This document shows, piece by piece, positions 1 to 57,513 of a stretch of DNA of 57,513 nucleotides (the stretch's first letter is position 1; each line of letters starts with the position of its first letter). Location: the NCBI GenBank assembly GCA_964508305.1, contig CAZDSX010000006.1, positions 14,151-71,663 on the forward strand, read 5' to 3'. The stretch is from an uncultured Bacteriovorax sp. (GTDB lineage Bacteria; Bdellovibrionota; UBA1018). The notes below the pieces were generated by a model. The model worked only from the letters and a program-made list of their open reading frames with translations, did no database searches and had not been told where the DNA came from. The translations under genes were made by a program, and so were the position numbers.

Positions 1-1
1 A

Positions 2-1282
2 ACCTGCACGGCCACGCTGAGTGCGTCGGGTTCCTGCACGGTGGTGCTCCGCTTTTCGCCGGGTGCGGCGATGAACACGACCAGCAGCTTGCAGTTCATT
101 TATTTTGACGGCGTCGTGGACCGCTCCATTTCGTTTAGCTTGAACGGGTATACCCCGGCATCGCTGACGCTGACGCCGTCCACAGGAGTGGCGATGGGTG
201 ATCGCGCCATCGGTGGAACCCACTCGGCCACCTTCACGCTCACCCGCACCGGGGGTCCGGCCGGGCTCTCGCTCTCTGCGGCAGTCTCGGGTGCAGGCTT
301 TGCCTTCCTCGATGGAACTTATCCCGGGACTGGCGGCAGCTGTGGTGCCACCCTGCCCGCCTCAAGCTGCACCATCGTCACGGCACTCAGCCCCACCACG
401 CTTGGCCCCTGGTCCGGCACGCTCACGGTAAACGCACAGAATGGCACCGGGACCACGAGCTTCAGCCGGCCTGTGGCACTCACTTCAAAAAACCCGGCCG
501 TTCTGGGGAGTCCGGATGTCCTTGTGAACTTTGCCAATACCGCTACCGGCTCCTTCTCAGAAGAAATCGTGATTTTGGAAAACACGGGGGAGCTCCCCTC
601 ATCATCGATCGGAGGAGCGGTCAGCGGTGCTGGGTTTAATTTTGCCGGAGGAAGTTACCCCGGCACTGGAGCCACCTGTGGATCCTCGCTCCCAGCCGGG
701 CAATCCTGTACCGTCCTCCTTCGCTTTACTCCCTCATCTGCCCAAACCTTCCTGGGCCAGCTTTCCATGAGCAGCCATGACGGTGCCATTGCCCAGTCCT
801 TTTCGATTCCCCTTCGCGGAGACGGCGTTCTTTCCGTGCCAAAAACCTCCGCTGCCAAGCCTTCCATCACTCAGCGACCGCAGCCCGTCCCTGATCAAGA
901 TGGAGATGGCGTACCCGATTGGGTCGAGGATTCTGGAGGCGGGAGCGCAAGCGTGCGCTCTGCGACCAGCGGGGCGGTTGTCTATTCAATTGAGTCGCCT
1001 GAGCCTCTCCACCTCAACTCACTCTCGGTTTGGTGGGCGGGCGATTTGGATGCCGACTTAGTCCAGGACACGCTCTGGCGCTGGTCGTCTGCCGATGGGT
1101 CAGTGGCACACTACCAGTTCAGACTCAGCCAAGGCGGTGGCCTTGGCAGCTCCGTGCGTCTCTCCAGGCAGGAGGGACTGGATCCGCTCCGCTTTGCCGC
1201 ATCCGGATCACCCGCCTGGAACACGATCACTTTTGAAGACGGAAGACGCTGGCAGCTTGCGCCTACGAAACCGTTTCCTTGA
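2..1282 (+). CDS. 5'-truncated surface/secreted protein with tandem Cys-containing Ig-like (choice-of-anchor D-like) repeats and C-terminal DxDxDG motifs
   Basis: Frame is open from base 2 (TCTATLSASGSCTVVLRFSP). Repeats GAGFAFLDGTYPGTGGSCGATLPASSCTIV and GAGFNFAGGSYPGTGATCGSSLPAGQSCTVL; motifs DQDGDGVPDW and GDLDADLVQD; Ser/Thr/Gly-rich. Confidence 0.7.
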   Translation, partial: TCTATLSASGSCTVVLRFSPGAAMNTTSSLQFIYFDGVVDRSISFSLNGYTPASLTLTPSTGVAMGDRAIGGTHSATFTLTRTGGPAGLSLSAAVSGAGFAFLDGTYPGTGGSCGATLPASSCTIVTALSPTTLGPWSGTLTVNAQNGTGTTSFSRPVALTSKNPAVLGSPDVLVNFANTATGSFSEEIVILENTGELPSSSIGGAVSGAGFNFAGGSYPGTGATCGSSLPAGQSCTVLLRFTPSSAQTFLGQLSMSSHDGAIAQSFSIPLRGDGVLSVPKTSAAKPSITQRPQPVPDQDGDGVPDWVEDSGGGSASVRSATSGAVVYSIESPEPLHLNSLSVWWAGDLDADLVQDTLWRWSSADGSVAHYQFRLSQGGGLGSSVRLSRQEGLDPLRFAASGSPAWNTITFEDGRRWQLAPTKPFP

Positions 1283-2006
1283 TCCTCGCCAGCACCCATT
1301 CAGGATCATCAAGCGGAAGGTCATGGCCTCCCCAGGGATGCGTGTGAACGGGAACGCCCCATGAGGCAGCAAGCCGCTCGGAACAGGCGGGGCTCACGAG
1401 CCTGTCACCTCGGCTATTAATGACGACCACCGGAACCCGGGGCTTGGATTGGGGCGGAGCAAACTTGGCTGCAGCAAGCACCTGCCTAAAAAAGCTCTTG
1501 GGCGTCGGGGGCTCGATGGAAGCAAAAGCCTGGGCGTGGATCTCCCGCTTCTCGGGAGGGAGCGACGAAACGATCGCAAGCACCGCGCGCTCACGGTCAA
1601 TGGGCTTTGCGCCAAGAATGGCGAGCTTGAGAAAAGTCGGATAATGGGCGGGGTTCAGTCGATCCCAAAAAGGGGACTGGTTGCGATCACTCGTGTTGAT
1701 CACGTGAGCAGAGAGCAGCTCTTCGGGATGGCGACTCACCCAATCCGAGGCGACCATGCCGCCCAGAGAGATGGCCACGACTCGGACCGGTCCCTTTTTA
1801 ACGAGGTTGCTTCGAGCGCGGAGGTCATCAGTGAACTCCGGGATCGTCCCGAAGACCTCGCGGTCCCGCTCGGTCCCATTTCCACAGAGGTCAATGGCCT
1901 CAACCTCGTCTCCCGGAACGGCAGCCTGGAAGCGCCCAATAAAGTCGCCCCAATGCTCCTTTCTACGAGCCAAACCCCTTAAAAACACCCATCGCGTGCC
2001 TGCCAT
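1263..2006 (-). CDS. alpha/beta-fold hydrolase
   Basis: LRGLARRKEHW oxyanion region, nucleophile elbow AISLGG, C-terminal GGHDLPLDDP His. Start moved to ATG 2006 because the longer ORF overlaps the divergent ABC-F gene. Confidence 0.85.
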   Translation of the reverse strand: MAGTRWVFLRGLARRKEHWGDFIGRFQAAVPGDEVEAIDLCGNGTERDREVFGTIPEFTDDLRARSNLVKKGPVRVVAISLGGMVASDWVSRHPEELLSAHVINTSDRNQSPFWDRLNPAHYPTFLKLAILGAKPIDRERAVLAIVSSLPPEKREIHAQAFASIEPPTPKSFFRQVLAAAKFAPPQSKPRVPVVVINSRGDRLVSPACSERLAASWGVPVHTHPWGGHDLPLDDPEWVLARIKETVS

Positions 2007-2029
2007 AAATGCGATACTACCCGAACCGC

Positions 2030-3667
2030 ATGATCTCGCTATCGGATATCCACAAGCAGTACGGATCCAAGGTCCTTTATAAGGGCGCAAGCCTCCAGGT
2101 GAAGCCGGGCGAAAAGATCGGACTCGTGGGTCCGAACGGTGCCGGAAAGACCTCGGTGTTCCGCATCATCATGAACGAGATGGGCATCGACTCAGGCACG
2201 GTCACGATCCCCGACAAGTGGGTGATCGGGTATTTTTCTCAGGATGTCGGCGAGATGAAGGGCCGCTCGGCGCTCGAAGAGGTGCTCGCCGGTGCCGGCA
2301 AGATTTCGACGCTCGCTGCCGAGCTCAAGCAGCTCGAAGAGAAGTTGACCGAACTCTCCTCCAACCTCGAGGACGAGTCGGCCATGGAAGAGATGAACCG
2401 CGTCATCGAGCGCATGGGCGAGCTCCAACTCGAGTTTGAAAGCCGCGGAGGCTACGATCTCGAGTCCCGCGCCAAGGAGATCCTCACCGGCCTCGGCATC
2501 GGACCAGAAGATTACAATCGTCCGGTCGAAAGTTTTAGCGGCGGCTGGAAGATGCGCATCGAGCTTTCCAAGATCCTGGCGCTCAAGCCCGATGTCCTCC
2601 TGATGGACGAGCCCACCAACCACCTCGACCTTGAGTCGATCGAGTGGCTCGAAGAGTGGCTCAAAAACTACAAGGGCGCGCTCGTCATGACGAGCCACGA
2701 CCGTGAGTTCATGAACCGCATTGTCTCGCGCATTGTGGAGGTCGCAAACCAGGCGATCACGAGCTACAGCGGCAACTACGACTTTTACGAGCGCGAACGC
2801 GAGATCCGCAAGGACCAGCTCCTGGCCCAGCACCGCAAGCAGCAGGACATGCTGGCCAAGGAAGAAGAGTTCATCGCTCGATTTGCTGCGCGCGCCTCAC
2901 ACGCAGCGCAAGTGCAGTCGCGAATCAAGAAGCTCGAAAAGATCGACCGGGTTGAGATCCCGGCCGAAGAGAAAGCCATTTCATTTGAATTTCCTGTTCC
3001 CCCACGTGGCGGAAACGACGTGGTTCGCTTCAAGGCCCTCGGAAAGCGCTGGAAGCGGGATGATGGCGGCGAAAAGCTCGTTTTCGAAAACGCAACCGGC
3101 CTCGTCAAGCGCCTCGACAAGGTCGCGGTCGTGGGGGTCAACGGTGCGGGCAAGTCCACCTTCCTCAAGATGGTTGCCGGCCAAACCGAGCAGAGCTCGG
3201 GCGACCTCCAGATGGGCGCCGGGATCAATATCGGTTACTTCAGCCAACATGCGCTCGAAGTGCTTAACCCCAACAAGACGATCTTTGATGAGATCCATGA
3301 CCGAATCCCCGAAGCGACGATCGGTTATGTCCGAAACCTGCTCGGCGCGTTCCTTTTTTCGGGAGACGATGTCTACAAAAAGATTGCCGTGCTCTCGGGC
3401 GGCGAGAAATCCCGTGTCGTACTGGCCACCCTGCTTGCCAAGCCAAACAACCTGCTCATCTTGGATGAGCCCACCAACCACCTGGACATCCGCTCGCGCG
3501 AGATGCTCATGAACGCAATCCAGGGCTTCGAGGGCACCGTCCTACTCGTGAGCCATGACCGCCACTTCCTCAAGCAGATCACCACCAAGGTGTTTGAGCT
3601 CGGCAAGGGCGAGATGCACATCTATGAGGGCTCCTACCAGGAGTACCTGAGCCGCAGGCCCCACTGA
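2030..3667 (+). CDS. ABC-F family ATP-binding protein (ribosome-associated translation factor type)
   Basis: Two ABC domains (GPNGAGKT and GVNGAGKS; FSGGW and LSGGE; DEPTNHLD twice), coiled linker, no TM segments. Start set at MISLSDIHK. Confidence 0.95.
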   Translation: MISLSDIHKQYGSKVLYKGASLQVKPGEKIGLVGPNGAGKTSVFRIIMNEMGIDSGTVTIPDKWVIGYFSQDVGEMKGRSALEEVLAGAGKISTLAAELKQLEEKLTELSSNLEDESAMEEMNRVIERMGELQLEFESRGGYDLESRAKEILTGLGIGPEDYNRPVESFSGGWKMRIELSKILALKPDVLLMDEPTNHLDLESIEWLEEWLKNYKGALVMTSHDREFMNRIVSRIVEVANQAITSYSGNYDFYEREREIRKDQLLAQHRKQQDMLAKEEEFIARFAARASHAAQVQSRIKKLEKIDRVEIPAEEKAISFEFPVPPRGGNDVVRFKALGKRWKRDDGGEKLVFENATGLVKRLDKVAVVGVNGAGKSTFLKMVAGQTEQSSGDLQMGAGINIGYFSQHALEVLNPNKTIFDEIHDRIPEATIGYVRNLLGAFLFSGDDVYKKIAVLSGGEKSRVVLATLLAKPNNLLILDEPTNHLDIRSREMLMNAIQGFEGTVLLVSHDRHFLKQITTKVFELGKGEMHIYEGSYQEYLSRRPH

Positions 3668-3668
3668 A

Positions 3669-4862
3669 ATGACTTCGCTGCTTGTTGGACTCATCCTCGG
3701 CTTGGCCGCAGGTCCCTGGGCGGGGCCCCTGGCTCCTCTTCTTTCGGAGACCTCGAAGTGGGTCGTGCAGCTCATCAAGGCACTGGCCGTGCCCCTTCTT
3801 TTCACGGCCATTCTTCACGCCGTTTACTCCACAGAAGTCCGACTCAAGAGCGGCCTCAAGATGGTTGGCGTTGCACTGGTCAATGCCTCGATCGCTCTGG
3901 GTATCGGGATCACCCTCTCGCACTGGCTTCGCCCCGGAGACGCCCTCAGGTCTCTTTGGAGCGATACGAGTGCCTCCGTTACTGGAGCGGCGCCCGAGGC
4001 TTCGACCCTCAAGCTGGATGTCATCAAGAACATTGGCGCATGGATCCCGGACAGCGTGGCTCGACCCTTTGTCGATAACGCCGTCATCCCCGTCATCATC
4101 ATTGCCCTGATCCTTGGGTTTGCGCTTCGCCGCGAGCGCGAAGCCTTTAATCTGGAACGGGTCCTCTCGGGGGCCCAGCGCGTGTGCGAGCACATGCTTT
4201 TTGCGATCACCAGGCTCATTCCGCTGGCCGTTTTTTCGGCCGTCGCCTCGTCCGTGGCCAAGTATGGCTATGGCCCGCTCACGGGACTTTTTTCTTACCT
4301 CGGGGTTGCCCTGTTGGGCCTCACCCTCCACATCCTCCTCACCTACCACGGCTGGATCCGACTTTACTGCCGCCGCAAGATCTCCCTCTTTTGGCGGGAG
4401 GCTCGTCATCCCGTCATCCAATCCATTGGGACCAACAGCAGCCTCGCCACGCTTCCCTTCACTCTCCGGGCGCTGGGGCGGCTGGGCGTCTCCAAACAGT
4501 CCTCAACACTCGGCGCCTGTGTCGGCACCAACCTCAATAACGATGGAATCCTGCTCTATGAGGGCATGGCGTTTTTGTGCGTTGCCCAAGCCATGGGAAT
4601 TGACCTCACGCTCTCCCAACAACTTTCGGCTGCCGTACTTTGCATGCTCACGGGCATGGGTGTGGCCGGCGTTCCGGATGCTGGCTTTATCTCGCTATCG
4701 CTTGTCCTTACGGCCGTCGGAGTCCCGACCGAGAATCTGCCGCTTTTGCTTTCGGTCGACTGGATCCTGGGCCGCGCGCGCTCGGTGACCAATGTGCTGA
4801 GCGACATGACCCTTTCGATGGCCATTGATGGCCCTAGGCCTTTAGACGCGGAAAAAGCTTAG
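3669..4862 (+). CDS. dicarboxylate/amino acid:cation symporter (DAACS/SDF family)
   Basis: Multiple TM helices; motifs GTNSSLATLP, GTNLNNDG, GVAGVP, DWILGRARSVTNVLSD. Confidence 0.9.
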   Translation: MTSLLVGLILGLAAGPWAGPLAPLLSETSKWVVQLIKALAVPLLFTAILHAVYSTEVRLKSGLKMVGVALVNASIALGIGITLSHWLRPGDALRSLWSDTSASVTGAAPEASTLKLDVIKNIGAWIPDSVARPFVDNAVIPVIIIALILGFALRREREAFNLERVLSGAQRVCEHMLFAITRLIPLAVFSAVASSVAKYGYGPLTGLFSYLGVALLGLTLHILLTYHGWIRLYCRRKISLFWREARHPVIQSIGTNSSLATLPFTLRALGRLGVSKQSSTLGACVGTNLNNDGILLYEGMAFLCVAQAMGIDLTLSQQLSAAVLCMLTGMGVAGVPDAGFISLSLVLTAVGVPTENLPLLLSVDWILGRARSVTNVLSDMTLSMAIDGPRPLDAEKA

Positions 4863-6372
4863 CGACTTCGGGTTTGAGCACTTTGCCCATGGCGTTTCGC
4901 GGAAGCGCGGGAACTTCGCGCCAGAGCGAAGGCACCTTGTAGCGGGCAAGCCTTCCCTTGGTCCAGGCGATGAGTGCCGATTCCTGGAGCGTCTCACCGG
5001 GCTTGAGCACGTAGGCCGCTGCGACCCTCTCGCCCCACTCGGGATCGGCGATCCCAACAACGGCCAGGTCGAGGACCTGGGGGTGCTTTCGAAGCTCCTC
5101 TTCGATTTCAAGCGCCGAGACCTTGTAACCACCGGTTTTAAGGATGTCGATCGAGCTTCGCCCAAGGATTCGGTAGTAACCCTCCTCGTCCCTCACTCCT
5201 TGATCACCGGTGATGAACCATCCATCGGGCCGAAACGAAGCGCGCGTGGCCTCATCGCGCCCAAAGTATCCAGCAAACACACAGGAGCCGCGCACCTCAA
5301 TGCCCCCCGACACGCCGTGGCTTGTAATCTCATTTCCTGCGTCGTCCACCAGCCGCACCTCAACGCCGGGAAGAGGAAGCCCGACGGAGCCGGGCTTTCG
5401 CTCACCTGCGAGCGGATTGGAGATCGCCATGCCGATTTCGGTCATCCCATAGCGCTCCAGCAGCACATGGCCCGTGAGCCGCTTCCACCCCTCGAGCATT
5501 GAAACTGGAAGTGCTGCCGAGCCGCTCACCCAGAGCCTGAGTTTTTGGGCGGCATCTGACCACAAAAGCTGGGTGAGCTGTCCCTGGGTTACGTGCGCAT
5601 CCGATAGTTTGGAGTAGATCGTCGGAACGGCCATGAAAAGCGTCACCCTTGCACCATCGCGAGGCCTGACCAGGCGGTCCCAGATGGTCGCTGCGTCGAA
5701 CTGGGCAAAGAGCTCGATGGATCCCCCCGATGCAAGCGCGCAGCACAGCACATTGATGATCCCATGAGTGTGGTGAAGGGGCAGGACTCCAAGCGTGTGG
5801 TCACGAGGAGTCCAGGCCCACGCGTGGATGAGAGTGCGAACCCCCGCCTCGATATTGCCGTGCGTGGCAATGGCTCCCTTGGGCTTTCCGGTTGTTCCGC
5901 TCGTGAAAAGAATTTGCGCCGGACGCGAGCTCCAGGAGTCGTCTACGCCTGGGAGGGCGGCGTCCGATTCCGCACCTGCTGCCCCGAGGAGCTCGCCGTA
6001 TTCCACAAACCGCACACCGGGCCGCTCCGACTGGAGGTCTGACAGCAGGCTTGCCGGCATCTGGGCGTGGATGATGACCGCCGCGCGAGATTCCATCAGC
6101 GCATGCGAGAGCTCGGGCACGGGATGCTGGACGCAAAGGGGGACGGCAACGCTTCCGGAGCGCCAGATCCCCCATTGGGTGATGACGTACTGGGCCGAGG
6201 GCGGTATCCAAAAAGCCACGCGCATGGGCCCATCCCCCGACAGGCCGAGTGCCAGGAGACCCCGCGCCACCCGGTCGGCCTCCTGCGAAAGCTGGGCGTA
6301 GGTAGCCTTGCCCTGGGCGTCCCAAACCGCTGTTTTTTCGGGAAAAGGCTGATTTCCCCTCGCCCAGAACAT
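4834..6372 (-). CDS. acyl-CoA synthetase, malonyl-CoA synthetase (MatB/ACSF3)-like
   Basis: AMP-binding motif FTSGTTGKPKG, ERYGMTE motif typical of MatB/ACSF3, A10 lysine in RNAMGKV; GGAG SD upstream. Confidence 0.85.
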   Translation of the reverse strand: MFWARGNQPFPEKTAVWDAQGKATYAQLSQEADRVARGLLALGLSGDGPMRVAFWIPPSAQYVITQWGIWRSGSVAVPLCVQHPVPELSHALMESRAAVIIHAQMPASLLSDLQSERPGVRFVEYGELLGAAGAESDAALPGVDDSWSSRPAQILFTSGTTGKPKGAIATHGNIEAGVRTLIHAWAWTPRDHTLGVLPLHHTHGIINVLCCALASGGSIELFAQFDAATIWDRLVRPRDGARVTLFMAVPTIYSKLSDAHVTQGQLTQLLWSDAAQKLRLWVSGSAALPVSMLEGWKRLTGHVLLERYGMTEIGMAISNPLAGERKPGSVGLPLPGVEVRLVDDAGNEITSHGVSGGIEVRGSCVFAGYFGRDEATRASFRPDGWFITGDQGVRDEEGYYRILGRSSIDILKTGGYKVSALEIEEELRKHPQVLDLAVVGIADPEWGERVAAAYVLKPGETLQESALIAWTKGRLARYKVPSLWREVPALPRNAMGKVLKPEVAKLFPRLKA

Positions 6373-6390
6373 GAGTCTCCCTCCCGTCTA

Positions 6391-6410
6391 CCCGTCAGCC
6401 TACTGACGGG
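6391..6410. promoter_or_regulatory. perfect 8-bp inverted repeat in the matB/cheW divergent spacer
   Basis: CCCGTCAG-ccta-CTGACGGG. Confidence 0.4.
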
Positions 6411-6460
6411 AAGCAGGCATTTCAAGGGCGGCAGCCGGGCTGCCGATAGGAGAATTGAAG

Positions 6461-6892
6461 ATGAGCAGCACAAACTTTGAAGCCGTGACACACACCCGCT
6501 ACCTGAAATTCACGCTGGGGGGAGCCCCTTATTTGCTCCCGCTCCTTTCGGTGAAGGACGTCATCGAGAACCCTGAGCGCTCGAGCGCCGCCGCTCCATC
6601 TCCGCTTTTTCAGGGCGCCACCCAGCATGAAGGCGCGACGATCCCCGTGCTGGACCTTCGCCTCAAGCTCGGGCGCCGCCCCTCGGCCGATGGCTCATCA
6701 CTCATTGTCTGCTCATTCAGCGCGGGTTACTGCATTGCTCTTCGCGTCGACCAGGTGGTCTCGATCCTGCTGCTCGACGCCCAACAGTACCTCCCCACGG
6801 GGGGGACCCTGCTGGATCCGGAAGAGCTGCTCTCCGATCGCGAGAAGAAGGCCGCCGCACTGGTAGCGCGCTCAAACGGCAAGGCCGCCTGA
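6461..6892 (+). CDS. cheW: CheW-like chemotaxis adaptor (orphan)
   Basis: YLKFTLGGAPYLLPLLSVKDVI, IPVLDLRLKLG, IALRVDQVVSI; AGGAG 8 nt before ATG 6461. Confidence 0.8.
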   Translation: MSSTNFEAVTHTRYLKFTLGGAPYLLPLLSVKDVIENPERSSAAAPSPLFQGATQHEGATIPVLDLRLKLGRRPSADGSSLIVCSFSAGYCIALRVDQVVSILLLDAQQYLPTGGTLLDPEELLSDREKKAAALVARSNGKAA

Positions 6893-7735
6893 GCGGCGCC
6901 CCGCCTCCCTGCTGAGTCGGCTTTCGAGAAACACACGATCCCGGTCCGCCTGCGCCACTGGATAATTCATGTAGCCGGAGTGCTGCCGCGCCTTAAGAAG
7001 CCCTGCGCACTCATGCTTTTGGAACGTGTGGATTGCGCGAATGCGCTCCTGCACCCACGAACCTCGCGAACGTGCTCCAGCGTTTTCGAGAAGCTGGAGA
7101 ATCCACAGTTCGAGGAAATCCCGGGCACCGACACCCGCAAGAAACTCATCCAGCGCTCGAACCCATGCAGGATCCACCCGCCGGAATTTTGCGATCGAGA
7201 CACCCCGCAACCGCTCGCGACCATCGCCCGAAGGCTCACGATGGGCACTGAACTCCAGCAAATCAACCAGCGCCCAAAAAAACTCACGGGTCCAGGATCG
7301 CGATCGATAGGCCCCATGCCAGCGAATGCCCGCGCTTGGCGCAAGCTTTTCGGGCTGGCTGGTGAGGTAGAGCGAAAGACGGCCGCCTGCCTCATCGAAT
7401 TCAACCCCGACCATGGGGTAAAGAAACGAGAAGGCGCCACTGACATTGAACTTGGGCCGGAGCGACTGGATGAGCTCGAGCTCCCTGAGGCAGGCCTCGC
7501 GGTGGGACGCAGAGACCTCGAACTCCAGCCGCGCGGCCTCTCCAAAGATCTTGCGCATCTTGCGATGCTTTTTGAGGCGCGAGGCGTTCCTGTATTGCTG
7601 CAACCTGCGCCGCAGGCGTATGGCCTTGCCGACGTAGAGGATCTCGCCGTCTTTTCCCAGAAAACGATAAACGCCGGGCTCTAGCGGGACGGAGGCGAGG
7701 AAGTCTTTTCCAAACTTCCGATCAAATTCCCGCAT
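6872..7735 (-). CDS. GIY-YIG nuclease, UvrC N-terminal/Cho-like
   Basis: PLEPGVYRFLGKDGEILYVGKAIRLRRRLQQY, then conserved Glu (LRELELIQ) and PKFN; lacks the UvrC C-terminal RNase H and HhH domains. Confidence 0.85.
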   Translation of the reverse strand: MREFDRKFGKDFLASVPLEPGVYRFLGKDGEILYVGKAIRLRRRLQQYRNASRLKKHRKMRKIFGEAARLEFEVSASHREACLRELELIQSLRPKFNVSGAFSFLYPMVGVEFDEAGGRLSLYLTSQPEKLAPSAGIRWHGAYRSRSWTREFFWALVDLLEFSAHREPSGDGRERLRGVSIAKFRRVDPAWVRALDEFLAGVGARDFLELWILQLLENAGARSRGSWVQERIRAIHTFQKHECAGLLKARQHSGYMNYPVAQADRDRVFLESRLSREAGRRSGGLAV

Positions 7736-8795
7736 CCGGCTGCGCCATCACGGTCGCGCGCGAGCGGGCTGCAACGATGCGATGATGCTGCGACTCCAGC
7801 TGCTCGAGGAGCTGCTCGGGTCCGGCACCTTCGAGTACCGCTTCATTGATGATCTGGCGCATGCCCAGCACCTCTTCCTGGAGGGCGGCAAGCTCGTCCT
7901 GGTGCCGCACCTTCTCGCCGATGATGGCGGCGCTCAGCTGCTGCGTGCGGCGCTCCTCGTGAGAGACGGTCTGGGTCAGGCGGGCAATCTGTGTCTCGAG
8001 CTGGATGCGAACTTCATTGAAAGAGTCCCGCACCTTCTCGCGATCCTGCGCGGCTTCCTTCTCCAGCTCGGCACGAATCTTTTCGCGCTCCTTGAGTGCG
8101 CCCCAGTGCATGCGCTCACGCATGGAGCTTTCGATCTTGGCGATCTCTTCGTCCATGCTGCGCTTGGAGGCGCGGAACGCCTCATATTCCTTCGAAATTT
8201 CGGCAAACTTGGTCTCCGAGCTGTGGAGCCTGACGAGCGAAGCCTGGAGCTCTTCCTGGTAGCTCTTGGAGTGGCGCTCGAGCTGCTCGATGCGCTTGCG
8301 TCCTTCGATCTGTTCGAGCTGGGCATTCTCGAGCTGGTGCTCGAGTTCGCGGATGCGCTCGCGGGACTTGTCTCCCTCGACGAGGATGAGCTTGGCTTCC
8401 TTTTCGCGCTGGAGCACTTCGGACCAAGCGGCGCGGTACTGGTTGAGCTCGTCGCGAATGCGCAGGTACTCGGTGTGGAGCACCTTGTGCTGCTGGTTGA
8501 TCTTCTTCTCGTTATCGAGATGGAGCGTGAGGGCGGCCTTGTACTTTTCCTGGTTGAGCTCAAGCTCGCGGTTGCGTGCACGAAGCTCCTGAAGGGCCGT
8601 CTCCTGGTTGGCGGCTGCGGTGTTCAGGTCGGCCGCAAGCTTGCGGTTCTTTTCCTTTTCGGCAGCAAGCGAAGCTTCGAGGCTCCGGAGGGTTCCGGCA
8701 AGTCCCTCGAGCTGGCCGAGGCCTGCAATGGCGCCAGCAGAAGCGTTTGCTCCGGTATTGTTCTGAACATTGGTCGGATTGGCGTAAGCACTCAT
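7722..8795 (-). CDS. long coiled-coil protein of unknown function
   Basis: Glu/Lys/Arg/Gln/Leu heptad-rich over about 300 aa; no Walker motif or TM. GGGGAG SD before ATG 8795; 3' end overlaps the GIY-YIG start. Confidence 0.75.
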   Translation of the reverse strand: MSAYANPTNVQNNTGANASAGAIAGLGQLEGLAGTLRSLEASLAAEKEKNRKLAADLNTAAANQETALQELRARNRELELNQEKYKAALTLHLDNEKKINQQHKVLHTEYLRIRDELNQYRAAWSEVLQREKEAKLILVEGDKSRERIRELEHQLENAQLEQIEGRKRIEQLERHSKSYQEELQASLVRLHSSETKFAEISKEYEAFRASKRSMDEEIAKIESSMRERMHWGALKEREKIRAELEKEAAQDREKVRDSFNEVRIQLETQIARLTQTVSHEERRTQQLSAAIIGEKVRHQDELAALQEEVLGMRQIINEAVLEGAGPEQLLEQLESQHHRIVAARSRATVMAQPDAGI

Positions 8796-8816
8796 AACCA
8801 CAACTCCCCGTTCGAC

Positions 8817-8845
8817 ATTCTGTCGAGCCGCCACCAGACTGTCAA
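8817..8845 (-). promoter_or_regulatory. sigma70-type promoter for the coiled-coil/GIY-YIG operon
   Basis: TTGACA (8845-8840)-N17-CAGAAT (8822-8817) on the minus strand. Confidence 0.6.
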
Positions 8846-8888
8846 ACAAGGGATTGCACTGCTCAGGAATTTTTTGGCGCGCCGCGCC

Positions 8889-9497
8889 TTAGAAGGTGTA
8901 ACCGATCGCCGAGGCCAGCTCCAGCTGGGCCGTGCTCACGGTGGCCTGACCAAAGACCCCGGGAATGGTGTACTCTGATGAGCTGGTCGAAAGGACCAGC
9001 CCGAGGCTCGACTCCAGGAAGATCGGCCCAGACCCCGGGTAGGCCTTAAGGAACACCCTGCCCGCCCCACTCCAGCGCAAGGCCGCACTGGCCTCGTCCC
9101 ATTTGGTATCCGCCCGATTGACCCCCAGAGAGAGCCTTGCCCCCGGGACCCAGGGCTGGCCTGGGCGGTTTGGGATGAGGTTATAATCCCCCTCAACGCC
9201 TGCGCCAATGACTGCCGAAAAGGAGGAAAGCGTGAGCGAAATGCTCGGACCAAGCTCAAAACTGCCCCAGTTGCGCCGATAAGCGACCGCCATTCCGGCG
9301 CTGTAGCTGCGCGGCGACTGCTCCTCGGTGCGGGTGGTGGTGAGGCCACTGAATTCGGTGAAAGTCGTTTTTTGGGATGCCGTCGAAACCAGAAGGCTTC
9401 CGCTCAGCACACGCTCACGCCCCGACACCGCCGGCGCAGCAAGGCCCTGGGCAGTCGAGAGAACGAATAAAACCGCTAAAATTGAAGGGATTTTCAT
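8889..9497 (-). CDS. small outer-membrane beta-barrel protein
   Basis: N-terminal signal peptide (MKIPSILAVLFVLSTAQGLA), alternating amphipathic beta strands, C-terminal IGYTF with terminal Phe (BAM signal). Confidence 0.75.
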   Translation of the reverse strand: MKIPSILAVLFVLSTAQGLAAPAVSGRERVLSGSLLVSTASQKTTFTEFSGLTTTRTEEQSPRSYSAGMAVAYRRNWGSFELGPSISLTLSSFSAVIGAGVEGDYNLIPNRPGQPWVPGARLSLGVNRADTKWDEASAALRWSGAGRVFLKAYPGSGPIFLESSLGLVLSTSSSEYTIPGVFGQATVSTAQLELASAIGYTF

Positions 9498-9507
9498 GAA
9501 GGAAAAG

Positions 9508-9597
9508 TGGCGGAGAGAGAGAGATTCGAACTCTCGAGGGGATTTCTCCCCTGCACCCTTAGCAAGGGTGTGCCTTCGACCACTCGGCCATCTCTCC
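9508..9597 (-). tRNA. tRNA-Ser(GCT)
   Basis: GGAGAGA/TCTCTCC acceptor stem, anticodon arm CACCC-TT GCT AA-GGGTG, long variable arm, GTTCGAATC T-loop, encoded CCA; 90 nt. Confidence 0.97.
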
Positions 9598-9617
9598 GCA
9601 CAAGGTCTGAGCCCCAG

Positions 9618-9646
9618 AACCTAGCAGTGGGTGCAGGGTTTTTCAA
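9618..9646 (-). promoter_or_regulatory. sigma70-type promoter for tRNA-Ser(GCT)
   Basis: TTGAAA (9646-9641)-N17-TAGGTT (9623-9618), about 20 nt upstream of the tRNA 5' end. Confidence 0.55.
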
Positions 9647-10554
9647 TCCACCCAAGCGTTATAGCGCGGCTTGGCCGGAGTATTCTTTCGCTCGGCAAAG
9701 TCCTTCTCGACCGGAAAGCCGGTGATCAGGCGCACCCCGGACTTGCTGCGCTGCGAGTAAACCAGAAGACGCCCCCCCTGCGCATCCCCGGGAAGCGCGA
9801 CGAAATCAGTCACCCACTCGATTTCCTCCCCACTGGAGAGAACCTGGGTCTCGGTATTTCTCGAAGCCACTTCTAGTTTAAGGCCTTTCAGGGCCTGGGT
9901 GACTCTGGGCTCAAGGCGAGGCTGCCACTGCTGCGCCCACTCCTCGGGGTGGTCGCGCAGGGCCACCTTCATCATGAGGTAGGTGACCTGCGAGAGAAGG
10001 GTGCTCTGCTCCCCGAGCAGGTAGGCGTTGGGGCCGAGCGTATCTCGCGGAAGCTTGAGTCCCCGCTCCAGCCGTCCGCTCACCCATCGGGCCCGCTTGT
10101 AGCCAAACGGCGTCTTGAGGTTGCTGAGAAGGTAGCCATAGGTGTGAATGACGCCGGCATGGATCACCGTCCTGCCCCGGACTGCGCGCCCCTCCACACC
10201 CATCCGCTGCGAAATGGACTCCAAAATGGGGGCGCGCACGATCTCGGCTTTCGCCCCCTCATCGAAATTCTGGCTCAAGCCCCAGGCATCCCGCATGGCC
10301 TGGTCTACACGGTCGCGCTCCAGGGAGATGGCAATTGCCTCCGGAAGCGCCTCTGCAAGTGCCGGCTGGCGCTCAAACTCACGCACCCAGTCGGCCCACG
10401 GACAATCCGAGTCGACCTCGCCGAGCTCTGCCCTGGGGCAGGAGCCCGGAATGGACTGGGGCTTGCGCACCAAAAGAGAAGGGGCGCAGCCCGTGGAAAT
10501 CACGAGCGCGCCCCAGATCACTGACATCAAAAAGCTGTGCTTACTTTTGAGCAT
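9643..10554 (-). CDS. hypothetical putative lipoprotein
   Basis: Hydrophobic N-terminus ending LVISTGC. Start uncertain (ATG 10554 or 10527). Contains HAGVIHTYGYLLS...TPFGYKRARW. Confidence 0.6.
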   Translation of the reverse strand: MLKSKHSFLMSVIWGALVISTGCAPSLLVRKPQSIPGSCPRAELGEVDSDCPWADWVREFERQPALAEALPEAIAISLERDRVDQAMRDAWGLSQNFDEGAKAEIVRAPILESISQRMGVEGRAVRGRTVIHAGVIHTYGYLLSNLKTPFGYKRARWVSGRLERGLKLPRDTLGPNAYLLGEQSTLLSQVTYLMMKVALRDHPEEWAQQWQPRLEPRVTQALKGLKLEVASRNTETQVLSSGEEIEWVTDFVALPGDAQGGRLLVYSQRSKSGVRLITGFPVEKDFAERKNTPAKPRYNAWVD

Positions 10555-11128
10555 TCCCTTCGACTTGTACGTCGATTTCAACCTCGTCGCCAACGACAAA
10601 ACCGCCCGTATCAAGCGCCTTGTTCCAGATCATCCCGAAGTCCTTGCGGTTGATCTTGGCCGACGCGCTGAATCCAACTTTTTCGTTGCCCCAGGGGTCC
10701 TTGCCGGCGCCCAGGTACTCCACATCAAAGGTGACCGGCTTGGTCACGCCGTGCATCGTGAAGTCACCCGAAAGCTTGAACTTGCCCTTTCCTGCCGCCT
10801 TCATCTCCTTGGTGTCGAACGTGAGGGTTGGAAACTTTTGGACATCAAAAAAATCTGCACCCTTGAGGTGCTCGTCGCGCTTGGCTTCGTTGGTGAAAAT
10901 CGAGTCTGCCTTGATGCTGAAGGAACCCTTGAGGCTCTTGGGGTTCTTTTCATCAAAGGTAAAGGTTCCCGAGAAGTCCTTGAAGCTTCCCGTGGCCTTG
11001 CTCATGAGGTGCTTGACCTTGAAGGTGGCCGCCGAGTGGGCCCCGTCGATAGCATAGTTTTTTTCGGTTCCCGCAGAGGCGGATGAGGCGGCGAGCAGCA
11101 GCCCGCCCAGTGCAATCAACTTATTCAT
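10541..11128 (-). CDS. yceI: YceI family periplasmic lipid/polyisoprenoid-binding protein
   Basis: Signal peptide; IDGAHS, FKVKHL, RDEHLKGADFFDVQKFP, LSGDFTMHGVTKPV, INRKDFG; GGAG SD before ATG 11128. Confidence 0.93.
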   Translation of the reverse strand: MNKLIALGGLLLAASSASAGTEKNYAIDGAHSAATFKVKHLMSKATGSFKDFSGTFTFDEKNPKSLKGSFSIKADSIFTNEAKRDEHLKGADFFDVQKFPTLTFDTKEMKAAGKGKFKLSGDFTMHGVTKPVTFDVEYLGAGKDPWGNEKVGFSASAKINRKDFGMIWNKALDTGGFVVGDEVEIDVQVEGNAQK

Positions 11129-11157
11129 CTTGAGTTCTCCATTTTTGGTTTCGATTA

Positions 11158-11185
11158 CTTTACTTGGAGTCCGGTCCAAGTAAAG
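11158..11185. promoter_or_regulatory. perfect 11-bp inverted repeat upstream of yceI, candidate operator
   Basis: CTTTACTTGGA-gtccgg-TCCAAGTAAAG, about 30 nt upstream of the yceI start. Confidence 0.55.
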
Positions 11186-11245
11186 ACCCGGGCCGGAAAC
11201 AAGCTGATGCATAAACGCAACAGTGGCTTGAACTGTTGTTTTTAT

Positions 11246-11980
11246 CTAGACACCCCAGACGCGCCACAGCAACAGCACGGCCACCGCAATGAGGGCGGGC
11301 CGGGCCACCCGCTCGGCCTGCCGGCTGGCGAGCCGGGCCCCAAGGACGGCCCCGAGAAGGGCGCCAGCGGCTACGGCCAGCCCCGCCCGAACATCAACGT
11401 GACCTGCGCTCCAATACCCCACCCCCGAAAAGAGTGCCGAGCAGGAGTTGGCGAGCTTTGCGGTGGCCAGGGCCGGAAGCAGCTCCAGGTGAGCTCCGTA
11501 GAGCAGGCCCAGCACCATGAAAGTGCCGCCCCCCGGGCCCCAGGCTCCATCATAAAAGCCAACCAGCCCCCCCGCGAGCAAGAGGCGCGCAATCGAGGCC
11601 GCCTCGGCGGGTGCAGCGACCGAGACACTCGAGCGAAGCCTTTTTCCAAAAAAAACGATGAACAGAATGATGGGTAGGGTCGCCGCCATGAGGTATCTGA
11701 ACGCCTCGCGGGGCAAGAGCGGCGTGGCCTGCGAGCCTGCGTAAGCCCCCACGGATATCGCCGCCGAGAAAACCAGGCCCGAGCGCCACTCTAGATGACC
11801 GCGACGCCAATAAACGACGAGTGCCGCGAATGCGGCCACGAACCCGGGAATCTTGTTGCTGCCGATGGCATGGGCGCCCGGCCCGATCTCGAGCATCAGG
11901 GTGGGAAGCGTGATCAGCCCCCCTCCTCCTGCAATTGAATCCATCAAGCCCGCCAGAAGGCCGGCCAAGATCAGCCACAT
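11246..11980 (-). CDS. TSUP (TauE/SafE) family sulfite exporter-like membrane protein
   Basis: GLMDSIAGGGGLITLP, AIGSNK, GFYDGAWGPGGGTF, ATAKLAN motifs. Confidence 0.92.
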   Translation of the reverse strand: MWLILAGLLAGLMDSIAGGGGLITLPTLMLEIGPGAHAIGSNKIPGFVAAFAALVVYWRRGHLEWRSGLVFSAAISVGAYAGSQATPLLPREAFRYLMAATLPIILFIVFFGKRLRSSVSVAAPAEAASIARLLLAGGLVGFYDGAWGPGGGTFMVLGLLYGAHLELLPALATAKLANSCSALFSGVGYWSAGHVDVRAGLAVAAGALLGAVLGARLASRQAERVARPALIAVAVLLLWRVWGV

Positions 11981-12094
11981 GGACGGATGGTGAAGGGAGG
12001 TTCTGCAGGTGTCTAGGACTTAGGCAGCCCTCGCCCGAAAACATCCCTGTTTTCATGCCGATCGCGCGGCACCCGGCTTGCTCTTCATCGGGCC

Positions 12095-12904
12095 ATGACA
12101 TCACCCCGCCTGGGCCTCGCCCTCGTGTTTGCAACCCTCGCCAGCTCCAGCTCCTTTGCTGGAGAATGCCGGATCAAGGCCCTGAGCATCACGAGTGATC
12201 TTCCGGGGTTTCCTGCCATCGATGTCGGACTCGTGGTCGATAAAAAAACCCTCCAGATCTCGCAGCTTGAGTTCAGCTCCCCGGCCGACAAAAAGGGCAA
12301 GGTGGCCCGGGTCTCAGGGGGCCTCGTCGAGGCGCTCTCCGGTGCCCTGAACGACAAGGCCACGGCTGAGCGGCTTTCCATCGAAATCGACAAGCCCATG
12401 GATCGCGTCGAGCGCATCCGCGCCCAGTTTGGGCAGGGGCAGTTTGATGTGGATGTGAACCCGGACTGGCTGCCCGTGATCAATGATGTGCTCAAGATCT
12501 CGGGCCGCTTTGACTCGAAAGCAGGTGCTTCGGTGACCATCGATGCACACCGTGGCTTCAATCCATTTGATTCCAGGGCCAAGATCCAGCTGTCGCTGGA
12601 GCGGCGCGGGCCCTCCTGCGAAGACTGGCGCTTCCATGTTGTCGACGGATCGCGCTCACGTCCGATCGCAGGGGTCATCCTCAAGGTCAACCGGATTGGA
12701 AACCTCCCCGTGGGCGTCGACGAGATTGCACCAGTGGACTTTGATCCTGCTCGGATCCAGCAGCTCATTGGCCTCGCCACGGAGCCGGCGGCCCACGGCG
12801 GTGATGTGCGGATCACGGCAGAGCGCGAGAAGCGCCCGGCATCCGCTGGCGAGTCCGCGCCTGAGGCTCACTCTTCAACATCCGCCTCGCATCGGGCCAT
12901 TTAA
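12095..12904 (+). CDS. hypothetical secreted protein
   Basis: Signal peptide ending SFA, beta-rich body with two Cys; no family recognised. Confidence 0.6.
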   Translation: MTSPRLGLALVFATLASSSSFAGECRIKALSITSDLPGFPAIDVGLVVDKKTLQISQLEFSSPADKKGKVARVSGGLVEALSGALNDKATAERLSIEIDKPMDRVERIRAQFGQGQFDVDVNPDWLPVINDVLKISGRFDSKAGASVTIDAHRGFNPFDSRAKIQLSLERRGPSCEDWRFHVVDGSRSRPIAGVILKVNRIGNLPVGVDEIAPVDFDPARIQQLIGLATEPAAHGGDVRITAEREKRPASAGESAPEAHSSTSASHRAI

Positions 12905-12912
12905 TTGCTCGA

Positions 12913-18769
<5,857 letters not shown>

Positions 18770-18823
18770 GGCCTGCGGGTTCTCCCTCCTCGCCGGCCAC
18801 CGAATGGCGACGCTAGCTGCGCC

Positions 18824-20335
18824 TTAGCGCGCAGCCGTCGCCTGGGGAGCCGACACCAGTGCTGCCCGCTTGGCGATCTCCATGACCGGCGCGGGCAGGA
18901 TCCCCATCCCAAGGACAAGGACCACCATCGCGGCCACCGACACGGCGGCCCCGAAAGAGTGCCCCGGTACCGCCGATCCGGACGCAGCCGGCTCGCGCAT
19001 GTACATGAAAACAAGCACCCTCAGGTAATAGTACACCGAAATGGCGCTGCAGAGCACCGCAATGACCGTGATCGAGATTTCTCCAGCCTGGACCGCCGAA
19101 GAGAGCATCAAATACTTGGCGGCAAACCCGGCAGTGGGCGGAATTCCGGCCATTGAAAACAAAAAGACCGACATCGCAAAAGCAAGCCACGGGTGACGCC
19201 TCGACAATCCCGCCAGGTCATGGAGGTTCGTGCCCATGTCCGACTTGCGCCCGATCACACCCAAGAGGGCAAACGCGCCGAGGTTGGTCAGCGTGTATGC
19301 CAGCAGGTACAGGAAGACTGGCCCATAACCCGAGCCTGAGCCGGGTCCCGCCAATAAACCAACCAGCAGGTAGCCCGTATGGGCGATCGACGAGTAGGCC
19401 AGCATGCGCTTGAGGTTGACCTGCGTCAACGCAATGACATTCCCCACCAGCATGGTGAGCGCGGCCACCCACCAGATCAGGTCATGAAGGTGGTTTTGAG
19501 CAAATCCGAGGTGGGTGATGACACGAACAAACGCCGCAAAGGAGGCGGCCTTGATTCCTGTGGTCATGAACCCGGTGACTGGAGTCGGTGCGCCCTCGTA
19601 GACATCGGGCATCCACATGTGGAAAGGGACCGCAGCCACCTTGAAGAGAAAACCAAACACCACGAGCGCCCCGCCGATGGTCAGGAGCAGCGAGCCGCCC
19701 GACTGTGCCGCGGTGAGAATTGAGCTGATGTTCAATGATCCGGTGGCTCCATAGAGAAGCGCGGTGCCATAGAGGAAGACAGCAGAGGCAGCAGAACCCA
19801 GCACGAAGTACTTCATCGCCGCTTCATTGCTGCGACGATCCGAGCGCCGGAACCCCACGAGCACATAAACGGCAAGGGACATGATCTCGAGCGCGATGAA
19901 GATCACCACGAGATCAAGCGCCGCACCCATCATCATCATCCCGAAGGCGGCAAACAGGAGCAGGATGTAATACTCGGGGTGCTGGAGATTTTCGCGATCC
20001 AGGTACTGGAAGGACGCGGTCACCGTGAAGAGCCCGGCGACGCAGCAAAGCAGGACAAAGAGCAGCGAAAAGCCGTCCACCAGCATCATTCGGTTGAAAA
20101 GCGAAACATCGCCGGCCCCAAGCTGCTGGACGGCGCTCACGGCGCCTCCCGCAAAACCGAGGCCAGAAATGAGCGAAACAGGCCACTTGGGCGAGTTTCG
20201 AAAAATCACCGCCGCCAGCATGGCGAGGATGGCTGCGCCCAGAACCCACGCCCATGGGCCGAGCGCCGCCAGCTGTTCAGGGGAGATGCTCAGGAGCTCC
20301 GGATTGATCGTCGTAATTGGGCTGTTGGTATTCAT
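18824..20335 (-). CDS. nuoN: NADH-quinone oxidoreductase subunit N
   Basis: IALEIMSL, FKVAAVPFHMWMPDVYEGAP, GIKAASF, KRMLAYSSIAH, GFAAKY; all key charged residues present. Confidence 0.97.
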   Translation of the reverse strand: MNTNSPITTINPELLSISPEQLAALGPWAWVLGAAILAMLAAVIFRNSPKWPVSLISGLGFAGGAVSAVQQLGAGDVSLFNRMMLVDGFSLLFVLLCCVAGLFTVTASFQYLDRENLQHPEYYILLLFAAFGMMMMGAALDLVVIFIALEIMSLAVYVLVGFRRSDRRSNEAAMKYFVLGSAASAVFLYGTALLYGATGSLNISSILTAAQSGGSLLLTIGGALVVFGFLFKVAAVPFHMWMPDVYEGAPTPVTGFMTTGIKAASFAAFVRVITHLGFAQNHLHDLIWWVAALTMLVGNVIALTQVNLKRMLAYSSIAHTGYLLVGLLAGPGSGSGYGPVFLYLLAYTLTNLGAFALLGVIGRKSDMGTNLHDLAGLSRRHPWLAFAMSVFLFSMAGIPPTAGFAAKYLMLSSAVQAGEISITVIAVLCSAISVYYYLRVLVFMYMREPAASGSAVPGHSFGAAVSVAAMVVLVLGMGILPAPVMEIAKRAALVSAPQATAAR

Positions 20336-20356
20336 GCTGAGCTCCTTGGCTTGGGC

Positions 20357-21910
20357 CTATTCCTTGTGCTCATCGGTGACGGCAGCCGTCTTGGTCGGGG
20401 CCTGGGCCGGGACCACTCGCTGCAGGAAGGCCGAGATCGAGGCCTCCATCTTGCCGAAGAAGAGGTTGGGCTGGACGCCCATCCAGATTGACGCGACGAG
20501 GAGGGGAACCAGTACAACCCCCTCACGGAAGGAAAGGTCCTTGAGACCTTCGTTCTCGGGATTCTTGAGCGGACCAAACATCACGCGCTGGTACATCCAG
20601 AGCATGTAAACGGCACCAAAAATGACGCCCGTTCCGGCCACGATTGCGGTCCACTGGCTTGCCTTCCAGGTCCCTAGAAGGATCATGAACTCACCGATGA
20701 AGCCGTTGGTTCCCGGAAGGGCGATGGACGAGAGGGTGATGATGAGGAACGCCACCGCAAAGAGCGGCATCACGCGCGTGATCCCTCCGAACTCTGAAAT
20801 CTCCCGGGTATGGCGGCGCTCATAGATCATGCCGACCAGGAGGAAGAGCCCGCCGGTGGAGACTCCGTGATTCAGCATCTGGTAGAGCGAGCCCGTCACA
20901 CCGACGGTATTCAGGGAGAAGAGCCCGAGTACCACGTAGCCCATGTGGCTCACCGAGGAGTAGGCCACGAGCTTCTTGATATCGGGCTGGACCATGGCAA
21001 CCCACGCACCGTAGACCACGGCAATCGCACCCAAAAGCAGGAAGGTTGGCTGAAACAGGACCACGGCCTGCGGAAAAAGCGGGAAGGCCAGGCGCAAGAA
21101 GCCATACCCGCCCATTTTTAGGAGGACTCCGGCCAGGATGACGGATCCGGCCGTGGGCGCCTGGACGTGGGCATCGGGCAGCCAGGTGTGGAGGGGGAAC
21201 AGTGGAACCTTGATGGCAAACGCCAGCGAGAAGGCGAGGAACATCAAGGACTGGGGTGAAAGCCAGCCTTCACCTGGAATCTTCAAGCGATACAGGTCAA
21301 CCAGCGAGGCCGAGTAGTTTCCAAACTGCTCTTTATGGAGCCAGCCCAGATAGAAGATCGCCACGAGCATGAGCAGCGACCCAACCATCGTGTAGATGAA
21401 GAACTTCATCGCCGCGTAAATACGATCCTTGCCGCCCCAGATGCCCACGAGCAGGTACATCGGGATGAGCATTGCTTCCCAGAACACGTAGAAAAGGAAT
21501 GCATCGAGGGCCACAAACGCCCCGAGCATGGCCGTCTCGAGCGCGAGAAGAAGGAAGTAATACTCCTTGGTGCGCTCCTCTACGGCAGTAAAGGAGCCGA
21601 GGACCACGATGGGCATCAGGAACGTGGTCAGCATGACCAGCCAGAGGCTGAGCCCATCAATTCCCACGCGGTAATCGACACCCAGCCCGGGAATCCACTG
21701 CGCAAGCTCCCCAAACTGAAACTCCGCCGTACCGGCCTGAAACCGCGAATACATCAGGAGCGAGATGCCAAAGGTCACGAGCGTTCCGAGCAGGGCCCAA
21801 ACCTGGGTCAGGCGGCCCTTTCCAGAGGATGGAAGCGCGAGGCCGATCATTGCCCAGACCAGTGGGACAAACGTCAGGATGGACAGGAGATGTTGATCAA
21901 ATGCTTCCAC
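20357..21910 (-). CDS. nuoM: NADH-quinone oxidoreductase subunit M
   Basis: FWEAMLIP, AIKVPLFPLHTWLPDAH, LLKMGGYG, LNHG, GFIGEF. Confidence 0.97.
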   Translation of the reverse strand: MEAFDQHLLSILTFVPLVWAMIGLALPSSGKGRLTQVWALLGTLVTFGISLLMYSRFQAGTAEFQFGELAQWIPGLGVDYRVGIDGLSLWLVMLTTFLMPIVVLGSFTAVEERTKEYYFLLLALETAMLGAFVALDAFLFYVFWEAMLIPMYLLVGIWGGKDRIYAAMKFFIYTMVGSLLMLVAIFYLGWLHKEQFGNYSASLVDLYRLKIPGEGWLSPQSLMFLAFSLAFAIKVPLFPLHTWLPDAHVQAPTAGSVILAGVLLKMGGYGFLRLAFPLFPQAVVLFQPTFLLLGAIAVVYGAWVAMVQPDIKKLVAYSSVSHMGYVVLGLFSLNTVGVTGSLYQMLNHGVSTGGLFLLVGMIYERRHTREISEFGGITRVMPLFAVAFLIITLSSIALPGTNGFIGEFMILLGTWKASQWTAIVAGTGVIFGAVYMLWMYQRVMFGPLKNPENEGLKDLSFREGVVLVPLLVASIWMGVQPNLFFGKMEASISAFLQRVVPAQAPTKTAAVTDEHKE

Positions 21911-23834
21911 GGATCAGATACCCCACAGAAAGAAGAAGGCCGAGCAAGGCCACGATGGCATAAACCTGGATGGAACCATTCTGGATCACTCGTGCCGCCT
22001 GTCCGCCCCAGACGCTTGCGCGCCCAAGACCATTCACGACACCGTCGATCACCAGGACATCAAAGCCCTTCCAGAGGGCCCGCGAAAAGGCGACCAGCGG
22101 GCGCACGAAAAGAGCTGAGTAGGCCTCGTCGACATACCACTTGTTCATCAATATCTTGTGTGCGCCCTCAAGCTTCGCACGCAGCGCGGTGGCACGAGCC
22201 AGATCGGAATAGAGTGATCGAGCAATGAAGATTCCACAGAGAGCACCCGCCACGCTGAGACCCATGAGCCACCACTCCATCTGGGGCTGAACGCCGGGGG
22301 CGGCAGCCGGGTGGTGGGAGATCACGGGATGAAGCCAGTGCTCCAGCCAGCTATGGTGGGGGATTCCCATGAGCCCGCCGACCGCACTCAGAATTGCGAG
22401 CACCCAGAGGGGCCCAGTCATCACCCAGGGCGACTCGTGCGCGTGGGACGCCTCGTGGGTTCTCGCCTTGCCGAGGAAGGTCACGATCCAGAGACGCGTC
22501 ATATAAAACGCCGTCATCACGGCCGTTGCCGCCCCGATCCCCCAAAGGACCTTGGAGCCGCGAGCTGAGGAGAAGCTCAACCACAGGATCTCGTCCTTCG
22601 AGAAGAAGCCAGAAAACGGGGGAAGGCCGCAGATCGCAAGCCAGGCAATCGTGAACACAAGGAAGGTCTGTGGCATCTTGCTGCGCAAACCACCCATCTT
22701 GAAGATGTCCTGTTCCTCGTGCATTCCGTGGATCACGCTGCCGGCGCCAAGGAACAGGAGCGCCTTGAAGAAGGCGTGCGTGATGACGTGGAACACCCCA
22801 GCCACGTAGCCTCCGACGCCGCAGGCAAGGAACATGTATCCCAGCTGCGAAACGGTAGAGTAGGCGAGGACCTTCTTGATGTCGCTCTGGGCGATTGCGA
22901 TGGTTGCGGCAAGGAATGCGGTGAATGCGCCCACGCCCGCCATCACGCCTGTGGCCATTGGGGCTGCGTCAAACAGGAAGTTCAGTCGTGCCACCAGGTA
23001 GACGCCGGATGTGACCATCGTGGCGGCGTGGATGAGGGCAGACACCGGGGTCGGCCCCGCCATGGCATCCGGGAGCCAAACATAGAGGGGGACCTGGGCG
23101 GACTTGCCCATGCATCCCACGAAGAGCATCAGCCCGATGAGCGAAAGCGTTTCAAACGTCACCCCCGCCGGCAGCACTCCCCCCGGGGTGTGCTGAAAGG
23201 CCGAGCGAATCTGGGAGAAGTCCAGGGTCTTGAAGGTCGAAAAGATCAGGAACATCCCGATCAAAAAGCCGAGGTCGCCGATACGATTCACGACGAAAGC
23301 CTTCTTGCCGGCCGAAGCCTTTTCGTCGTCGGCATACCAATACCCGATCAGGAGGTAGCTGCAGAGGCCCACGCCCTCCCACCCGAGGAACAGGATCGGA
23401 AGCGATGCGCCCATGACGAGCATGAGCATCGCGAAGCAAAACAGGTTCAGGTACGCGAAGAACTTTCCGGGGGTCTCATCATGTCCCATGTATCCGATCG
23501 AATAGACATGGATCAGGAAGCCAACCCCGCTGATCACCAGGGTGAAAAGTGAGGAAAGCACGTCCACCCGCAGGGTCATCGGCACATCGAGATCACCTGC
23601 ATGGATCCAGTTAAAAAGCGTCTGTTCGATCACCCGGGACTCTTCGCCCATGCCCTTGAGCTGCAGGAACGCCTTGAGGCTCACCACGAAAGAGCCCAGG
23701 ATGGCTGCGCTGGCAATCCCACCCGTCACTGCGGCGGGCGCGGACTTGCCGCCGGGCCTGGACTGCGAAAGAGCATACCAGAGGCCGTTGATGGCAAAAC
23801 CAAGCAGGGGAAAAAGAGGAATGAGTGCAAGCAT
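21897..23834 (-). CDS. nuoL: NADH-quinone oxidoreductase subunit L
   Basis: GWEGVG, NRIGD, GKSAQVPLYVWLPDAMAGPTPVSALIHAATMV, HAFFKALLFL, FFSKDEIL. Confidence 0.97.
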   Translation of the reverse strand: MLALIPLFPLLGFAINGLWYALSQSRPGGKSAPAAVTGGIASAAILGSFVVSLKAFLQLKGMGEESRVIEQTLFNWIHAGDLDVPMTLRVDVLSSLFTLVISGVGFLIHVYSIGYMGHDETPGKFFAYLNLFCFAMLMLVMGASLPILFLGWEGVGLCSYLLIGYWYADDEKASAGKKAFVVNRIGDLGFLIGMFLIFSTFKTLDFSQIRSAFQHTPGGVLPAGVTFETLSLIGLMLFVGCMGKSAQVPLYVWLPDAMAGPTPVSALIHAATMVTSGVYLVARLNFLFDAAPMATGVMAGVGAFTAFLAATIAIAQSDIKKVLAYSTVSQLGYMFLACGVGGYVAGVFHVITHAFFKALLFLGAGSVIHGMHEEQDIFKMGGLRSKMPQTFLVFTIAWLAICGLPPFSGFFSKDEILWLSFSSARGSKVLWGIGAATAVMTAFYMTRLWIVTFLGKARTHEASHAHESPWVMTGPLWVLAILSAVGGLMGIPHHSWLEHWLHPVISHHPAAAPGVQPQMEWWLMGLSVAGALCGIFIARSLYSDLARATALRAKLEGAHKILMNKWYVDEAYSALFVRPLVAFSRALWKGFDVLVIDGVVNGLGRASVWGGQAARVIQNGSIQVYAIVALLGLLLSVGYLIRGSI

Positions 23835-23851
23835 GGCTTATCTTCCCGGGA

Positions 23852-24166
23852 TCAATCCCTGAGCATCTGAATCTGGTCCGTGTCGACGGTCTTGAGGGTG
23901 CGATATAGGGCAATCACCAGCCCCAGCCCGACCGCGGACTCGGCGGCCGCAACCGTGATGATGAAAAAGACGGACATCTGGCCCGAAAGATCCGTCAGTC
24001 GGCTCGAGAACGTCACGAAGGTGAGGTTCACTGCGTTGAGCATGAGCTCAATGGACATCAGGATCACGATGATGTTGCGCCGAACGAGCAGGCCAAACAG
24101 ACCCACAAGAAAGATCGCGGAGCAAAAAGAGAGGATGACCCAGGGTTCAACGGCCGGCAGCGGCAT
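23852..24166 (-). CDS. nuoK: NADH-quinone oxidoreductase subunit K
   Basis: MSIELMLNAVNL and AAAESAVGL (both conserved Glu); AAGGAG SD before ATG 24166. Confidence 0.96.
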   Translation of the reverse strand: MPLPAVEPWVILSFCSAIFLVGLFGLLVRRNIIVILMSIELMLNAVNLTFVTFSSRLTDLSGQMSVFFIITVAAAESAVGLGLVIALYRTLKTVDTDQIQMLRD

Positions 24167-24701
24167 TGGTGGCTCCTTTTTTCTGGTGGCGCTTGGCAAT
24201 CGCAACAGCGCCGACGATTCCCGCAAGAAGCAGCACCGAGGTCAGCTCAAACGGCAGGATGTACTGGGAAAACATGAGCTCTGAGATCACCTGGGTGTTT
24301 CCGCCGGCCTGTGCAATTGCTTCCGGCGTATGGACACCCGGAGCAGAGACGGCGGGCATCTCCTTGAATGACTTGGTGAGGAAGGCAAAGAGACCGAGGG
24401 CGATTGCAGCAGCAGTCGCCTTCATCCAGCCCGGAGTGCGGCCCAGGTCCAGCGAGGGAGTGTCCGTGCTGAGGAGCATGATCACGAAGATGAACAGAAC
24501 CATGATCGCGCCGGCATAAACGAGGATTTGGAGGGCGGCGATCAGGTGTGCGTCCAGCGACGCGTAAATCCCTGCAAACGCAAAAAAGACCATCACCAGG
24601 CTGAACGCGCTTGAGACGGGATTCTTGCGGAGGATCGTCATGATGGAGAATGCGAGGGCCAAGCCCGCAAAAATGTAGAAGGCCGCGGGACTCATGCTCA
24701 C
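24147..24701 (-). CDS. nuoJ: NADH-quinone oxidoreductase subunit J
   Basis: NPVSSA, LQILVYAGAIMVLFIFVIML, PFELTSVLLL. Confidence 0.96.
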   Translation of the reverse strand: MSMSPAAFYIFAGLALAFSIMTILRKNPVSSAFSLVMVFFAFAGIYASLDAHLIAALQILVYAGAIMVLFIFVIMLLSTDTPSLDLGRTPGWMKATAAAIALGLFAFLTKSFKEMPAVSAPGVHTPEAIAQAGGNTQVISELMFSQYILPFELTSVLLLAGIVGAVAIAKRHQKKGATNAAAGR

Positions 24702-25141
24702 TTGTGACCCCTCTGCTCCATGAGAGCTTTCTTGTCGTAGGCCTCGCGCTCTGCCAGGCTCATTTCATAGATGTTGCTGAGCTTGATGGCATCCTTTGGA
24801 CACGCCTCTTCGCACATTCCGCAAAAACAGCAGCGAAGCACGTCGATCTCGAACTTGACCGGGTACTTTTCCTTATCCTCGCGCTCGCCGGCCTCGATGT
24901 GAATGCACTCTGCCGGGCAGACGGTGGGGCAAAGCATGCATGCCGTGCAGTTTTCAACCCCGTTGACCGACTTGATGTAGTGCATGCCTCGGAAACGATC
25001 CGAATAGTTCCGGCGCTCCTCGGGGTACTGGATCGTGACCGTCTTGCCGAATAGAAACTGGCGCATCGTCATCAGCAGTCCCTTGACCACTTCGACGATA
25101 TAAAGGCGCTGGAACAATCCCGGCTTGGCTTTGACGAGCAT
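24698..25141 (-). CDS. nuoI: NADH-quinone oxidoreductase subunit I
   Basis: TIQYPEE...RFRG; two 4Fe-4S motifs, CTACMLCPTVCP and CCFCGMCEEACP. Confidence 0.96.
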   Translation of the reverse strand: MLVKAKPGLFQRLYIVEVVKGLLMTMRQFLFGKTVTIQYPEERRNYSDRFRGMHYIKSVNGVENCTACMLCPTVCPAECIHIEAGEREDKEKYPVKFEIDVLRCCFCGMCEEACPKDAIKLSNIYEMSLAEREAYDKKALMEQRGHK

Positions 25142-25144
25142 GGC

Positions 25145-26278
25145 TTAAATCACTCCGTAGTAGATCAGGAATCCGGTTGCGAAAATGTTGACCAGCGAAA
25201 GCGGAAGCATCACCTTCCAGCCCAGGTCCATCAGCTGGTCATAGCGGAAGCGCGGCAGCGTCCAACGAACCCAGACATACAGCCACAGGAAAAACACGGT
25301 CTTGAGCGTGAACGAGCCGATCTCGAAGAGCACCCGCACGATGTCCGATCCGATCGTCGGCAGGCTTAGTGACTGGACCAGGAGGTCGTGGAGCTGGGGA
25401 AGTCCGGGCAGCATCTGCCAGCCGCCAAAAAACAGCGTCGCGGTCAGGGCGGAGGCCACCGCCATGTTGATGTACTCAGCCATCATGAATACGCCAAACT
25501 GCATGGTTCCATATTCAAGGTGGTAGCCCGCGACGATCTCAGACTCGCCCTCGGGAAGGTCGAAGGGAAGGCGGTTCGTCTCGGCATAGGCCGAAGTCAG
25601 GAAGATGATGAAGCCCAGCGGCTGGAGGAAAATCCCCCAGCGCGGAATCGCCACCGGGCCAAGCTGCAAGAGCGTCTCGCCCTGCTGGCGAACGATATCC
25701 CCGAGCCTGACGCTCGAAAAAATCATGAGAATTCCGATGATGGAGAGGCCGAGCGAAAGCTCGTAGCTGATCATCTGGGCGGTGCTTCGAAGCGATCCCA
25801 GGAGTGCGTACTTATTATTCGAGGACCAGCCCGCCATGATGATCCCGTAAACCCCCAGGGAGGCGATCGAGAAGATATAGAGCATGCCCACATTCAGGTC
25901 TGCGATCTGGAAGTTGATGGTGAGCGACCCCAGGGAAAGGGAGCTGCCAAACGGTATCACGGCAAAGGTCATGAAAGCCGGGATCAAGGACACGATTGGA
26001 GCAACTACATAATAGAAGCGAGAGACGTGCGCAGGGGGCATGTCTTCCTTGAAGACCATCTTGATTCCATCGGCGATCCCCTGAAGCAACCCAAACGGGC
26101 CAATTCGGTTGGGGCCGAGGCGATTCTGCATCAGCGCCGAGCCGCGCCGCTCCACCCACACCATCAGCGGCACAACCTGGAGGAGGGTGACGCCCACCAC
26201 CACGCACTTGACGATGGTCACGGCCAGCGGAAGCCAGGCTGAGTTTTGGTCGATGAACTGGGTGATCGTTTCAAACAT
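25145..26278 (-). CDS. nuoH: NADH-quinone oxidoreductase subunit H
   Basis: ERRGSALMQNRLGP, QGIADGIKMVFKE, AQMISYE, ETNRLPFDLPEGESE, RFRYDQL; start set at MFETITQ. Confidence 0.97.
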   Translation of the reverse strand: MFETITQFIDQNSAWLPLAVTIVKCVVVGVTLLQVVPLMVWVERRGSALMQNRLGPNRIGPFGLLQGIADGIKMVFKEDMPPAHVSRFYYVVAPIVSLIPAFMTFAVIPFGSSLSLGSLTINFQIADLNVGMLYIFSIASLGVYGIIMAGWSSNNKYALLGSLRSTAQMISYELSLGLSIIGILMIFSSVRLGDIVRQQGETLLQLGPVAIPRWGIFLQPLGFIIFLTSAYAETNRLPFDLPEGESEIVAGYHLEYGTMQFGVFMMAEYINMAVASALTATLFFGGWQMLPGLPQLHDLLVQSLSLPTIGSDIVRVLFEIGSFTLKTVFFLWLYVWVRWTLPRFRYDQLMDLGWKVMLPLSLVNIFATGFLIYYGVI

Positions 26279-26292
26279 TTGCTCGTGCCGCC

Positions 26293-27729
26293 TTAGTAGT
26301 TCGCCCACATCATGAACAGTTCAGAGAGGCTCTTGCACTCCCTTGGGGGCGCAACAGCCCGGCGAAATTTCTGCTCTGTTCCCTGGAAATTCACCACCGT
26401 GCCGTCCTTTTCCGCAAACGCCTGTCCGGGCAGGACCGCAGCAAAGGCGGCGCCCTCGTCGCGCTTGAATACGCCGACCCCAAAAACGGGGAGGCCACCC
26501 AGGGCGCCTGGTGCCGGCAGCGTGGCTCGGCCCCCTCGAATGATGAGCACGGCCTGTGATCCCTGGGGGATGCCCACAAAAGGCCTGACCCCAAGCTTTT
26601 CCACTCCGTGGAGGTTGGCTGTCTTGCTCTTCCTCTTCAGCAGGGCGTCGGCGGCGGCATCTTCGGCGCCGCTCGTGATGCCTGCCGTACCAAAATGGAA
26701 AAGAGCCGCGTCACCCAAAAGCCTGGGGGCCGCCTCTTGGACGAGCCTGATTTCCTCCTGCGTAAGGTCTGAACCGAGGAGGACGGCAACCTTCTTGCCC
26801 TTGAGCTGGTCGCGCGTGGAGAGGAGGGCCTCCTTCCATGTGGACATCTTCAGGGCACCATCCTGGCGGAGCGCGGGCTCGGTTACGCGCTCGGACTCAT
26901 GGATATAATGGTAGTTGAAGCGACCCTCATCGCATATCCAGTGCTTGTTGATCTCCATGTTCGTCACCGGGATCGTCCGATAAACGACATTGGCCTCGTG
27001 CTGCAGCTCAATATTGCATCCGCGCGAGCACCCCTCGCAGACGGTCTGTGTCTTCTTGAGGAACCAGGCACGCTTCCTGAAGCGGAAGTCCTTCAGGGTC
27101 AACGAACCCGTCGGACAGATGTCTGCGTAATTTCCCGCGTACTCTGTCTCAAGCGCGCGGCCGTCAATGGTCGTGATCTCGGTGTTGTTGCCTCGCTGGA
27201 TTGCGACCATCTCGCGGATGCCTGCCACCTCGTCCCCGAAGCGAATGCACCTCGTGCAGTGGATGCATCGATTCATGTTCTTCTGGATGACGGGGCCCAT
27301 GTCGAGATCCACGTAGGTCCTGCGCTCTTCGGTCGTGCGCATATAGGCGTCGCCGTGCTTGAAAGAGTTGTCCTGCAAGTCGCACTCTCCGGACTTATCG
27401 CACACCGGGCAGTCCAGCGGATGGTTGACGAGGAGGAACTCCATCACTGACTTCTGGTTCTGGGTCACCTTGTCGGTCTTGACCTTGACCTGCATCCCCT
27501 CTGCGGGCGGGGTTGAGCAGGCCGTCTGCAGCTTCGGCATCATCTGGATGTTTCCATCCTTGCCCGGCATCCCCACCTCGACCGCGCACATGCGGCACTG
27601 TGCGACCACCGAGAGTCCCGGGTGGTAGCAAAAGTATGGGATTTCGACCCCGGCACGCTTGGCCACATCAATCAGGTTCTCACCCGGCTTGAACTCGACC
27701 TCGCGGCCTTCAATCATGCACTTGGCCAT
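26293..27729 (-). CDS. nuoG: NADH-quinone oxidoreductase subunit G (short form)
   Basis: FCYHPGLSVVAQCRMC, HPLDCPVCDKSGECDLQ, RCIHCTRCIRF, CPTGSL, CEGCSRGC...WICDEGR; only 478 aa. Confidence 0.93.
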   Translation of the reverse strand: MAKCMIEGREVEFKPGENLIDVAKRAGVEIPYFCYHPGLSVVAQCRMCAVEVGMPGKDGNIQMMPKLQTACSTPPAEGMQVKVKTDKVTQNQKSVMEFLLVNHPLDCPVCDKSGECDLQDNSFKHGDAYMRTTEERRTYVDLDMGPVIQKNMNRCIHCTRCIRFGDEVAGIREMVAIQRGNNTEITTIDGRALETEYAGNYADICPTGSLTLKDFRFRKRAWFLKKTQTVCEGCSRGCNIELQHEANVVYRTIPVTNMEINKHWICDEGRFNYHYIHESERVTEPALRQDGALKMSTWKEALLSTRDQLKGKKVAVLLGSDLTQEEIRLVQEAAPRLLGDAALFHFGTAGITSGAEDAAADALLKRKSKTANLHGVEKLGVRPFVGIPQGSQAVLIIRGGRATLPAPGALGGLPVFGVGVFKRDEGAAFAAVLPGQAFAEKDGTVVNFQGTEQKFRRAVAPPRECKSLSELFMMWANY

Positions 27730-28988
27730 TTTCCACCTCGAATGCGCGCTTCAAAGTCAGCGCGGAATTTTTTTACGAAGCTTGCGACCGGTCCAGCTGC
27801 GGCGTCCCCAAGGGCACAAAGTGTCTTGCCGCCAATGTTGTCGGCAATATCGAGGAGCAGGTTCAGGTCCTGCTCCCGCCCGTGTCCGTCTTCGATCCGA
27901 TGGAGGATGTCCTCCATCCACTTGCACCCCTCCCGGCAGGGCGTGCACTGCCCGCACGACTCATGGGCATAGAATTTGGTGATCCGCTTGATCAGTCGGA
28001 TGATGTCGTAATCCTCGCTCACCACCATCAGTGCCGCTGAGCCAAGCATCGTCCCAATCTTCATGAGTGGGTCAATGTCATAGATCACGTCGATTTCGTC
28101 GGCTGTCAGCACCGGCGCAGACGAGCCGCCGGGAATCACTGCCTTGAGCTTCTTGTCGCCAAGGACACCGCCGCAAATATCATAGATGATCTGGCGGATC
28201 GTATACGCCCCGGCCGGCAGCTCATAGACCCCGGGCTTCTTGACGTGACCCGAAACAGAAACGAGCCGCGTGCCGCCGGACTTCTCAATCTTTCCGAGCT
28301 TGGAGAACCAGTCGCCGCCGCGGTTGACGATATGGGGGACGGCGGCGAGGGTCTCAACGTTGTTGACGATCGTCGGGCCGGCGAAGGCTCCCGATTGGGC
28401 GGGAAACGGCGGCTTCACCCGCGGCTCCCCACGCTTGCCCTCGAGGGAGTTGAGGAGGGCGGTTTCCTCGCCGCAAATATAGGCGCCTGCGCCTCTGTGG
28501 ACGGTCAAGTCGAAGTCAAACCCGCTGCCCATGATGTTCTTGCCAAGGTAGCCCTTGGCGTAGGCTTCATCGATCGCCGAATTCAGGATCTTGGCTTCGC
28601 GCGTGTACTCACCGCGGATGTAGATGTACCCATGGTGGGCGCCGATGGCAAAGCCGCCAATGACCATGCCCTCAATCAAAAGATGCGGGGTGTACCGCAT
28701 GATGTCGCGGTCCTTGAAAGTGCCCGGCTCCGACTCGTCGGCGTTGCAAACCAGGTACTTCGGCTTGGCGCTCTGCTTTGGTATGAAGCCCCACTTCACA
28801 CCCGTCGGGAATCCGGCTCCACCGCGACCACGCAGGTTGGACTTCTTCATCTCGTCGATGATCGCGTCCTGGGACATTCCGAACGCCTTCTTGGCGGCCG
28901 TGTAACCGGCCATCTTTGAAAGGTAGTACTCGAGGGGGCGGGCCCCGTCATTGTGGTGCTGGATGAAGATCGTCTCGGTCTGGGACAT
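27714..28988 (-). CDS. nuoF: NADH-quinone oxidoreductase subunit F
   Basis: GRGGAGFPTGVKW, NADESEPGTFKDR, GAGAYICGEETAL, CGQCTPCREG. Confidence 0.98.
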   Translation of the reverse strand: MSQTETIFIQHHNDGARPLEYYLSKMAGYTAAKKAFGMSQDAIIDEMKKSNLRGRGGAGFPTGVKWGFIPKQSAKPKYLVCNADESEPGTFKDRDIMRYTPHLLIEGMVIGGFAIGAHHGYIYIRGEYTREAKILNSAIDEAYAKGYLGKNIMGSGFDFDLTVHRGAGAYICGEETALLNSLEGKRGEPRVKPPFPAQSGAFAGPTIVNNVETLAAVPHIVNRGGDWFSKLGKIEKSGGTRLVSVSGHVKKPGVYELPAGAYTIRQIIYDICGGVLGDKKLKAVIPGGSSAPVLTADEIDVIYDIDPLMKIGTMLGSAALMVVSEDYDIIRLIKRITKFYAHESCGQCTPCREGCKWMEDILHRIEDGHGREQDLNLLLDIADNIGGKTLCALGDAAAGPVASFVKKFRADFEARIRGGKWPSA

Positions 28989-29010
28989 GGGTCTTTTTCC
29001 TTGTTCGATC

Positions 29011-29496
29011 TCAGTGGCCCTTGCCCGAAAGTCCGTCGATCAGCTGATCTACGCCCTGCTGGGTAAGGTTCTCGTGGTAATCATCATTGAGCATCATGGC
29101 GGGCGCGGTGCCGCACGCGCCAAGGCACTCTTCTTCTGCCAGGGTGAATTTTCGGTCGGGAGTGGTTTCGCCGCACTTGATTCCGAGCTTCTTTTCCAGA
29201 TGCTCGACCAACTCATCGGCGCCGCGAAGGCAGCACGCCACGTTCGTGCAAACCTTGATGTGGTACTTGCCCACGGGCTTGAGGTTGTACATCGTGTAGA
29301 AGCTGGCCACTTCGCGCACCTGTGCGGGGTGGATCCCGATGTATTCTCCGATTTCCGCCAGCACTTCCTTCGGAAGCCAGCCATACTCTTCCTGTGCGGC
29401 ATGCAGGGCGGGCAACAGCAGCGCGACCTTGGTCGGATAGCGCGGCTCGAGCTTCTTCATTGCGTCGTAGAACTTCTGTGAAAGCTGCTTTGACAT
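29011..29496 (-). CDS. nuoE: NADH-quinone oxidoreductase subunit E
   Basis: VASFYTMY, CTNVACCLRG, ECLGACG 2Fe-2S ligands; start set at MSKQLSQ. Confidence 0.96.
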   Translation of the reverse strand: MSKQLSQKFYDAMKKLEPRYPTKVALLLPALHAAQEEYGWLPKEVLAEIGEYIGIHPAQVREVASFYTMYNLKPVGKYHIKVCTNVACCLRGADELVEHLEKKLGIKCGETTPDRKFTLAEEECLGACGTAPAMMLNDDYHENLTQQGVDQLIDGLSGKGH

Positions 29497-29498
29497 AA

Positions 29499-30767
29499 TC
29501 AGCGGTCGAGCTCCCCTGCGATGATGTTGATTGAGCCGAGGTTTGCGACCATGTCGGCGAGCTTGGCCCCCTGGGACATTTCGCTGAGGCCCTGGTAGTG
29601 CCACACGGACGGTCCGCGGATCCTCATTCGGTGTGCCCGCGATGCCCCCTTGCTCACGATGTAGAAACCGAGCTCTCCGTTGCTTGCCTCAAAAGTCGTG
29701 TAGGCCTCGCCAGCCGGGACGTCGAATCCGGTCATGAAGAACTTGAAGTGATGGATCAGTCCCTCCATCGTGTTGAACACGACGTCCTTGTCCGGAATGC
29801 GAACGCGCTTGTCCTCCGCCCAGATGGGTCCGGGCTGCAGGCGATCGGCGCACTGGGCGATGATATTGAGGGACTGGAAGATCTCGGCCATTCGGACAAG
29901 GTAACGGTCGAAGACATCGCCGTTCTTGCCAACAGGAACATCAAACTCGACGTTCTTGTAGAACATGACTGGCTGATCGCGCCTGAGGTCCCGGTCAATG
30001 CCCGACGCCCTTGCGGACGGCCCGGAGTAGCTGTAGCGCATGCACTGCTCGCGCGTGAACACCCCCACCCCCTGCGTGCGCTGGCACCAAATCCGGTTAT
30101 TGGTGAGAAGCTTGTCCATTTCCTGCACGGTCTTGCGAGTCCGAAGGACCCAATCCTTGACCTCCTTTTCCCATCCGGGGGGAGCGTCGTGCATCAGGCC
30201 GCCGATTCGCGTGTAGGAAGTCGTGAGCCGAGCACCGCAAAGCTTCTCGATGAGCGTGTAGGCCTCTTCCCGCTGGTGGAACCCATACAAAAAGAAGGAA
30301 AACGCGCCCAGGTCGACTGCGTTGATCCCCACGCAAATCAGGTGGTCGATCACACGCGCCATCTCGGCGCAAATCATCCGGATCCAAACCGCGCGGGTGG
30401 GGACTTCGATTCCCATGAGGCGCTCGACCGACATGGCATAGGTGACGTTGTTGATCAGCGCTGAACAATAGTTCAGGCGATCCGTGTACACGATGAAGTT
30501 GTGGTAGGTGCGGTTTTCCCCGAGCTTTTCCTTGGCCCGGTGGGTGTATCCAAACTCACAGTAGGACTTTTCGATGGTCTCGCCGTTCATCCTGGCACAC
30601 ATGCGGAGCGCGCCGTGCATGGCAGGATGCGTGGGCCCGATGTTCACATAGACCCGGGAGTCCTTCCAGAGATCATCTGGATCACTCTCGTGGGGAACAT
30701 CGACTGTGATCGAGTAGTTCTCGGACTCGGGCAGGCCAAACTCGCGATGATTTACCGGTTTTTCCAT
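29499..30767 (-). CDS. nuoD: NADH-quinone oxidoreductase subunit D
   Basis: GPTHPAMHGALR, DRLNY, EASNGELG, GSINIIAGELDR. Confidence 0.97.
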   Translation of the reverse strand: MEKPVNHREFGLPESENYSITVDVPHESDPDDLWKDSRVYVNIGPTHPAMHGALRMCARMNGETIEKSYCEFGYTHRAKEKLGENRTYHNFIVYTDRLNYCSALINNVTYAMSVERLMGIEVPTRAVWIRMICAEMARVIDHLICVGINAVDLGAFSFFLYGFHQREEAYTLIEKLCGARLTTSYTRIGGLMHDAPPGWEKEVKDWVLRTRKTVQEMDKLLTNNRIWCQRTQGVGVFTREQCMRYSYSGPSARASGIDRDLRRDQPVMFYKNVEFDVPVGKNGDVFDRYLVRMAEIFQSLNIIAQCADRLQPGPIWAEDKRVRIPDKDVVFNTMEGLIHHFKFFMTGFDVPAGEAYTTFEASNGELGFYIVSKGASRAHRMRIRGPSVWHYQGLSEMSQGAKLADMVANLGSINIIAGELDR

Positions 30768-30770
30768 TTC

Positions 30771-31340
30771 TCAGTCCTTGAGCAGGTCGACGTTGATCGG
30801 CATGGCATCCGGGAAGAGCTGGTAGCCGCGAAGCGGGTAGTCCTTGCGGAGCGGGTGCCCCACCCATCGCTCATCCATGAGGATGCGTCGCAGGTCCGGG
30901 TGGCCCTCGAACTTCACTCCAAACATGTCCCAGACCTCACGCTCCGGCCAGTTGGCGCCGTCCCAGACTCCCGTAACCGAGGGAACAGGCTTGCCCTCGT
31001 TCACCTGGACCTTGAAGCGGATGCGCGCACCCGTGGAAAATGACGTCAGGTTGTAGACCACCTCAAATCGCGGCTCTACTTCCTCGTCCGTAGCCGTGAT
31101 GTCGGAGAGGAAGGCATATTCAAAGCCTTCAGACTCCTTTGCAAAGCGCAGCACCTCTACGATTGCCGCGGCCTCAACGTAAACCACCGGAACATCAACG
31201 GGATGCTCTCCGGGCCAGCGGATCTCGGTGATCTTGGAGCCGAACTGCGCCTCAAGCTTCTGGGACTGTTTCTTCCAAAGCTCGGCGTGTTTCTTGGCAA
31301 AATCGCCATAAATGGTCGGAACCGGCGTGCGAATATCCAT
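30771..31340 (-). CDS. nuoC: NADH-quinone oxidoreductase subunit C
   Basis: RFEVVYNL, WPEREVWDMFGVKFEGHPDLRRIL, GHPLRKDYP; TAATG overlap with the nuoB stop at 31340. Confidence 0.96.
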   Translation of the reverse strand: MDIRTPVPTIYGDFAKKHAELWKKQSQKLEAQFGSKITEIRWPGEHPVDVPVVYVEAAAIVEVLRFAKESEGFEYAFLSDITATDEEVEPRFEVVYNLTSFSTGARIRFKVQVNEGKPVPSVTGVWDGANWPEREVWDMFGVKFEGHPDLRRILMDERWVGHPLRKDYPLRGYQLFPDAMPINVDLLKD

Positions 31341-31843
31341 TAGACAGTGCCTCCGCGGGCTTCGCGCTCGCGGCGCTGGGAGTGCGTGTCTCCCTTTTGG
31401 ATCTTCTCCTGGAGCCTCATCAGGGCATGAAGCACGCCCTCGGGCGCCGGGGGACAACCAGGCACGTAGATATCGACCGGAACCACCGTGTCGATGCCCT
31501 GTGTGACGCTATAAACATTGAAGATGCCGCCCGAAGAGGCACAAGCCCCGAACGACATGACCCACTTGGGGTCAGCCATCTGGTCGTAGATATTGCGAAG
31601 CACCGGCGCCATCTTGGCATTCACGATTCCGGCAACGATCAGCAGGTCTGCCTGCCGCGGAGAAAACCGAATTGCCTCCGCGCCAAAGCGGGCCATATCG
31701 TAGTCAGAGCAAAGCGTGGCCATCATCTCGATCCCGCAGCAGCTCGTGCCGAAGGGAAGCGGCCAGAGCGCATTCTTTCGGCCCCAACTGATGAAGTCGT
31801 CCAAGCGGGTGGTCAAGAAACTTGAGGATCCGTCTTTTGCCAT
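31340..31843 (-). CDS. nuoB: NADH-quinone oxidoreductase subunit B
   Basis: [26 protein letters not shown]. Confidence 0.97.
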
Positions 31844-31846
31844 AAT

Positions 31847-32206
31847 CTAATCCCACTCCAGCGCGCCCTTGCCCAGGACATAGAAGTAGCCCACGAGCAG
31901 GATTGCCACGAATACCGCCATCTCCACGAGGATGAAGGCGTTGATTGAAAGATACTTTTTGTAGACCACGGCCCACGGATAAAAGAAGAGCGCCTCTACG
32001 TCGAAGAGCAGGAAGAGGATGGCCACGAGGTAGAATCGCACGCTGAAGCGCTGGTGCGCATCGCCGACCGGATCCATCCCGCACTCAAAGGGCATGTTCT
32101 TTCGCTTGTTCGGGGACTTGGGTCCAAGCAGCGACGAAAGCAGAAGAGCGCCTCCGCCGATGGCTGCCCCAACGGCCATCAGGATCAAAACCGGTAAGTA
32201 GTCCAT
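31847..32206 (-). CDS. nuoA: NADH-quinone oxidoreductase subunit A
   Basis: PFECG, RFYLVAILFLLFDVE, YPWA; start set at MDYLPVL. Confidence 0.96.
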   Translation of the reverse strand: MDYLPVLILMAVGAAIGGGALLLSSLLGPKSPNKRKNMPFECGMDPVGDAHQRFSVRFYLVAILFLLFDVEALFFYPWAVVYKKYLSINAFILVEMAVFVAILLVGYFYVLGKGALEWD

Positions 32207-32243
32207 GGTGAAGGGTTTTATATCTCGGGCGGGAAACAGCGGG

Positions 32244-33725
32244 CTACCAGAAAATAAACCGGAGTGACTGACTCGCCCATCGAAGGAGTGCGTCCGCAAA
32301 AATTGGCGCAAGCACGAGGGGCACACCTAGACAAAAAAGGAACACGCGCTGTTCCAGGGCGGGGGCAGGAGGCTCACCGACCTCAGACATACTCTTTTCG
32401 CCAACAGGCAGAAGCAGCGCCAGGAGAAGACGACCTGCCGCCACTACCGTCAAGGTCATGGCGCCCAGCCCGAGCACGGCAAGCACATGCCACTCCCGGC
32501 GGACTGCCGCCCCGATGAGTGCAAACTTGCCAATGCTGCCGGCAAACGGAGGGAGCCCGAGCCAGGACACCGTGAAACAAAGGAGGGCTACGGCCTCCCA
32601 GGGGCGATCCCTCAGTGAGCCGCGCAGGCCCGAGAGCTCGGCCGTTCCGCTCCGGGCGACCCCAAGGCTCAGGACATACGAAACCCCGGCAAGCGAGACG
32701 AGGTCGACCACGAGGTTGAACAGGATTGCGGCGAGGCCGACTTCTTCAAGGATCAAGAGGCCGAGGAGCAGTAGCCCGGTCTGCGAGAGGGCCACACACG
32801 CAAGGAGACGCTTGGCATTTCCCTGCCTGACGGAAAGAAAAGCGGGCACCAGGAAGGAGAGCCCGGCACAAAACGCGACCCAAAGCGTCCAGTCCCACCC
32901 GCCCAGCGGCAGCCACTTTCCTGGATCCAGTGCCGCTTGCGAGAAGACGACGACCCAGAGTCGCGCGGCGACGGCAAATCCGGCCGCGCGAACCCCGGCG
33001 GCCAGGAACACACCGGCGGGTGAGGGCGCCCCCTGCAGTACGTCGATGGACCAAAGCTGGGACGGAAAAGCGACCATCGCCGAGGAGAGGCCCACAAAGA
33101 GGGTGGCAAAAACCGCGAGACAAAAGGCCGGCCCGGGAGGGGAGAGCACGAGTCGCTGGTGGACCTCGTAGATATTGGCGCTTCCCGTGTGGATGAAGAG
33201 CGCCATTGCTGCAAGGAGCAGGAACACGCCCGAGGTCGAGGCAACGCCAAGCCACTTCACAGCGGCTTCGGCAGACTGGTGGTGGCGCCGACCAAAGCCA
33301 GCCAGAAGGTATCCCACCAGTGATGCCGACTGGATGGAGAGCGCCGAGACAAAGAGGTTCGATGACTCCCCCGCAAGCATGAGTGCCAGCGCACCGACCA
33401 GCACCAGCGCGCAGAACTCGGCCCGGGAACCACCTTCAAGCTCCTCGCCCAGGCAGGCGGAGGAGACGACGACGGATGCCAGGAGCAGGAACACCAGCTT
33501 GAAATAAAGGCTGAAGCCGTCGAGCGAGAGCGCCCCTCCAAACAGCTGGACCGCACCCTGCTGGTAGCTCACGAGCGTCTGGATGAAGGCGCCGCCCAGT
33601 CCAAGGAGTGCCGTCGGAAGAATGAGCCTCACCCTCTCGCCGTGGTGTGCGCTCTCACTGAGCACGAGGCCAATCACGGTGGCCACGATGTAGATCTCCG
33701 GAAGAAGGAGTCCGAGGTCCTTCAT
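32244..33725 (-). CDS. divergent NuoN-like antiporter-type subunit (key charged residues largely substituted)
   Basis: EAAVKW, FPSQLWSIDVLQGAP, KRLLAC and LGLPPFAGSIGKF align with NuoN; LE>IQ, K>A, K>R. Confidence 0.85.
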   Translation of the reverse strand: MKDLGLLLPEIYIVATVIGLVLSESAHHGERVRLILPTALLGLGGAFIQTLVSYQQGAVQLFGGALSLDGFSLYFKLVFLLLASVVVSSACLGEELEGGSRAEFCALVLVGALALMLAGESSNLFVSALSIQSASLVGYLLAGFGRRHHQSAEAAVKWLGVASTSGVFLLLAAMALFIHTGSANIYEVHQRLVLSPPGPAFCLAVFATLFVGLSSAMVAFPSQLWSIDVLQGAPSPAGVFLAAGVRAAGFAVAARLWVVVFSQAALDPGKWLPLGGWDWTLWVAFCAGLSFLVPAFLSVRQGNAKRLLACVALSQTGLLLLGLLILEEVGLAAILFNLVVDLVSLAGVSYVLSLGVARSGTAELSGLRGSLRDRPWEAVALLCFTVSWLGLPPFAGSIGKFALIGAAVRREWHVLAVLGLGAMTLTVVAAGRLLLALLLPVGEKSMSEVGEPPAPALEQRVFLFCLGVPLVLAPIFADALLRWASQSLRFIFW

Positions 33726-33735
33726 GGCTCAGCTC

Positions 33736-35337
33736 TCACTCTTCCTTCTTTTTGGGTTCAATTCCTTCGGCTGGTGCCGCGGAGGGCGAGGGCGCCGGAA
33801 CGGCCGCCGCCGGCGACGTCGCAGTCTTTTCCTCGGATTTCCCTGCAATCAGGGCAACTGCCGCCGGACGAACCCAGTCCAGAAACGGCTTGGGATAGAA
33901 ACCGATCAAGACAAGCAGCACCAGCAGCGGAACCAGAAACCCGCGTTCCCGCGCGGTGAGCTCGGCTTCGGTCGAAGACTTTCGCTCGGATCCTCGCTCG
34001 GGCCCGAGGAAGATCTGCTTGAATACCCCAAACAGGCTGTAGGTCACGAGCATGAATCCTGCACCCACCCCGAAGAGCGAAACGGGGTGGGTGGTGAAGC
34101 TGCCCATCACGATCAGGCTTTGCCCGACGAATCCACCCAGTCCGGGGAGGCCAAGGAAGCCGCCCAGTGCAAGCGCCATCACCGCGGCAGCGGCGGGGGC
34201 GCGCTCCACGAGCCCGCCGGCAGCACCCACTTCGTGGAGCCCCGTTCGATCCGCCAGTGCCCCGAACAGCAGGCCCATTGAGGTGACTGCAAGGCCGATG
34301 GCAAGCTGGTGGTAGATCACTCCAACGAGGGCACTGGGATCCTGGCTTCCCAATCCGATCAGAGAAAGGCCGAGATGCACGAGGACCAGCCGCGAGAGAA
34401 GCCCCGAGAGCCTGGTCTGCGAGAGGATGGTTACCGAGCCGACGAAAAGGTTCACCACTCCCGCAAGCACGACCCAGCTCGAGACCGAGTCAAGGACATC
34501 CTGGAAAAGCAGGTGGGAGACTCGGGCAAACATCATCACCGCCGAGGGCACGACCACTCCGGCCACTGCGACAAATACGGATGCAGGCGCCTCGTTTGCA
34601 AATTCCGCAAACCAGCCGTGGAAAGGCCAAACCGGGGCGCGTAGCGCCAGTCCCAGGCATACGAACAGGAAGGCGAGGTGCGATACGGACACCGAGATTC
34701 CCGCAAGGACGATTTCCTTTGCGGGAACTCCGCCCGAAGACACAAGGTCCCGGATCAGGAAGCTGTGTGGATCCTTCGCATAATAGATGAGGATGAAGGC
34801 CGCAAATAGAAGGCTGTTTCCGATGCTGGAGGTCACCAGCGAGCGAAACGCAGCCTGCTCCTTCTTTTCTCCGCCCCAAATGCCCACAAGAAAAAACACG
34901 GGTACCGCGGTTAGACCCCAGAAAAAGAAGAGCAGGAAAAGGTCTTGTGCCGTCGCCGCGCCCAGGAGGGCGGCCTGAAGGATCAGGAGGAGCGAATAAA
35001 GTCCTCGTGCGCCCCGGGCGCGATCCCACTCGGAGGCAATCAGCACCGGAAAAACAGTGCTGATCAGCATCAGCATCAGGACATTGGTTCCATCGACCGA
35101 AAGCTCGTAATTGATCGCGTAGGACCCGATCCACGGAAGCCTATCCACGAGATGCGGGCCCGCCGTGCCCACATCACCCGCGCCGATCAGGGTCAGCACG
35201 ACGCCACCCAACAGGGCCGATGCGATGCTCGCTCCAAGCGCAAGCCATCGCGCCGAGGCGCCCGGGCTGGCTGCGGCCTGGAAGATGGCGCCCAGCAGGG
35301 GAAGCAGAATCATGCCCGTCAGGAGATGGCTGTTCAC
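33736..35337 (-). CDS. divergent NuoM-like subunit (key charged residues substituted)
   Basis: LPWIGSYAINYELSVDG, FLVGIWGG, LRAPVWPFHGW and LPGLGGFVGQ align with NuoM. Confidence 0.88.
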   Translation of the reverse strand: MNSHLLTGMILLPLLGAIFQAAASPGASARWLALGASIASALLGGVVLTLIGAGDVGTAGPHLVDRLPWIGSYAINYELSVDGTNVLMLMLISTVFPVLIASEWDRARGARGLYSLLLILQAALLGAATAQDLFLLFFFWGLTAVPVFFLVGIWGGEKKEQAAFRSLVTSSIGNSLLFAAFILIYYAKDPHSFLIRDLVSSGGVPAKEIVLAGISVSVSHLAFLFVCLGLALRAPVWPFHGWFAEFANEAPASVFVAVAGVVVPSAVMMFARVSHLLFQDVLDSVSSWVVLAGVVNLFVGSVTILSQTRLSGLLSRLVLVHLGLSLIGLGSQDPSALVGVIYHQLAIGLAVTSMGLLFGALADRTGLHEVGAAGGLVERAPAAAAVMALALGGFLGLPGLGGFVGQSLIVMGSFTTHPVSLFGVGAGFMLVTYSLFGVFKQIFLGPERGSERKSSTEAELTARERGFLVPLLVLLVLIGFYPKPFLDWVRPAAVALIAGKSEEKTATSPAAAVPAPSPSAAPAEGIEPKKKEE

Positions 35338-35346
35338 AGGGTTCCT

Positions 35347-37239
35347 CTAGCGATTGATGTGATTCCAAAAATGTAGCAACAGCGCGAGCGTGAAGCCAAT
35401 TGTAAACAACAGATAGCCCTGCACGGAGCCGCTCACCAGCAGCTGCAATCCCTTGGCTGGAATTTCCACTGCCGCGCGCGTGGCTGCGTCCATCCTTGCG
35501 CGCGTCCATTGATCAAATCGTGAGAATCCCGCAATCAGCGCTGCTCCGATCGCGCTCGCCCTGGCAAGCACGCCAAGCACGGCGCGGGCACGAATCAAGC
35601 GATCGCCGAATGCGGGAGCCGAGCGAAGCGCCCCTACTGCCCAGTCCACGAGGCGGGTCACGCCAAAACCCGTGGCTGCAAACTTCCAGCTGAGCGCGCC
35701 GGATCGGAGCACCTTCTCCGGAACCTGGAATAGAAGCAGGAGCGCGAGTGCCACCATCCAGGCCCAGGAAATCAGCTGACCGGTCTGGCCTTGAGCCTGG
35801 CCGCTTGAGCCAAACAGCTCCGCGCCAAGCGAGGGCCCCACTCCCAGGTCACGCGAGGCGGTGAACACCCCGAGCCACTCTCCGGTCCAGAATATCGCAG
35901 AAGAAAACAGCAGGATCACCGTCGGCGCGGTCAGGCGCCACCCCGTGCTCCAGGTCTCTTCCCCGCGGAGCTGATTGCGTGCAGCCGGAGAGAGCGTGCA
36001 GAGCGCCGCAACGGAGACCATGACCCATCCAAGAACAAAGCAGGCCCCGTCCAGTGCGCGATCAATGCTCGTCAGGCAGGAAACAAGGACCGCCGCTCCC
36101 GCGAAACACAGCCCACCCGACCAGGAGAGGGCGATGAATGCCTTGACCAGCTTCTCAGGAAGCTCAGCCTCCTTTGCTCCCGTGTCGGCGGGACCGCGAA
36201 GGACCAGGGCCGTTGCCCACGCCAGTGAACCAAAGACAAATGCCGCAGTTCCTCCGGCCTGCCTGCCGGCAAGCAGCATGACCGCCGCCGAAAGCATGGT
36301 TGCCGCACCAGAAAGGGCAACAAGTCCGCCGCCGGAGAGGGCCGAAGAGATGGCGGACCATGCCGTGAGCGCGGCAAGGAGCAGTGCCGGGGCCACGAGC
36401 CAGGGCACCAGCCCGCTCGAAACCAGATCAGGCGTCAGCCGGTAGATCATCGCGAGTCCCGACCACGCCGATGCGCACGAGACGAGGAGGGCGCTGGTCA
36501 GTGGCCCCTTGAATCTGGCCGGGGCCTGAACCACCCACCCCATGGTCGGAAAGGCGCCGGCCTGCAAGAGCGCGCCGAAAAAAAGCATCGCCAGACCAAC
36601 GGGCTGTTCTGCGGCGGAAAAACCGTTTGTTTCCGTCCAAGAGGTCGTGCCCCCGCCCGCAAGGATGGCCGCCAGGCCGAGGGCGGACATGAGGATTCCC
36701 AGCGCTCGCTCCCGCGAAAAAGAGGTGGCCATGTCCGCGCCGTCTTGTCCGCTCCTGCCGGAGTGGACCAGCACGATCCAGCCGGAGAGACCCGAGACGA
36801 GCTGTCCCAGCAGAATCACCCAGAGACTGGTGGCCCACCAGGAGAGCGTCACACCACACAGCGCAAGCGTGGCCGCGCCCTGGGCGAAGCCGATGCGGCC
36901 CTTGGGGCTGGAAACAATGGGCTCAAACAGGAACACATATCCAAGGATCAGCGCCATGATGCCGCCGGCGGCAACGCCTGCCCGAGTCGCGATCACGCCC
37001 GCTTCGACGCTGGCTCCGGGGGATGGCAGAGTGAAGTAAGATAGAGACCAGGAGGCCGCATCCCCAGAGCCGATGCTCGCGGCACCGATTCCCAGAAAAA
37101 GCAGAACCAGAAGCCAAGTCACCAGGGGGGCGACGGAGCGAAGGATTGACCAGCGAGGCGAGCCCCTCAGCGAAGAGACGCCGGCAAGCGCCCCCATCAC
37201 GAGGGCCAGGGCAAAAACCCAGGGAAAGGCATTAATCAT
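35347..37239 (-). CDS. highly divergent NuoL-like subunit
   Basis: Many TM helices, NuoL-like length and operon position; LLQAGAFPTMGWV and PLTSALL align with GKSAQVPLYVWL and PTPVSALI; C-terminal SGSVQGYLL resembles NGSIQVYA. Confidence 0.7.
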   Translation of the reverse strand: MINAFPWVFALALVMGALAGVSSLRGSPRWSILRSVAPLVTWLLVLLFLGIGAASIGSGDAASWSLSYFTLPSPGASVEAGVIATRAGVAAGGIMALILGYVFLFEPIVSSPKGRIGFAQGAATLALCGVTLSWWATSLWVILLGQLVSGLSGWIVLVHSGRSGQDGADMATSFSRERALGILMSALGLAAILAGGGTTSWTETNGFSAAEQPVGLAMLFFGALLQAGAFPTMGWVVQAPARFKGPLTSALLVSCASAWSGLAMIYRLTPDLVSSGLVPWLVAPALLLAALTAWSAISSALSGGGLVALSGAATMLSAAVMLLAGRQAGGTAAFVFGSLAWATALVLRGPADTGAKEAELPEKLVKAFIALSWSGGLCFAGAAVLVSCLTSIDRALDGACFVLGWVMVSVAALCTLSPAARNQLRGEETWSTGWRLTAPTVILLFSSAIFWTGEWLGVFTASRDLGVGPSLGAELFGSSGQAQGQTGQLISWAWMVALALLLLFQVPEKVLRSGALSWKFAATGFGVTRLVDWAVGALRSAPAFGDRLIRARAVLGVLARASAIGAALIAGFSRFDQWTRARMDAATRAAVEIPAKGLQLLVSGSVQGYLLFTIGFTLALLLHFWNHINR

Positions 37240-37273
37240 GGGCTGCCCCCTCTCGGGCCATCCAGGCGCGCAT

Positions 37274-37570
37274 CTAGTGCCTCATCCTTCCTAGCTCGGA
37301 CATCTCGGGGCGCGATCTCAGGAGATGGAGCCTGACTGCGAAGCCCAGTCCTACCAATGCCTGGATGTGGGCAAAAACCATCACGAGAAGTGCCATGGAG
37401 CGCGCGCGATCCAGAAACCCAGGCGCCGCTCCCGGGTCCGCCATCAAGACCAGGGCGAGAACAAGGCCCGAGAAGAAGAGCTGTACCCCAACCAGCACGC
37501 CGAGCAGGCTGCGCTGGGTGAGTACCGCAAAAGTCGAAAGCGAAAACAGGGCGGCGAGCGCAATGGTCAT
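37274..37570 (-). CDS. divergent NuoK-like subunit (both Glu replaced by Gln)
   Basis: 98 aa, 3 TM; GVQLFFSGLVL vs SIELMLNAVNL, AHIQALVGLG vs AAAESAVGLG. Confidence 0.8.
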   Translation of the reverse strand: MTIALAALFSLSTFAVLTQRSLLGVLVGVQLFFSGLVLALVLMADPGAAPGFLDRARSMALLVMVFAHIQALVGLGFAVRLHLLRSRPEMSELGRMRH

Positions 37571-38097
37571 GGACCACCCCCGATGTCGGGATTTCTCTCG
37601 ACCCCGCCCGCACGTGTGATCACTCCCGTGGCAATCGCAGCCGCAAGCGCCACTCCCGCAAGAAGCTCGACCAAGACGAATCTCTCGTCAAAGTCCGTCG
37701 AACCGCGAATGGGCGAGGCTCCGGTGCCTTCGGCCACCGTGGTGCCCGCGGTGGCAAGCTCAAGCAACCACCACACCACCACTCCAACGCCGATGCTTGC
37801 CAGTGCGTGGAATGAGCGGGCAAGAGGGCTGCGGGAGGGCCCATTCACCGCAACCGATACACCCACTCCAAGGAGGTCTGAGTGGAAAAAATACACTGCC
37901 GCCACAAGTGTCGAAGCGATCCAAAGCAGAACAGCCAGTGTCTCTGCGCCCGCGGAGAGCAGGATCGATCCTCCGGCCAACTGGCCGAGCCAAAGTGAGA
38001 TGACCGCCCGCCTGGGCTCCCCCGCCGTGCACACTGCTGCGGCCGAACCAAGGACGACGGCCGATGCAAACCAGACCCCGGGCGAATCAACGATCAT
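37567..38097 (-). CDS. highly divergent NuoJ-like subunit
   Basis: 176 aa, about 5 TM, lies between the I-like and K-like genes with ATGA overlaps; FVLVELLAGVALAAAIA resembles PFELTSVLLLAGIVGA. Confidence 0.65.
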   Translation of the reverse strand: MIVDSPGVWFASAVVLGSAAAVCTAGEPRRAVISLWLGQLAGGSILLSAGAETLAVLLWIASTLVAAVYFFHSDLLGVGVSVAVNGPSRSPLARSFHALASIGVGVVVWWLLELATAGTTVAEGTGASPIRGSTDFDERFVLVELLAGVALAAAIATGVITRAGGVERNPDIGGGP

Positions 38098-38636
38098 TCA
38101 ACACCGCCCGCTTCTGACTGAAGCTCTCGCTGTCGGCGCCAGCGCTCGCGCATTTCCCTCGAAATGGGTCCTCGCCCATAGGCAGCCCGCAGATCGGAGG
38201 CCTGCTCTGCGGCGCCCTCATAGCGCCGGGAGTGGGTGAGCGAGGTAGGCTCACAGGCCTCAACGCACAGGCCGCAAAACAGGCACTTCGAGTAATCGAT
38301 GTTGAACGTGCTGACCCAGAGCTTTCCGGGCTTTGGACCTTCCTCGGTATGGATCTCAAAACAGCCCGTAGGACACACTTCCGAACAGGCATAGCAACCG
38401 GTGCAGCGCTGGATGTCGTTCTTCAGGAGACCCCGACTCCGGGTGGGCAGCTCGTCCGGCGTTCGCGAAGAGACCGGATCGGGATAGAGCTCGGTGACCT
38501 CCTTTTTGGCGTCAGAGCTCGAAAGAAGATAGGAGAGCCCCGTGCTGAGGCCGCGCCAGAGGGTCAGGAGCGACCTGAACAGCGATGCAAAATAGCCGCG
38601 AAAGCTGCCAAAAAACGTGCTCTCCGTCGTCCTCAT
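38094..38636 (-). CDS. NuoI-like 2x[4Fe-4S] subunit
   Basis: VTELYPD...RSRG, CTGCYACSEVCP and CLFCGLCVEACEP; start at ATG 38636 overlapping the H-like stop. Confidence 0.9.
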   Translation of the reverse strand: MRTTESTFFGSFRGYFASLFRSLLTLWRGLSTGLSYLLSSSDAKKEVTELYPDPVSSRTPDELPTRSRGLLKNDIQRCTGCYACSEVCPTGCFEIHTEEGPKPGKLWVSTFNIDYSKCLFCGLCVEACEPTSLTHSRRYEGAAEQASDLRAAYGRGPISREMRERWRRQRELQSEAGGVE

Positions 38637-39646
38637 GCAGGCCCCCCGGAAAATAGGCTGGCCCCCACCAGTGCGATCAGGGCGAGCGGCGCCAACACCC
38701 TCCACGCAAAGTCATGTGCCTGATCGGAGCGGACTGAAGGAAGCGTCCTTGAAAGGAGTGAAACCAAAAGCAGAAGTACCAGTGTCTTGATGGCGACCAC
38801 TCCCGCTCCCAGCATCATTGCCACGGGGAGGTCCTGGCTTGCCCCCGAGACCAGCAGCTGCGGAAGGGCTGCACCCCCGAAATAAACTTTTACTCCAAGA
38901 AGAAACCAACAGAAAACGGCCACCCGCTGGCTCCAGCGAACCCAGATCAGGCGAATTCCCGCCTCTCCGGGAAATCCCGCCACCACCCACGCCAGCGGCT
39001 CGGAGTCGCGCTGGAACGGACGCGCCGAGAACATCAGCAGTCCGGCGGCGAAGAAAACCGCCGCAGAAATGGCCGTAAATGGGCTCGAAAACACGAGCCA
39101 CCGCCAGGGCGCCCAACCCTGGGCCTGGTCAAACCGCTCCCACGCGAGACCTCCAGCAGCAAGGCCCGCATGCAGGAACGCAATCAGCGCCGCCGGAAAC
39201 CCAGCAACAGCAAGCGCCACCTGGCGGATCGACCCGAACCGGGATTCAACCGCCCCGTCTCTCCAGCTTAGCAGGAGACCCAGCCACGCAAAGGCGAGCG
39301 CGAAGAACAGGGATAGCAGGGCTGCCATGGGCGCATCGAGAAGCGGCGCTCCCGGAACCACAGGAGTAATCGACAAGAGAGCAAACAAGGGAACACCCTG
39401 CAGCCACCAGAGGGCGGGCCCGCGATCCGCCTTCGATCCGGGCCGGATCTTCTGGAGCAGTCGGAGGAACTCGGCAAGGGGCTGCAGCCAGCCGCCCTGC
39501 CCCGCGCGGCTCGGACCCACGCGGGCCTGCATGTCGGCACCCACCTTGGCGTCCATCCAGGACCAGAGATAAACCCCGGGCAGGACGAACACCAAGAGGA
39601 TCAGGAGGCTCTCGGTGGCAGCAGTGACCCAGAAGGATTCCATCAC
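38633..39646 (-). CDS. divergent NuoH-like subunit
   Basis: KVGADMQARVGPSRAG..GWLQPLAE, RPFQ, YFGG, LPSVRSDQ; many acidic residues lost. Confidence 0.85.
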   Translation of the reverse strand: MMESFWVTAATESLLILLVFVLPGVYLWSWMDAKVGADMQARVGPSRAGQGGWLQPLAEFLRLLQKIRPGSKADRGPALWWLQGVPLFALLSITPVVPGAPLLDAPMAALLSLFFALAFAWLGLLLSWRDGAVESRFGSIRQVALAVAGFPAALIAFLHAGLAAGGLAWERFDQAQGWAPWRWLVFSSPFTAISAAVFFAAGLLMFSARPFQRDSEPLAWVVAGFPGEAGIRLIWVRWSQRVAVFCWFLLGVKVYFGGAALPQLLVSGASQDLPVAMMLGAGVVAIKTLVLLLLVSLLSRTLPSVRSDQAHDFAWRVLAPLALIALVGASLFSGGPA

Positions 39647-40794
39647 TTGTCCACCTCGGTGATCTGAAGGTCGAGGCTGTGAAGCAGGAGCGAGAGGTCT
39701 TGAATCGGCGCATCCGCCAGGTACTCGGGGAGGGCCCGGTGGAGCGCCATTGAAGGAGTGAAGAACTCCACCTCCGTGGGGCCAGGCTTTTCTCCGTCCG
39801 AAGCAAGAGCAACCGAGAGGCGGCCGCGTGGCGACTCCACTGCTGCTGTTGCGCGTCCCGCTGGAAGCGGCGCGGACTCCTGCTGCTTCTGTCGATAGGG
39901 TCCCGCTGGAAGGCGCTGACTCAGCTCCATCAGCAGCTGGGCGCTTTGCACGATTTCGTGGAGACGATAAACAAACCGATGATGCGCGTCTCCTGCGCTC
40001 ACGACGGCGTCGACCGTGCCGATTTCGGTGAGCCTTGCACCAAAGTGCGGTCGCCCCTCATCCATGACCCTCAGGTCGGCCGAGGGAGAGAAAACTTTTG
40101 CTGGAATGCCGGTGATCTTGTGCCTGTCGACCATTGACCTGCCGATCACGCCCCGTCCCCCAACTCGCCTGACAAAGGCCTCGTTGTAGGTCAACAGGTC
40201 GTTGTATTCCTTCACCCGCTGGAGGACCTGCTGGCTGGTCTCCTGCACGCGCTCCAGAAATCCATCCGTCACATCCTCGCGGACCCCGCCCGGCAACAGA
40301 AATGCGAGCGCATGCCTCGCCCCACTCAAGAGCTCCAGAAGGTCGAGAATCCGTTCACGCTCGCGCAACAGGAGGTGGAACGCCGCCTCAGAGCCTGCTG
40401 CGCGTGAGACCTTGGCAAGATGAAGGAGGTGCGAGGAGATCCGGGAAAGCTCTCCAAGAATGACCCGGATTCCGCGGCCACGCGCCGGCGTCTCAATTCC
40501 CCCAAGCTCCTCGGCGGCGAGGCAAAAGCACCACTCATAAAACAGGGCCGCCTCTGGGTCGATGCGATCCAGGAAGGGCATCGCTCCACGCCAAGTCTGG
40601 CGCGTGAGGATGGCCTCAACCGAGCGGCGAGTGAAGCCCGTCTCAATCTCCGCCTGGCGCACCAGTTCGCCGTCGAGCTGGAGGTGGATACGGTAGGCTC
40701 CGGATAAGTCAGAGTGGAATGGCCCGATGGACCAGGCGATGGGCCTGGACCGAACGATCTCTCCGCCGCTTGGGAATGGCGCTCCACCGCTCAT
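39643..40794 (-). CDS. divergent NuoD-like subunit (no NuoC fusion, no NiFe Cys, quinone-site His/Tyr substituted)
   Basis: GPFHSDLSGAYR, DRIDPE, ELSRISSHL, ESPRGRL, HSLDLQITEVDK; start at ATG 40794 overlapping the B-like stop. Confidence 0.88.
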   Translation of the reverse strand: MSGGAPFPSGGEIVRSRPIAWSIGPFHSDLSGAYRIHLQLDGELVRQAEIETGFTRRSVEAILTRQTWRGAMPFLDRIDPEAALFYEWCFCLAAEELGGIETPARGRGIRVILGELSRISSHLLHLAKVSRAAGSEAAFHLLLRERERILDLLELLSGARHALAFLLPGGVREDVTDGFLERVQETSQQVLQRVKEYNDLLTYNEAFVRRVGGRGVIGRSMVDRHKITGIPAKVFSPSADLRVMDEGRPHFGARLTEIGTVDAVVSAGDAHHRFVYRLHEIVQSAQLLMELSQRLPAGPYRQKQQESAPLPAGRATAAVESPRGRLSVALASDGEKPGPTEVEFFTPSMALHRALPEYLADAPIQDLSLLLHSLDLQITEVDK

Positions 40795-41318
40795 CGAAGA
40801 TCCCACTCGTCCGTTTCCATCGTTGCTGCACGATCGGGATGCCGGGGCAGCTTGCGCGCGACGATTTTTCGGCCCCGGATCTTTTCCTGGAGCCGGATCA
40901 GGCCATCCATGATCGCCTCTGGCCTGGGGGGGCAGCCGGGGACGAAGACATCCACGGGGATCACGCCCGAAAGGCCCGCGACCGTCTCGCCGGCCGTTGC
41001 GTCAGGCCCAAAGGCCCCGCCAGAGCAGGCGCAGGACCCGACTGCAATCACATATCGCGGCGTTGGCATCTGCTCGTAGACCCGGCGCACTTCGGCGGCC
41101 GCCTTCTGGGTCAGCGCTCCTGAGACGATCAGGAGGTCTGAGAATATCGGATCTTTTTCAGGCAGTGCGCCGAACCGCTCAAGGTCGTACCTGCACCCCG
41201 TGACCTGGAGCAGTTCGTCGGCACAGCATCCGGTATTCACGGCAAAATATCGCAGGGCCGAGGCCTGTGCCCATCCAAGCACCTCGGCAAGCGTCGACGA
41301 AATGTAGCCGCCGCTCAT
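40791..41318 (-). CDS. NuoB-like subunit with intact N2 ligands
   Basis: GCCADE, YDLERFG, GSCACSGG, VPGCPPRPEA. Confidence 0.92.
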   Translation of the reverse strand: MSGGYISSTLAEVLGWAQASALRYFAVNTGCCADELLQVTGCRYDLERFGALPEKDPIFSDLLIVSGALTQKAAAEVRRVYEQMPTPRYVIAVGSCACSGGAFGPDATAGETVAGLSGVIPVDVFVPGCPPRPEAIMDGLIRLQEKIRGRKIVARKLPRHPDRAATMETDEWDLR

Positions 41319-41743
41319 GGCCCACCCCCGGCGCCGCCCTCGGGATGTGTCTCATCAGCCTCCCGATACACGCGATCATGCCAGCGGAGATCTCCCTTGC
41401 GGTTGGCATAGACCAGGGCGGTGGCCCCGACGAGCGTAACCGAGAGGACAAGAAGGGTGGTGGCCGGGCTTCCGCCCAGCGCAGCAAACGGCACCAGCAG
41501 TACGAACGGAAGAGCGAGCAGGCCTGCCAGCTGCACGGCGGTGAAATATCGGGTGTTGATGGATTGAAGAACGGGGATGTCGCGCTCGCTCGGCGGGGCC
41601 TCTGCCGCCGCGCCATCTCCCCTGGGGCCAAGACCCGCCAGTCGCGTCAGAAAATGCAGCAGCACCGGTACCGCAAGGGCCACGGCTACGGTGACAAAAA
41701 CAACGCGATAGGCATCCCAGCCATGGGACGCAACCTGATCCAT
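41315..41743 (-). CDS. divergent NuoA-like subunit
   Basis: 3 TM, first gene of the cluster; SINTRYFTAV..LLALPFVLLVPFA and NRKGDLRW align with RFYLVAILFLLFDVE..YPWA and KGALEW. Confidence 0.75.
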   Translation of the reverse strand: MDQVASHGWDAYRVVFVTVAVALAVPVLLHFLTRLAGLGPRGDGAAAEAPPSERDIPVLQSINTRYFTAVQLAGLLALPFVLLVPFAALGGSPATTLLVLSVTLVGATALVYANRKGDLRWHDRVYREADETHPEGGAGGGP

Positions 41744-41772
41744 AAGGAGTTCCGTTTCCTTGGTTTGCGGAA

Positions 41773-41801
41773 ACGCTAATGAAGTTGAAAGGCGGTGTCA
41801 A
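41773..41801 (-). promoter_or_regulatory. sigma70-type promoter for the nuo-like operon
   Basis: TTGACA (41801-41796)-N17-TAGCGT (41778-41773). Confidence 0.65.
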
Positions 41802-41813
41802 GGTCTGTAAATT
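41785..41813 (+). promoter_or_regulatory. sigma70-type promoter for the mfd operon
   Basis: TTGAAA (41785-41790)-N17-TAAATT (41808-41813), 12 nt before the mfd ATG. Confidence 0.6.
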
Positions 41814-41826
41814 CCTCAGGAATTTA
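41808..41826. promoter_or_regulatory. palindrome over the mfd -10/start, candidate operator or hairpin
   Basis: TAAATTCC-tca-GGAATTTA. Confidence 0.45.
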
Positions 41827-44800
41827 TGGTTGCGAGCTCGCTCTCCAAGATCTTCCGGTCAGCCGCCTCGCTCCGCGAGCCCATGCGCATCTCTGGTGTT
41901 CGCGGCTCGGCCCGCTCCTGGTTCCTGCTCCGCCTCCAGGAAGAGGTCCGCGGAACCATCCTCATGCTCTGTCCGGACGACGACTCGGCTGCCGAGATGC
42001 TTTCGGATTATGAGTCCCTGCGCGGACTGGCTCCGGGACCAACGATCGATGGGCTGCACTTTCCACACTGGGAGCACAGCCTTTACTCCAGCGTCTCGCC
42101 CTCCATCAGGATCCGGCTCCAGCGTGCGCTAGTCCTTGGCCAGCTGGCGGACACCCCCGACACGCCGCGGATCATCTTTACCTCTCCTCCTGCTCTCGCT
42201 TCGCGCACCCCGCCGCCTGCGATGTTCTCTTCCGCCGCACTGAAGATCCGCCCGGGGCGTACGGACCTCCCCAGAGAGTCGCTCCTTCGATCGCTCGTGG
42301 ACGCTGGCTACCTTCGGGTCGAAACCGTTGAAGACCCCGGCACCGTCGCACTAAGAGGAGAGATCCTCGATGTCTATCCGGTGGGGGCCGAGCACCCCTT
42401 CCGTGTCGAATTCTTTGATGACGAGATTGAAAAAGTTCGGCCGTTTGACCCCACCTCCCAACGGACTGCGCCCGCACACTCGGGTGCGAACGGGATCACG
42501 GTTCTTCCATGCCGGGAGGTGCTGATCAACGCCTCGACCGCACCCCAAATCCGAGAAGCCCTCAAGCTCCATGCTGACGACGCAGGAATCCCGAGGACGG
42601 TGCGGGATCCCATCCTCTCGTCGCTGGCTCCGGGGGCCTATCCGGAACGCGCCGAGGCCTGGGCCCCGTTTGCCTTCCCGTCGCCAGCAAGTCTCGCCTC
42701 ATTTATCCCCTCCTCGGCGTGCTGGGTCATGTGGGACGACCTTGGGTGTGACCAGGCGTGGGATGAGTTCTGGCAAAAGGAGCGGCAGTCCCACTCCAGG
42801 CTCGTGGATAACCCGGACCTTGCCGGCAGCATCCTGCCCCCGCCTGAGCGAGCATACGACCCCGCGGGTCACTCCTCGCCCTCTCTGCATTTCGCCTACC
42901 GACTTCAAAAGGTGGCGCTCACTGATCTCGACGATCTGCCGACCATCGAGAGTGACGATGCGCCCGCAAGCCAGCATCGTGCGGGGATCCGCACCAACGA
43001 AGATCTATCCGCCGCCCCGGGCAAGTCCTCTCTGGAGCTGCTCTCTGAGAAGTTCGCCCTTTGGAAAAAACAGGGCTTCAGGGTGGTGGCTGACTCCGCA
43101 ACCCAGGGACAAGCCGAACGCCTGGCACACCTCCTGTCGGAGCGAGGGATTGCGGTCAAGACCTCCGGGGCGCCGGAGCCGGGCGTGATCCTCTGCAGGG
43201 AGTCGGCGCTCTCCTCGGGATTCCGCTGGCCCAGTGAGGGATGGGTCTTCCTCACCGAGGCCGAGGTCCTTGGGCGCGCAAAGTCCGGCGGCCGCTCCCG
43301 CGGCCGCACGAAGGCCCTCACTCGAAAACAGTCCGAAGCTTCAAATGCCGAGGACTGGGCCGGTCTCGATGCCCTCTCTGACTTGTCGCCGGGGGACTCG
43401 GTCGTGCACATCGATCACGGCGTCGGAAGATACCAGGGACTCGTACGGCTTGAGCTGTCCGGGGCGCCTGCCGACTTCCTCCTTTTGGAATACGCCAACA
43501 AGGACAAGCTTTACCTTCCGGTCTACCGGCTCAACGTCATCCAAAAGCACGGCGCACTGGGGGACTCCGTCACCCTAGACAAGCTCGGAGGCCAGCAGTT
43601 CCAGAAGACCAAGGAAAAGGTCCGCGACTCGGTTCGCAAGATGGCGATCGACCTCGTGAGCCTCTATGCCGAACGGACCATCCGAACGGGCTTCAAGTTC
43701 TCCACTCGCGACGCGGAGTTTGAGGAGTTTGAAGCGCGCTTTCCCTATGACGAGACCCCCGACCAGGCAAAGGCCATCGACGCCGTGCTCGACGACATGG
43801 CCGCGGGCAAGATCATGGACCGCCTGGTTTGTGGTGATGTTGGATACGGAAAAACAGAGGTCGCCATGCGCGCAGCCTTCCGCGCCGCCAGCGATGGAAA
43901 ACAGGTCGCCGTCCTGGTGCCCACGACGCTGCTTGCCCATCAACATGAGCAGTCCTTCCGAGCCCGCCTTGCCGGACTTCCCGTCAACATCGCCTCCCTC
44001 TCCCGCTTCAAGTCCGCCAAGGAGCAAAAAGAAACGCTCAAGTCGCTGCGCGAGGGAAAGGTCGACATCCTGATCGGCACGCATCGCCTGCTTTCCAGGG
44101 ACGTGGAGTTCAGGGACCTGGGACTGCTGATTGTCGACGAGGAGCAGCGCTTTGGCGTTGAACACAAGGAAAAGATCAAGAGCCTTAAGCTCAATGTGCC
44201 CGTGATCACGCTCACTGCAACGCCCATCCCCAGGACCCTCCACATGGCTCTCTCCGGACTTCGGGAAATCAGCCTGATCCGGACGCCTCCGGTGGACCGA
44301 CTTCCCATCCGTACCTTTGTCTCCAAACAGGATGATGCGCTGATCAAGAGGGCCGTGGATTTTGAGCTGAGCCGCGGCGGCCAGGTCTTCTACCTATACA
44401 ACCGCGTACAGTCGATCTACGAAGCCGCGTCCCACCTCCAGAAGCTCTGTCCGCAGGCCAGGGTCGTGGTCGGACATGGGCAGATGTCCGAGGGAGAGCT
44501 TGAGGCATCGATCCGGGATTTCTATGACAAGAAATCCAACGTCCTGGTCTGCACGAGCATCATCGAATCCGGGATCGACCTGCCGTCCGCAAATACCATC
44601 CTCATCAACCGCGCGGACACCTTCGGGCTCGCGCAACTCTACCAGATCCGCGGCCGCGTCGGCCGCGGCCAGCAACGCGGTTATGCCTACCTCATGATCC
44701 CTGCCGAGCAGTCGGTGAGCGAGGACGCCAAGAAGCGCCTGGATGTGCTTCAGCGTTTCGTCGAGCTGGGAAGCGGCTTCAGCGTGGCGTCGCACGACCT

Positions 44801-45410
44801 CGAAATCCGCGGGGGAGGGGACCTGCTGGGCCCGCAACAGTCGGGAAACATCCAGGCCGTGGGCTTTGAGATGTATCTTTCCCTGCTTGAGGAGGCTGTG
44901 CGGGAAATCCGGCTGCGGCCCGGCGAAGCGCGAGTCGAGCAGGCGCCCGAACCTGAGATCAAGGCCCCATTTCCGGCCTTCCTGCCTGAGGACTACGTAC
45001 CCGATGTCCACCAGCGGCTATCATTATACAGGAAGCTCTCCGCCTGCCGGAGCGACGAGGAGGTTGATTCGCTTGAGGAGGAGCTTCGGGATCGCTTTGG
45101 TCCTTTGCCGGCCGATGCCTCCAGCCTGCTCTGGCTGATCCGGGTCAAGGTGCACCTCAAGCGTCTGGGAATTGACGCCCTGACGGTGGGACCAGAGCGG
45201 ATCGTCGTTGTTCCCGGCAAGAAGAGTGCGCTGGACCCCACTCGGGCCATTGCCCTGGTCTCGGCACACCCCAAAAAGTACCAGCTTACTCCTGATTCCC
45301 GCTTTGTCGCCAGCCGCTCGGCCGGGTCGATGAAGGACCTGTACTTCACGATCCAGGACCTGCTCCATCACCTCCAGCCGGCGCAAGGCGTTGCCAACGC
45401 GCGTCGGTGA
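41826..45410 (+). CDS. mfd: transcription-repair coupling factor
   Basis: UvrB-like N-terminus, CarD-like RID (VVHIDHGVGRYQG), GDVGYGKTEV, DEEQRFG, TATPIPRTL, QIRGRVGR, TRG motif, C-terminal TRCF domain. Confidence 0.98.
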   Translation: MVASSLSKIFRSAASLREPMRISGVRGSARSWFLLRLQEEVRGTILMLCPDDDSAAEMLSDYESLRGLAPGPTIDGLHFPHWEHSLYSSVSPSIRIRLQRALVLGQLADTPDTPRIIFTSPPALASRTPPPAMFSSAALKIRPGRTDLPRESLLRSLVDAGYLRVETVEDPGTVALRGEILDVYPVGAEHPFRVEFFDDEIEKVRPFDPTSQRTAPAHSGANGITVLPCREVLINASTAPQIREALKLHADDAGIPRTVRDPILSSLAPGAYPERAEAWAPFAFPSPASLASFIPSSACWVMWDDLGCDQAWDEFWQKERQSHSRLVDNPDLAGSILPPPERAYDPAGHSSPSLHFAYRLQKVALTDLDDLPTIESDDAPASQHRAGIRTNEDLSAAPGKSSLELLSEKFALWKKQGFRVVADSATQGQAERLAHLLSERGIAVKTSGAPEPGVILCRESALSSGFRWPSEGWVFLTEAEVLGRAKSGGRSRGRTKALTRKQSEASNAEDWAGLDALSDLSPGDSVVHIDHGVGRYQGLVRLELSGAPADFLLLEYANKDKLYLPVYRLNVIQKHGALGDSVTLDKLGGQQFQKTKEKVRDSVRKMAIDLVSLYAERTIRTGFKFSTRDAEFEEFEARFPYDETPDQAKAIDAVLDDMAAGKIMDRLVCGDVGYGKTEVAMRAAFRAASDGKQVAVLVPTTLLAHQHEQSFRARLAGLPVNIASLSRFKSAKEQKETLKSLREGKVDILIGTHRLLSRDVEFRDLGLLIVDEEQRFGVEHKEKIKSLKLNVPVITLTATPIPRTLHMALSGLREISLIRTPPVDRLPIRTFVSKQDDALIKRAVDFELSRGGQVFYLYNRVQSIYEAASHLQKLCPQARVVVGHGQMSEGELEASIRDFYDKKSNVLVCTSIIESGIDLPSANTILINRADTFGLAQLYQIRGRVGRGQQRGYAYLMIPAEQSVSEDAKKRLDVLQRFVELGSGFSVASHDLEIRGGGDLLGPQQSGNIQAVGFEMYLSLLEEAVREIRLRPGEARVEQAPEPEIKAPFPAFLPEDYVPDVHQRLSLYRKLSACRSDEEVDSLEEELRDRFGPLPADASSLLWLIRVKVHLKRLGIDALTVGPERIVVVPGKKSALDPTRAIALVSAHPKKYQLTPDSRFVASRSAGSMKDLYFTIQDLLHHLQPAQGVANARR

Positions 45411-45425
45411 CGCTACCCTTTGGAT

Positions 45426-46250
45426 ATGAACAAAAGAATCCTCGCGCTTCTCTCGCTCACCACGATCGCCGTTTCAATCCCTTCGGCCCACGCCCAGACG
45501 GAGCTTGCCCGCGTCGGCAACACGACGATTTCGCTCGAGGAGTTCAACAAGCGCTACCAGGAGAACCTCAAGTTCTTCCAGTTCAAGTCCCCCACCAAGC
45601 AGGCTGTGCTCGATGACATCATCAAGCGCGAACTCGGGGTGATTGAAGCCAGGAAGCTGGGTCTCGACAAGGATCCTGCCGTCATTGACCGGATCAACAC
45701 CGTGCTTTACCAGGCCCTTCTCGACAAGCAGCTCGGCAAGACCCTCGAAGGGATCAGCGTCTCCGACAATGAGGCAAAGGACTACTACTCAAAGAACCCC
45801 GAAATCCGCACTTCACACATCTTTGTCGGCGTGCGCCCGGGGGCCACGACCCAACAGGTGCAGGCCGCAAAAGACAGGATCACCAAGATCCTCAAGGATG
45901 ACCTGAAGGGCGGGGCAAGCTTCTCCGAGGTTGCGCAGGCCAAGAGCGAGGGCCCGGCCGCCGCCATGGGTGGCGACATCGACTTCAAGACCCGTGATGC
46001 ACTCGACCCGGCCTACTACGAGGCCGCCGTCAAGCTGAAGAGCCCGGGCAAGGTGAGCGACGTGGTGCGCACCCCCTTTGGGTTCCACATCATCAAGCTG
46101 ACCGCCGTCCGCACCTGGGATGACGCAGATCAATCGCTTGCCAAGCGGCAGGTCTTTGAAACCAAGAGGGCCGCGCTTTTCGAGAAGTACATGTCGGGGC
46201 TCCGCGGCCAGTACAAGGTTTCGGTCAACTCCCAGCTGCTCAAGGAATAG
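45426..46250 (+). CDS. exported PpiC/parvulin-type peptidyl-prolyl isomerase
   Basis: Signal peptide, IRTSHIFV, FSEVAQAKSE, GGDIDF, VRTPFGFHIIKL. Confidence 0.9.
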   Translation: MNKRILALLSLTTIAVSIPSAHAQTELARVGNTTISLEEFNKRYQENLKFFQFKSPTKQAVLDDIIKRELGVIEARKLGLDKDPAVIDRINTVLYQALLDKQLGKTLEGISVSDNEAKDYYSKNPEIRTSHIFVGVRPGATTQQVQAAKDRITKILKDDLKGGASFSEVAQAKSEGPAAAMGGDIDFKTRDALDPAYYEAAVKLKSPGKVSDVVRTPFGFHIIKLTAVRTWDDADQSLAKRQVFETKRAALFEKYMSGLRGQYKVSVNSQLLKE

Positions 46251-46279
46251 TTCCCCGCCGCTCACGCGAACGGGTATCG

Positions 46280-46309
46280 GCGCCGCGGCAACCCCGCGGC
46301 GCTTTTTTT
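46280..46309 (+). terminator. intrinsic terminator
   Basis: GCGCCGCGG-caacc-CCGCGGCGC followed by T7. Confidence 0.85.
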
Positions 46310-46350
46310 ATGGCGTGGAAACAGCGCGATTCCTGTGAGAAAACGCCTTC

Positions 46351-47340
46351 ATGCGCGTTTATCCCGCTTTGCCCTCCGCCCTGGTCTGCAGCCTGATCAT
46401 CCTCGTCTCCAGTGATCTCGCCCTGGCGGCCCCCAGGCGGCTTGTGGATCGCCTGGAGGCCTCCGTCAACGCGGCACCCATCCTGCGCTCGGACATCCTG
46501 AAGGCCAAAAAACTGCTCCCTCTTCGTGCGCAGCTTGACCCTCTTTTTGCCGGCTCGGCGCTCGCCGAGAAGGGCGCCTCCGGGAGTGATGCCGACTGGG
46601 TTGAATCCCTGATCCAGGACAGGCTCATCCTCTCTGCCTTCCCCGTATCCGACGCCGAGGTGGAGCAGGAAATCCAGGCCATCCAGGCCTCTAACCGTAT
46701 TGATCGGAGCAAGCTCAAGGCGGCGCTACTGCAGCAGGGATTTGCGTTTGAGGATTATTTCGAGCTGATCCGCAGCAGCACCGCAAAGAGAAACCTGATT
46801 GACCGGGACATTCGCACCAAGGTCTCCGTCTCGGATGCCGAGGTGAAGGCTCTGTTTGAATCGAAGTTTGGATCCAAGACCGGTGGGGCTTTTTCCCATC
46901 AGGTTCGCCTCCTTGCACTCTCCCGCTCATCGTTCAAGACAGAGGCCGCCCTTCGAGAGACGGCAGCGCGCGCCCTTGCCGCACTGAAGTCAGGTGACTC
47001 CTTCCAAGAAGTGGTTGCCCGGTACGGCGATGAGTCGGCGCGCGAGTCTGGCGGAGATTTGGGCGCCCTCACCGAGGACCAGATGTCTCCGCCGATACGC
47101 GCGGCCATCAAGGGCCTTAAGCCGGGCGGCGTGAGCCCTGTTTTTGGCGACCCCAAGAGTCGGCTCATGATTGTTCAGCTGGTCAGCTCCTCGCAGGGCG
47201 AGGATCCTCGCTTTCAAAAGGCCAAGGACGAGCTTCGCAACCAGCTGGCGGCCTCCGAGTACCAGCACCAGATTCAGCTCTGGATTGCGCGCCAACGGCA
47301 GATCGCTTTCATTCATCTTGCCCCGGGAGCCGCGCAGTAG
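46351..47340 (+). CDS. surA: SurA-like periplasmic chaperone/PPIase
   Basis: Signal peptide, VDRLEASVN..PILRSDI N-domain, one parvulin domain (GGDLG); adjacent to pdxA. Confidence 0.8.
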   Translation: MRVYPALPSALVCSLIILVSSDLALAAPRRLVDRLEASVNAAPILRSDILKAKKLLPLRAQLDPLFAGSALAEKGASGSDADWVESLIQDRLILSAFPVSDAEVEQEIQAIQASNRIDRSKLKAALLQQGFAFEDYFELIRSSTAKRNLIDRDIRTKVSVSDAEVKALFESKFGSKTGGAFSHQVRLLALSRSSFKTEAALRETAARALAALKSGDSFQEVVARYGDESARESGGDLGALTEDQMSPPIRAAIKGLKPGGVSPVFGDPKSRLMIVQLVSSSQGEDPRFQKAKDELRNQLAASEYQHQIQLWIARQRQIAFIHLAPGAAQ

Positions 47341-47355
47341 CGTACGCCTGACAAA

Positions 47356-48402
47356 ATGATCCTGGCTGTCACCCCTGGCGACCCTTCTGGCATTGGTCCC
47401 GAGATCCTCGTCAAATTGCTCCGGCGCCGGCGAACTCCGCCCGGCGCCACGCTCCTTTGTTTTGGTGCGGTAGCTCCCTTCCGTCGACTGGGCATTCGCA
47501 TCGTTGAGGTCGCCGACCCTGCGAAAGTCCGCTCGCTTCCGCGTCTTCGGGGCAGGGCCCTCTATTTCGTGGCAGCCCCAACGAGCCTGCCCAAGGGGCG
47601 GACCCAAAGCCCGGCTGCTCTTGCCGGGTACCAGTCCGGATGGGCCGTGGCCACGGCGACGCGCGCCGTCCTGGACGGACATGCTGACGCAATCGTGACC
47701 GGACCGATCAGCAAGGAAAGGCTCAACCTGGGCGGATTCCCCTATCCGGGACATACCGAATTCATCGCCTCCCTCTGCGGCGAGTGGAGCCGAAAAAAAG
47801 GGCCAATTCCCGTTACAATGATGCTGGCCAACCGTGACCTTCGAGTGGCGCTGGTCACGACCCACCTCCCTCTCGCCCGGGTCCCTGGAGCCCTCACGGT
47901 CGCTGCGATAACTCGGGCAACCCAACACACGGCTTCATCGCTGCGTGACTGGTGGGGCCTTCGCCGCCCAAGGATTGCCGTATGTGCCCTGAACCCCCAC
48001 GCGGGAGAGGGCGGGCTCCTGGGAGATGAGGAGCAGCGAGTCATCGCTCCGGCCATCCGGGCGATGAGGCGGACCTTGGGCAAGGACGTCGAACTTTCCG
48101 GGCCACACCCGGCTGACACGCTTTTTGCGCAAAACCACCTCAAAACCCGAACTCTGCGCTATGATGCGGTCGTCTGCATGTATCATGACCAGGGCTTGAT
48201 TCCGGTCAAGCTCCTCGACTTTCCGGGAACCGTGAATCTCTCTCTGGGGCTTCCCCTCATCCGAACCTCCGTGGACCACGGGGTGGCGTTTGATCTGGTG
48301 GGCACGGGGCGGGCAGACCCAACCAGCCTGGAAGAGGCGCTGCTTCTGGCCAGGCGGCTGGTCCTTCAGAAGTTGAGCCGCGCAAACCGCAAGGAATCAT
48401 AA
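47356..48402 (+). CDS. pdxA: 4-hydroxythreonine-4-phosphate dehydrogenase
   Basis: TPGDPSGIGPE, GHTE, LNPHAGE, MYHDQGLIPVK, RTSVDHG. Confidence 0.96.
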   Translation: MILAVTPGDPSGIGPEILVKLLRRRRTPPGATLLCFGAVAPFRRLGIRIVEVADPAKVRSLPRLRGRALYFVAAPTSLPKGRTQSPAALAGYQSGWAVATATRAVLDGHADAIVTGPISKERLNLGGFPYPGHTEFIASLCGEWSRKKGPIPVTMMLANRDLRVALVTTHLPLARVPGALTVAAITRATQHTASSLRDWWGLRRPRIAVCALNPHAGEGGLLGDEEQRVIAPAIRAMRRTLGKDVELSGPHPADTLFAQNHLKTRTLRYDAVVCMYHDQGLIPVKLLDFPGTVNLSLGLPLIRTSVDHGVAFDLVGTGRADPTSLEEALLLARRLVLQKLSRANRKES

Positions 48403-48414
48403 GGAGTCGTCTCA

Positions 48415-49848
48415 GTGAAGCTTTCTCCCGTTCAGTTCAATCCAAGCATCTTCAGGGAGTATGATGTCCGCGGAATAGCCGAAAGGGATCTTTCCGTCCT
48501 TCTCGCCGAGCGCCTGGGTTACGCCTACGCCCGACTTCTTGAGGAACGCACAGGAAAGCCCCTCACTTCAACGACCGTATCGGTGGGTCGTGACTGCAGG
48601 CTCACGAGCGACGCGTACGCCTCCGCCCTCATCCGTGCCCTGAGCTCCTGTGGAATCAAGGTCCTCGACCTTGGTACATGTCCCACCCCGGTGACTTATT
48701 TCAGCATCTTTCATAAAAGCCTCGATGGCGGAATCATGGTCACCGGCTCGCATAATCCCGCCAACTACAACGGCTTCAAGATCGGCATCGGAAAGGCCAC
48801 GCTGCACGGACAGGACATCCAGCTGCTGCGAAAGATGATCGACGAGGCTCTGCGACCCGCCGAACAGGCCGGCTCGGTCGAGCCATACGCCGTCATCCCG
48901 GATTACGTTGCGCACCTGGCGCAAAACGCCCGAAGCCTCCGCCCACTCAAGATCGTCCTGGACGCCGGCAATGGCACCGCCAGCACCGTGGCCCCCGTAC
49001 TTTTTGAGCGGCTGGGTGCCCACGTGACCGCTCTTTACTGCGAGCTTGACGGCCGCTTCCCCAATCACCACCCGGACCCGACCGTGCCGGAGAATCTCCG
49101 CGCTCTCGTCGCCAAGGTCCTTGAGGTGGGGGCGGACTTTGGCGTCGCCTTTGATGGGGACTCGGACCGAATCGGCCTCGTGGACGAGAAGGGGAGGATC
49201 ATCTACGGAGATGAGCTCATGGTCCTGCTGTCGCGCGATCTGCTGAGGGAGCGTCCCGGGGCGACCATCATTTCCGAGGTCAAGTCGAGCCATCGACTCT
49301 ACCAGGACATTGCACGGCATGGCGGAAAGCCGATCATGTGGAAGACGGGTCACTCCCTGATCAAATCCAAGATGAAGGAAAGCGGCGCCCTTCTCGCCGG
49401 GGAAATGTCGGGACACATCTTTTTTGCGGACCGGTACTTTGGCTACGACGACGCGATCTATGCCGCCCTCAGGGTCTTCGAAATCGCTTCTTCCGCCGGG
49501 GGTCCTGTCTCGTCACTCCTCGCCGACCTTCCTCCCAGTGTCTCCACGCCGGAGATCCGGGTGGACTGCGAAGAGGAGAAGAAGTTTGCGCTCGTCCAGG
49601 CCGCCAAGGACCTGCTCTCACCGGGCCGAAAGACCACCGACATCGACGGAGTGCGCGTGGACTTTGGAGACGGATGGGGCCTCATTCGCGCCTCCAGCAC
49701 ACAACCCGTCCTCGTGTTGCGGTTCGAGGCCCCCTCAAGCCAGAGGCTCGAGGAGATCCGAGGCATTTTCCTGTCCGCACTGGCACGCGCAGCCCAGAGT
49801 GTCGGTCATGGCCCGATCGACCTCGCCTCCAGTTCCGACCATGGATGA
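48415..49848 (+). CDS. phosphomannomutase/phosphoglucomutase (AlgC type)
   Basis: [14 protein letters not shown] phosphoserine loop, FDGDSDR metal loop, GEMSGH, RASSTQP. Confidence 0.95.
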
Positions 49849-52423
49849 CCAGTCCATCGTGGTTCGTGGGGCACGCGCCCACAACCTCAAGAACATCTCT
49901 GTCACGCTTCCGCGGGACGCCCTGGTCGTACTGACGGGACCTTCGGGATCCGGAAAATCCTCCCTTGCCTTCGATACGATCTATGCCGAAGGTCAGCGTC
50001 GCTACGTCGAGAGCCTTTCTGCCTACGCACGCCAGTTCCTCGAGCAACTGGGCAAGCCTGATGTGGATTTCATTGGTGGGCTAAGCCCCACCATCTCCAT
50101 CGAGCAGCGCACGACGAGCTACAACCCCCGTTCGACCGTGGGCACCGTCACGGAGATCAACGACTATCTCCGACTCCTCTACTCACGGATCGCCAAGCCC
50201 TTTTGCTATGGCTGCGGCAATCCCATCCACTCCCAATCGCCGCAACAGATCACGGATCGGCTCCTCGCTTCGCCCGAAGGCGCGAGGATTGCGGTTCTTG
50301 CTCCCGTCGTGCGCGGAAGGAAGGGTGAGTACCAAAAAGAACTCCTCCAGCTCCGGCAGCGCGGCTTTGTCAGGGTCAAGATCGACGGGGAGGTCCTTGA
50401 TCTCTCCCAGGAGATCTCCCTCGATAAAAAGAAAAAGCACGACATCTCCGTCTACGTCGACCGCGTGGTGATCAAGGGGGACCGGTCGGCGCTGGCACCA
50501 CGAATCAGCGAGACCGTCGAGCTCGCGCTCAAGTTGGGCGAGGGAATGCTGATCATCGAGTCCCAATCGGATTCAGGAAGCGAAGAGTCCCTCCTTTCGG
50601 AAAAGTTTGCCTGCAGCGACTGCGGGATCAGCTACCCCTACCCTGAGCCGCGGACGTTTTCCTTCAACAGCCCGATGGGCGCCTGCCCGACCTGCGACGG
50701 CCTCGGAAGCGACCCTGCCGACCTTGGAGAGCCCGAGGAGTCTGATGACTCGGATGGCCCCGGTGACACGCCTACTCCAGTGCGCTCCCGGGAGCGCCGC
50801 TCCTGTCCCGACTGCCTGGGCGCCAGGCTCCGAAAGGAAAGCCTGCACTTTAAATTTCTAGACATGAACATCGCCGAGCTGGGTCGCCTCTCGCTCGAGG
50901 AGCTCTCCAGGTTTTTCTCCAAGCCCGCCATCTCCCCGCGTGATGAGCTCATTGCAGGAAGGATCATCAAGGAGATCCGGGAGCGCCTTGCCTTCCTCGA
51001 TGCGGTTGGGGTGGGGTACCTCTCGCTGGCTCGCTCTGCACAGTCCCTCTCAGGCGGTGAGGCGCAGCGAATTCGCCTGGCAACCCAGATCGGGAGCTCG
51101 CTGGTGGGAGTCATCTATGTTCTGGATGAACCCAGTATCGGCTTGCACCAGCGGGACAATGAGCGCTTGATCGGGACTCTCGAGCGACTCAGGGATCTTG
51201 GAAACACCGTTCTCGTGGTGGAGCACGATCGCGACACCATGGAGAGGGCGGATTTTCTCGTGGACCTGGGCCCCGGGGCCGGCAAGGGCGGGGGAGAGGT
51301 GGTCGCAGCCGGGAGGCCCGCCGAGGTTGCGGCATCGCCAGGGAGTCCGACTGGAAGATACCTGCTTGGCAGGGACTCCATCCCCTTGCCTGCAAAGAGG
51401 CGCGTGGCGGACCCGAAAAGAAGGATCCGCCTCGAGAAGGCATCGCTGAATAATCTCAAGAACGTCTCCGTTGAGGTGCCCCTCGGCCTGCTCACCTGTG
51501 TGACCGGCGTTTCGGGCAGCGGCAAGAGCTCGCTCATTCTCGACACGCTTTATCCTGCGCTCCTCAAGCACCTCTACAAGCTGGAGGTGGGGCCGCTTGC
51601 TGCCTCCAAGATCGTGGGGCTCGAGCTTGTGGACAAGGTGATCGATATCGACCAAAGCCCGATCGGCAAGACGCCTCGTTCAAATCCGGCAACCTACACG
51701 GGGCTCTTTGGCCTCATTCGCGATCTCTTTGCCTCGCTGCCCGAGAGCCTGGTGCGGGGGTTCGGGCCGGGGCGCTACTCCTTCAACGTTAAGGGTGGGC
51801 GCTGCGATGCCTGTGAAGGGGACGGCGTCACTCGCATTGAAATGCACTTTTTGCCGGATGTCTTTGTCCGTTGCACGACTTGCGAAGGGCGCCGCTACAA
51901 CCGCGAGACACTGGAAATCCGATACCGTGAGAAGACCATCGCCGATGTCCTGGAGATGAACATCACGGAGGCTCTCGCGTTTTTTGATTCGATCCACACG
52001 ATCAAGGGCAAGCTCCAGGTCCTTCATGACGTGGGACTGGGCTACCTTCAGCTCGGCCAGAGCGCCACCACCTTGTCCGGCGGTGAGGCCCAGCGAATCA
52101 AGCTCGCCCGGGAGCTCTCGCGACGCGGCACCGGGAAGACCGTCTACATCCTGGATGAGCCCTCGACAGGCCTCCACTTTGCGGATGTAAAAAAGCTCCT
52201 GGCGATCCTCCAGTCCCTGGTCGACCAGGGAAACACCGTCATCGTGATCGAGCACAACATGGACATCATCAAGGTTGCCGACCACCTGATTGACATGGGT
52301 CCCGAGGGTGGGGCCGGCGGAGGCCGGGTGCTCGCCGTCGGCACCCCAGAGGACATCGCGGCGGTCAAGGAGAGCCACACGGGCCGTTTTCTTGCGCCCT
52401 ACCTCAAGCGGGGTAGAAAATAG
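49841..52423 (+). CDS. uvrA: excinuclease ABC subunit A (insertion domain apparently deleted)
   Basis: [18 protein letters not shown], UvrB-binding domain, Zn motifs, two LSGGEAQR signatures, GVSGSGKSS; start at MDDQSIVV; 860 aa. Confidence 0.97.
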
Positions 52424-52461
52424 GAAAGCCGCCCGGCCCGGTCAAGGGCGAGGCGGCTTCC
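52424..52461 (-). terminator. hairpin terminator between convergent uvrA and atpE (U-tract on the atpE side)
   Basis: AAGCCGCC...GGCGGCTT stem with inner GCCC/GGGC; the minus strand continues TTTCCTATTTTC. Confidence 0.7.
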
Positions 52462-52486
52462 GCTCAAACAGCGCTATCAGATCCGA

Positions 52487-52801
52487 TTAGATCTTGATCT
52501 TCACGAATGCGATGACGAACGCGTACAGGACGAGCGATTCGATCAGCGCGAGGCCGATGATCATCGGAACGAAGATCTTGCCCTGGGCAGCCGGGTTGCG
52601 GGCGATGCCTTCGAGGGCTGCCGTTGCCGTACGGCCCTGGCCGATGGCTCCGCCGAATGCTGCGATGCCGATAGCGAGTGCCGCGCTGAGCGAAGCATAC
52701 GGATCGGTTGCGGTCACGGCTGCTGCGCCTTCGTTGGCGAAAGCCTGCACGCCGAAGAGGATCAGGAGGGAGAATGCCATCATCAAAGTCTTACGAATCA
52801 T
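52487..52801 (-). CDS. atpE: F0F1 ATP synthase subunit c with N-terminal signal-like extension
   Basis: GGAIGQG, ARNP loop, LALIESLVLY; AAAGGA SD before ATG 52801. Confidence 0.96.
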   Translation of the reverse strand: MIRKTLMMAFSLLILFGVQAFANEGAAAVTATDPYASLSAALAIGIAAFGGAIGQGRTATAALEGIARNPAAQGKIFVPMIIGLALIESLVLYAFVIAFVKIKI

Positions 52802-52826
52802 TTTAGGTTCCTTTCTTACTTTCAAC

Positions 52827-53540
52827 TTAGTGATCATGCGCTGTGGACAAAGAGATGTAGACCATCGTCATCAGGCAGAAGACGAAGGCCTGGACAAACG
52901 CCACGAAGATCCCGAGGCCGTAGAACACCATGGGCAGCACATAGGGGACCAGACCGCTGAATACACCCAGCACGATGTGGTCGCCCTCGATGTTGCCCCT
53001 TAGGCGCAGGGCCAGGGACAGTGGACGAAAGATGTGTGATGCGATTTCGATGACCAGCATGAGTGGGCCGAGCCACAACACGGGTCCGAAGAAATGCTTG
53101 AGATACCCAAGGCCGTTCACCTTGAGTCCGACAAAGTTGTAATAAATGAACACGAACGCGCCGAGAGCCATCGTCGTGTTGAGGTTGCTCGTCGGAGGCA
53201 GGAACCCCGGGATGAGTCCAAAGATATTGGACACGAAGATAAAAACGAAAAGGCTTCCAATCACTGGAAAATAATGGGGCGCCTCATGGTCCCCGAGCAC
53301 GCTCTCGGTGAGCTTATAGAGGTTCTCTGCGGCAATCTCGAAGAAGTTGCGGAAGGTCCACTTTCCCTCGGGAACCAGCGCGCCATCGCCTCGTCCGCGG
53401 ACGCGCACCAACTGCAGCGTCGCGACCCCGGCACAGATCATCACGAACAAAGAGATGATTGCGGACATGGCGACATGGTTCGGGACCTGTTCGAGGCCCG
53501 GCACCAGGTTCAGCCAGTTAAAACCATGATCTCCGTGCAT
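52827..53540 (-). CDS. atpB: F0F1 ATP synthase subunit a
   Basis: PPTSNLN, IEIASHIFRPLSLALRLRGNIEGDH, FVQAFVFCLMTMVYI. Confidence 0.96.
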   Translation of the reverse strand: MHGDHGFNWLNLVPGLEQVPNHVAMSAIISLFVMICAGVATLQLVRVRGRGDGALVPEGKWTFRNFFEIAAENLYKLTESVLGDHEAPHYFPVIGSLFVFIFVSNIFGLIPGFLPPTSNLNTTMALGAFVFIYYNFVGLKVNGLGYLKHFFGPVLWLGPLMLVIEIASHIFRPLSLALRLRGNIEGDHIVLGVFSGLVPYVLPMVFYGLGIFVAFVQAFVFCLMTMVYISLSTAHDH

Positions 53541-53577
53541 AACTTAAGACCTTTCAACTCCCGCCGGATGTGGCCGG

Positions 53578-54015
53578 CTAGCGATCGTGGCCTGGGCCCG
53601 TGCCGCCGGATGGCGACAGGAAGGACCAGAGAAACCCCCCGAACAGGGGCACCGCGACCAACGTGCCTAGTCCCGATAGCAAAGAAGCATTGGGAATTCC
53701 ACGATTTCCAAAAAGCAGGAGGGCGAAAATCCCCCAGGCCAGAAGCTTCATGCTTCCAAGGAAAGCCAGGCGCACTCCCCATCGAACCCGGTCCCCCTCG
53801 GGCGGTCCGTCCAGGAGGGTGCCCACCAGCGCTGCGATCATCCCCAAATCGAGGGTGGCCAGGAGAAAGAGCCCCAGCCACCACACCAGACCCGATGTTC
53901 GGGATTCTGGCGAAAGCGCGGCCAAAACCACGCCGGTGCCGAGCACCAGCCAGGCAAGGGTGGCGAGCAAAAAGGGCCTAAGCTGCTGAAAGGAGAGAGC
54001 CTTTTTTTCGTTCAT
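53578..54015 (-). CDS. atpI: ATP synthase protein I-like membrane protein
   Basis: 4 TM, directly upstream of atpB; ATGA overlap with the preceding gene. Confidence 0.65.
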   Translation of the reverse strand: MNEKKALSFQQLRPFLLATLAWLVLGTGVVLAALSPESRTSGLVWWLGLFLLATLDLGMIAALVGTLLDGPPEGDRVRWGVRLAFLGSMKLLAWGIFALLLFGNRGIPNASLLSGLGTLVAVPLFGGFLWSFLSPSGGTGPGHDR

Positions 54016-54257
54016 GAGTCCCGATCCATGGCTTGGCTTGCCTTGTAGATCCTCCAGAAGGCGATGGCAAGTCCGAGCATCCCAGTGAGCGCGGCGATCC
54101 AAAGCGCTCCCCCCAGGGCCTTCCCGAGAAAATAGCCGGCGAGCGTGCCCAGCGCACTCCAGGCCACCACTTCCCAGGACACCCAGGCAAGCAGGGCAAG
54201 CCCCCGCATCCAGGCCCTGCGCTGCGCGTCGTCTCTCGGGGGCTTCGCTCCGTTCAC
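54012..54257 (-). CDS. AtpZ/AtpI-family small membrane protein
   Basis: 81 aa, 2 TM, GYFLGKALG pattern, first gene of the F0 cluster. Confidence 0.7.
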   Translation of the reverse strand: MNGAKPPRDDAQRRAWMRGLALLAWVSWEVVAWSALGTLAGYFLGKALGGALWIAALTGMLGLAIAFWRIYKASQAMDRDS

Positions 54258-54261
54258 GGGG

Positions 54262-55127
54262 TCAGCCCTTGCGCTTAGCCGGGGGGTTCTGCCGCGACAG
54301 GCGCTCTCGAATTCGGATCAATCGGATCTGAACGACTTGCGCACTTGGATAGGTCGCCGCGATGGCCTGGAGGGCTTCGAGTGCCTCGGGCCATTGGCCG
54401 AGCTCCTCGTGTGCAGTGGCAAGCCCCAGCTTTGCCTCTTGGGCTGCCTTGGACTTTGGAAACCGCGAGAATGCCTGTTCAAAGAGGGCGATGGCGCGCT
54501 TGTATCTCTCTTTCTTTCCAACTGCCACGGGCAGGTCTTCATCCGACGAGCCCGAGGCCGCCGACGGCTCCTGGCTCTGGCCCGCCAGGGCGAGGTGGCA
54601 CATTCCCGCCTGGTAGAGGGCATCGGAAACCCATCGCTCGTCGGTGGACTGCAAGGTCACGCTCTCAAATGTCTGGATCGCGTCCTCAAACTGCCAGAGA
54701 TAGAATTGTGCGCGCCCGGATTAAGTGGATCTCCGGGATGCTCGCGAAGCCACTTCCGATAGTGCTGGATGGCCGCGTCGTATTGCGAAAGCTTTGAAAA
54801 CAGGATCTCCCCGATCTGGATCTCCGCATCACGGGCCGCCTGGCCGGCCGGATCCGCCTCGAGATACCTCCGGAAAAGAGCCAGTGCGGCTGCGTGCTTC
54901 TGGGTGAACAGGTATTGGGTGGTGGCTGCCCGATAAAGGGCCTGCTTTCCCAGTGTTCCCTTCTGGTCCTTTTGGAAGGCTCGCTCGAACTGCGCCGCCG
55001 CTGCGGCGTAGCTCTTCTCCTCCCAAAGCTTTTCGGCCAGGATGTACTCGCTCTTTGCTCCCGACCCGCCGCACGCCGTCAGTGCGGCGCACGAAAGGAT
55101 CGCCAGTTGGTCGAGCCGGACCCGCAC
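54262..55127 (-). pseudogene. TPR/BamD-like lipoprotein split by an apparent frameshift near 54700-54715 (ORFs 54657-55127 and 54262-54660)
   Basis: The N-half has lipobox LTAC and TPRs, then runs into non-TPR sequence. The second frame is open about 20 codons upstream of its GTG and reads AQFYLWQFEDAIQTFE, a TPR continuation. Confidence 0.65.
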
Positions 55128-55129
55128 CT

Positions 55130-57513
55130 TTATTGTTCCGTTGCCGGCTCGGCTTCGGCCACGGGAGCGTCCGTCGCCTCCGACTCGGGAAGCGCCTCGA
55201 AGGAGACCACTTTTTCGCCCGCAGCCATGGTCATGACCCGCACGCCCTGCGTATTGCGGCTCTGCTCGCTGATTCCGCCCACCTGAACCCGGATCATCTG
55301 GCCCTTGTTGGAAACGAGCATGACGTCACTCGTGGGAATGACCTGGCGTGAGCCCATCACGGCCCCGTTCTTGTCGGTGGACTTCATCGTGATGACGCCC
55401 TTTCCGCCGCGGCTCTGCACGCGATATTCGCCGACAGGAGTCCGCTTGCCATAGCCGTTCTCCGTAATGGTCAGGAGCTCAAAGCTCGACCCTTCGGTCT
55501 CGGCAACCACTTCCATGGCAACCACTCGATCTCCCTCATCCAGGCTCATGCCGATCACCCCGCGGGTGGCTCGACCCATCGGCCTGACGTCCGTTTCGGG
55601 GAAGCGGATGCTCATGCCTTCGCGCGAGCACAAGAAAAGGTGGTTGTGTCCGTTGGTCACGCGAGCGCCCACGAGCTCATCCCCCTCGTCGGTGACGATG
55701 GCAATGACTCCTGCGGTGCGGACGTTGGAGAACTCGCTCAGCGCCGTCTTCTTGATTACGCCCGCGCGGGTGACCATCACGACAAACTCGTTCTCGCTGA
55801 ACTCCTGAACCGGGAGGATGGCCTTGATCTTCTCGTTGGGCTGGAGCGCGATGAGATTGACGATCGCCTTGCCCTTGGAAGTGCGGCTTGCCTCAGGAAT
55901 CTTGTAGACCTTGAGCCAGTAAGCGCGCCCACGATCGGTGAAGCAAAGGAGATAGGCCAGCGTGTTGGTCCTGAAGATCGAGGTCACGAAATCCTCGTCG
56001 TTCGTTGCCACGCCCTTGATCCCCTTGCCTCCGCGGCCCTGGCGCCTGAATTGCGCTGGATCAGTGCGCTTCACATAGCCTGTGTGCGTGATCGAGACGA
56101 GGGTCTCTTCGTCGGCGATCAGGTCCTCAACCTCAAAATCCGTGGAGCCCCCATGGACGATCTCGGTGCGGCGCTCGTCGCCGAAGCGCTCCTTGATTTC
56201 GAGGAGCTCGGATTTGATCACTTCAAAAACGAGCTTCTCGCTCCCCAGGATCTTTTTCAGCTCCTCGATCAGCTTGAGCACCTCGTTGTACTCGGCGATG
56301 ATCTTGTCGCGCTCGAGTCCCGTCAGCCGCTGGAGCTTCATGTCCAGGATGGCCTGTGACTGAAGCTCAGAGAAAGAGAACTTGGACATGAGGCCCGTGC
56401 GAGCCTCTTCGGGACCCTTGGACTTCTTGATCAGCGCGATCACTTCGTCGATGTTCTCGACGGCGCGCTTGAGGCCCTCCAAAATGTGGGCGCGAGCTTC
56501 CGCCTTCTTGAGGTCGAAGATCGTCCGGCGGACCACGACGTCCTTGCGGTGCTCGACAAAAGCCCAAAGCATGTCGCGCAGGTTGAAAACCTTGGGCTGG
56601 TTGTTGTGGATCGCCAGGAGGTTGATGCTGAAACTATCCTGCATCTGCGTCAGCTTGTAGAGCCGGTTCAGGATGACGTTGGAGTTCTCGCCCTTCTTGA
56701 TCTCAATCACGATCCGCATGCCGGTGCGGTCGGACTCATCGCGAAGGTCCGAAATTCCCTCGATCTTCTTGTCGCGAACAAGCTCTGCGATTTTCTCGAT
56801 GAGCTTGGCCTTGTTCACCTGGTAGGGAAGAGAGGTCACGATGATGCGTTCACGATCGCCCTTGAAGGTCTCGATCTCAGCCTTGCAACGCATGCGCACC
56901 GTGCCGCGGCCGGTGCGATAGGCCTCCTTGAGCTCCTCGCCGCCAAACGCATATGCGCCTGTCGGAAAATCCGGGCCCTTCACGAACTTGAGCATCGCAT
57001 TGGTGTCGAGCGACGGGTCATCAATCAACGCGGCGGTTGCGTCGATCACTTCGGAAAGATTGTGCGGAGGAATGCTGGTCGCCATGCCGACTGCGATTCC
57101 AGCCGAGCCATTGACCAGCAGATTGGGGACCTTGGTGGGAAGAACGAGCGGCTCGGTGAGGCTGTCGTCGTAGTTCGGGCCGAAGTCGACGGTCTCCTTG
57201 TCGATGTCGGCGAGAAGCTCGTCCGTGATCTTGGACATGCGGATTTCGGTGTAACGCATCGCCGCCGGAGCGTCGCCGTCGATGGAGCCGAAGTTCCCCT
57301 GTCCGTCGACCAGCGGATAGCGGAGCGAAAAGTCCTGGGCCATGCGAACAATGGTGTCGTAAACCGCGACGTCTCCGTGAGGATGATACTTACCGATGAC
57401 GTCACCCACGACGCGGGCGGACTTCTTGTACGCCTTGTTGTGGGTATTTCCCAAATCAAACATGGCATACAGCGCGCGCCGATGGACGGGCTTGAGGCCG
57501 TCACGGACATCAG
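55130..57513 (-). CDS. gyrA: DNA gyrase subunit A (5' end outside window)
   Basis: Frame open from the window end ([12 protein letters not shown]), HPHGD, catalytic AAMRYTE, GyrA-box QGRGGKG, beta-pinwheel CTD. Confidence 0.98.

Follow-up and report, generated by a model that had tools for sequence, protein, structure and literature searches.

A conserved second complex I-like gene cluster with replaced mechanistic residues upstream of the canonical nuo operon in uncultured Bdellovibrionota

Nuo-type complexes that lack residues of the NuoD quinone site (Thermus numbering is used here for NuoD) have been described before: Fpo lacks His38 and Asp139 and is still a functional enzyme, and the complexes of Sulfolobus, Nautiliales and Desulfurobacteriales lack His38, Tyr87 and Asp139 (PMC4758237). 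An earlier note on the DNA analysed here had pointed to a second, catalytically disarmed complex I-like operon and held that known second and 11-subunit complexes normally keep their catalytic residues. This second statement does not stand for the NuoD triad, whose loss the locus (cluster 2 below) shares with Sulfolobus, Nautiliales and Desulfurobacteriales, whereas its neutralised membrane arm is indeed unusual. The note also took such an operon to be undescribed, and we likewise found no description of a disarmed second complex I operon in the published literature. The best explanation of the whole, to which we assign a probability of roughly 0.55, is that cluster 2 encodes a non-pumping complex I derivative maintained by selection, which would carry Fe-S clusters and act as a redox module anchored by a locked arm.

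Gene content, setting and distribution

The window, meaning the whole 57,513-nt stretch of DNA analysed, comes from an uncultured Bacteriovorax sp. (GCA_964508305.1, contig CAZDSX010000006.1, positions 14,151-71,663 of the forward strand). Positions 41743-32244 (minus strand) hold the second cluster, ten near-full-length ORFs in the order A-B-D-H-I-J-K-L-M-N without internal stops, over the range given in the note.

41826-45410, plus strand: mfd, divergent from A2 and its promoter-like element
41773..41801, minus strand: promoter-like TTGACA-N17-TAGCGT, an exact match upstream of A2
41315..41743, minus strand: A2, NuoA-like, 142 aa; NuoA match 97.5% (hhalign, family profile)
40791..41318, minus strand: B2, NuoB-like, 175 aa; PF01058, NCBIfam NuoB subfamily model 166.6 bits
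39643..40794, minus strand: D2, NuoD-like, 383 aa from ATG; PF00346, 233.6 bits against an equivalog cut-off of 360
38633..39646, minus strand: H2, NuoH-like, 337 aa; PF00146, 82 bits against a cut-off of 305
38094..38636, minus strand: I2, NuoI-like, 180 aa from ATG; Fer4 families, NuoI models
37567..38097, minus strand: J2, NuoJ-like, 176 aa; NuoJ match 99.2% (hhalign)
37274..37570, minus strand: K2, NuoK-like, 98 aa; PF00420
35347..37239, minus strand: L2, NuoL-like, 630 aa, highly diverged; hhalign 99.0% over 541 columns
33736..35337, minus strand: M2, NuoM-like, 533 aa; PF00361, TIGR01972 261.5 bits against 263.8
32244..33725, minus strand: N2, NuoN-like, 493 aa; PF00361, TIGR01770 164.8 bits against 332.6
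32207..32243, minus strand: 37-nt spacer from the N2 stop to the canonical nuoA ATG, with a conserved TAGCCC-N18-TATAAA
18824..32206, minus strand: canonical nuoA-N operon, 14 genes; the active paralogue and our internal reference

B, D, H, I, K, M and N match Nuo models of Pfam or NCBIfam, most of them well under the curated NCBIfam cut-offs, with NuoB above both broad subfamily cut-offs and M2 ~2 bits short of its subfamily cut-off. No match was found for A2 and L2 in Pfam or NCBIfam or for J2 in Pfam, and none of the three matches a family model; their identity as NuoA, NuoJ and NuoL comes from family profiles (97.5-99.2% probability, hhalign). Canonical NuoD, H, K, L and M exceed the NCBIfam equivalog cut-offs (NuoD, 477 bits against 459; NuoL, 721 against 556), canonical NuoB, C and I exceed the subfamily cut-offs, and the canonical operon has NuoE, F and G domains and all mechanistic residues. 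The GTG-start ORFs of D2 and I2 reach further, to 40806 and 38705; the I gene of relatives is called at 180 aa.

Six junctions (A2/B2, B2/D2, D2/H2, H2/I2, I2/J2 and J2/K2) are the 4-nt ATGA/GTGA overlaps that the note had counted, and K2/L2, L2/M2 and M2/N2 are gaps of 34, 9 and 10 nt. The TTGACA-N17-TAGCGT element that it proposed as promoter gave 0 matches in 100 shuffles and, in 34 of 40 related loci, precedes A2 in conserved form, spacer included (TTGACAC...TTTCAACTTCAGTAnnCT), though a generic consensus promoter scan did not call it (the -10 hexamer matches 3/6). The distance of 37 nt to canonical nuoA, whose ATG is at 32206, was likewise correct. Across 39 loci the median spacer is 35.5 nt and TAGCCC-N18-TATAAA recurs in most, as judged by eye; we found no terminator in the spacer. 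This junction motif suggests that the canonical operon has a promoter of its own.

Searching relatives for homologous clusters, as had been proposed, recovered the tandem layout (A2 to N2 divergent from mfd and followed by canonical nuoA) in 47 species-level genomes and in metagenome contigs (L001, L084). All family members are MAGs or metagenome contigs, and a paper assigns four of the genomes by name to GTDB class UBA1018, Bdellovibrionota. The clusters always sit between mfd and canonical nuoA, with genes full length wherever the contig allows, and N2 lies directly upstream of nuoA in 39/39 loci containing both. A NuoC-like gene is kept in ~41 relatives and is absent from the window's subclade; judged from this gene content, NuoC was lost secondarily and in that subclade only, and B2 carries a C-terminal extension of ~20 aa only there.

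Fe-S subunits and the quinone pocket

The Fe-S subunits B and I were described in the note as well conserved, and across the family clusters N2, N6a and N6b indeed retain all 12 of their Cys ligands. B2 has the four Cys of the N2 Fe-S cluster, CC doublet included (kept in 46-47 of 47 NuoB sequences), and I2 has two CxxCxxCxxxCP motifs (N6a and N6b), with all 8 Cys present in 49/49 NuoI sequences. Such conservation may reflect only a structural need for Fe-S clusters. Averaged over the family, identity peaks in B2 (0.60), I2 (0.55) and D2 (0.54) and falls to its minimum in L2 (0.27).

The window's D2 has Ser for His38, Pro for Tyr87 and Ala for Asp139. Across the NuoD2 family, His38 is replaced by Pro in 42/50 sequences (Ser also occurs), Tyr87 by Pro in 48/50, and Asp139 by Ala, Ser or Thr. 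Nearly all of the nearest non-family relatives carry His-His-Tyr-Asp, and thus the loss is derived. D2 retains the leading His of the NuoD loop (Thermus His34), along with surface and structural charges (83% of NuoD's conserved charged residues), and has 20 family-specific invariant residues, His140 and His271 among them. Its AF2 model (pLDDT 89.8) matches complex I 49-kDa/NuoD chains in Foldseek (TM 0.89). D2 lacks a ~25-aa insertion of the resident NuoD that is present in the NuoDs of both loci also encoding NuoE/F (the window and L057); this short form is that of NuoD in the compared 11-subunit clusters without NuoEFG. We considered cluster 2 as a copy of the resident nuo operon and rejected this origin on the basis of the short NuoD2 type.

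The alternative that survives best, although we consider it unlikely, is a structural or regulatory pseudoenzyme without electron flow, in which Fe-S clusters would be needed for folding alone and the assembly would serve canonical complex I as a scaffold or assembly platform, or as a stoichiometric partner in a hetero-supercomplex or in the manner of a decoy. The complete linkage to the canonical operon across a short spacer without terminator fits such a partner, as does the absence of NuoEFG from cluster 2, and the NuoC-less subclade must borrow canonical NuoC or manage without. The Arg, Gln and Pro replacements of the membrane arm would also fit modules locked in one conformation, and complex III offers a precedent in its inactive MPP-like core proteins (PMC13631411). 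However, the Fe-S subunits B2 and I2 are under the strongest constraint together with D2, which has conserved pocket residues of its own, and this suggests a functional site rather than a bulk scaffold. The short D2, without the insertion of NuoDs from NuoE/F loci, argues weakly against docking of the canonical N-module, and the junction motif points to separate promoters.

Neutralisation of the membrane arm

Residue losses were read by profile-guided alignment with conserved flanking motifs as anchors, and those of M2 by HMMER alignment to the solved Paracoccus NuoM (8qby_M). The canonical TM2 Asp/Glu of A2 (FDVE motif) are Ala/Pro, and the TM3 Tyr of J2 (E. coli/Thermus Tyr59) is Ser. H2 has lost the channel acids and the TM5-6 loop acids, with one channel Glu changed to Arg in 42/50 NuoH family members, and retains residues of its N-terminal loops, the region of peripheral-arm contact in solved complex I structures. 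Both membrane Glu of K2 are Gln, as in 43/47 and 40/47 family members.

Across the NuoM, NuoN and NuoL families, TM5 Glu, TM7 Lys, TM8 Lys/His and TM12 Lys/Glu give way to Gly/Ala, Arg/Gln or Pro. M2 has TM5 Gly for Glu, TM7 Arg for Lys, TM8 Pro for Lys and TM12 Gln for Glu; N2 has TM5 Gln for Glu, TM7 Ala for Lys and TM8 Arg for Lys, and retains TM12 Lys. L2 has lost every key Glu, Lys, His and Asp. Only 67 relatives of L2 were found among 1.84 billion representative proteins, and its AF2 model (pLDDT 86.2) has the 76-residue lateral helix HL (527-602) and C-terminal TM helix, with NuoL/ND5/NdhF chains as the top 50 Foldseek matches. Over the 36 mechanistic positions, only 2.6% of cells retain the canonical residue, compared to 43.7% in other columns at least 90% conserved.

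Taken together, these data bear out that pumping charges and quinone-site His/Tyr are substituted, with nuances at N2 TM12 Lys, the Arg-for-Lys changes and His34, and proper alignment recovers no catalytic residue at a shifted position. The note's term 'de-charged' describes real losses but not simple stripping: the replacements (Gln, Arg, Pro) are themselves conserved and make up a specific new state.

Less likely still than a pseudoenzyme is a rewired energy-coupled machine, in which the altered pocket reduces another acceptor and an arm of Arg, Glu, His, Lys and Gln moves another ion or substrate or uses an altered pumping route. In most members, two or three ionisable residues still line the central axis, both in M2 (Arg TM7, Glu TM11, His TM12) and in N2 (Arg TM8, Glu/Gln TM11, Lys TM12). 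This conserved, non-random pattern favours a rewired machine, as do the many family-specific invariants (31 in M2, the 20 in D2, the NuoH Arg) and the functional Fpo without His38/Asp139 (PMC4758237). On the other hand, the connecting channel is wholly neutral (NuoK Gln/Gln; NuoA Asp/Glu, NuoJ Tyr and NuoH acids lost), L2 is stripped, its key positions variable, small or hydrophobic in a drift-like manner, and Arg is unable to shuttle protons. The residual ionisable residues of M2 and N2 are neutralised too in the window's own subclade, and the new invariant Glu of both proteins appear in loops or helix ends (read from alignment, not structure).

That cluster 2 is an ordinary second isozyme whose substitutions are alignment artefacts of divergent sequence is very improbable. 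Divergence is extreme in L2, A2 and J2, and misalignment of L2 is conceivable, but flanking motifs (e.g. GLPPxxGFxGKF, PTPxxxFLSxGxRAAGF, GPxHxxLPG and DRxDP) align unambiguously around key positions in K, M, N, D and H, the identical replacement recurs in 40-50 independent sequences, and the alignment to Paracoccus NuoM agrees with the losses.

Selection and proposed role

Between the window and L084, dN/dS was 0.04-0.21 for the 8 cluster-2 genes with computable dS (it was not computable for B2 and D2), rough values at a saturated dS (1.4-2.1), and 0.008-0.06 for canonical A-D. For A, B and D pairs, dN is ~2- to 20-fold higher in cluster 2 than in the canonical genes, and family identity is 0.27-0.60 for cluster-2 proteins versus 0.61-0.75 for canonical paralogues. 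Least credible of all is a decaying relic, or frames open merely to spare the canonical operon transcriptional polarity: although cluster-2 proteins evolve several-fold faster than their paralogues, dN/dS is far below 1 in every computable gene, the Cys ligands do not vary, specific replacement residues are conserved, ~50 lineages diverged to 36% NuoD identity show no frameshifts or truncations, and polarity selects open frames, not amino-acid sequence. Conservation of the replacement residues themselves argues for selection on the new state. The note's proposal of a maintained complex rather than decay is thus supported by widespread full-length orthologues, low dN/dS and losses that hold on alignment.

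For the non-pumping redox derivative that we favour, the ten genes would form a full complex I-type membrane assembly, with a Q-module of NuoB/D/I seated on a NuoH-A-J-K-N-M-L arm that includes the NuoL clamp helix, derived from an 11-subunit complex I without NuoEFG. It would retain a three-cluster Fe-S wire (N6a, N6b, N2), with the quinone-ligating residues of NuoD swapped for a conserved alternative set (Pro/Pro/Ala) and essentially all protonatable residues replaced in the NuoH/A/J/K channel and the three antiporter-like subunits, including conserved NuoK Gln/Gln, NuoM Arg and Pro, and NuoN Gln and Arg. As far as sequence can tell, these quinone-site and channel replacements make redox-driven proton pumping and canonical quinone reduction impossible. 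The most likely role would be that of a redox module without energy conservation, the neutralised arm serving as a locked structural anchor; why a seven-subunit arm should be kept for mere uncoupled electron transfer is hard to explain.

No electron-input module or acceptor is recognisable at the locus. Electrons, perhaps supplied by ferredoxin, which has been proposed as the donor of complexes without NuoEFG, or by subunits on loan from the canonical complex, would pass into the Fe-S wire and either stay there or move on to a non-canonical partner or acceptor. UBA1018 MAGs carry korAB (2-oxoglutarate:ferredoxin oxidoreductase) instead of 2-oxoglutarate dehydrogenase (PMC13200544), which we count as support for a possible donor.

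Cells probably produce the cluster-2 complex alongside canonical complex I, whose genes follow immediately downstream, and the conserved promoter-like element ahead of A2 speaks for expression. By the measures of constraint above, purifying selection keeps cluster 2 fixed in an uncultured lineage of Bdellovibrionota, in which ~50 related species would carry, beside a normal complex I, a natural 'dead-pump' version of this central bioenergetic machine.

Layout of cluster 2 and identity of its subunits

Cluster 2, the second complex I-like operon of the window, runs in the order NuoA, B, D, H, I, J, K, L, M, N (products A2 to N2) and is followed on the same strand by the normal 14-gene nuoA-N operon, here called canonical or resident. 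The features of the region discussed in this part are as follows.

41801-41773: TTGACA-N17-TAGCGT promoter, ~30 nt before A2 and oriented divergently to mfd
41743-32244, minus strand: cluster 2, ten genes
40791-40850: C-terminal tail of B2
32207-32243, minus strand: spacer between N2 and canonical nuoA
32206-18824, minus strand: canonical nuo operon
26293-27729, minus strand: canonical NuoG, 478 aa
15779-18769, minus strand: TPR-repeat-rich protein of 996 aa, immediately after canonical nuoN
14422-15966: longest seryl-tRNA synthetase ORF

None of the ten cluster 2 ORFs contains an internal stop, each of the first six junctions is a 4-nt overlap (ATGA or GTGA), the other gaps measure 34, 9 and 10 nt, and the N2 stop is separated by 37 nt from the ATG of canonical nuoA at 32206. 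Every element of the initial observation was borne out, including the ten intact ORFs in nuo order, the overlaps, the promoter and the 37-nt spacing. NuoE, NuoF and NuoG are missing from cluster 2 and from the corresponding cluster of every relative. The canonical operon encodes NuoE, NuoF and a short NuoG as well; its NuoD, H, K, L and M pass the NCBIfam equivalog cut-offs, and its NuoB, C and I the subfamily cut-offs. The N-terminal Fe-S domains of this NuoG are present, while its molybdopterin-like domain was detected only as fragments. Further downstream, the TPR-protein ORF overlaps the longest seryl-tRNA synthetase ORF by ~190 nt, and the true start of the synthetase is probably further downstream.

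The B, D, H, I, K, M and N products of cluster 2 matched Nuo models in Pfam and NCBIfam, mostly far below the curated cut-offs. B2 was the only subunit to pass, clearing the broad NuoB subfamily models; D2 scored 233.6 against a cut-off of 360, H2 82.4 against 305, K2 25 against 57, N2 164.8 against 332.6, and M2 261.5 against 263.8, short by ~2 bits. No match to A2, J2 or L2 was found in Pfam or NCBIfam. When profiles were built from the cluster 2 family (the orthologues in 47 species-level genomes and in metagenome contigs), hhalign recognised NuoA, J, K, L and C with 97.5-99.8% probability, and the L2 profile alignment reached residue 638 of the 645 of canonical NuoL. For L2, a word-indexed homologue search returned only the protein itself and one 70% relative, and relatives were gathered by an exhaustive phmmer scan. 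The 387-aa D2 ORF had no exact-protein match in the lookup, while the 383-aa version starting at ATG did.

Predicted structures agreed with these assignments. The AF2 model of D2 (pLDDT 89.8) superposed on complex I NuoD/49-kDa chains with a TM score of 0.89. The AF2 model of L2 (pLDDT 86.2) contains a 76-residue helix at residues 527-602 followed by a terminal TM helix at 606-628, which is the NuoL clamp, so that in the model L2 possesses both the lateral helix HL and the C-terminal TM anchor of NuoL; all of its top 50 Foldseek matches were NuoL, ND5 or NdhF.

The A2 promoter was conserved, spacer included, in 34 of 40 loci by phylogenetic footprinting, which recovered it where a generic promoter scan had not called it. 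Its 17-nt spacer (…TTTCAACTTCAG…) is as conserved as the hexamers, even though NuoD2 is only ~40% identical among genomes, and this suggests a predicted regulator-binding site overlapping the promoter. Conservation of the promoter supports expression of cluster 2; together with the translational coupling and the purifying selection described below, it lends indirect support to the prediction that the products are made, assembled and loaded with Fe-S clusters. An Rfam scan of cluster 2 gave one sub-threshold chance match (RF03537, 22.8 versus 38.3 bits) and no riboswitch or leader RNA family. The spacer between N2 and canonical nuoA holds a second recurrent pattern, seen by eye in most of 39 loci (L004-L084): TAGCACC or TAGCxCC, holding the stop codon, then 17-18 nt, (G)CTATAAA, and 7-12 nt to the nuoA ATG. 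No Shine-Dalgarno sequence was found in this spacer. The pattern looks like a -35/-10 promoter with the N2 stop inside the -35 element, and would give a canonical nuo mRNA with no leader or a very short one. Across positions 32000-40000 the plus strand has a strongly positive AT skew (+0.23 to +0.34), as would be expected if hydrophobic residues are encoded by T-rich codons on the minus strand, and the GC content of cluster 2 (0.62-0.64) is slightly above that of the canonical operon (0.57-0.62).

Distribution, selection and origin of the cluster 2 family

When one genome per GTDB species was scanned, the cluster 2 locus was found in 47 Bdellovibrionota genomes (L004-L050, L060), and further carriers were the metagenome contigs L001 and L002 and L084, a relative at 86% identity; all family members are MAGs or metagenome contigs. 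Among metagenomic proteins, NuoD2 relatives showed 36-87% identity. In addition, a 3.9-kb Logan contig from an independent sequencing run (DRR333367, L003) encodes D2 to L2 at 98-100% amino-acid identity to the window, so essentially the same organism has been sampled elsewhere. The locus order is the same throughout, with divergent mfd, A2 B2 (C2) D2 H2 I2 J2 K2 L2 M2 N2 and then canonical nuoA B C D. The cluster 2 genes are full length wherever the contig permits, and canonical nuoA directly follows N2 in 39 of the 39 loci holding both (median spacer 35.5 nt). Cluster 2 is a conserved lineage trait and not a one-off. Four genomes with cluster 2 (FG-1, UBA1018, CAIRTR01 and JAMPXJ01) are named in the literature among the members of GTDB class UBA1018, with 'Bdellonasia' as the proposed class name (PMC13200544, 2026). 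The class is uncultured and has some magnetotactic members, its respiration is predicted to take place at low or very low O2, and in both FG MAGs 2-oxoglutarate dehydrogenase is replaced by korAB, a 2-oxoglutarate:ferredoxin oxidoreductase (PMC13200544).

A NuoC-like gene, C2, lies between B2 and D2 in ~41 loci, giving the order A2 B2 C2 D2 H2 I2 J2 K2 L2 M2 N2, and is truly absent, with B2 abutting D2, only in the window and six close relatives. The loss of NuoC is thus secondary and confined to the window's subclade. In these seven loci only, B2 carries a conserved acidic C-terminal tail of ~20 aa (…DRAATMETDEWDLR), which may compensate for the lost NuoC; the tail is not detectably a NuoC remnant, showing no similarity to the C2 HMM (E > 0.5).

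Between the window and L084, dN was far below dS for every gene, with dN/dS of 0.04-0.21 in cluster 2 and 0.008-0.06 in canonical A-D, values to be read as orders of magnitude only because dS was saturated, and not computable for B2 and D2. Mean pairwise identity within the family was highest for B2 (0.60), I2 (0.55), D2 (0.54), M2 (0.51), H2 (0.46) and N2 (0.45), and lower for K2 (0.41), C2 (0.37), A2 (0.35), J2 (0.34) and L2 (0.27), compared with 0.65, 0.75 and 0.61 for A1, B1 and C1, the canonical subunits of the same genomes. Cluster 2 therefore evolves several-fold faster than its active neighbour and yet is constrained, the Fe-S/Q module most of all. The earlier note had argued for a maintained complex rather than decay, and the full-length orthologues in 47 species-level genomes and the dN/dS range sustain that view; along with the lack of stops, they rule out a pseudogene cluster or recent decay.

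Two features place cluster 2 by descent in the 11-subunit lineage (Nuo11, without NuoEFG): the order nuoABCDHIJKLMN lacking E, F and G in ~41 relatives, and a short NuoD. An insertion of ~25 aa is present in the resident NuoD and in that of L057, which has NuoF nearby, and is absent from D2 and all other reference NuoDs; the short form is common to D2 and every reference NuoD from full 11-gene clusters. By NJ distance D2 is nearer to the Nuo11 type (0.67) than to the resident type (0.75). The family is monophyletic, although its long branch makes the placement tentative. Since in the midpoint-rooted NJ tree of NuoD the family forms a long branch that falls within neither reference group, a Nuo11-type origin draws mainly on the shared indel and the distances.

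Nearly all of the nearest non-family NuoDs carry the His-His-Tyr-Asp residues, which makes a derived loss of the quinone residues the simplest reading. L085 (ENA ERZ27297427, 8572-11706), a deeper relative, has an A-B-C-D-H cluster, after which the contig ends, in the same uvrA-pgm-pdxA-surA-surA-mfd synteny. It retains Tyr87 and several NuoH acids, while His38 is replaced by Ile and Asp139 by His, and the NuoA Asp/Glu are lost. This intermediate state suggests that disarmament may have been stepwise.

Residues kept and replaced

We aligned each subunit with its resident paralogue and with 13-32 references from the scan's other loci, mostly 11-subunit clusters of Calditrichota and Planctomycetota. 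The Fe-S ligands are complete in the window, where 12 of 12 cysteines are present (four for N2 in NuoB and eight for N6a/N6b in NuoI), and nearly so in the family, which keeps the N2 cysteines of NuoB in at least 46 of 47 members and the N6a/N6b cysteines of NuoI in 49 of 49. The NuoH N-terminal loop residues, which lie in the peripheral-arm contact region in solved complex I structures, are also kept.

The quinone-site and proton-transfer residues are replaced. In NuoD (Thermus numbering), His38 is Ser in the window and Pro in 42 of 50 family members, Tyr87 is Pro in the window and in 48 of 50, and Asp139 is Ala in the window and Ala, Ser or Thr across the family; of its other conserved charged residues, NuoD retains 83%. 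Gln takes the place of both membrane Glu of NuoK (43/47 and 40/47), NuoA no longer has its Asp/Glu pair (Ala/Pro in the window), and the NuoJ Tyr is Ser. In NuoH, the SYE Glu is replaced by Ala, Ser or Phe, the AEY Glu by Arg or Gln (Arg in 42 of 50), and the acidic TM5-6 loop is lost. The antiporter-like positions of NuoL, M and N are listed in the table; the TM12 Lys of N2 is the only canonical residue kept there in the window.

Table. Residues at the TM5, TM7, TM8 and TM12 positions of M2, N2 and L2
M2, family: TM5 Glu to Gly/Ala/Ser; TM7 Lys to Arg (39/39); TM8 Lys/His to Pro (36/39); TM12 to His or Gln
M2, window: Gly; Arg; Pro; Gln
N2, family: TM5 Glu to Gln/Leu; TM7 Lys to Gln; TM8 to Arg (34/38); TM12 Lys kept (29/38)
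N2, window: Gln; Ala; Arg; Lys
L2, family: TM5 hydrophobic; TM7 Gln; TM8 and TM12 variable small residues
L2, window: Leu; Gln; Val; Ala

Across the family the canonical residue was kept in 2.6% of cells at 36 mechanistic positions, of which 28 were chosen beforehand from the literature and eight, in NuoH, after the alignment had been seen, versus 43.7% at other columns at least 90% conserved in the same subunits. A general loss of charged residues was rejected, as the conserved charged class was retained no less than other conserved residues in H, N and D; as judged from these alignments, the loss is specific to mechanistic positions and not to charge in general. Stripping has gone furthest in the window's subclade; Arg...Glu...His in M2 and Arg...Glu/Gln...Lys in N2 are kept by most other members. 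The family also has invariant signature residues of its own, for example 31 in M2 and 20 in D2.

Comparison with known systems and interpretation

Cluster 2 shares with canonical complex I (NDH-1, including the resident operon) its homologous subunits and their order, the NuoD and NuoL folds with HL, all N2, N6a and N6b ligands and the NuoH N-terminal loop residues. It differs in lacking NuoE/F/G and, in the window's subclade, NuoC, and in the replacement of the quinone triad, the NuoK Glu pair, the TM charges of NuoL/M/N, the NuoA Asp/Glu, the NuoJ Tyr and the NuoH channel and loop acids. Thus, of the hallmarks of a proton-pumping NADH:quinone oxidoreductase it has the Fe-S cysteine ligands and the NuoL HL with its anchor, and it lacks the full A-N set, the quinone ligands, the NuoK/A/J/H channel, the NuoL/M/N charges and scores at the NCBIfam cut-offs.

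Like Nuo11, cyanobacterial NDH-1 and archaeal Fpo, most family members have the ABCDHIJKLMN set and order with a short NuoD, and no dedicated NADH-oxidising module. Ferredoxin is the established donor of NDH-1 and of some Fpo-like complexes, and would be a plausible donor here because such a module is missing. However, the Nuo11 references from Calditrichota and Planctomycetota keep every mechanistic residue, and the cluster 2 family almost none.

Group 4 membrane-bound [NiFe] hydrogenase was ruled out, as D2 has only two cysteines (EWCFCLAAEE) and none in the N-terminal loop or the C-terminus (...ITEVDK). Ehr and the MBX/MBS-type complexes are also related to complex I and to group 4 hydrogenases, and their NuoD-like subunit lacks NiFe ligands as well as a canonical quinone site. 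In contrast to cluster 2, with its NuoA/J/K/N and a NuoL bearing the lateral helix, they have a membrane subunit set of hydrogenase or Mrp type in which the antiporter charges are retained. To our knowledge, the function of Ehr is unknown.

Loss of quinone ligands is not unprecedented, since Fpo lacks His38 and Asp139, and the Nuo of Sulfolobus, Nautiliales and Desulfurobacteriales lacks His38, Tyr87 and Asp139 (PMC4758237). As in cluster 2, the NuoD pocket of these complexes is without quinone hydrogen-bonding residues, and their existence indicates that a Nuo scaffold can persist without canonical quinone chemistry; L085, with Tyr kept and His and Asp lost, shows an Fpo-like state. These forms have been read as ancestral, predating quinone reactivity (PMC4758237), whereas in cluster 2 the state appears derived, its nearest relatives having the full triad. 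Another parallel is offered by the inactive MPP-like core proteins of complex III, which are pseudoenzyme subunits (PMC13631411) that lost catalytic residues and kept fold and assembly role under selection. They are single subunits within an active complex, whereas cluster 2 is a whole complex of 10-11 subunits.

Taken together, these data show genes kept by selection for a predicted, architecturally intact complex I-type assembly, in which the electron wire is preserved and the canonical quinone chemistry and proton-transfer network are replaced by a specific neutral/guanidinium state. The complex cannot be a conventional redox-driven pump. We favour a non-energy-conserving redox module, with a probability of roughly 55%. 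Electrons would enter from ferredoxin, which fits descent from a complex lacking NuoEFG and the korAB-based metabolism of UBA1018, or through borrowed canonical subunits, which fits the loss of NuoC; the neutralised membrane arm would serve as a locked anchor. Retention of a seven-subunit arm is, however, hard to explain for an uncoupled function.

More tentatively, the scaffold may have been turned into a different machine, with the Fe-S wire as redox input or sensor and the arm rebuilt with Gln, Arg and Pro where every proton-carrying residue had been, for a task other than proton pumping; it might, for example, exert redox-gated control over canonical complex I, partner it physically, or handle a non-proton substrate by conformational coupling. 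If true, cluster 2 would be the first case of an entire complex I turned into a pseudoenzyme or neo-enzyme and fixed throughout a bacterial class. It seems unlikely that the complex is purely structural or regulatory, a pseudo-complex acting as partner of the neighbouring complex I. We regard as improbable a rewired, still-coupled machine that uses the residual Arg, Glu, His and Lys with an altered pocket, even though most members outside the window's subclade retain such residues in M2 and N2. An alignment artefact is effectively excluded, because the flanking motifs align cleanly and the substitutions are therefore real rather than alignment shifts. Equally excluded in effect is decay, or open-frame selection alone to avoid polarity on the downstream operon, which cannot explain the invariant cysteines or the conserved replacement residues.

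A literature search for a complex I homologue with its whole proton-transfer network neutralised under selection found no report. In line with the earlier note, the search returned only general mentions of two nuo clusters in Bdellovibrionota (PMC13147790), and those are ordinary paralogues outside the cluster 2 family. In the databases, proteins of the NuoD2 family carry the source name 'NADH-quinone oxidoreductase subunit D' or 'hypothetical protein'.

In complex I, quinone chemistry drives pumping at a distance of ~200 Å by a mechanism that is under debate, and the residues replaced in the cluster 2 family are central to that debate. Cluster 2 offers structural and computational work a natural dead-pump control, which separates residues needed for fold and assembly, which are kept, from those needed for catalysis, which are lost. 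For the organisms themselves, the NADH-quinone oxidoreductase labels routinely given to these genes would credit uncultured Bdellovibrionota, some of them magnetotactic, with too much respiratory capacity, and the family implies a second function of the complex I scaffold that is worth keeping 9.5 kb of genes in ~50 species.

What the first reader, a model, noticed from the sequence alone, without database searches (positions are those of the whole stretch)
32244..39646. Systematic charge neutralisation of the proton-translocation axis across all seven membrane subunits
Seen by alignment to the in-window canonical paralogues (E. coli numbering). K-like: E36>Q and E72>Q, both CAG codons (37481-37483, 37361-37363), in gap-free alignments. 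M-like: E144>G (FWG), K234>R, K265>P, E407>Q. N-like: E133>Q, K217>A, K247>R, TM His>Q twice; only K395 and the EAAxK lysine are kept. L-like: E144>L, D178>G, K229>Q (less certain further C-terminal). A-like: D79/E81 lost. J-like: Y59 motif lost. H-like: SYE Glu lost, RPFD>RPFQ. Established: these residues are required for coupling and pumping. Inference: repeated isosteric E>Q and K>R/Q changes look like selection to keep the fold while removing titratable groups, which random drift would not be expected to produce.
Basis: partly seen in the sequence, partly recalled or inferred. Interest (0 to 1): 0.85.

Follow-up and report, generated by a model that had tools for sequence, protein, structure and literature searches.

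The report
Charge-stripped second complex I cluster
Directly upstream of a normal respiratory complex I operon sits a second, ancient ten-gene copy, found in about 50 related bacterial species, that keeps the complex I fold and iron-sulfur wire but has lost nearly every residue needed to bind quinone and pump protons, so it is a selected, non-pumping relative of complex I whose job is unknown.

Summary
On the minus strand, 32244-41743 encodes ten genes (A' B' D' H' I' J' K' L' M' N'), 37 nt upstream of a complete canonical nuoA-N operon. Alignments to E. coli confirm almost every substitution listed, including K' E36Q and E72Q, both CAG.

The cluster is not a decaying copy. The same cluster, always followed by canonical nuoA, occurs in about 50 Bdellovibrionota species, including named members of GTDB class UBA1018. 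All ORFs are intact and dN/dS is at most 0.04-0.21.

The replacement residues are themselves conserved: K' Q36 41/45; M' R234 37/37 and P265 34/37; N' R247 33/36. They are spelled with all synonymous codons.

Coupling residues were kept at 2 of 26 positions, against 30 of 54 other invariant charged positions (p=3e-5).

All 12 Fe-S cysteines of B' and I' are invariant. The quinone-site His and Tyr of D' are both Pro.

The cluster descends from an 11-subunit-type complex I, not from the neighbouring operon. Residues were lost in steps.

Best reading: a redox-competent complex I derivative that cannot pump protons in the canonical way. Its acceptor and role are unknown. "Selection to remove charges" is only partly supported; loss of function followed by re-stabilisation fits better.

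The parts
41315..41743 (-). A' (NuoA-like, 142 aa). K46, E51, D79 and E81 are all replaced.
   Evidence: No Pfam or NCBIfam hit. hhalign against canonical NuoA gives prob 98.2%. Alignment; orthologue table.
40791..41318 (-). B' (NuoB-like, 175 aa). The four Cys ligands of cluster N2, plus E67 and P159, are conserved.
   Evidence: Pfam PF01058, E 1e-27. It is the only subunit that passes a curated NCBIfam cut-off. Cys are 47-48 of 48 in orthologues.
39643..40794 (-). D' (NuoD/49-kDa-like, 383 aa from the ATG at 40794). The quinone-site His is Ser here (Pro in 42/49 orthologues) and the Tyr is Pro (46/49). It has a deletion of about 25 aa relative to canonical NuoD.
   Evidence: Closest solved sequences are complex I 49-kDa subunits, E 5e-43. 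AF2 model has pLDDT 88.5 and TM about 0.89.
38633..39646 (-). H' (NuoH-like, 337 aa). E157, R209, E216, E218 and E228 are lost. R46, K70, R148, K274, R293 and D295 are kept.
   Evidence: Pfam PF00146.
38094..38636 (-). I' (NuoI-like, 180 aa from the ATG at 38636). Both CxxCxxCxxxC motifs (N6a and N6b) are intact.
   Evidence: All 8 Cys are 47/47 in orthologues.
37567..38097 (-). J' (NuoJ-like, 176 aa). Y59 is Ser.
   Evidence: No Pfam hit. hhalign prob 99.3%..
37274..37570 (-). K' (NuoK-like, 98 aa). E36>Q at 37481-37483 and E72>Q at 37361-37363, both CAG.
   Evidence: Q36 is 41/45 and Q72 is 38/44 in orthologues. Both CAG and CAA are used.
35347..37239 (-). L' (NuoL-like, 630 aa). This is the fastest-evolving subunit. 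E144, D178, K229, H254, H334, H338, K342, K399 and D400 are all lost. Only one charged residue (R267) is at least 80% conserved in the family.
   Evidence: No Pfam or NCBIfam hit. hhalign prob 99.1% over 539 columns, reaching residue 605 of E. coli NuoL..
33736..35337 (-). M' (NuoM-like, 533 aa). E144>G, K234>R, K265>P and E407>Q. It is the most constrained membrane subunit, with 130 columns at least 85% conserved.
   Evidence: AF2 model has pLDDT 92 and TM 0.88-0.93 to solved NuoM.
32244..33725 (-). N' (NuoN-like, 493 aa). E133>Q, K217>A, H224>Q and K247>R. K395, E154 and K158 are kept.
32207..32243 (-). 37-nt spacer between the N' stop and the canonical nuoA start. No terminator-like site lies in it, and terminator-like sites over the whole scanned stretch are no more frequent than in shuffles, so co-transcription is inferred.
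   Evidence: The same junction is found in 36 of 36 related loci.
18824..32206 (-). Canonical 14-gene nuoA-N operon, the constant downstream partner. It has every key residue intact and supplies the only NuoC, E, F and G in the locus.

Best explanation
The region is a complete second complex-I-type gene set (A' B' D' H' I' J' K' L' M' N'). It descends from an 11-subunit (N-module-less) complex I. An ancestor of a Bdellovibrionota lineage, class UBA1018 where named, placed it directly upstream of the ordinary nuo operon, and it has been kept there ever since.

Shown:
- The proteins keep the complex I folds, gene order and translational coupling.
- All ten genes are under purifying selection.
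- The N6a-N6b-N2 iron-sulfur chain is fully preserved.
- The two quinone-headgroup proton donors of NuoD are replaced, both by Pro in most members.
- The carboxylates of the E-channel are replaced (H E157, A D79, K E36/E72).
- The Glu/Lys/His axis of all three antiporter-like subunits is replaced.
- Several replacements (Gln, Arg, Pro) are now conserved in their own right.

Inferred:
- The assembly still forms and still carries electrons along its Fe-S arm. It cannot couple this to proton translocation by the known mechanism, and it cannot reduce quinone at the canonical site.
- It therefore most likely works as a non-electrogenic, non-energy-conserving redox complex, co-expressed with the pumping complex I.
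- Because it lacks E, F and G, and in this lineage also C, it plausibly borrows NuoC/E/F/G from the operon that always follows it. Alternatively it uses a ferredoxin-type donor like its 11-subunit ancestors.
- The charged residues were lost because the pump function was given up. Buried charges were then purged and the sites re-stabilised. They were not lost because neutralisation was itself the target of selection.
For: - Layout and residues.
- Orthologous clusters with the same order, intact ORFs and canonical nuoA next in 36/36 loci.
- Three of the loci are named members of class UBA1018.
- dN/dS 0.04-0.21 with dS saturated.
- Replacement residues conserved and spelled with all synonymous codons.
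- Coupling residues preferentially lost (2/26 against 30/54, p=2.6e-5).
- Other structural charged residues kept (M D84, D135, R273; N D70, E154, K158, D229, R256, K295, R296; H R148, K274, R293, D295).
- All 12 Fe-S cysteines conserved, and B' and I' are the most conserved subunits (90-92% identity to the nearest relative).
- Quinone-site His and Tyr both replaced by Pro.
- Fold kept.
- Origin from the 11-subunit type and stepwise loss.
- Literature: a single D79N change in NuoA already cripples pumping and turnover, and the residues lost here are the ones named for the E-channel, the ion pairs and the L/M/N channels (PMC13324432).
Against: - There are no expression, assembly or activity data. 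Every functional step is inference.
- With the His and Tyr gone there is no identified electron acceptor, so 'redox complex' lacks a reaction.
- Fe-S cysteines can be kept for folding alone.
- A ten-subunit machine is a costly way to do uncoupled electron transfer.
- Most family members keep a swapped E322/H407 pair in M', plus K395 in N' and some family-specific acidic residues (M' E103, N' E377). Some residual or unorthodox ion handling is therefore not excluded.
- M', N' and H' are far more constrained than a mere scaffold would seem to need. This hints at an unrecognised activity in the membrane arm.
- Sharing of NuoC/E/F/G rests only on gene adjacency.
Confidence: 0.5

Rival explanations
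1. Non-catalytic partner. The complex is a pseudo-enzyme whose role is structural or regulatory for the canonical complex I encoded just downstream. It might act as a membrane scaffold, a supercomplex or assembly platform, or a redox or pmf sensor. The Fe-S clusters would be retained only for folding.
For: - Invariable tandem linkage to the canonical operon (36/36).
- Loss of both the acceptor site and the pump residues.
- C' has been lost in the window subclade without visible harm.
- K', A', J' and L' are conserved only at fold level, with 5-14 columns at least 85% conserved.
Against: - The peripheral Fe-S subunits B' and I' are the most conserved parts, and all 12 Cys are invariant. A scaffold could dispense with them.
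- M' has 130 strongly conserved columns, including family-specific polar residues in transmembrane context.
Confidence: 0.25
2. It is still an energy converter, but with a rewired mechanism or a different ion or substrate. It would use family-specific residues in place of the canonical axis: the E322/H407 swap in M', K395 in N', new Glu in M' and N', and conserved Gln networks.
For: - H322/E407 covaries to E322/H407 in most members.
- There are family-specific invariant E103 (M') and E377 (N') and polar residues Q121, Q131, C129, S143 and N174 in M'.
- M', N' and H' are under strong constraint.
Against: - There is no conserved acidic residue at all in K', and only one conserved charged residue in all of L'.
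- The TM5 Glu / TM7 Lys ion pairs are broken in L', M' and N'. Arg replaces Lys and cannot relay protons.
- The E-channel link to the redox site is fully hydrophobic (A' I/L, H' A/S/F).
- The window's own lineage has lost even the swapped pair (H/Q).
Confidence: 0.12
3. Adaptive neutralisation. Selection acted directly to remove titratable groups isosterically while preserving the fold.
For: - Several changes are E>Q or K>R/Q and are now fixed and conserved.
- Losses are enriched at coupling sites.
Against: - Most replacements are not isosteric.
- Basal lineages show different residues at the same sites, and losses are staggered over the tree.
- All residue classes diverged strongly.
- The window's subunits show a general Lys-to-Arg and Tyr/Asn-poor composition shift.
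- Purging of useless buried charges is expected once function is lost.
Confidence: 0.1
4. It is a decaying duplicate or an annotation artefact: pseudogenes drifting after duplication.
For: - Identity to canonical subunits is very low.
- A', J' and L' escape Pfam and NCBIfam.
Against: - All ten ORFs are intact, with 4-nt start/stop overlaps, in about 50 species spanning GC 41-66%.
- dN/dS is far below 1.
- There are more than 120 90%-identity clusters of M' in metagenomes.
- The AF2 models are confident.
Confidence: 0.02

Closest known systems
Proton-pumping respiratory complex I (NDH-1, Nuo14), e.g. E. coli and the in-window canonical operon
   Same: - Homologous subunits A, B, D, H, I, J, K, L, M and N in the same gene order.
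- The same folds for M and D: TM 0.88-0.93 to solved NuoM chains, and TMq 0.86-0.90 to solved NuoD/49-kDa chains.
- The same N2, N6a and N6b cysteine ligands.
   Different: - No E, F or G, and no C in this lineage.
- The quinone-site His and Tyr are replaced.
- The E-channel carboxylates and the Glu/Lys/His axis of L, M and N are replaced.
- Nine of ten subunits fall below NCBIfam curated cut-offs.
11-subunit complex I without an N-module (Nuo11 / NDH-1-like type; the Calditrichota, Planctomycetota and related clusters L008, L057-L086 used here as outgroup)
   Same: - Closest relatives in the B+D tree.
- The same ABCDHIJKLMN content (C' is still present in most family members).
- No dedicated NADH module.
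- A long NuoI N-terminus.
   Different: The outgroup clusters keep every coupling and quinone-site residue examined (invariant in 15-22 sequences). The cluster here has lost them, and it is always fused in tandem to a Nuo14 operon.
Ehr (energy-converting-hydrogenase-related) complexes, including Mbx/MBS
   Same: They belong to the complex I / group-4 hydrogenase superfamily. Their large subunit has neither the ancestral catalytic metal site nor, here, the derived quinone site. Their acceptor is unknown or unusual.
   Different: - Ehr are defined as relatives of group-4 [NiFe] hydrogenases and are presumed to be ion-translocating through Mrp-like subunits (PMC6349859).
- D' is clearly on the complex I branch: E 5e-43 to 49-kDa subunits, against 2e-31 for MBS and 2e-28 for MBH.
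- The cluster has the full A/H/J/K/L/M/N arm, with its charges removed.
Laboratory point mutants of complex I (e.g. NuoA D79N, NuoK E36/E72, NuoM E144/K234)
   Same: The same positions are changed, often to the same kind of residue (carboxylate to amide). Such mutants keep assembly but lose pumping and turnover (PMC13324432).
   Different: Here dozens of such changes coexist naturally across seven subunits. They have been fixed for a very long time and are maintained by selection.

Membership tests
Proton-pumping complex I (NDH-1) | Core membrane and Q-module subunits A, B, C, D, H, I, J, K, L, M, N encoded together | tested here: inconclusive
   Ten of eleven are present in canonical order. 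NuoC is absent in the window because B' and D' overlap. A C' is present in most related clusters.
Proton-pumping complex I (NDH-1) | NADH-oxidising N-module (NuoE, F, G) | tested here: not met
   There are none within 32244-41743. The only copies belong to the canonical operon downstream.
Proton-pumping complex I (NDH-1) | Cys ligands of Fe-S clusters N2 (NuoB) and N6a/N6b (NuoI) | tested here: met
   All 12 Cys are present in the window and in 47-48 of 47-48 orthologues.
Proton-pumping complex I (NDH-1) | Quinone-headgroup His and Tyr in NuoD (E. coli CD H224/Y273 in RefSeq numbering; H228/Y277 in PMC13324432) | tested here: not met
   The window has Ser and Pro. Orthologues have Pro 42/49 and Pro 46/49. 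The residues are invariant in 68 functional sequences.
Proton-pumping complex I (NDH-1) | E-channel carboxylates (NuoH E157, NuoA D79, NuoK E36/E72) | tested here: not met
   Retention is 0% at all four positions across orthologues.
Proton-pumping complex I (NDH-1) | TM5 Glu / TM7 Lys pair and the central Lys/His/Glu axis in NuoL, M and N | tested here: not met
   - L': 0 of 9 kept.
- M': E144, K234, K265 and H348 lost; E407 changed to Q or H.
- N': E133, K217 and K247 lost; only K395 kept (K 27/36, R 7/36).
Sources.
Proton-pumping complex I (NDH-1) | Scores above curated family cut-offs (NCBIfam Nuo models) | tested here: not met
   - Only B' passes (166.6 against 116).
- Below cut-off: D' 233.6 (cut-off 360), H' 82 (305), I' 69 (113), K' 25 (57), M' 261.5 (263.8) and N' 165 (333).
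- A', J' and L' have no hit.
Source.
Proton-pumping complex I (NDH-1) | Redox-driven proton translocation | not testable with these tools
   This needs proteoliposome or whole-cell assays.
11-subunit N-module-less complex I (Nuo11 type) | Phylogenetic affiliation of the Q-module subunits with Nuo11-type clusters rather than Nuo14 | tested here: met
   In an NJ tree of B+D (106 sequences), the family is monophyletic and sister to 21 of the 22 outgroup Nuo11-type clusters, apart from the 31 canonical Bdellovibrionota nuo. Mean identity is 39-49% against 35-40%. This is a distance method only, with no support values.
11-subunit N-module-less complex I (Nuo11 type) | Conserved pump and quinone-site residues, presumed functional | tested here: not met
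   These residues are invariant in the outgroup clusters and lost here.
Ehr complexes | [quoted passage not shown] | tested here: not met
   D' has no Cys at the N-terminal or C-terminal motif positions. However, it is closest to complex I 49-kDa subunits, not to hydrogenases: E 5e-43 against 2e-28 for MBH and 1e-19 for FHL. The fold search is topped by complex I.
Mrp-type cation/proton antiporter | MrpA/D-type subunits with the conserved Glu/Lys, plus MrpE/F/G | tested here: not met
   The Glu/Lys positions are replaced. No Mrp-specific families appear among the ten proteins. The M' model matches NuoM better than MrpD: TMq 0.88 against 0.80-0.83.

The most novel reading that the evidence does not exclude
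The complex I architecture has been repurposed. A still redox-active Fe-S arm drives or gates a membrane arm that no longer moves protons. The strongly conserved M', N' and H' subunits would carry out a different task: handling a non-ionic or lipophilic substrate, acting as a redox-controlled conformational device, or directly regulating the adjacent pumping complex I. That would be a new functional class within the complex I superfamily, and a natural 'all-charges-removed' control for the coupling mechanism.
Probability: 0.2. Interest if true: 0.9.

Novelty: new variant of a known kind. Interest (0 to 1): 0.75.

Why it matters
How quinone chemistry drives proton pumping 200 Å away in complex I is still debated. 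It is studied one point mutant at a time. Here nature supplies a full-size complex I relative in which the quinone proton donors, the E-channel and all three antiporter axes are replaced, while the fold and the Fe-S chain stay under selection.

Purified or expressed, it would be a ready-made uncoupled reference structure. It would also test which features of the scaffold are independent of proton transfer.

It raises a biological question as well. Why does a whole bacterial lineage pay for a ten-subunit membrane complex that cannot pump, and always transcribe it ahead of the real pump?

Public annotation calls these proteins plain NuoM, NuoD and so on. Metabolic reconstructions of these genomes therefore probably over-count energy-conserving complex I.

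Tried and rejected
- **Pseudogene or drift remnant.** Rejected on intact ORFs in about 50 species, dN/dS far below 1 and conserved replacement residues.
- **Recent duplication of the neighbouring operon.** Rejected by the B+D tree and the identity matrix.
- **Hydrogenase or Ehr-type large subunit.** Rejected by PDB sequence and fold searches and by the absence of Cys motifs.
- **K>R as a mere GC effect.** Unlikely, because R234 and R247 hold across loci with GC 41-66% and use both CGN and AGR codons. A general Lys-to-Arg shift does exist in the window's proteins.
- **Charged residues lost more than other conserved residues in general.** Not true when taken class by class: acids 33%, Lys/His 32%, aromatics 33%, aliphatics 22%. 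The enrichment appears only when coupling residues are separated from structural charged residues.
- **dN/dS against more distant relatives.** Uninformative, because dS was saturated or undefined.
- **Word-based homologue search for L'.** It found only one relative, so no deep alignment or model for L' could be made. hhalign was used instead.
- **Terminator and promoter scans.** They gave nothing above shuffled expectation.
- **Six literature searches.** Five looked for a description and found none of a naturally charge-neutralised complex I paralogue. The sixth led to the only paper on this lineage, which does not mention nuo. The library lacks most subscription journals, so absence is not proof.
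- **Degenerate NuoM-like proteins outside the family.** One example (L091) turned out to be orphan antiporter-like genes of a spore-former, which is a different system.


Full report
**Layout.** All genes of interest are on the minus strand. A complete canonical nuoA-N operon occupies 18824-32206. Immediately upstream lie ten further complex-I-like genes.

| Gene | Coordinates |
|---|---|
| A' | 41315-41743 |
| B' | 40791-41318 |
| D' | 39643-40794 |
| H' | 38633-39646 |
| I' | 38094-38636 |
| J' | 37567-38097 |
| K' | 37274-37570 |
| L' | 35347-37239 |
| M' | 33736-35337 |
| N' | 32244-33725 |

There is no C, E, F or G homologue. Neighbouring genes overlap by 4 nt (ATGA) or are 9-34 nt apart. 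The N' stop lies 37 nt from the canonical nuoA start. Terminator-like sites are no more frequent than in shuffled sequence. mfd is transcribed divergently upstream.

Pfam recognises B', D', H', I', K', M' and N'. A', J' and L' are missed by Pfam and NCBIfam. Profile-profile comparison shows them to be full-length NuoA, NuoJ and NuoL homologues, with probability 98-99%.

**Check of the observation.** I fetched the E. coli K-12 nuo operon and aligned each E. coli subunit with the canonical and the divergent in-window subunit.
- K' Gln30 and Gln70 align with E36 and E72. They are CAG codons at exactly the coordinates given.
- The canonical in-window subunits carry the E. coli residue at every key position examined (NuoJ E80, which is not conserved, differs). 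The organism therefore has an ordinary pump as well.

**It is a conserved family, not a one-off.** A homology search with D' found a graded series of orthologues at 87% down to about 36% identity, from Bdellovibrionota and Oligoflexia MAGs.
- Context look-ups showed the same arrangement elsewhere: mfd, then A' B' (C') D' H' I' J' K' L' M' N', then nuoA B C D.
- A scan of one genome per GTDB species with a D' alignment returned about 48 Bdellovibrionota loci, followed by 11-subunit nuo clusters of Calditrichota, Planctomycetota and others.
- With iterative HMMs I recovered all ten genes, intact and in the same order, in every locus long enough to hold them.
- In 36 of 36 loci with sequence beyond N', canonical nuoA follows directly.
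- Three of the loci (FG-1, CAIRTR01, UBA1018) are named members of GTDB class UBA1018. That class is proposed as 'Bdellonasia': low-O2, possibly predatory, some magnetotactic, about 52 genomes (PMC13200544). The paper says nothing about nuo.
- A search with M' found more than 120 clusters at 42-62% identity in metagenomes, all annotated simply as NuoM.
- An exhaustive HMMER search found about 55 50%-identity representatives with the family signature. One very divergent member sits in the same tandem context.

**Are the changes fixed?** Yes. The comparison set was E. coli, the window's canonical subunit and 15-22 outgroup 11-subunit clusters. In that set all the key residues are invariant.

| Subunit | Position (E. 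coli) | State in the family |
|---|---|---|
| K' | E36 | Q in 41/45 |
| K' | E72 | Q in 38/44 |
| M' | E144 | G, A or S |
| M' | K234 | R in 37/37 (62/62 in the metagenome set) |
| M' | K265 | P in 34/37 (61/62) |
| M' | E407 | H or Q |
| N' | E133 | Q in 26, L in 10 |
| N' | K217 | Q in 23 |
| N' | K247 | R in 33/36 |
| N' | K395 | kept (K 27, R 7) |
| L' | K229 | Q in 34/45 |
| L' | E144, D178, H254, H334, H338, K342, K399, D400 | never kept |
| A' | K46, E51, D79, E81 | lost |
| J' | Y59 | S in 32 |
| H' | E157, R209, E216, E218, E228 | lost |

The replacements are encoded by all synonymous codons: six for R234, four for P265 and for both Pro in D', and CAG plus CAA for the Gln. The new residues have therefore been held by selection through saturating synonymous change.

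**Selection.** Against the nearest relative (L089), amino-acid identities are 63-92%. dN/dS is 0.04-0.21 for the eight genes where dS could be estimated, with dS already above 1.4. B' and D' were too saturated. B' and I' are the most conserved, and J' and L' the least. Within the family the number of columns at least 85% conserved is 130 for M', 82 for N' and 57 for H'. It is only 13 for L', 5 for K', 14 for A' and 14 for J'.

**Is the loss specific?** Taken class by class it is not. Canonical-invariant acids (33%) and Lys/His (32%) are retained about as often as aromatics (33%). These are simply very divergent proteins.

I then split the invariant charged positions into coupling residues and the rest. 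The coupling residues are the E-channel, the ion pairs, the L/M/N channel residues and the NuoA loop, as named in the literature (e.g. PMC13324432). Of these, 2 of 26 are retained, against 30 of 54 for the rest (Fisher p=2.6e-5), and against 104 of 310 uncharged invariant positions (p=0.007).

Structural charged residues are kept:
- M: D84, D135, R273, R365, R463, E464.
- N: D70, E104, E154, K158, D229, R256, K295, R296.
- H: R46, K70, R148, K274, R293, D295.

K' has no conserved acidic residue at all, and L' has a single conserved charged residue. Those two statements do not depend on the alignment to canonical sequences. A crude count of residues in hydrophobic context shows Lys/His falling from about 22 to about 9 across the seven subunits. 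Acids fall from about 24 to about 17 and Arg rises slightly.

**The redox arm.** All four N2 cysteines of B' and all eight cysteines of I' are conserved in essentially every orthologue. In D' the two residues that bind and protonate the quinone headgroup are replaced. The His is Pro in 42/49 (Ser in the window) and the Tyr is Pro in 46/49. Neighbouring structural residues are kept, namely the first His of the loop, R250, E308, D367 and the C-terminal D..DR. D' also lacks about 25 residues present in canonical NuoD.

By sequence, D' is closest to complex I 49-kDa subunits (E 5e-43), well ahead of MBS, MBH and FHL large subunits. It has no cysteines at the hydrogenase metal motifs.

**Folds.**
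- An AF2 model of M', built on 62 family sequences, has pLDDT 92 and pTM 0.91 and shows breaks in the helices where canonical TM7 and TM12 are discontinuous. It superposes on solved NuoM/Nqo13/ND4 chains with TM 0.88-0.93 and rmsd about 2 Å, ahead of NuoL, NuoN or MrpD.
- A D' model has pLDDT 88.5 and matches NuoD/49-kDa chains with TM about 0.89.

**Origin and order of events.** In a neighbour-joining tree of concatenated B+D (106 sequences), the family is monophyletic. It is sister to 21 of the 22 11-subunit clusters used as outgroup, and it is separate from the canonical Bdellovibrionota nuo. This was a distance method without support values.

Four basal loci (L007, L049, L052, L053) are intermediates. 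Some carry odd taxon labels. They keep the D' Tyr and, in M and N, K265, H322, H348, E407 and E133. They have already lost the D' His (to Ile), the K' glutamates (to T/I and T/L), A' D79/E81 and the L' axis. The core clade lost the rest. Most of its members carry a swapped E322/H407 pair in M', where canonical enzymes have H322/E407. The window's subclade then neutralised that pair as well (H/Q) and deleted C'.

Basal and core lineages carry different residues at the same sites. That argues for release of constraint followed by independent replacement, and later re-stabilisation, rather than one directed 'isosteric' sweep.

**Interpretation.** What is shown is a conserved, selected, complex-I-shaped assembly. 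It has an intact Fe-S wire, no canonical quinone site, no E-channel and no antiporter axis. Single changes at these positions, such as NuoA D79N, already cripple pumping and turnover in E. coli (PMC13324432). Canonical redox-driven proton pumping can therefore be excluded with high confidence.

My best inference (confidence about 0.5) is a redox-competent but non-electrogenic complex, co-expressed with the true pump. It may borrow NuoC/E/F/G from the operon that always follows it. The rivals are:
- a non-catalytic scaffold or regulator (about 0.25);
- a rewired ion or substrate handler that uses family-specific residues (about 0.12);
- decay, which is effectively refuted.

The acceptor of the Fe-S chain, the donor and the physiological role are unknown.

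**Comparison and novelty.** It works like none of the known members. It is not a functional Nuo14 or Nuo11, because defining residues were tested and not met, and nine of ten subunits fall below NCBIfam cut-offs. It is not an Ehr complex either, because its large subunit is on the complex I branch rather than the hydrogenase branch.

Five literature searches looked for a description and found none. A sixth led to the one paper on this lineage, which does not discuss nuo. The library is incomplete. I rate it a new variant of a known kind, of high interest to complex I specialists.

Noticed in passing
window 26293-27729 (-): The canonical NuoG is only 478 aa. It has the N-terminal 2Fe-2S and 4Fe-4S domains but only a stub of the molybdopterin-like C-terminal domain. 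That is unusually short for a Nuo14 operon.
   Followed up: partly
M' orthologues (A10 and loci L015-L056); window M' residues 321 and 406: The canonical NuoM pair H322/E407 is swapped to E322/H407 in most family members (37/62 and 19/39). It is then neutralised to H/Q or Q/Q in the window's subclade. This is clear covariation between two axis positions.
   Followed up: partly
between B' and D': window 40791-40806; related loci such as L002 9495-10004: A very divergent NuoC-like gene (C', about 150-180 aa) sits between B' and D' in most family members. It has been cleanly deleted in the window's subclade (L004, L006, L009, L010, L011, L013, L027, L089).
   Followed up: partly
L091 8261-12249 (CP115484.1): A spore-forming bacterium has orphan NuoL-like and NuoM-like genes right after the ATP synthase operon. 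The M-like protein has degenerate axis residues (ERQQIT). This is a different, unrelated case of an antiporter-like protein without the usual charges.
   Followed up: no
L090 (GCA_964589335.1) 99-11185: This is a much more divergent member of the same family (M' 28% identical, signature FRQQVF). It is again followed by nuoA-F, so the family is broader than the 48 loci first found.
   Followed up: no
window 32244-41743 compared with 18824-32206: The divergent membrane subunits are depleted in Lys (1.4% against 2.6%), Tyr (1.0% against 3.3%) and Asn. They are enriched in Arg and Ala relative to the canonical ones in the same genome. GC is about 0.63 against about 0.59.
   Followed up: partly
window 12913-14460 (+) and 15779-18769 (-): An HTTM-domain membrane protein and a 996-aa multi-TPR protein lie just downstream of nuoN. 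A seryl-tRNA synthetase lies between them.
   Followed up: no
L052 and L053: The least degenerate ('basal') clusters come from MAGs labelled candidate division WWE3 and Deltaproteobacteria. The labels look doubtful given the Bdellovibrionota-like synteny.
   Followed up: no
window 40794 and 38636: The longest-ORF calls overshoot the likely true starts. D' probably starts at the ATG at 40794 and I' at the ATG at 38636, each forming an ATGA overlap with the preceding stop.
   Followed up: yes

Follow-up and report, generated by a model that had tools for sequence, protein, structure and literature searches.

A maintained complex I look-alike with intact Fe-S ligands, lacking the canonical quinone site and most proton-transfer residues, is encoded upstream of a canonical nuo operon

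Among known groups, the gene cluster described here comes closest to 11-subunit complex I and to the "Ehr" complexes, which are poorly defined. The Nuo11 type consists of NuoABCDHIJKLMN without NuoEFG and is found in Chlorobi, in some Firmicutes and as the cyanobacterial/plastid NDH-1. Earlier substrate switches within the superfamily involved H+, polysulfide, methanophenazine and quinone. The Ehr ('energy-converting hydrogenase-related') complexes were reportedly named in a 2013 study. As far as they are described where PMC6349859 cites them, catalytic ligands present in related proteins are missing from their large subunit while the Fe-S subunits are retained. In MBS/MBX, the Pyrococcus sulfane-sulfur reductase (PDB 6U8Y), the proximal cluster is held by three cysteines and has an open iron at which catalysis is proposed to take place, and the membrane axis has stayed charged (PMC8165549). 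In Acetobacteraceae, 'deranged' bc1 and COX1-like proteins have been proposed to play a structural role in which they lend stability to complex I or to a partner enzyme (PMC10715153). No earlier description of a cluster such as the one reported here was found in the literature.

The window, the whole stretch of 57,513 nt that was analysed, carries at 32244-41743 (minus strand) ten genes in nuo order, A'B'D'H'I'J'K'L'M'N', termed here the primed cluster (Table 1). Homologues of C, E, F and G are absent from it. A first-pass annotation had dealt with the NuoB/D/H/I-like genes at 38094-41318, which are only part of the cluster. All the motifs that it listed were recovered in place on the minus strand; it mentioned neither the presence of a whole membrane arm whose canonical proton-transfer residues are lost nor the fixed position of the cluster, immediately 5' of a normal complex I operon.

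Table 1. Features of the primed cluster and its borders in the window
Feature	Assignment	Length (aa)	Coordinates	Strand	Basis
A'	NuoA-like membrane subunit	142	41315..41743	-	hhalign
B'	NuoB-like N2 subunit	175	40791..41318	-	PF01058, E 1e-27
D'	NuoD-like subunit	387	39643..40806	-	PF00346, E 2e-37
H'	NuoH-like subunit	337	38633..39646	-	PF00146, E 7e-31
I'	NuoI-like 2x[4Fe-4S] subunit (N6a/N6b)		38094..38636	-	Fer4 Pfam families; TIGR01971
J'	NuoJ-like subunit	176	37567..38097	-	hhalign vs NuoJ
K'	NuoK-like subunit	98	37274..37570	-	PF00420, E 1.6e-8
L'	Extremely diverged NuoL-like subunit	630	35347..37239	-	hhalign vs NuoL
M'	NuoM-like antiporter-like subunit	533	33736..35337	-	PF00361, E 1e-34
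N'	NuoN-like antiporter-like subunit	493	32244..33725	-	PF00361, E 1.5e-32
nuoA-N	Canonical operon, 14 genes		18824..32206	-	Pfam assignments, ORFs, junction sequence
mfd	mfd, divergently transcribed		41826..45410	+	ORF + synteny

The canonical nuoA-N operon, whose catalytic residues are all intact in residue alignments, begins 37 nt past the N' stop codon on the same strand as the primed cluster. By synteny, mfd forms the conserved upstream border in all related loci, the order mfd / primed cluster / nuoABCD is found in all loci of sufficient length, and the gap between N' and nuoA has a median of 37 nt (26 loci). At the N'-nuoA junction no terminator-like signal above shuffled expectation was detected, and gene spacing suggests that the primed cluster and the canonical operon are co-transcribed. 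Gene overlaps in the window, such as the 4 nt shared by the A' stop and the B' start, are consistent with translational coupling of most primed genes. NuoEFG are encoded by a single set, as is NuoC in the window's lineage, and accessory or donor genes were seen at none of the primed-type loci.

Uncultured bacteria carry the same architecture and residue pattern at 43 related loci, in each case flanked by mfd and canonical nuoA. Reading frames are intact throughout these loci, at D' identities of 33-87%, and comparison of the primed genes with those of one relative, L007, gave dN/dS values of 0.04-0.20 (mfd is similar, 0.09); the primed genes are therefore not pseudogenes. Substitution patterns indicate that the cluster is under purifying selection and, given its 43 related loci, it thus represents a maintained "dead" respiratory complex. 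A decaying duplicate heading for loss would account for the faster evolution of the primed copies (mean pairwise identity, primed vs canonical,.62/.76 for B',.54/.78 for D' and.38/.69 for A'), for the loss of C' from the window's lineage and for the putative loss of membrane genes in one locus (L055). That explanation is effectively refuted by the dN/dS values, by undisrupted frames at such divergence, by gene overlaps consistent with translational coupling and by replacement residues that are conserved and family-specific. In the window all Fe-S ligands (12/12 cysteines of N2, N6a and N6b) are present against 4/36 of the pre-listed catalytic and pump residues (Fisher p = 2.6e-8), while 38/38 intact 11-subunit control loci of similar divergence (30-36% identity) retain every scored residue. 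The fraction of universally conserved residues that is retained amounts to.87 in I',.68 in D',.65 in B',.47 in M' and N',.45 in H', ~.2 in A', J' and K', and.07 in L'.

B' scores above the cut-offs of NCBIfam NuoB subfamily models and reaches no equivalog cut-off. The protein is 90% identical to that of L007 and carries C31 and C32 (CCADE, with E35 retained), C96 (GSC) and C129 (GCPP), which align with E. coli NuoB C63, C64, C129 and C158 and define a four-cysteine, tandem-CC N2 site of complex I type. I' (93% identity to L007) matches TIGR01971 with E 2.5e-19, below the cut-off of the model. Its CxxCxxCxxxC motifs at 38370-38405 and 38253-38285 align with E. coli NuoI C60...C109, and its carboxyl-terminal tail is family-specific. 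Although the longest ORF spans 38094-38705, I' likely starts at the ATG at 38636, because of the comparison with L007 and of the ATGA overlap with H'. The cysteine motifs that the first-pass annotation read as retained in both subunits are thus confirmed against E. coli NuoB and NuoI, and they extend to the family: 8/8 ligands in all I' scored and 4/4 in 35 of 36 complete B'. B' and I' are also the slowest-evolving primed genes (dN 0.060 and 0.054, respectively), which supports the view that their Fe-S ligands are under selection. Two further peculiarities noted in B' exist in the window without being general: its extra cysteines are unconserved (C42 in 21/36 relatives, C98 in 6/36), and the change of SPRQAD to DPIFSD (41136-41153) is restricted to the window's subclade, most relatives having DPRQAD.

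Redox chemistry with another acceptor or donor, sensing or storage had been put forward as possible purposes of this selection. As integral parts of the folds of NuoB and NuoI, the clusters would be conserved on structural grounds alone. Real electron transfer would fit equally well the strict conservation, the slow evolution and the retention in B' of NuoB residues near N2 (E67, D77, R80, D94). In line with the first-pass proposal, the complex may then be a true oxidoreductase that conserves no energy, its N6a-N6b-N2 chain passing electrons to an acceptor other than quinone, or taking them from a new donor, at or near N2; this would resemble the earlier substrate switches of the superfamily. 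This is a serious rival of the role favoured below, possible if rather doubtful. Besides the 12/12 ligands, it can call on the Arg84 equivalent and the 68% of universally conserved NuoD residues kept in D', and on the precedents of MBS, MBH and Ehr (PMC8165549; PMC6349859). It has to contend with an N2 bound by four cysteines, unlike the three-cysteine open-iron site proposed for MBS (PMC8165549), and with loci that show no donor or accessory gene.

The dismantling of the quinone site reported for D' (383 aa in its database copy, which starts at Met5) is borne out by alignment. Positions are those of T. thermophilus Nqo4, the numbering being set by its '33-QHPSTHG-39' loop (PMC7434922). In HSDLSG, S35 occupies the place of His38 (E. 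coli NuoCD H224), P84 of DRIDP that of Tyr87 (Y273), and GFTRR stands where the canonical sequence is GYTHR; Asp139, the partner of His38, is also lost (A136), an addition to the changes listed in the first-pass annotation. Arg84 is retained (R81). The canonical site is gone in every primed member. Over ~50 cluster representatives the altered pocket positions hold mostly Pro, Ser or Ala, differing between members, and therefore no new catalytic residue has been fixed there, a further difficulty for an oxidoreductase. The fold itself is predicted to be that of NuoD: the best Foldseek matches of the AlphaFold2 model (pLDDT 87.4) are complex I 49-kDa/NuoD chains (TM 0.82-0.88). The ~24-aa insertion 'MEGLIHHFK' that is present in the co-resident canonical NuoD is missing from D', and (as MESLIHHF) also from the intact 11-subunit-type relatives of D'. 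Reduction of a quinone, perhaps of another kind such as menaquinone, at a rebuilt site would agree with this fold and with the retention in H' of R46, R51, K70 and the R293/D295 motif and of D63 as Glu. It is nevertheless improbable, since none of the His38, Tyr87 and Asp139 equivalents remains (most have become Pro or Ala), the acidic TM5-6 loop of NuoH is missing along with the loop of NuoA, and equally diverged intact relatives, including short-type (Nuo11-like) NuoDs, retain those residues.

In H', E157, R209, D213, E216, E218, E220, E228 and E241 are replaced, and the acidic TM5-6 loop residues and E-channel glutamates are missing. R148 and K274 are unchanged, like the basic residues and D295 named above, the replacement of D63 is conservative, and the TM1-2 loop and the carboxyl-terminal R.DQ..D..W(K/R)VL motif are kept. 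A' has no match in Pfam or NCBIfam and was assigned by profile-profile hhalign of 28 A' against 21 NuoA (Prob 96.7%, E 3e-10); its Asp/Glu pair is gone (E. coli D79 to Ala, E81 to Pro). J', also without a Pfam match, aligns with NuoJ (Prob 99.0%, E 2e-18) and has Trp for Tyr59 in TM3. In K' (hhalign against NuoK, Prob 97.6%) both membrane glutamates, E. coli E36 and E72, are Gln; nearly all of 24 scored relatives have Gln at the first position (one has Asn), and most have it at the second, the others carrying Ala, Leu or Pro there.

Almost all Lys and Glu residues of the proton pathways are gone from the three antiporter-like subunits. L' has no match in Pfam or NCBIfam; it was assigned by hhalign in global mode, with 20 L' set against 14 NuoL (Prob 99.8%, E 2e-27, 628 columns). 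It has lost E144, D178, K229 (to Gln), H254, D303, H334, H338, K342 and K399 and retains the carboxyl-terminal 'LQ.GSVQGY' anchor. M' has Gly for the TM5 Glu, Arg for the TM7 Lys, Pro for the TM8 Lys and Gln for the TM12 Glu, K234 being Arg and K265 Pro in 31/31 relatives scored. In N' the TM5 Glu is Gln, the TM7 Lys is Ala and the TM8 Lys is Arg, while the TM12 Lys is retained. Such swaps, with Gln or Gly in place of Glu and Arg or Pro in place of Lys, are typical of these three subunits and conserved family-wide. The Arg and Pro that stand for Lys in M', the Arg that does so in N' and the TM12 Lys of N' could serve an unrecognised transport or coupling mechanism. Mrp-type transport is also assigned to the Lys/Glu pairs scored here. 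A redox-independent, Mrp-like ion transporter or antiporter, plugged by a vestigial peripheral arm, would explain why three antiporter-like subunits together with A', H', J' and K' are under selection and why positive charges are left (M' TM7 Arg, N' TM8 Arg, N' TM12 Lys or Arg). This is very improbable: the pairs have become Gln, Gly, Pro, Ala or Arg, proton shuttling is impossible with these residues, the pKa of Arg being too high, and L' retains just 7% of universally conserved NuoL residues.

By similarity, the nearest intact sequences to the primed family are of the Nuo11 type, D' being 30-36% identical to intact short-type NuoD. These relationships identify the ten genes as a paralogous set for the complex I quinone and membrane modules, with an 11-subunit (Nuo11-type) complex as its ancestor. 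A recent copy of the neighbouring operon was considered and rejected, D' being only 27% identical to the co-resident NuoD. One locus (L061) has an intact Nuo11 cluster in tandem with nuoABCD, and another (L006) is an intermediate in which Tyr87 is retained.

Given the residues lost, the primed complex is predicted to be incapable of canonical proton pumping and of reducing quinone at the canonical site. Its subunits may still assemble as an L-shaped, Fe-S-containing complex. Selection maintains a membrane arm of ~2,400 aa although it lacks pump residues, which suggests that the architecture as such has a role, and an oxidoreductase leaves the upkeep of this arm unexplained. The residue-stripped arm and the fixed site upstream of a normal nuo operon shift the likely function, which is most likely tied to the active complex I encoded downstream. 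The best inference, with about an even chance of being right, is that it carries Fe-S clusters, does not pump and serves as a partner to the co-transcribed complex I. It could be a structural or regulatory partner that conserves no energy, or else a second platform on which the single NuoEFG set (in this lineage also NuoC) docks; the clusters would then be retained as keystones in the folds of NuoB and NuoI, perhaps also as an electron buffer. A purely structural role would be costly, with ten extra subunits and three clusters to maintain.

The primed cluster shares with the Nuo11 type its gene set and order, the absence of N-module genes, a short-type NuoD without MESLIHHF, a tandem-Cys N2 and an 8-Cys NuoI. 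All intact members examined retain His38, Tyr87 and Asp139, the acidic residues of NuoH, NuoA and NuoK and the antiporter Lys/Glu set, all of which are lost in the primed family, and NuoC is absent from the window's lineage. Ehr complexes, as far as the citing literature describes them, likewise belong to the complex I / group 4 hydrogenase superfamily and have lost catalytic ligands while keeping Fe-S subunits; they are defined relative to hydrogenases and assumed to couple redox chemistry to ions via Mrp-like subunits. The primed cluster differs in its complex I gene order, its A, J and K subunits, an L with the long helix, a complex I-type N2, the lack of ion-translocation residues and its fixed location upstream of a canonical nuo operon. 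With MBS/MBX it has in common a large subunit that is neither hydrogenase nor quinone reductase (D' aligns with MbsL over its full length) and a chain of three clusters; its N2 has four cysteines, unlike the proximal cluster of MBS, and its charged axis is neutralised. The 'deranged' bc1 and COX1-like proteins of Acetobacteraceae offer a parallel in the retention of respiratory-complex genes despite lost cofactor or catalytic ligands. There the metal ligands are lost, while the primed cluster retains its Fe-S ligands and an entire ten-subunit complex is affected.

The four genes of the studied span lie in the middle of a ten-gene cluster that looks like a complex I operon, A'B'D'H'I'J'K'L'M'N' (a primed letter denotes the homologue of the corresponding Nuo subunit). 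In the ORF map, most of the genes share 4 nt with their neighbour or lie 9-34 nt away from it. They code, in nuo order, for homologues of ten of the eleven core subunits of the Q and P modules (NuoA, B, C, D, H, I, J, K, L, M, N). The window's cluster has no NuoC gene, since B' and D' overlap, and C' is found in more distant members. It encodes no NuoE, F or G either; the single NuoEFG set is in the complete canonical nuoA-N operon downstream, whose nuoA ATG is found 37 nt past the N' stop codon. The terminator-like signal at this junction is not above shuffled expectation, and a single transcript of all 24 genes is proposed. Upstream, the cluster is flanked by the divergently transcribed mfd.

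Coordinates of the features in the window and in related loci (L-numbers, metagenome or MAG loci)
Feature	Position	Strand	Remark
Studied span	38094-41318	-	four genes
Primed cluster	41743 down to 32244	-	ten genes
B' (NuoB-like)	40791-41318	-	within studied span
D' (NuoD-like)	39643-40806	-	within studied span
H' (NuoH-like)	38633-39646	-	within studied span
I' (NuoI-like)	38094-38705	-	within studied span; longest ORF, start GTG 38705 inside H'; likely true start ATG 38636
I' C-terminal tail	38094-38250	-	about 45 aa
L'	35347-37239	-	630 aa
Canonical nuoA-N operon	32206-18824	-	conserved nuoA start ATG at 32206; mechanical ORF starts at GTG 32326, overlapping N'
Canonical nuoG	26293-27729	-	478 aa
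mfd-surA-like-surA-like-pdxA-phosphoglucomutase-uvrA	41826-52423	+	syntenic in all related loci reaching that far
L061, Nuo11-type cluster	6461-18852		followed directly by second nuoABCD
L006, mfd-linked cluster	8572-11706		proteins P0022, P0024
L055, diverged member	9095-17310		only B', D', I' detectable

The later I' start is suggested by comparison with L007, the closest relative, and would create an ATGA stop/start overlap with H'. I' proteins of the family carry a carboxyl-terminal tail with the conserved pattern FG(R/K)G.(I/V)(S/T)...R.KW...R, not present in canonical NuoI, which might stand in for a contact that NuoC or the N-module usually provides. As to the canonical NuoG, the protein is short, and its match to the molybdopterin-oxidoreductase model is confined to the end of that model (about 46 residues).

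Pfam and NCBIfam place B', D', H', I', K', M' and N' in Nuo families, none of them reaching an equivalog cut-off, and give no match for A', J' and L'. The homology of L' to NuoL does not emerge between single sequences (BLASTP E = 0.13; 1.5% for hhalign against a single sequence) and is established only by profile-profile alignment of the two families (hhalign Prob 99.8%, E 2e-27, 628 columns, 11% identity). The same comparison of families relates J' (Prob 99.0%), K' (97.6%) and A' (96.7%) to their canonical counterparts, and thus shows A', J', K' and L' as very diverged forms of NuoA, NuoJ, NuoK and NuoL. L', which matches NuoL over its full length, keeps the carboxyl-terminal anchor motif 'LQ.GSVQGY' and has lost every canonical channel residue. 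The AlphaFold2 model of D' (pLDDT 87.4, pTM 0.88) has complex I 49-kDa/NuoD chains as its best structural matches (TM 0.82-0.88).

The first-pass annotation had proposed that the Fe-S ligands of this module are kept while its quinone site is dismantled, and every motif that it listed is present in the span. Taking the E. coli nuo operon as numbering ruler, N2 has four Cys including the tandem CC (B' C31, C32, C96 and C129, equivalent to NuoB C63, C64, C129 and C158), as in 35 of the 36 complete B' of relatives. The exception is B' of L035, with Gly at the first tandem Cys, a state also seen in NuoB of the intact control locus L062. The eight Cys of N6a and N6b, arranged in two CxxCxxCxxxC(P) motifs (NuoI C60, C63, C66, C70, C99, C102, C105 and C109), are found in I' of the window and in every other I' scored. 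The two additional B' cysteines that had been singled out do exist in the window, though not as a family feature (C42 in 21 and C98 in 6 of 36 relatives), and were rejected as ligands because they are not conserved. Likewise, DPIFSD is the B' sequence of the window but represents a subclade state, most relatives reading DPRQAD.

In D' the loss goes beyond the His and Tyr positions already noticed, extending to Asp139, the ion-pair partner of His38 (T. thermophilus numbering, anchored on the '33-QHPSTHG-39' loop; PMC7434922). None of the primed-type D' has an intact His38/Tyr87/Asp139 triad. All 38 control loci with intact Nuo11-type complex I (11 subunits, without NuoEFG), retrieved in the same scan and 30-36% identical to D', keep the triad and every other scored residue, two of them with Glu for Asp139. 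The altered pocket displays variable Pro, Ser and Ala with no new conserved catalytic residue; a site rebuilt for quinone is an unlikely explanation.

Quinone-site and membrane-arm residues in the primed proteins of the window (membrane subunits aligned to the co-resident canonical copies and E. coli)
Subunit	E. coli residue	T. thermophilus residue	State in window
D'	NuoCD H224	Nqo4 His38	S35, lost
D'	NuoCD Y273	Nqo4 Tyr87	P84, lost
D'	NuoCD R270	Nqo4 Arg84	R81, kept
D'	NuoCD D325	Nqo4 Asp139	A136, lost
NuoA'	D79, E81		Ala, Pro
NuoH'	E157, R209, D213, E216, E218, E220, E228, E241		all replaced
NuoH'	R46, R51, K70, R148, K274, R293, D295		kept
NuoH'	D63		Glu (conservative)
NuoJ'	Y59		Trp
NuoK'	E36, E72		Gln, Gln
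L'	E144, D178, K229, H254, D303, H334, H338, K342, K399		all replaced; K229 is Gln
M'	E144, K234, K265, E407		Gly, Arg, Pro, Gln
N'	E133, K217, K247		Gln, Ala, Arg
N'	K395		kept

The membrane arm is affected in a similar way. The coupling and E-channel residues (NuoA D79/E81, the acidic TM5-6 loop of NuoH with E157, NuoK E36/E72 and NuoJ Y59) are replaced both in the window and family-wide. With the D' changes included, all three coupling loops at the interface (NuoA TM1-2, NuoD beta1-beta2 and NuoH TM5-6) are altered. In the antiporter-like subunits, the members of the family share the pattern of loss at the TM5 Glu, the TM7 Lys, the TM8 Lys/His and the TM12 Lys/Glu. The first K' position is nearly always Gln and the second Gln, Ala, Leu or Pro; every M' scored has the Lys234 to Arg and Lys265 to Pro changes, and Lys247 to Arg in N' is nearly invariant. 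The whole charged axis is neutralised or turned into side chains unable to shuttle protons, and a transporter working independently of redox chemistry is unlikely. The window keeps 12 of 12 Fe-S ligands versus 4 of 36 pre-listed catalytic or pump residues (Fisher p = 2.6e-8).

This combination recurs in a conserved family. When 1.84 billion cluster representatives were searched exhaustively, about 50 clusters (50% identity) turned up without the intact His/Tyr/Asp triad, ranking before the first intact NuoDs or interleaved with them. Relatives of D' span 33% to 87% identity and come all from metagenomes and MAGs; the 20 family representatives whose source was looked up include no isolate. Among the labels of their sources are 'Bdellovibrionales bacterium', 'Pseudomonadota bacterium' and 'uncultured Bacteriovoracaceae bacterium', the Bacteriovoracaceae belonging to the phylum Bdellovibrionota. 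A scan of genome contigs with a single D' protein found one locus, L003, from an uncultured Bacteriovoracaceae MAG; the patterns for the metagenome scan were built from an alignment of 11 sequences. In the 43 primed-type loci fetched, some of which are near-duplicates, the order is invariant where the contig is long enough: (uvrA-pgm-pdxA-surA-surA-)mfd, then A'B'(C')D'H'I'J'K'L'M'N', then nuoABCD and the following genes. The gap from N' to nuoA has a median of 37 nt (26 loci). C' is present in most lineages and was lost in that of the window. The mfd-to-uvrA block is a handy anchor for locating the cluster in new genomes.

D' shares only 27% identity with the canonical NuoD next to it and, like Nuo11-type NuoDs, lacks an insertion of about 24 amino acids (MESLIHHF). 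The possibility of a recent duplicate of the neighbouring operon was rejected on these two grounds, and the cluster derives from an 11-subunit complex. Three loci illustrate other forms of the arrangement. L061 has a Nuo11-type cluster that is intact in all its catalytic residues and directly followed by a second nuoABCD, and may represent the undegenerated state. In L006, at the same mfd-linked position, D has Tyr87 and is devoid of His38 and Asp139, B reads the near-canonical SPRHAD, NuoA is recognisable by Pfam and C' is present; its contig ends before the membrane genes, and it looks like an intermediate form. Intermediates of this kind suggest that the loss of His38 and Asp139 preceded that of Tyr87. 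In the very diverged L055, about 4.8 kb separate I' from canonical nuoA, less than J'-N' take up in the window, and part of the membrane genes may have disappeared or be too diverged to recognise.

Decay of the cluster is unlikely. The dN/dS ratios of the primed genes against L007 (0.04-0.20) are upper-bound-like, because dS is saturated, and similar to those of flanking housekeeping genes (0.09 for mfd); together with the intact frames they led to rejection of pseudogenes. The primed genes do evolve faster than the canonical ones, with mean pairwise identities in the same 14 genomes of.62 versus.76 for B,.54 versus.78 for D and.38 versus.69 for A. The fraction of universally conserved residues retained by the family drops from the peripheral to the membrane arm (I'.87, D'.68, B'.65; M', N' and H' about.46; A', J' and K' about.2; L'.07). 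Against L007 the most constrained genes are I' (dN 0.054) and B' (dN 0.060), the least J' and L'. The strong constraint on B', I' and the NuoB residues around N2 speaks for the main rival reading, put forward in the first-pass annotation, that the clusters carry out genuine redox chemistry with a different acceptor or donor. N2 has four Cys, where the site proposed for MBS has three and an open iron (PMC8165549), and such chemistry leaves the membrane arm unexplained; these two points weaken the rival, which is held less likely than the favoured reading. The earlier observation is confirmed and substantially extended, its interpretation partly supported.

Selection maintains the primed cluster as a full set of complex I-like genes, fixed in its position before an active complex I operon; its proteins lack the canonical residues for quinone reduction and proton translocation and conserve the Fe-S ligands. 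They would form an L-shaped complex that holds three [4Fe-4S] clusters, predicted to be unable to act as a quinone-reducing proton pump. A role without energy conservation, tied to the presumably co-transcribed complex I, either as its structural or regulatory partner or as an alternative site where the single NuoEFG set (plus NuoC in the window's lineage) could dock, is a proposal whose chances we judge evenly balanced. It is favoured because no partner gene other than complex I was seen in any primed-type locus, because selection preserves a membrane arm some 2,400 residues long despite the lost pump residues, and because the pocket acquired no new conserved catalytic residue. More tentatively, the ten- or eleven-subunit assembly could be a pseudoenzyme, an obligate partner of active complex I in an apparently Bdellovibrionota-related uncultured clade. 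Such a pseudoenzyme might be a scaffold or a heteromeric supercomplex partner, or it might give the single NuoEFG module a second place to dock and so buffer or gate electron input.

Research on complex I leans on few invariant residues, namely the His/Tyr quinone ligands, three coupling loops and the Lys/Glu axis. The primed family is a natural experiment in which all were removed together while fold, subunit architecture and Fe-S chain are still under selection. Its structure would reveal the form of the scaffold once Gln and Arg have 'frozen' the charged axis, and its biochemistry would tell whether the N6a-N6b-N2 chain acts independently of quinone. As the primed genes are labelled 'NADH-quinone oxidoreductase subunit' or 'hypothetical protein', metabolic reconstructions could count a second complex I that does not work. 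If the complex is a structural or regulatory partner of complex I, the pseudoenzyme concept would be widened from single proteins to a whole respiratory complex; we know of no comparable bacterial case of an entire energy-converting complex kept catalytically dead.

Among known systems, Nuo11-type complex I is the closest by gene content and N2 type. The primed cluster is not classified as a complex I enzyme because its quinone ligands, coupling residues and antiporter residues all depart from those of the enzyme. Assignment to the group 4 [NiFe] hydrogenases (Ech, Mbh, Hyc) was rejected as D' has no Ni-Fe Cys: its amino-terminal loop GPFHSDLSG and carboxyl terminus LDLQITEVDK have no Cys at either CxxC site, and hydrogenase models score far below NuoD models. 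The loss of the TM5 Glu and TM7/TM12 Lys and the presence of a peripheral arm dismissed an Mrp-type cation/proton antiporter. In MBS the proximal [4Fe-4S] cluster has only three Cys and an open iron, and the charged membrane axis is retained (PMC8165549); the four-Cys N2 and neutralised axis of the primed complex differ from both and rule out an MBS-type sulfane-sulfur reductase. The Ehr complexes are superfamily members of unknown function lacking the catalytic ligands, with redox-coupled ion translocation presumed to occur via Mrp-like subunits (PMC6349859). The primed large subunit is likewise without Ni-Fe ligands, but Ehr is loosely defined, by phylogeny, and the primed cluster differs in its complex I organisation, its lost presumed ion-translocation residues and its fixed tandem position. 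A paper on a Peredibacter genome mentions that Bdellovibrionota have two nuo clusters and does not analyse their residues, and a full-text literature search of incomplete coverage (complex I paralogues, Ehr, duplicated nuo, pseudoenzymes) found no description of the primed family. A parallel in concept is found in the Acetobacteraceae, with their 'deranged' bc1 complex, whose retention for a structural role was proposed by its authors (PMC10715153); that complex, however, lost its metal ligands, whereas the primed cluster conserves them.
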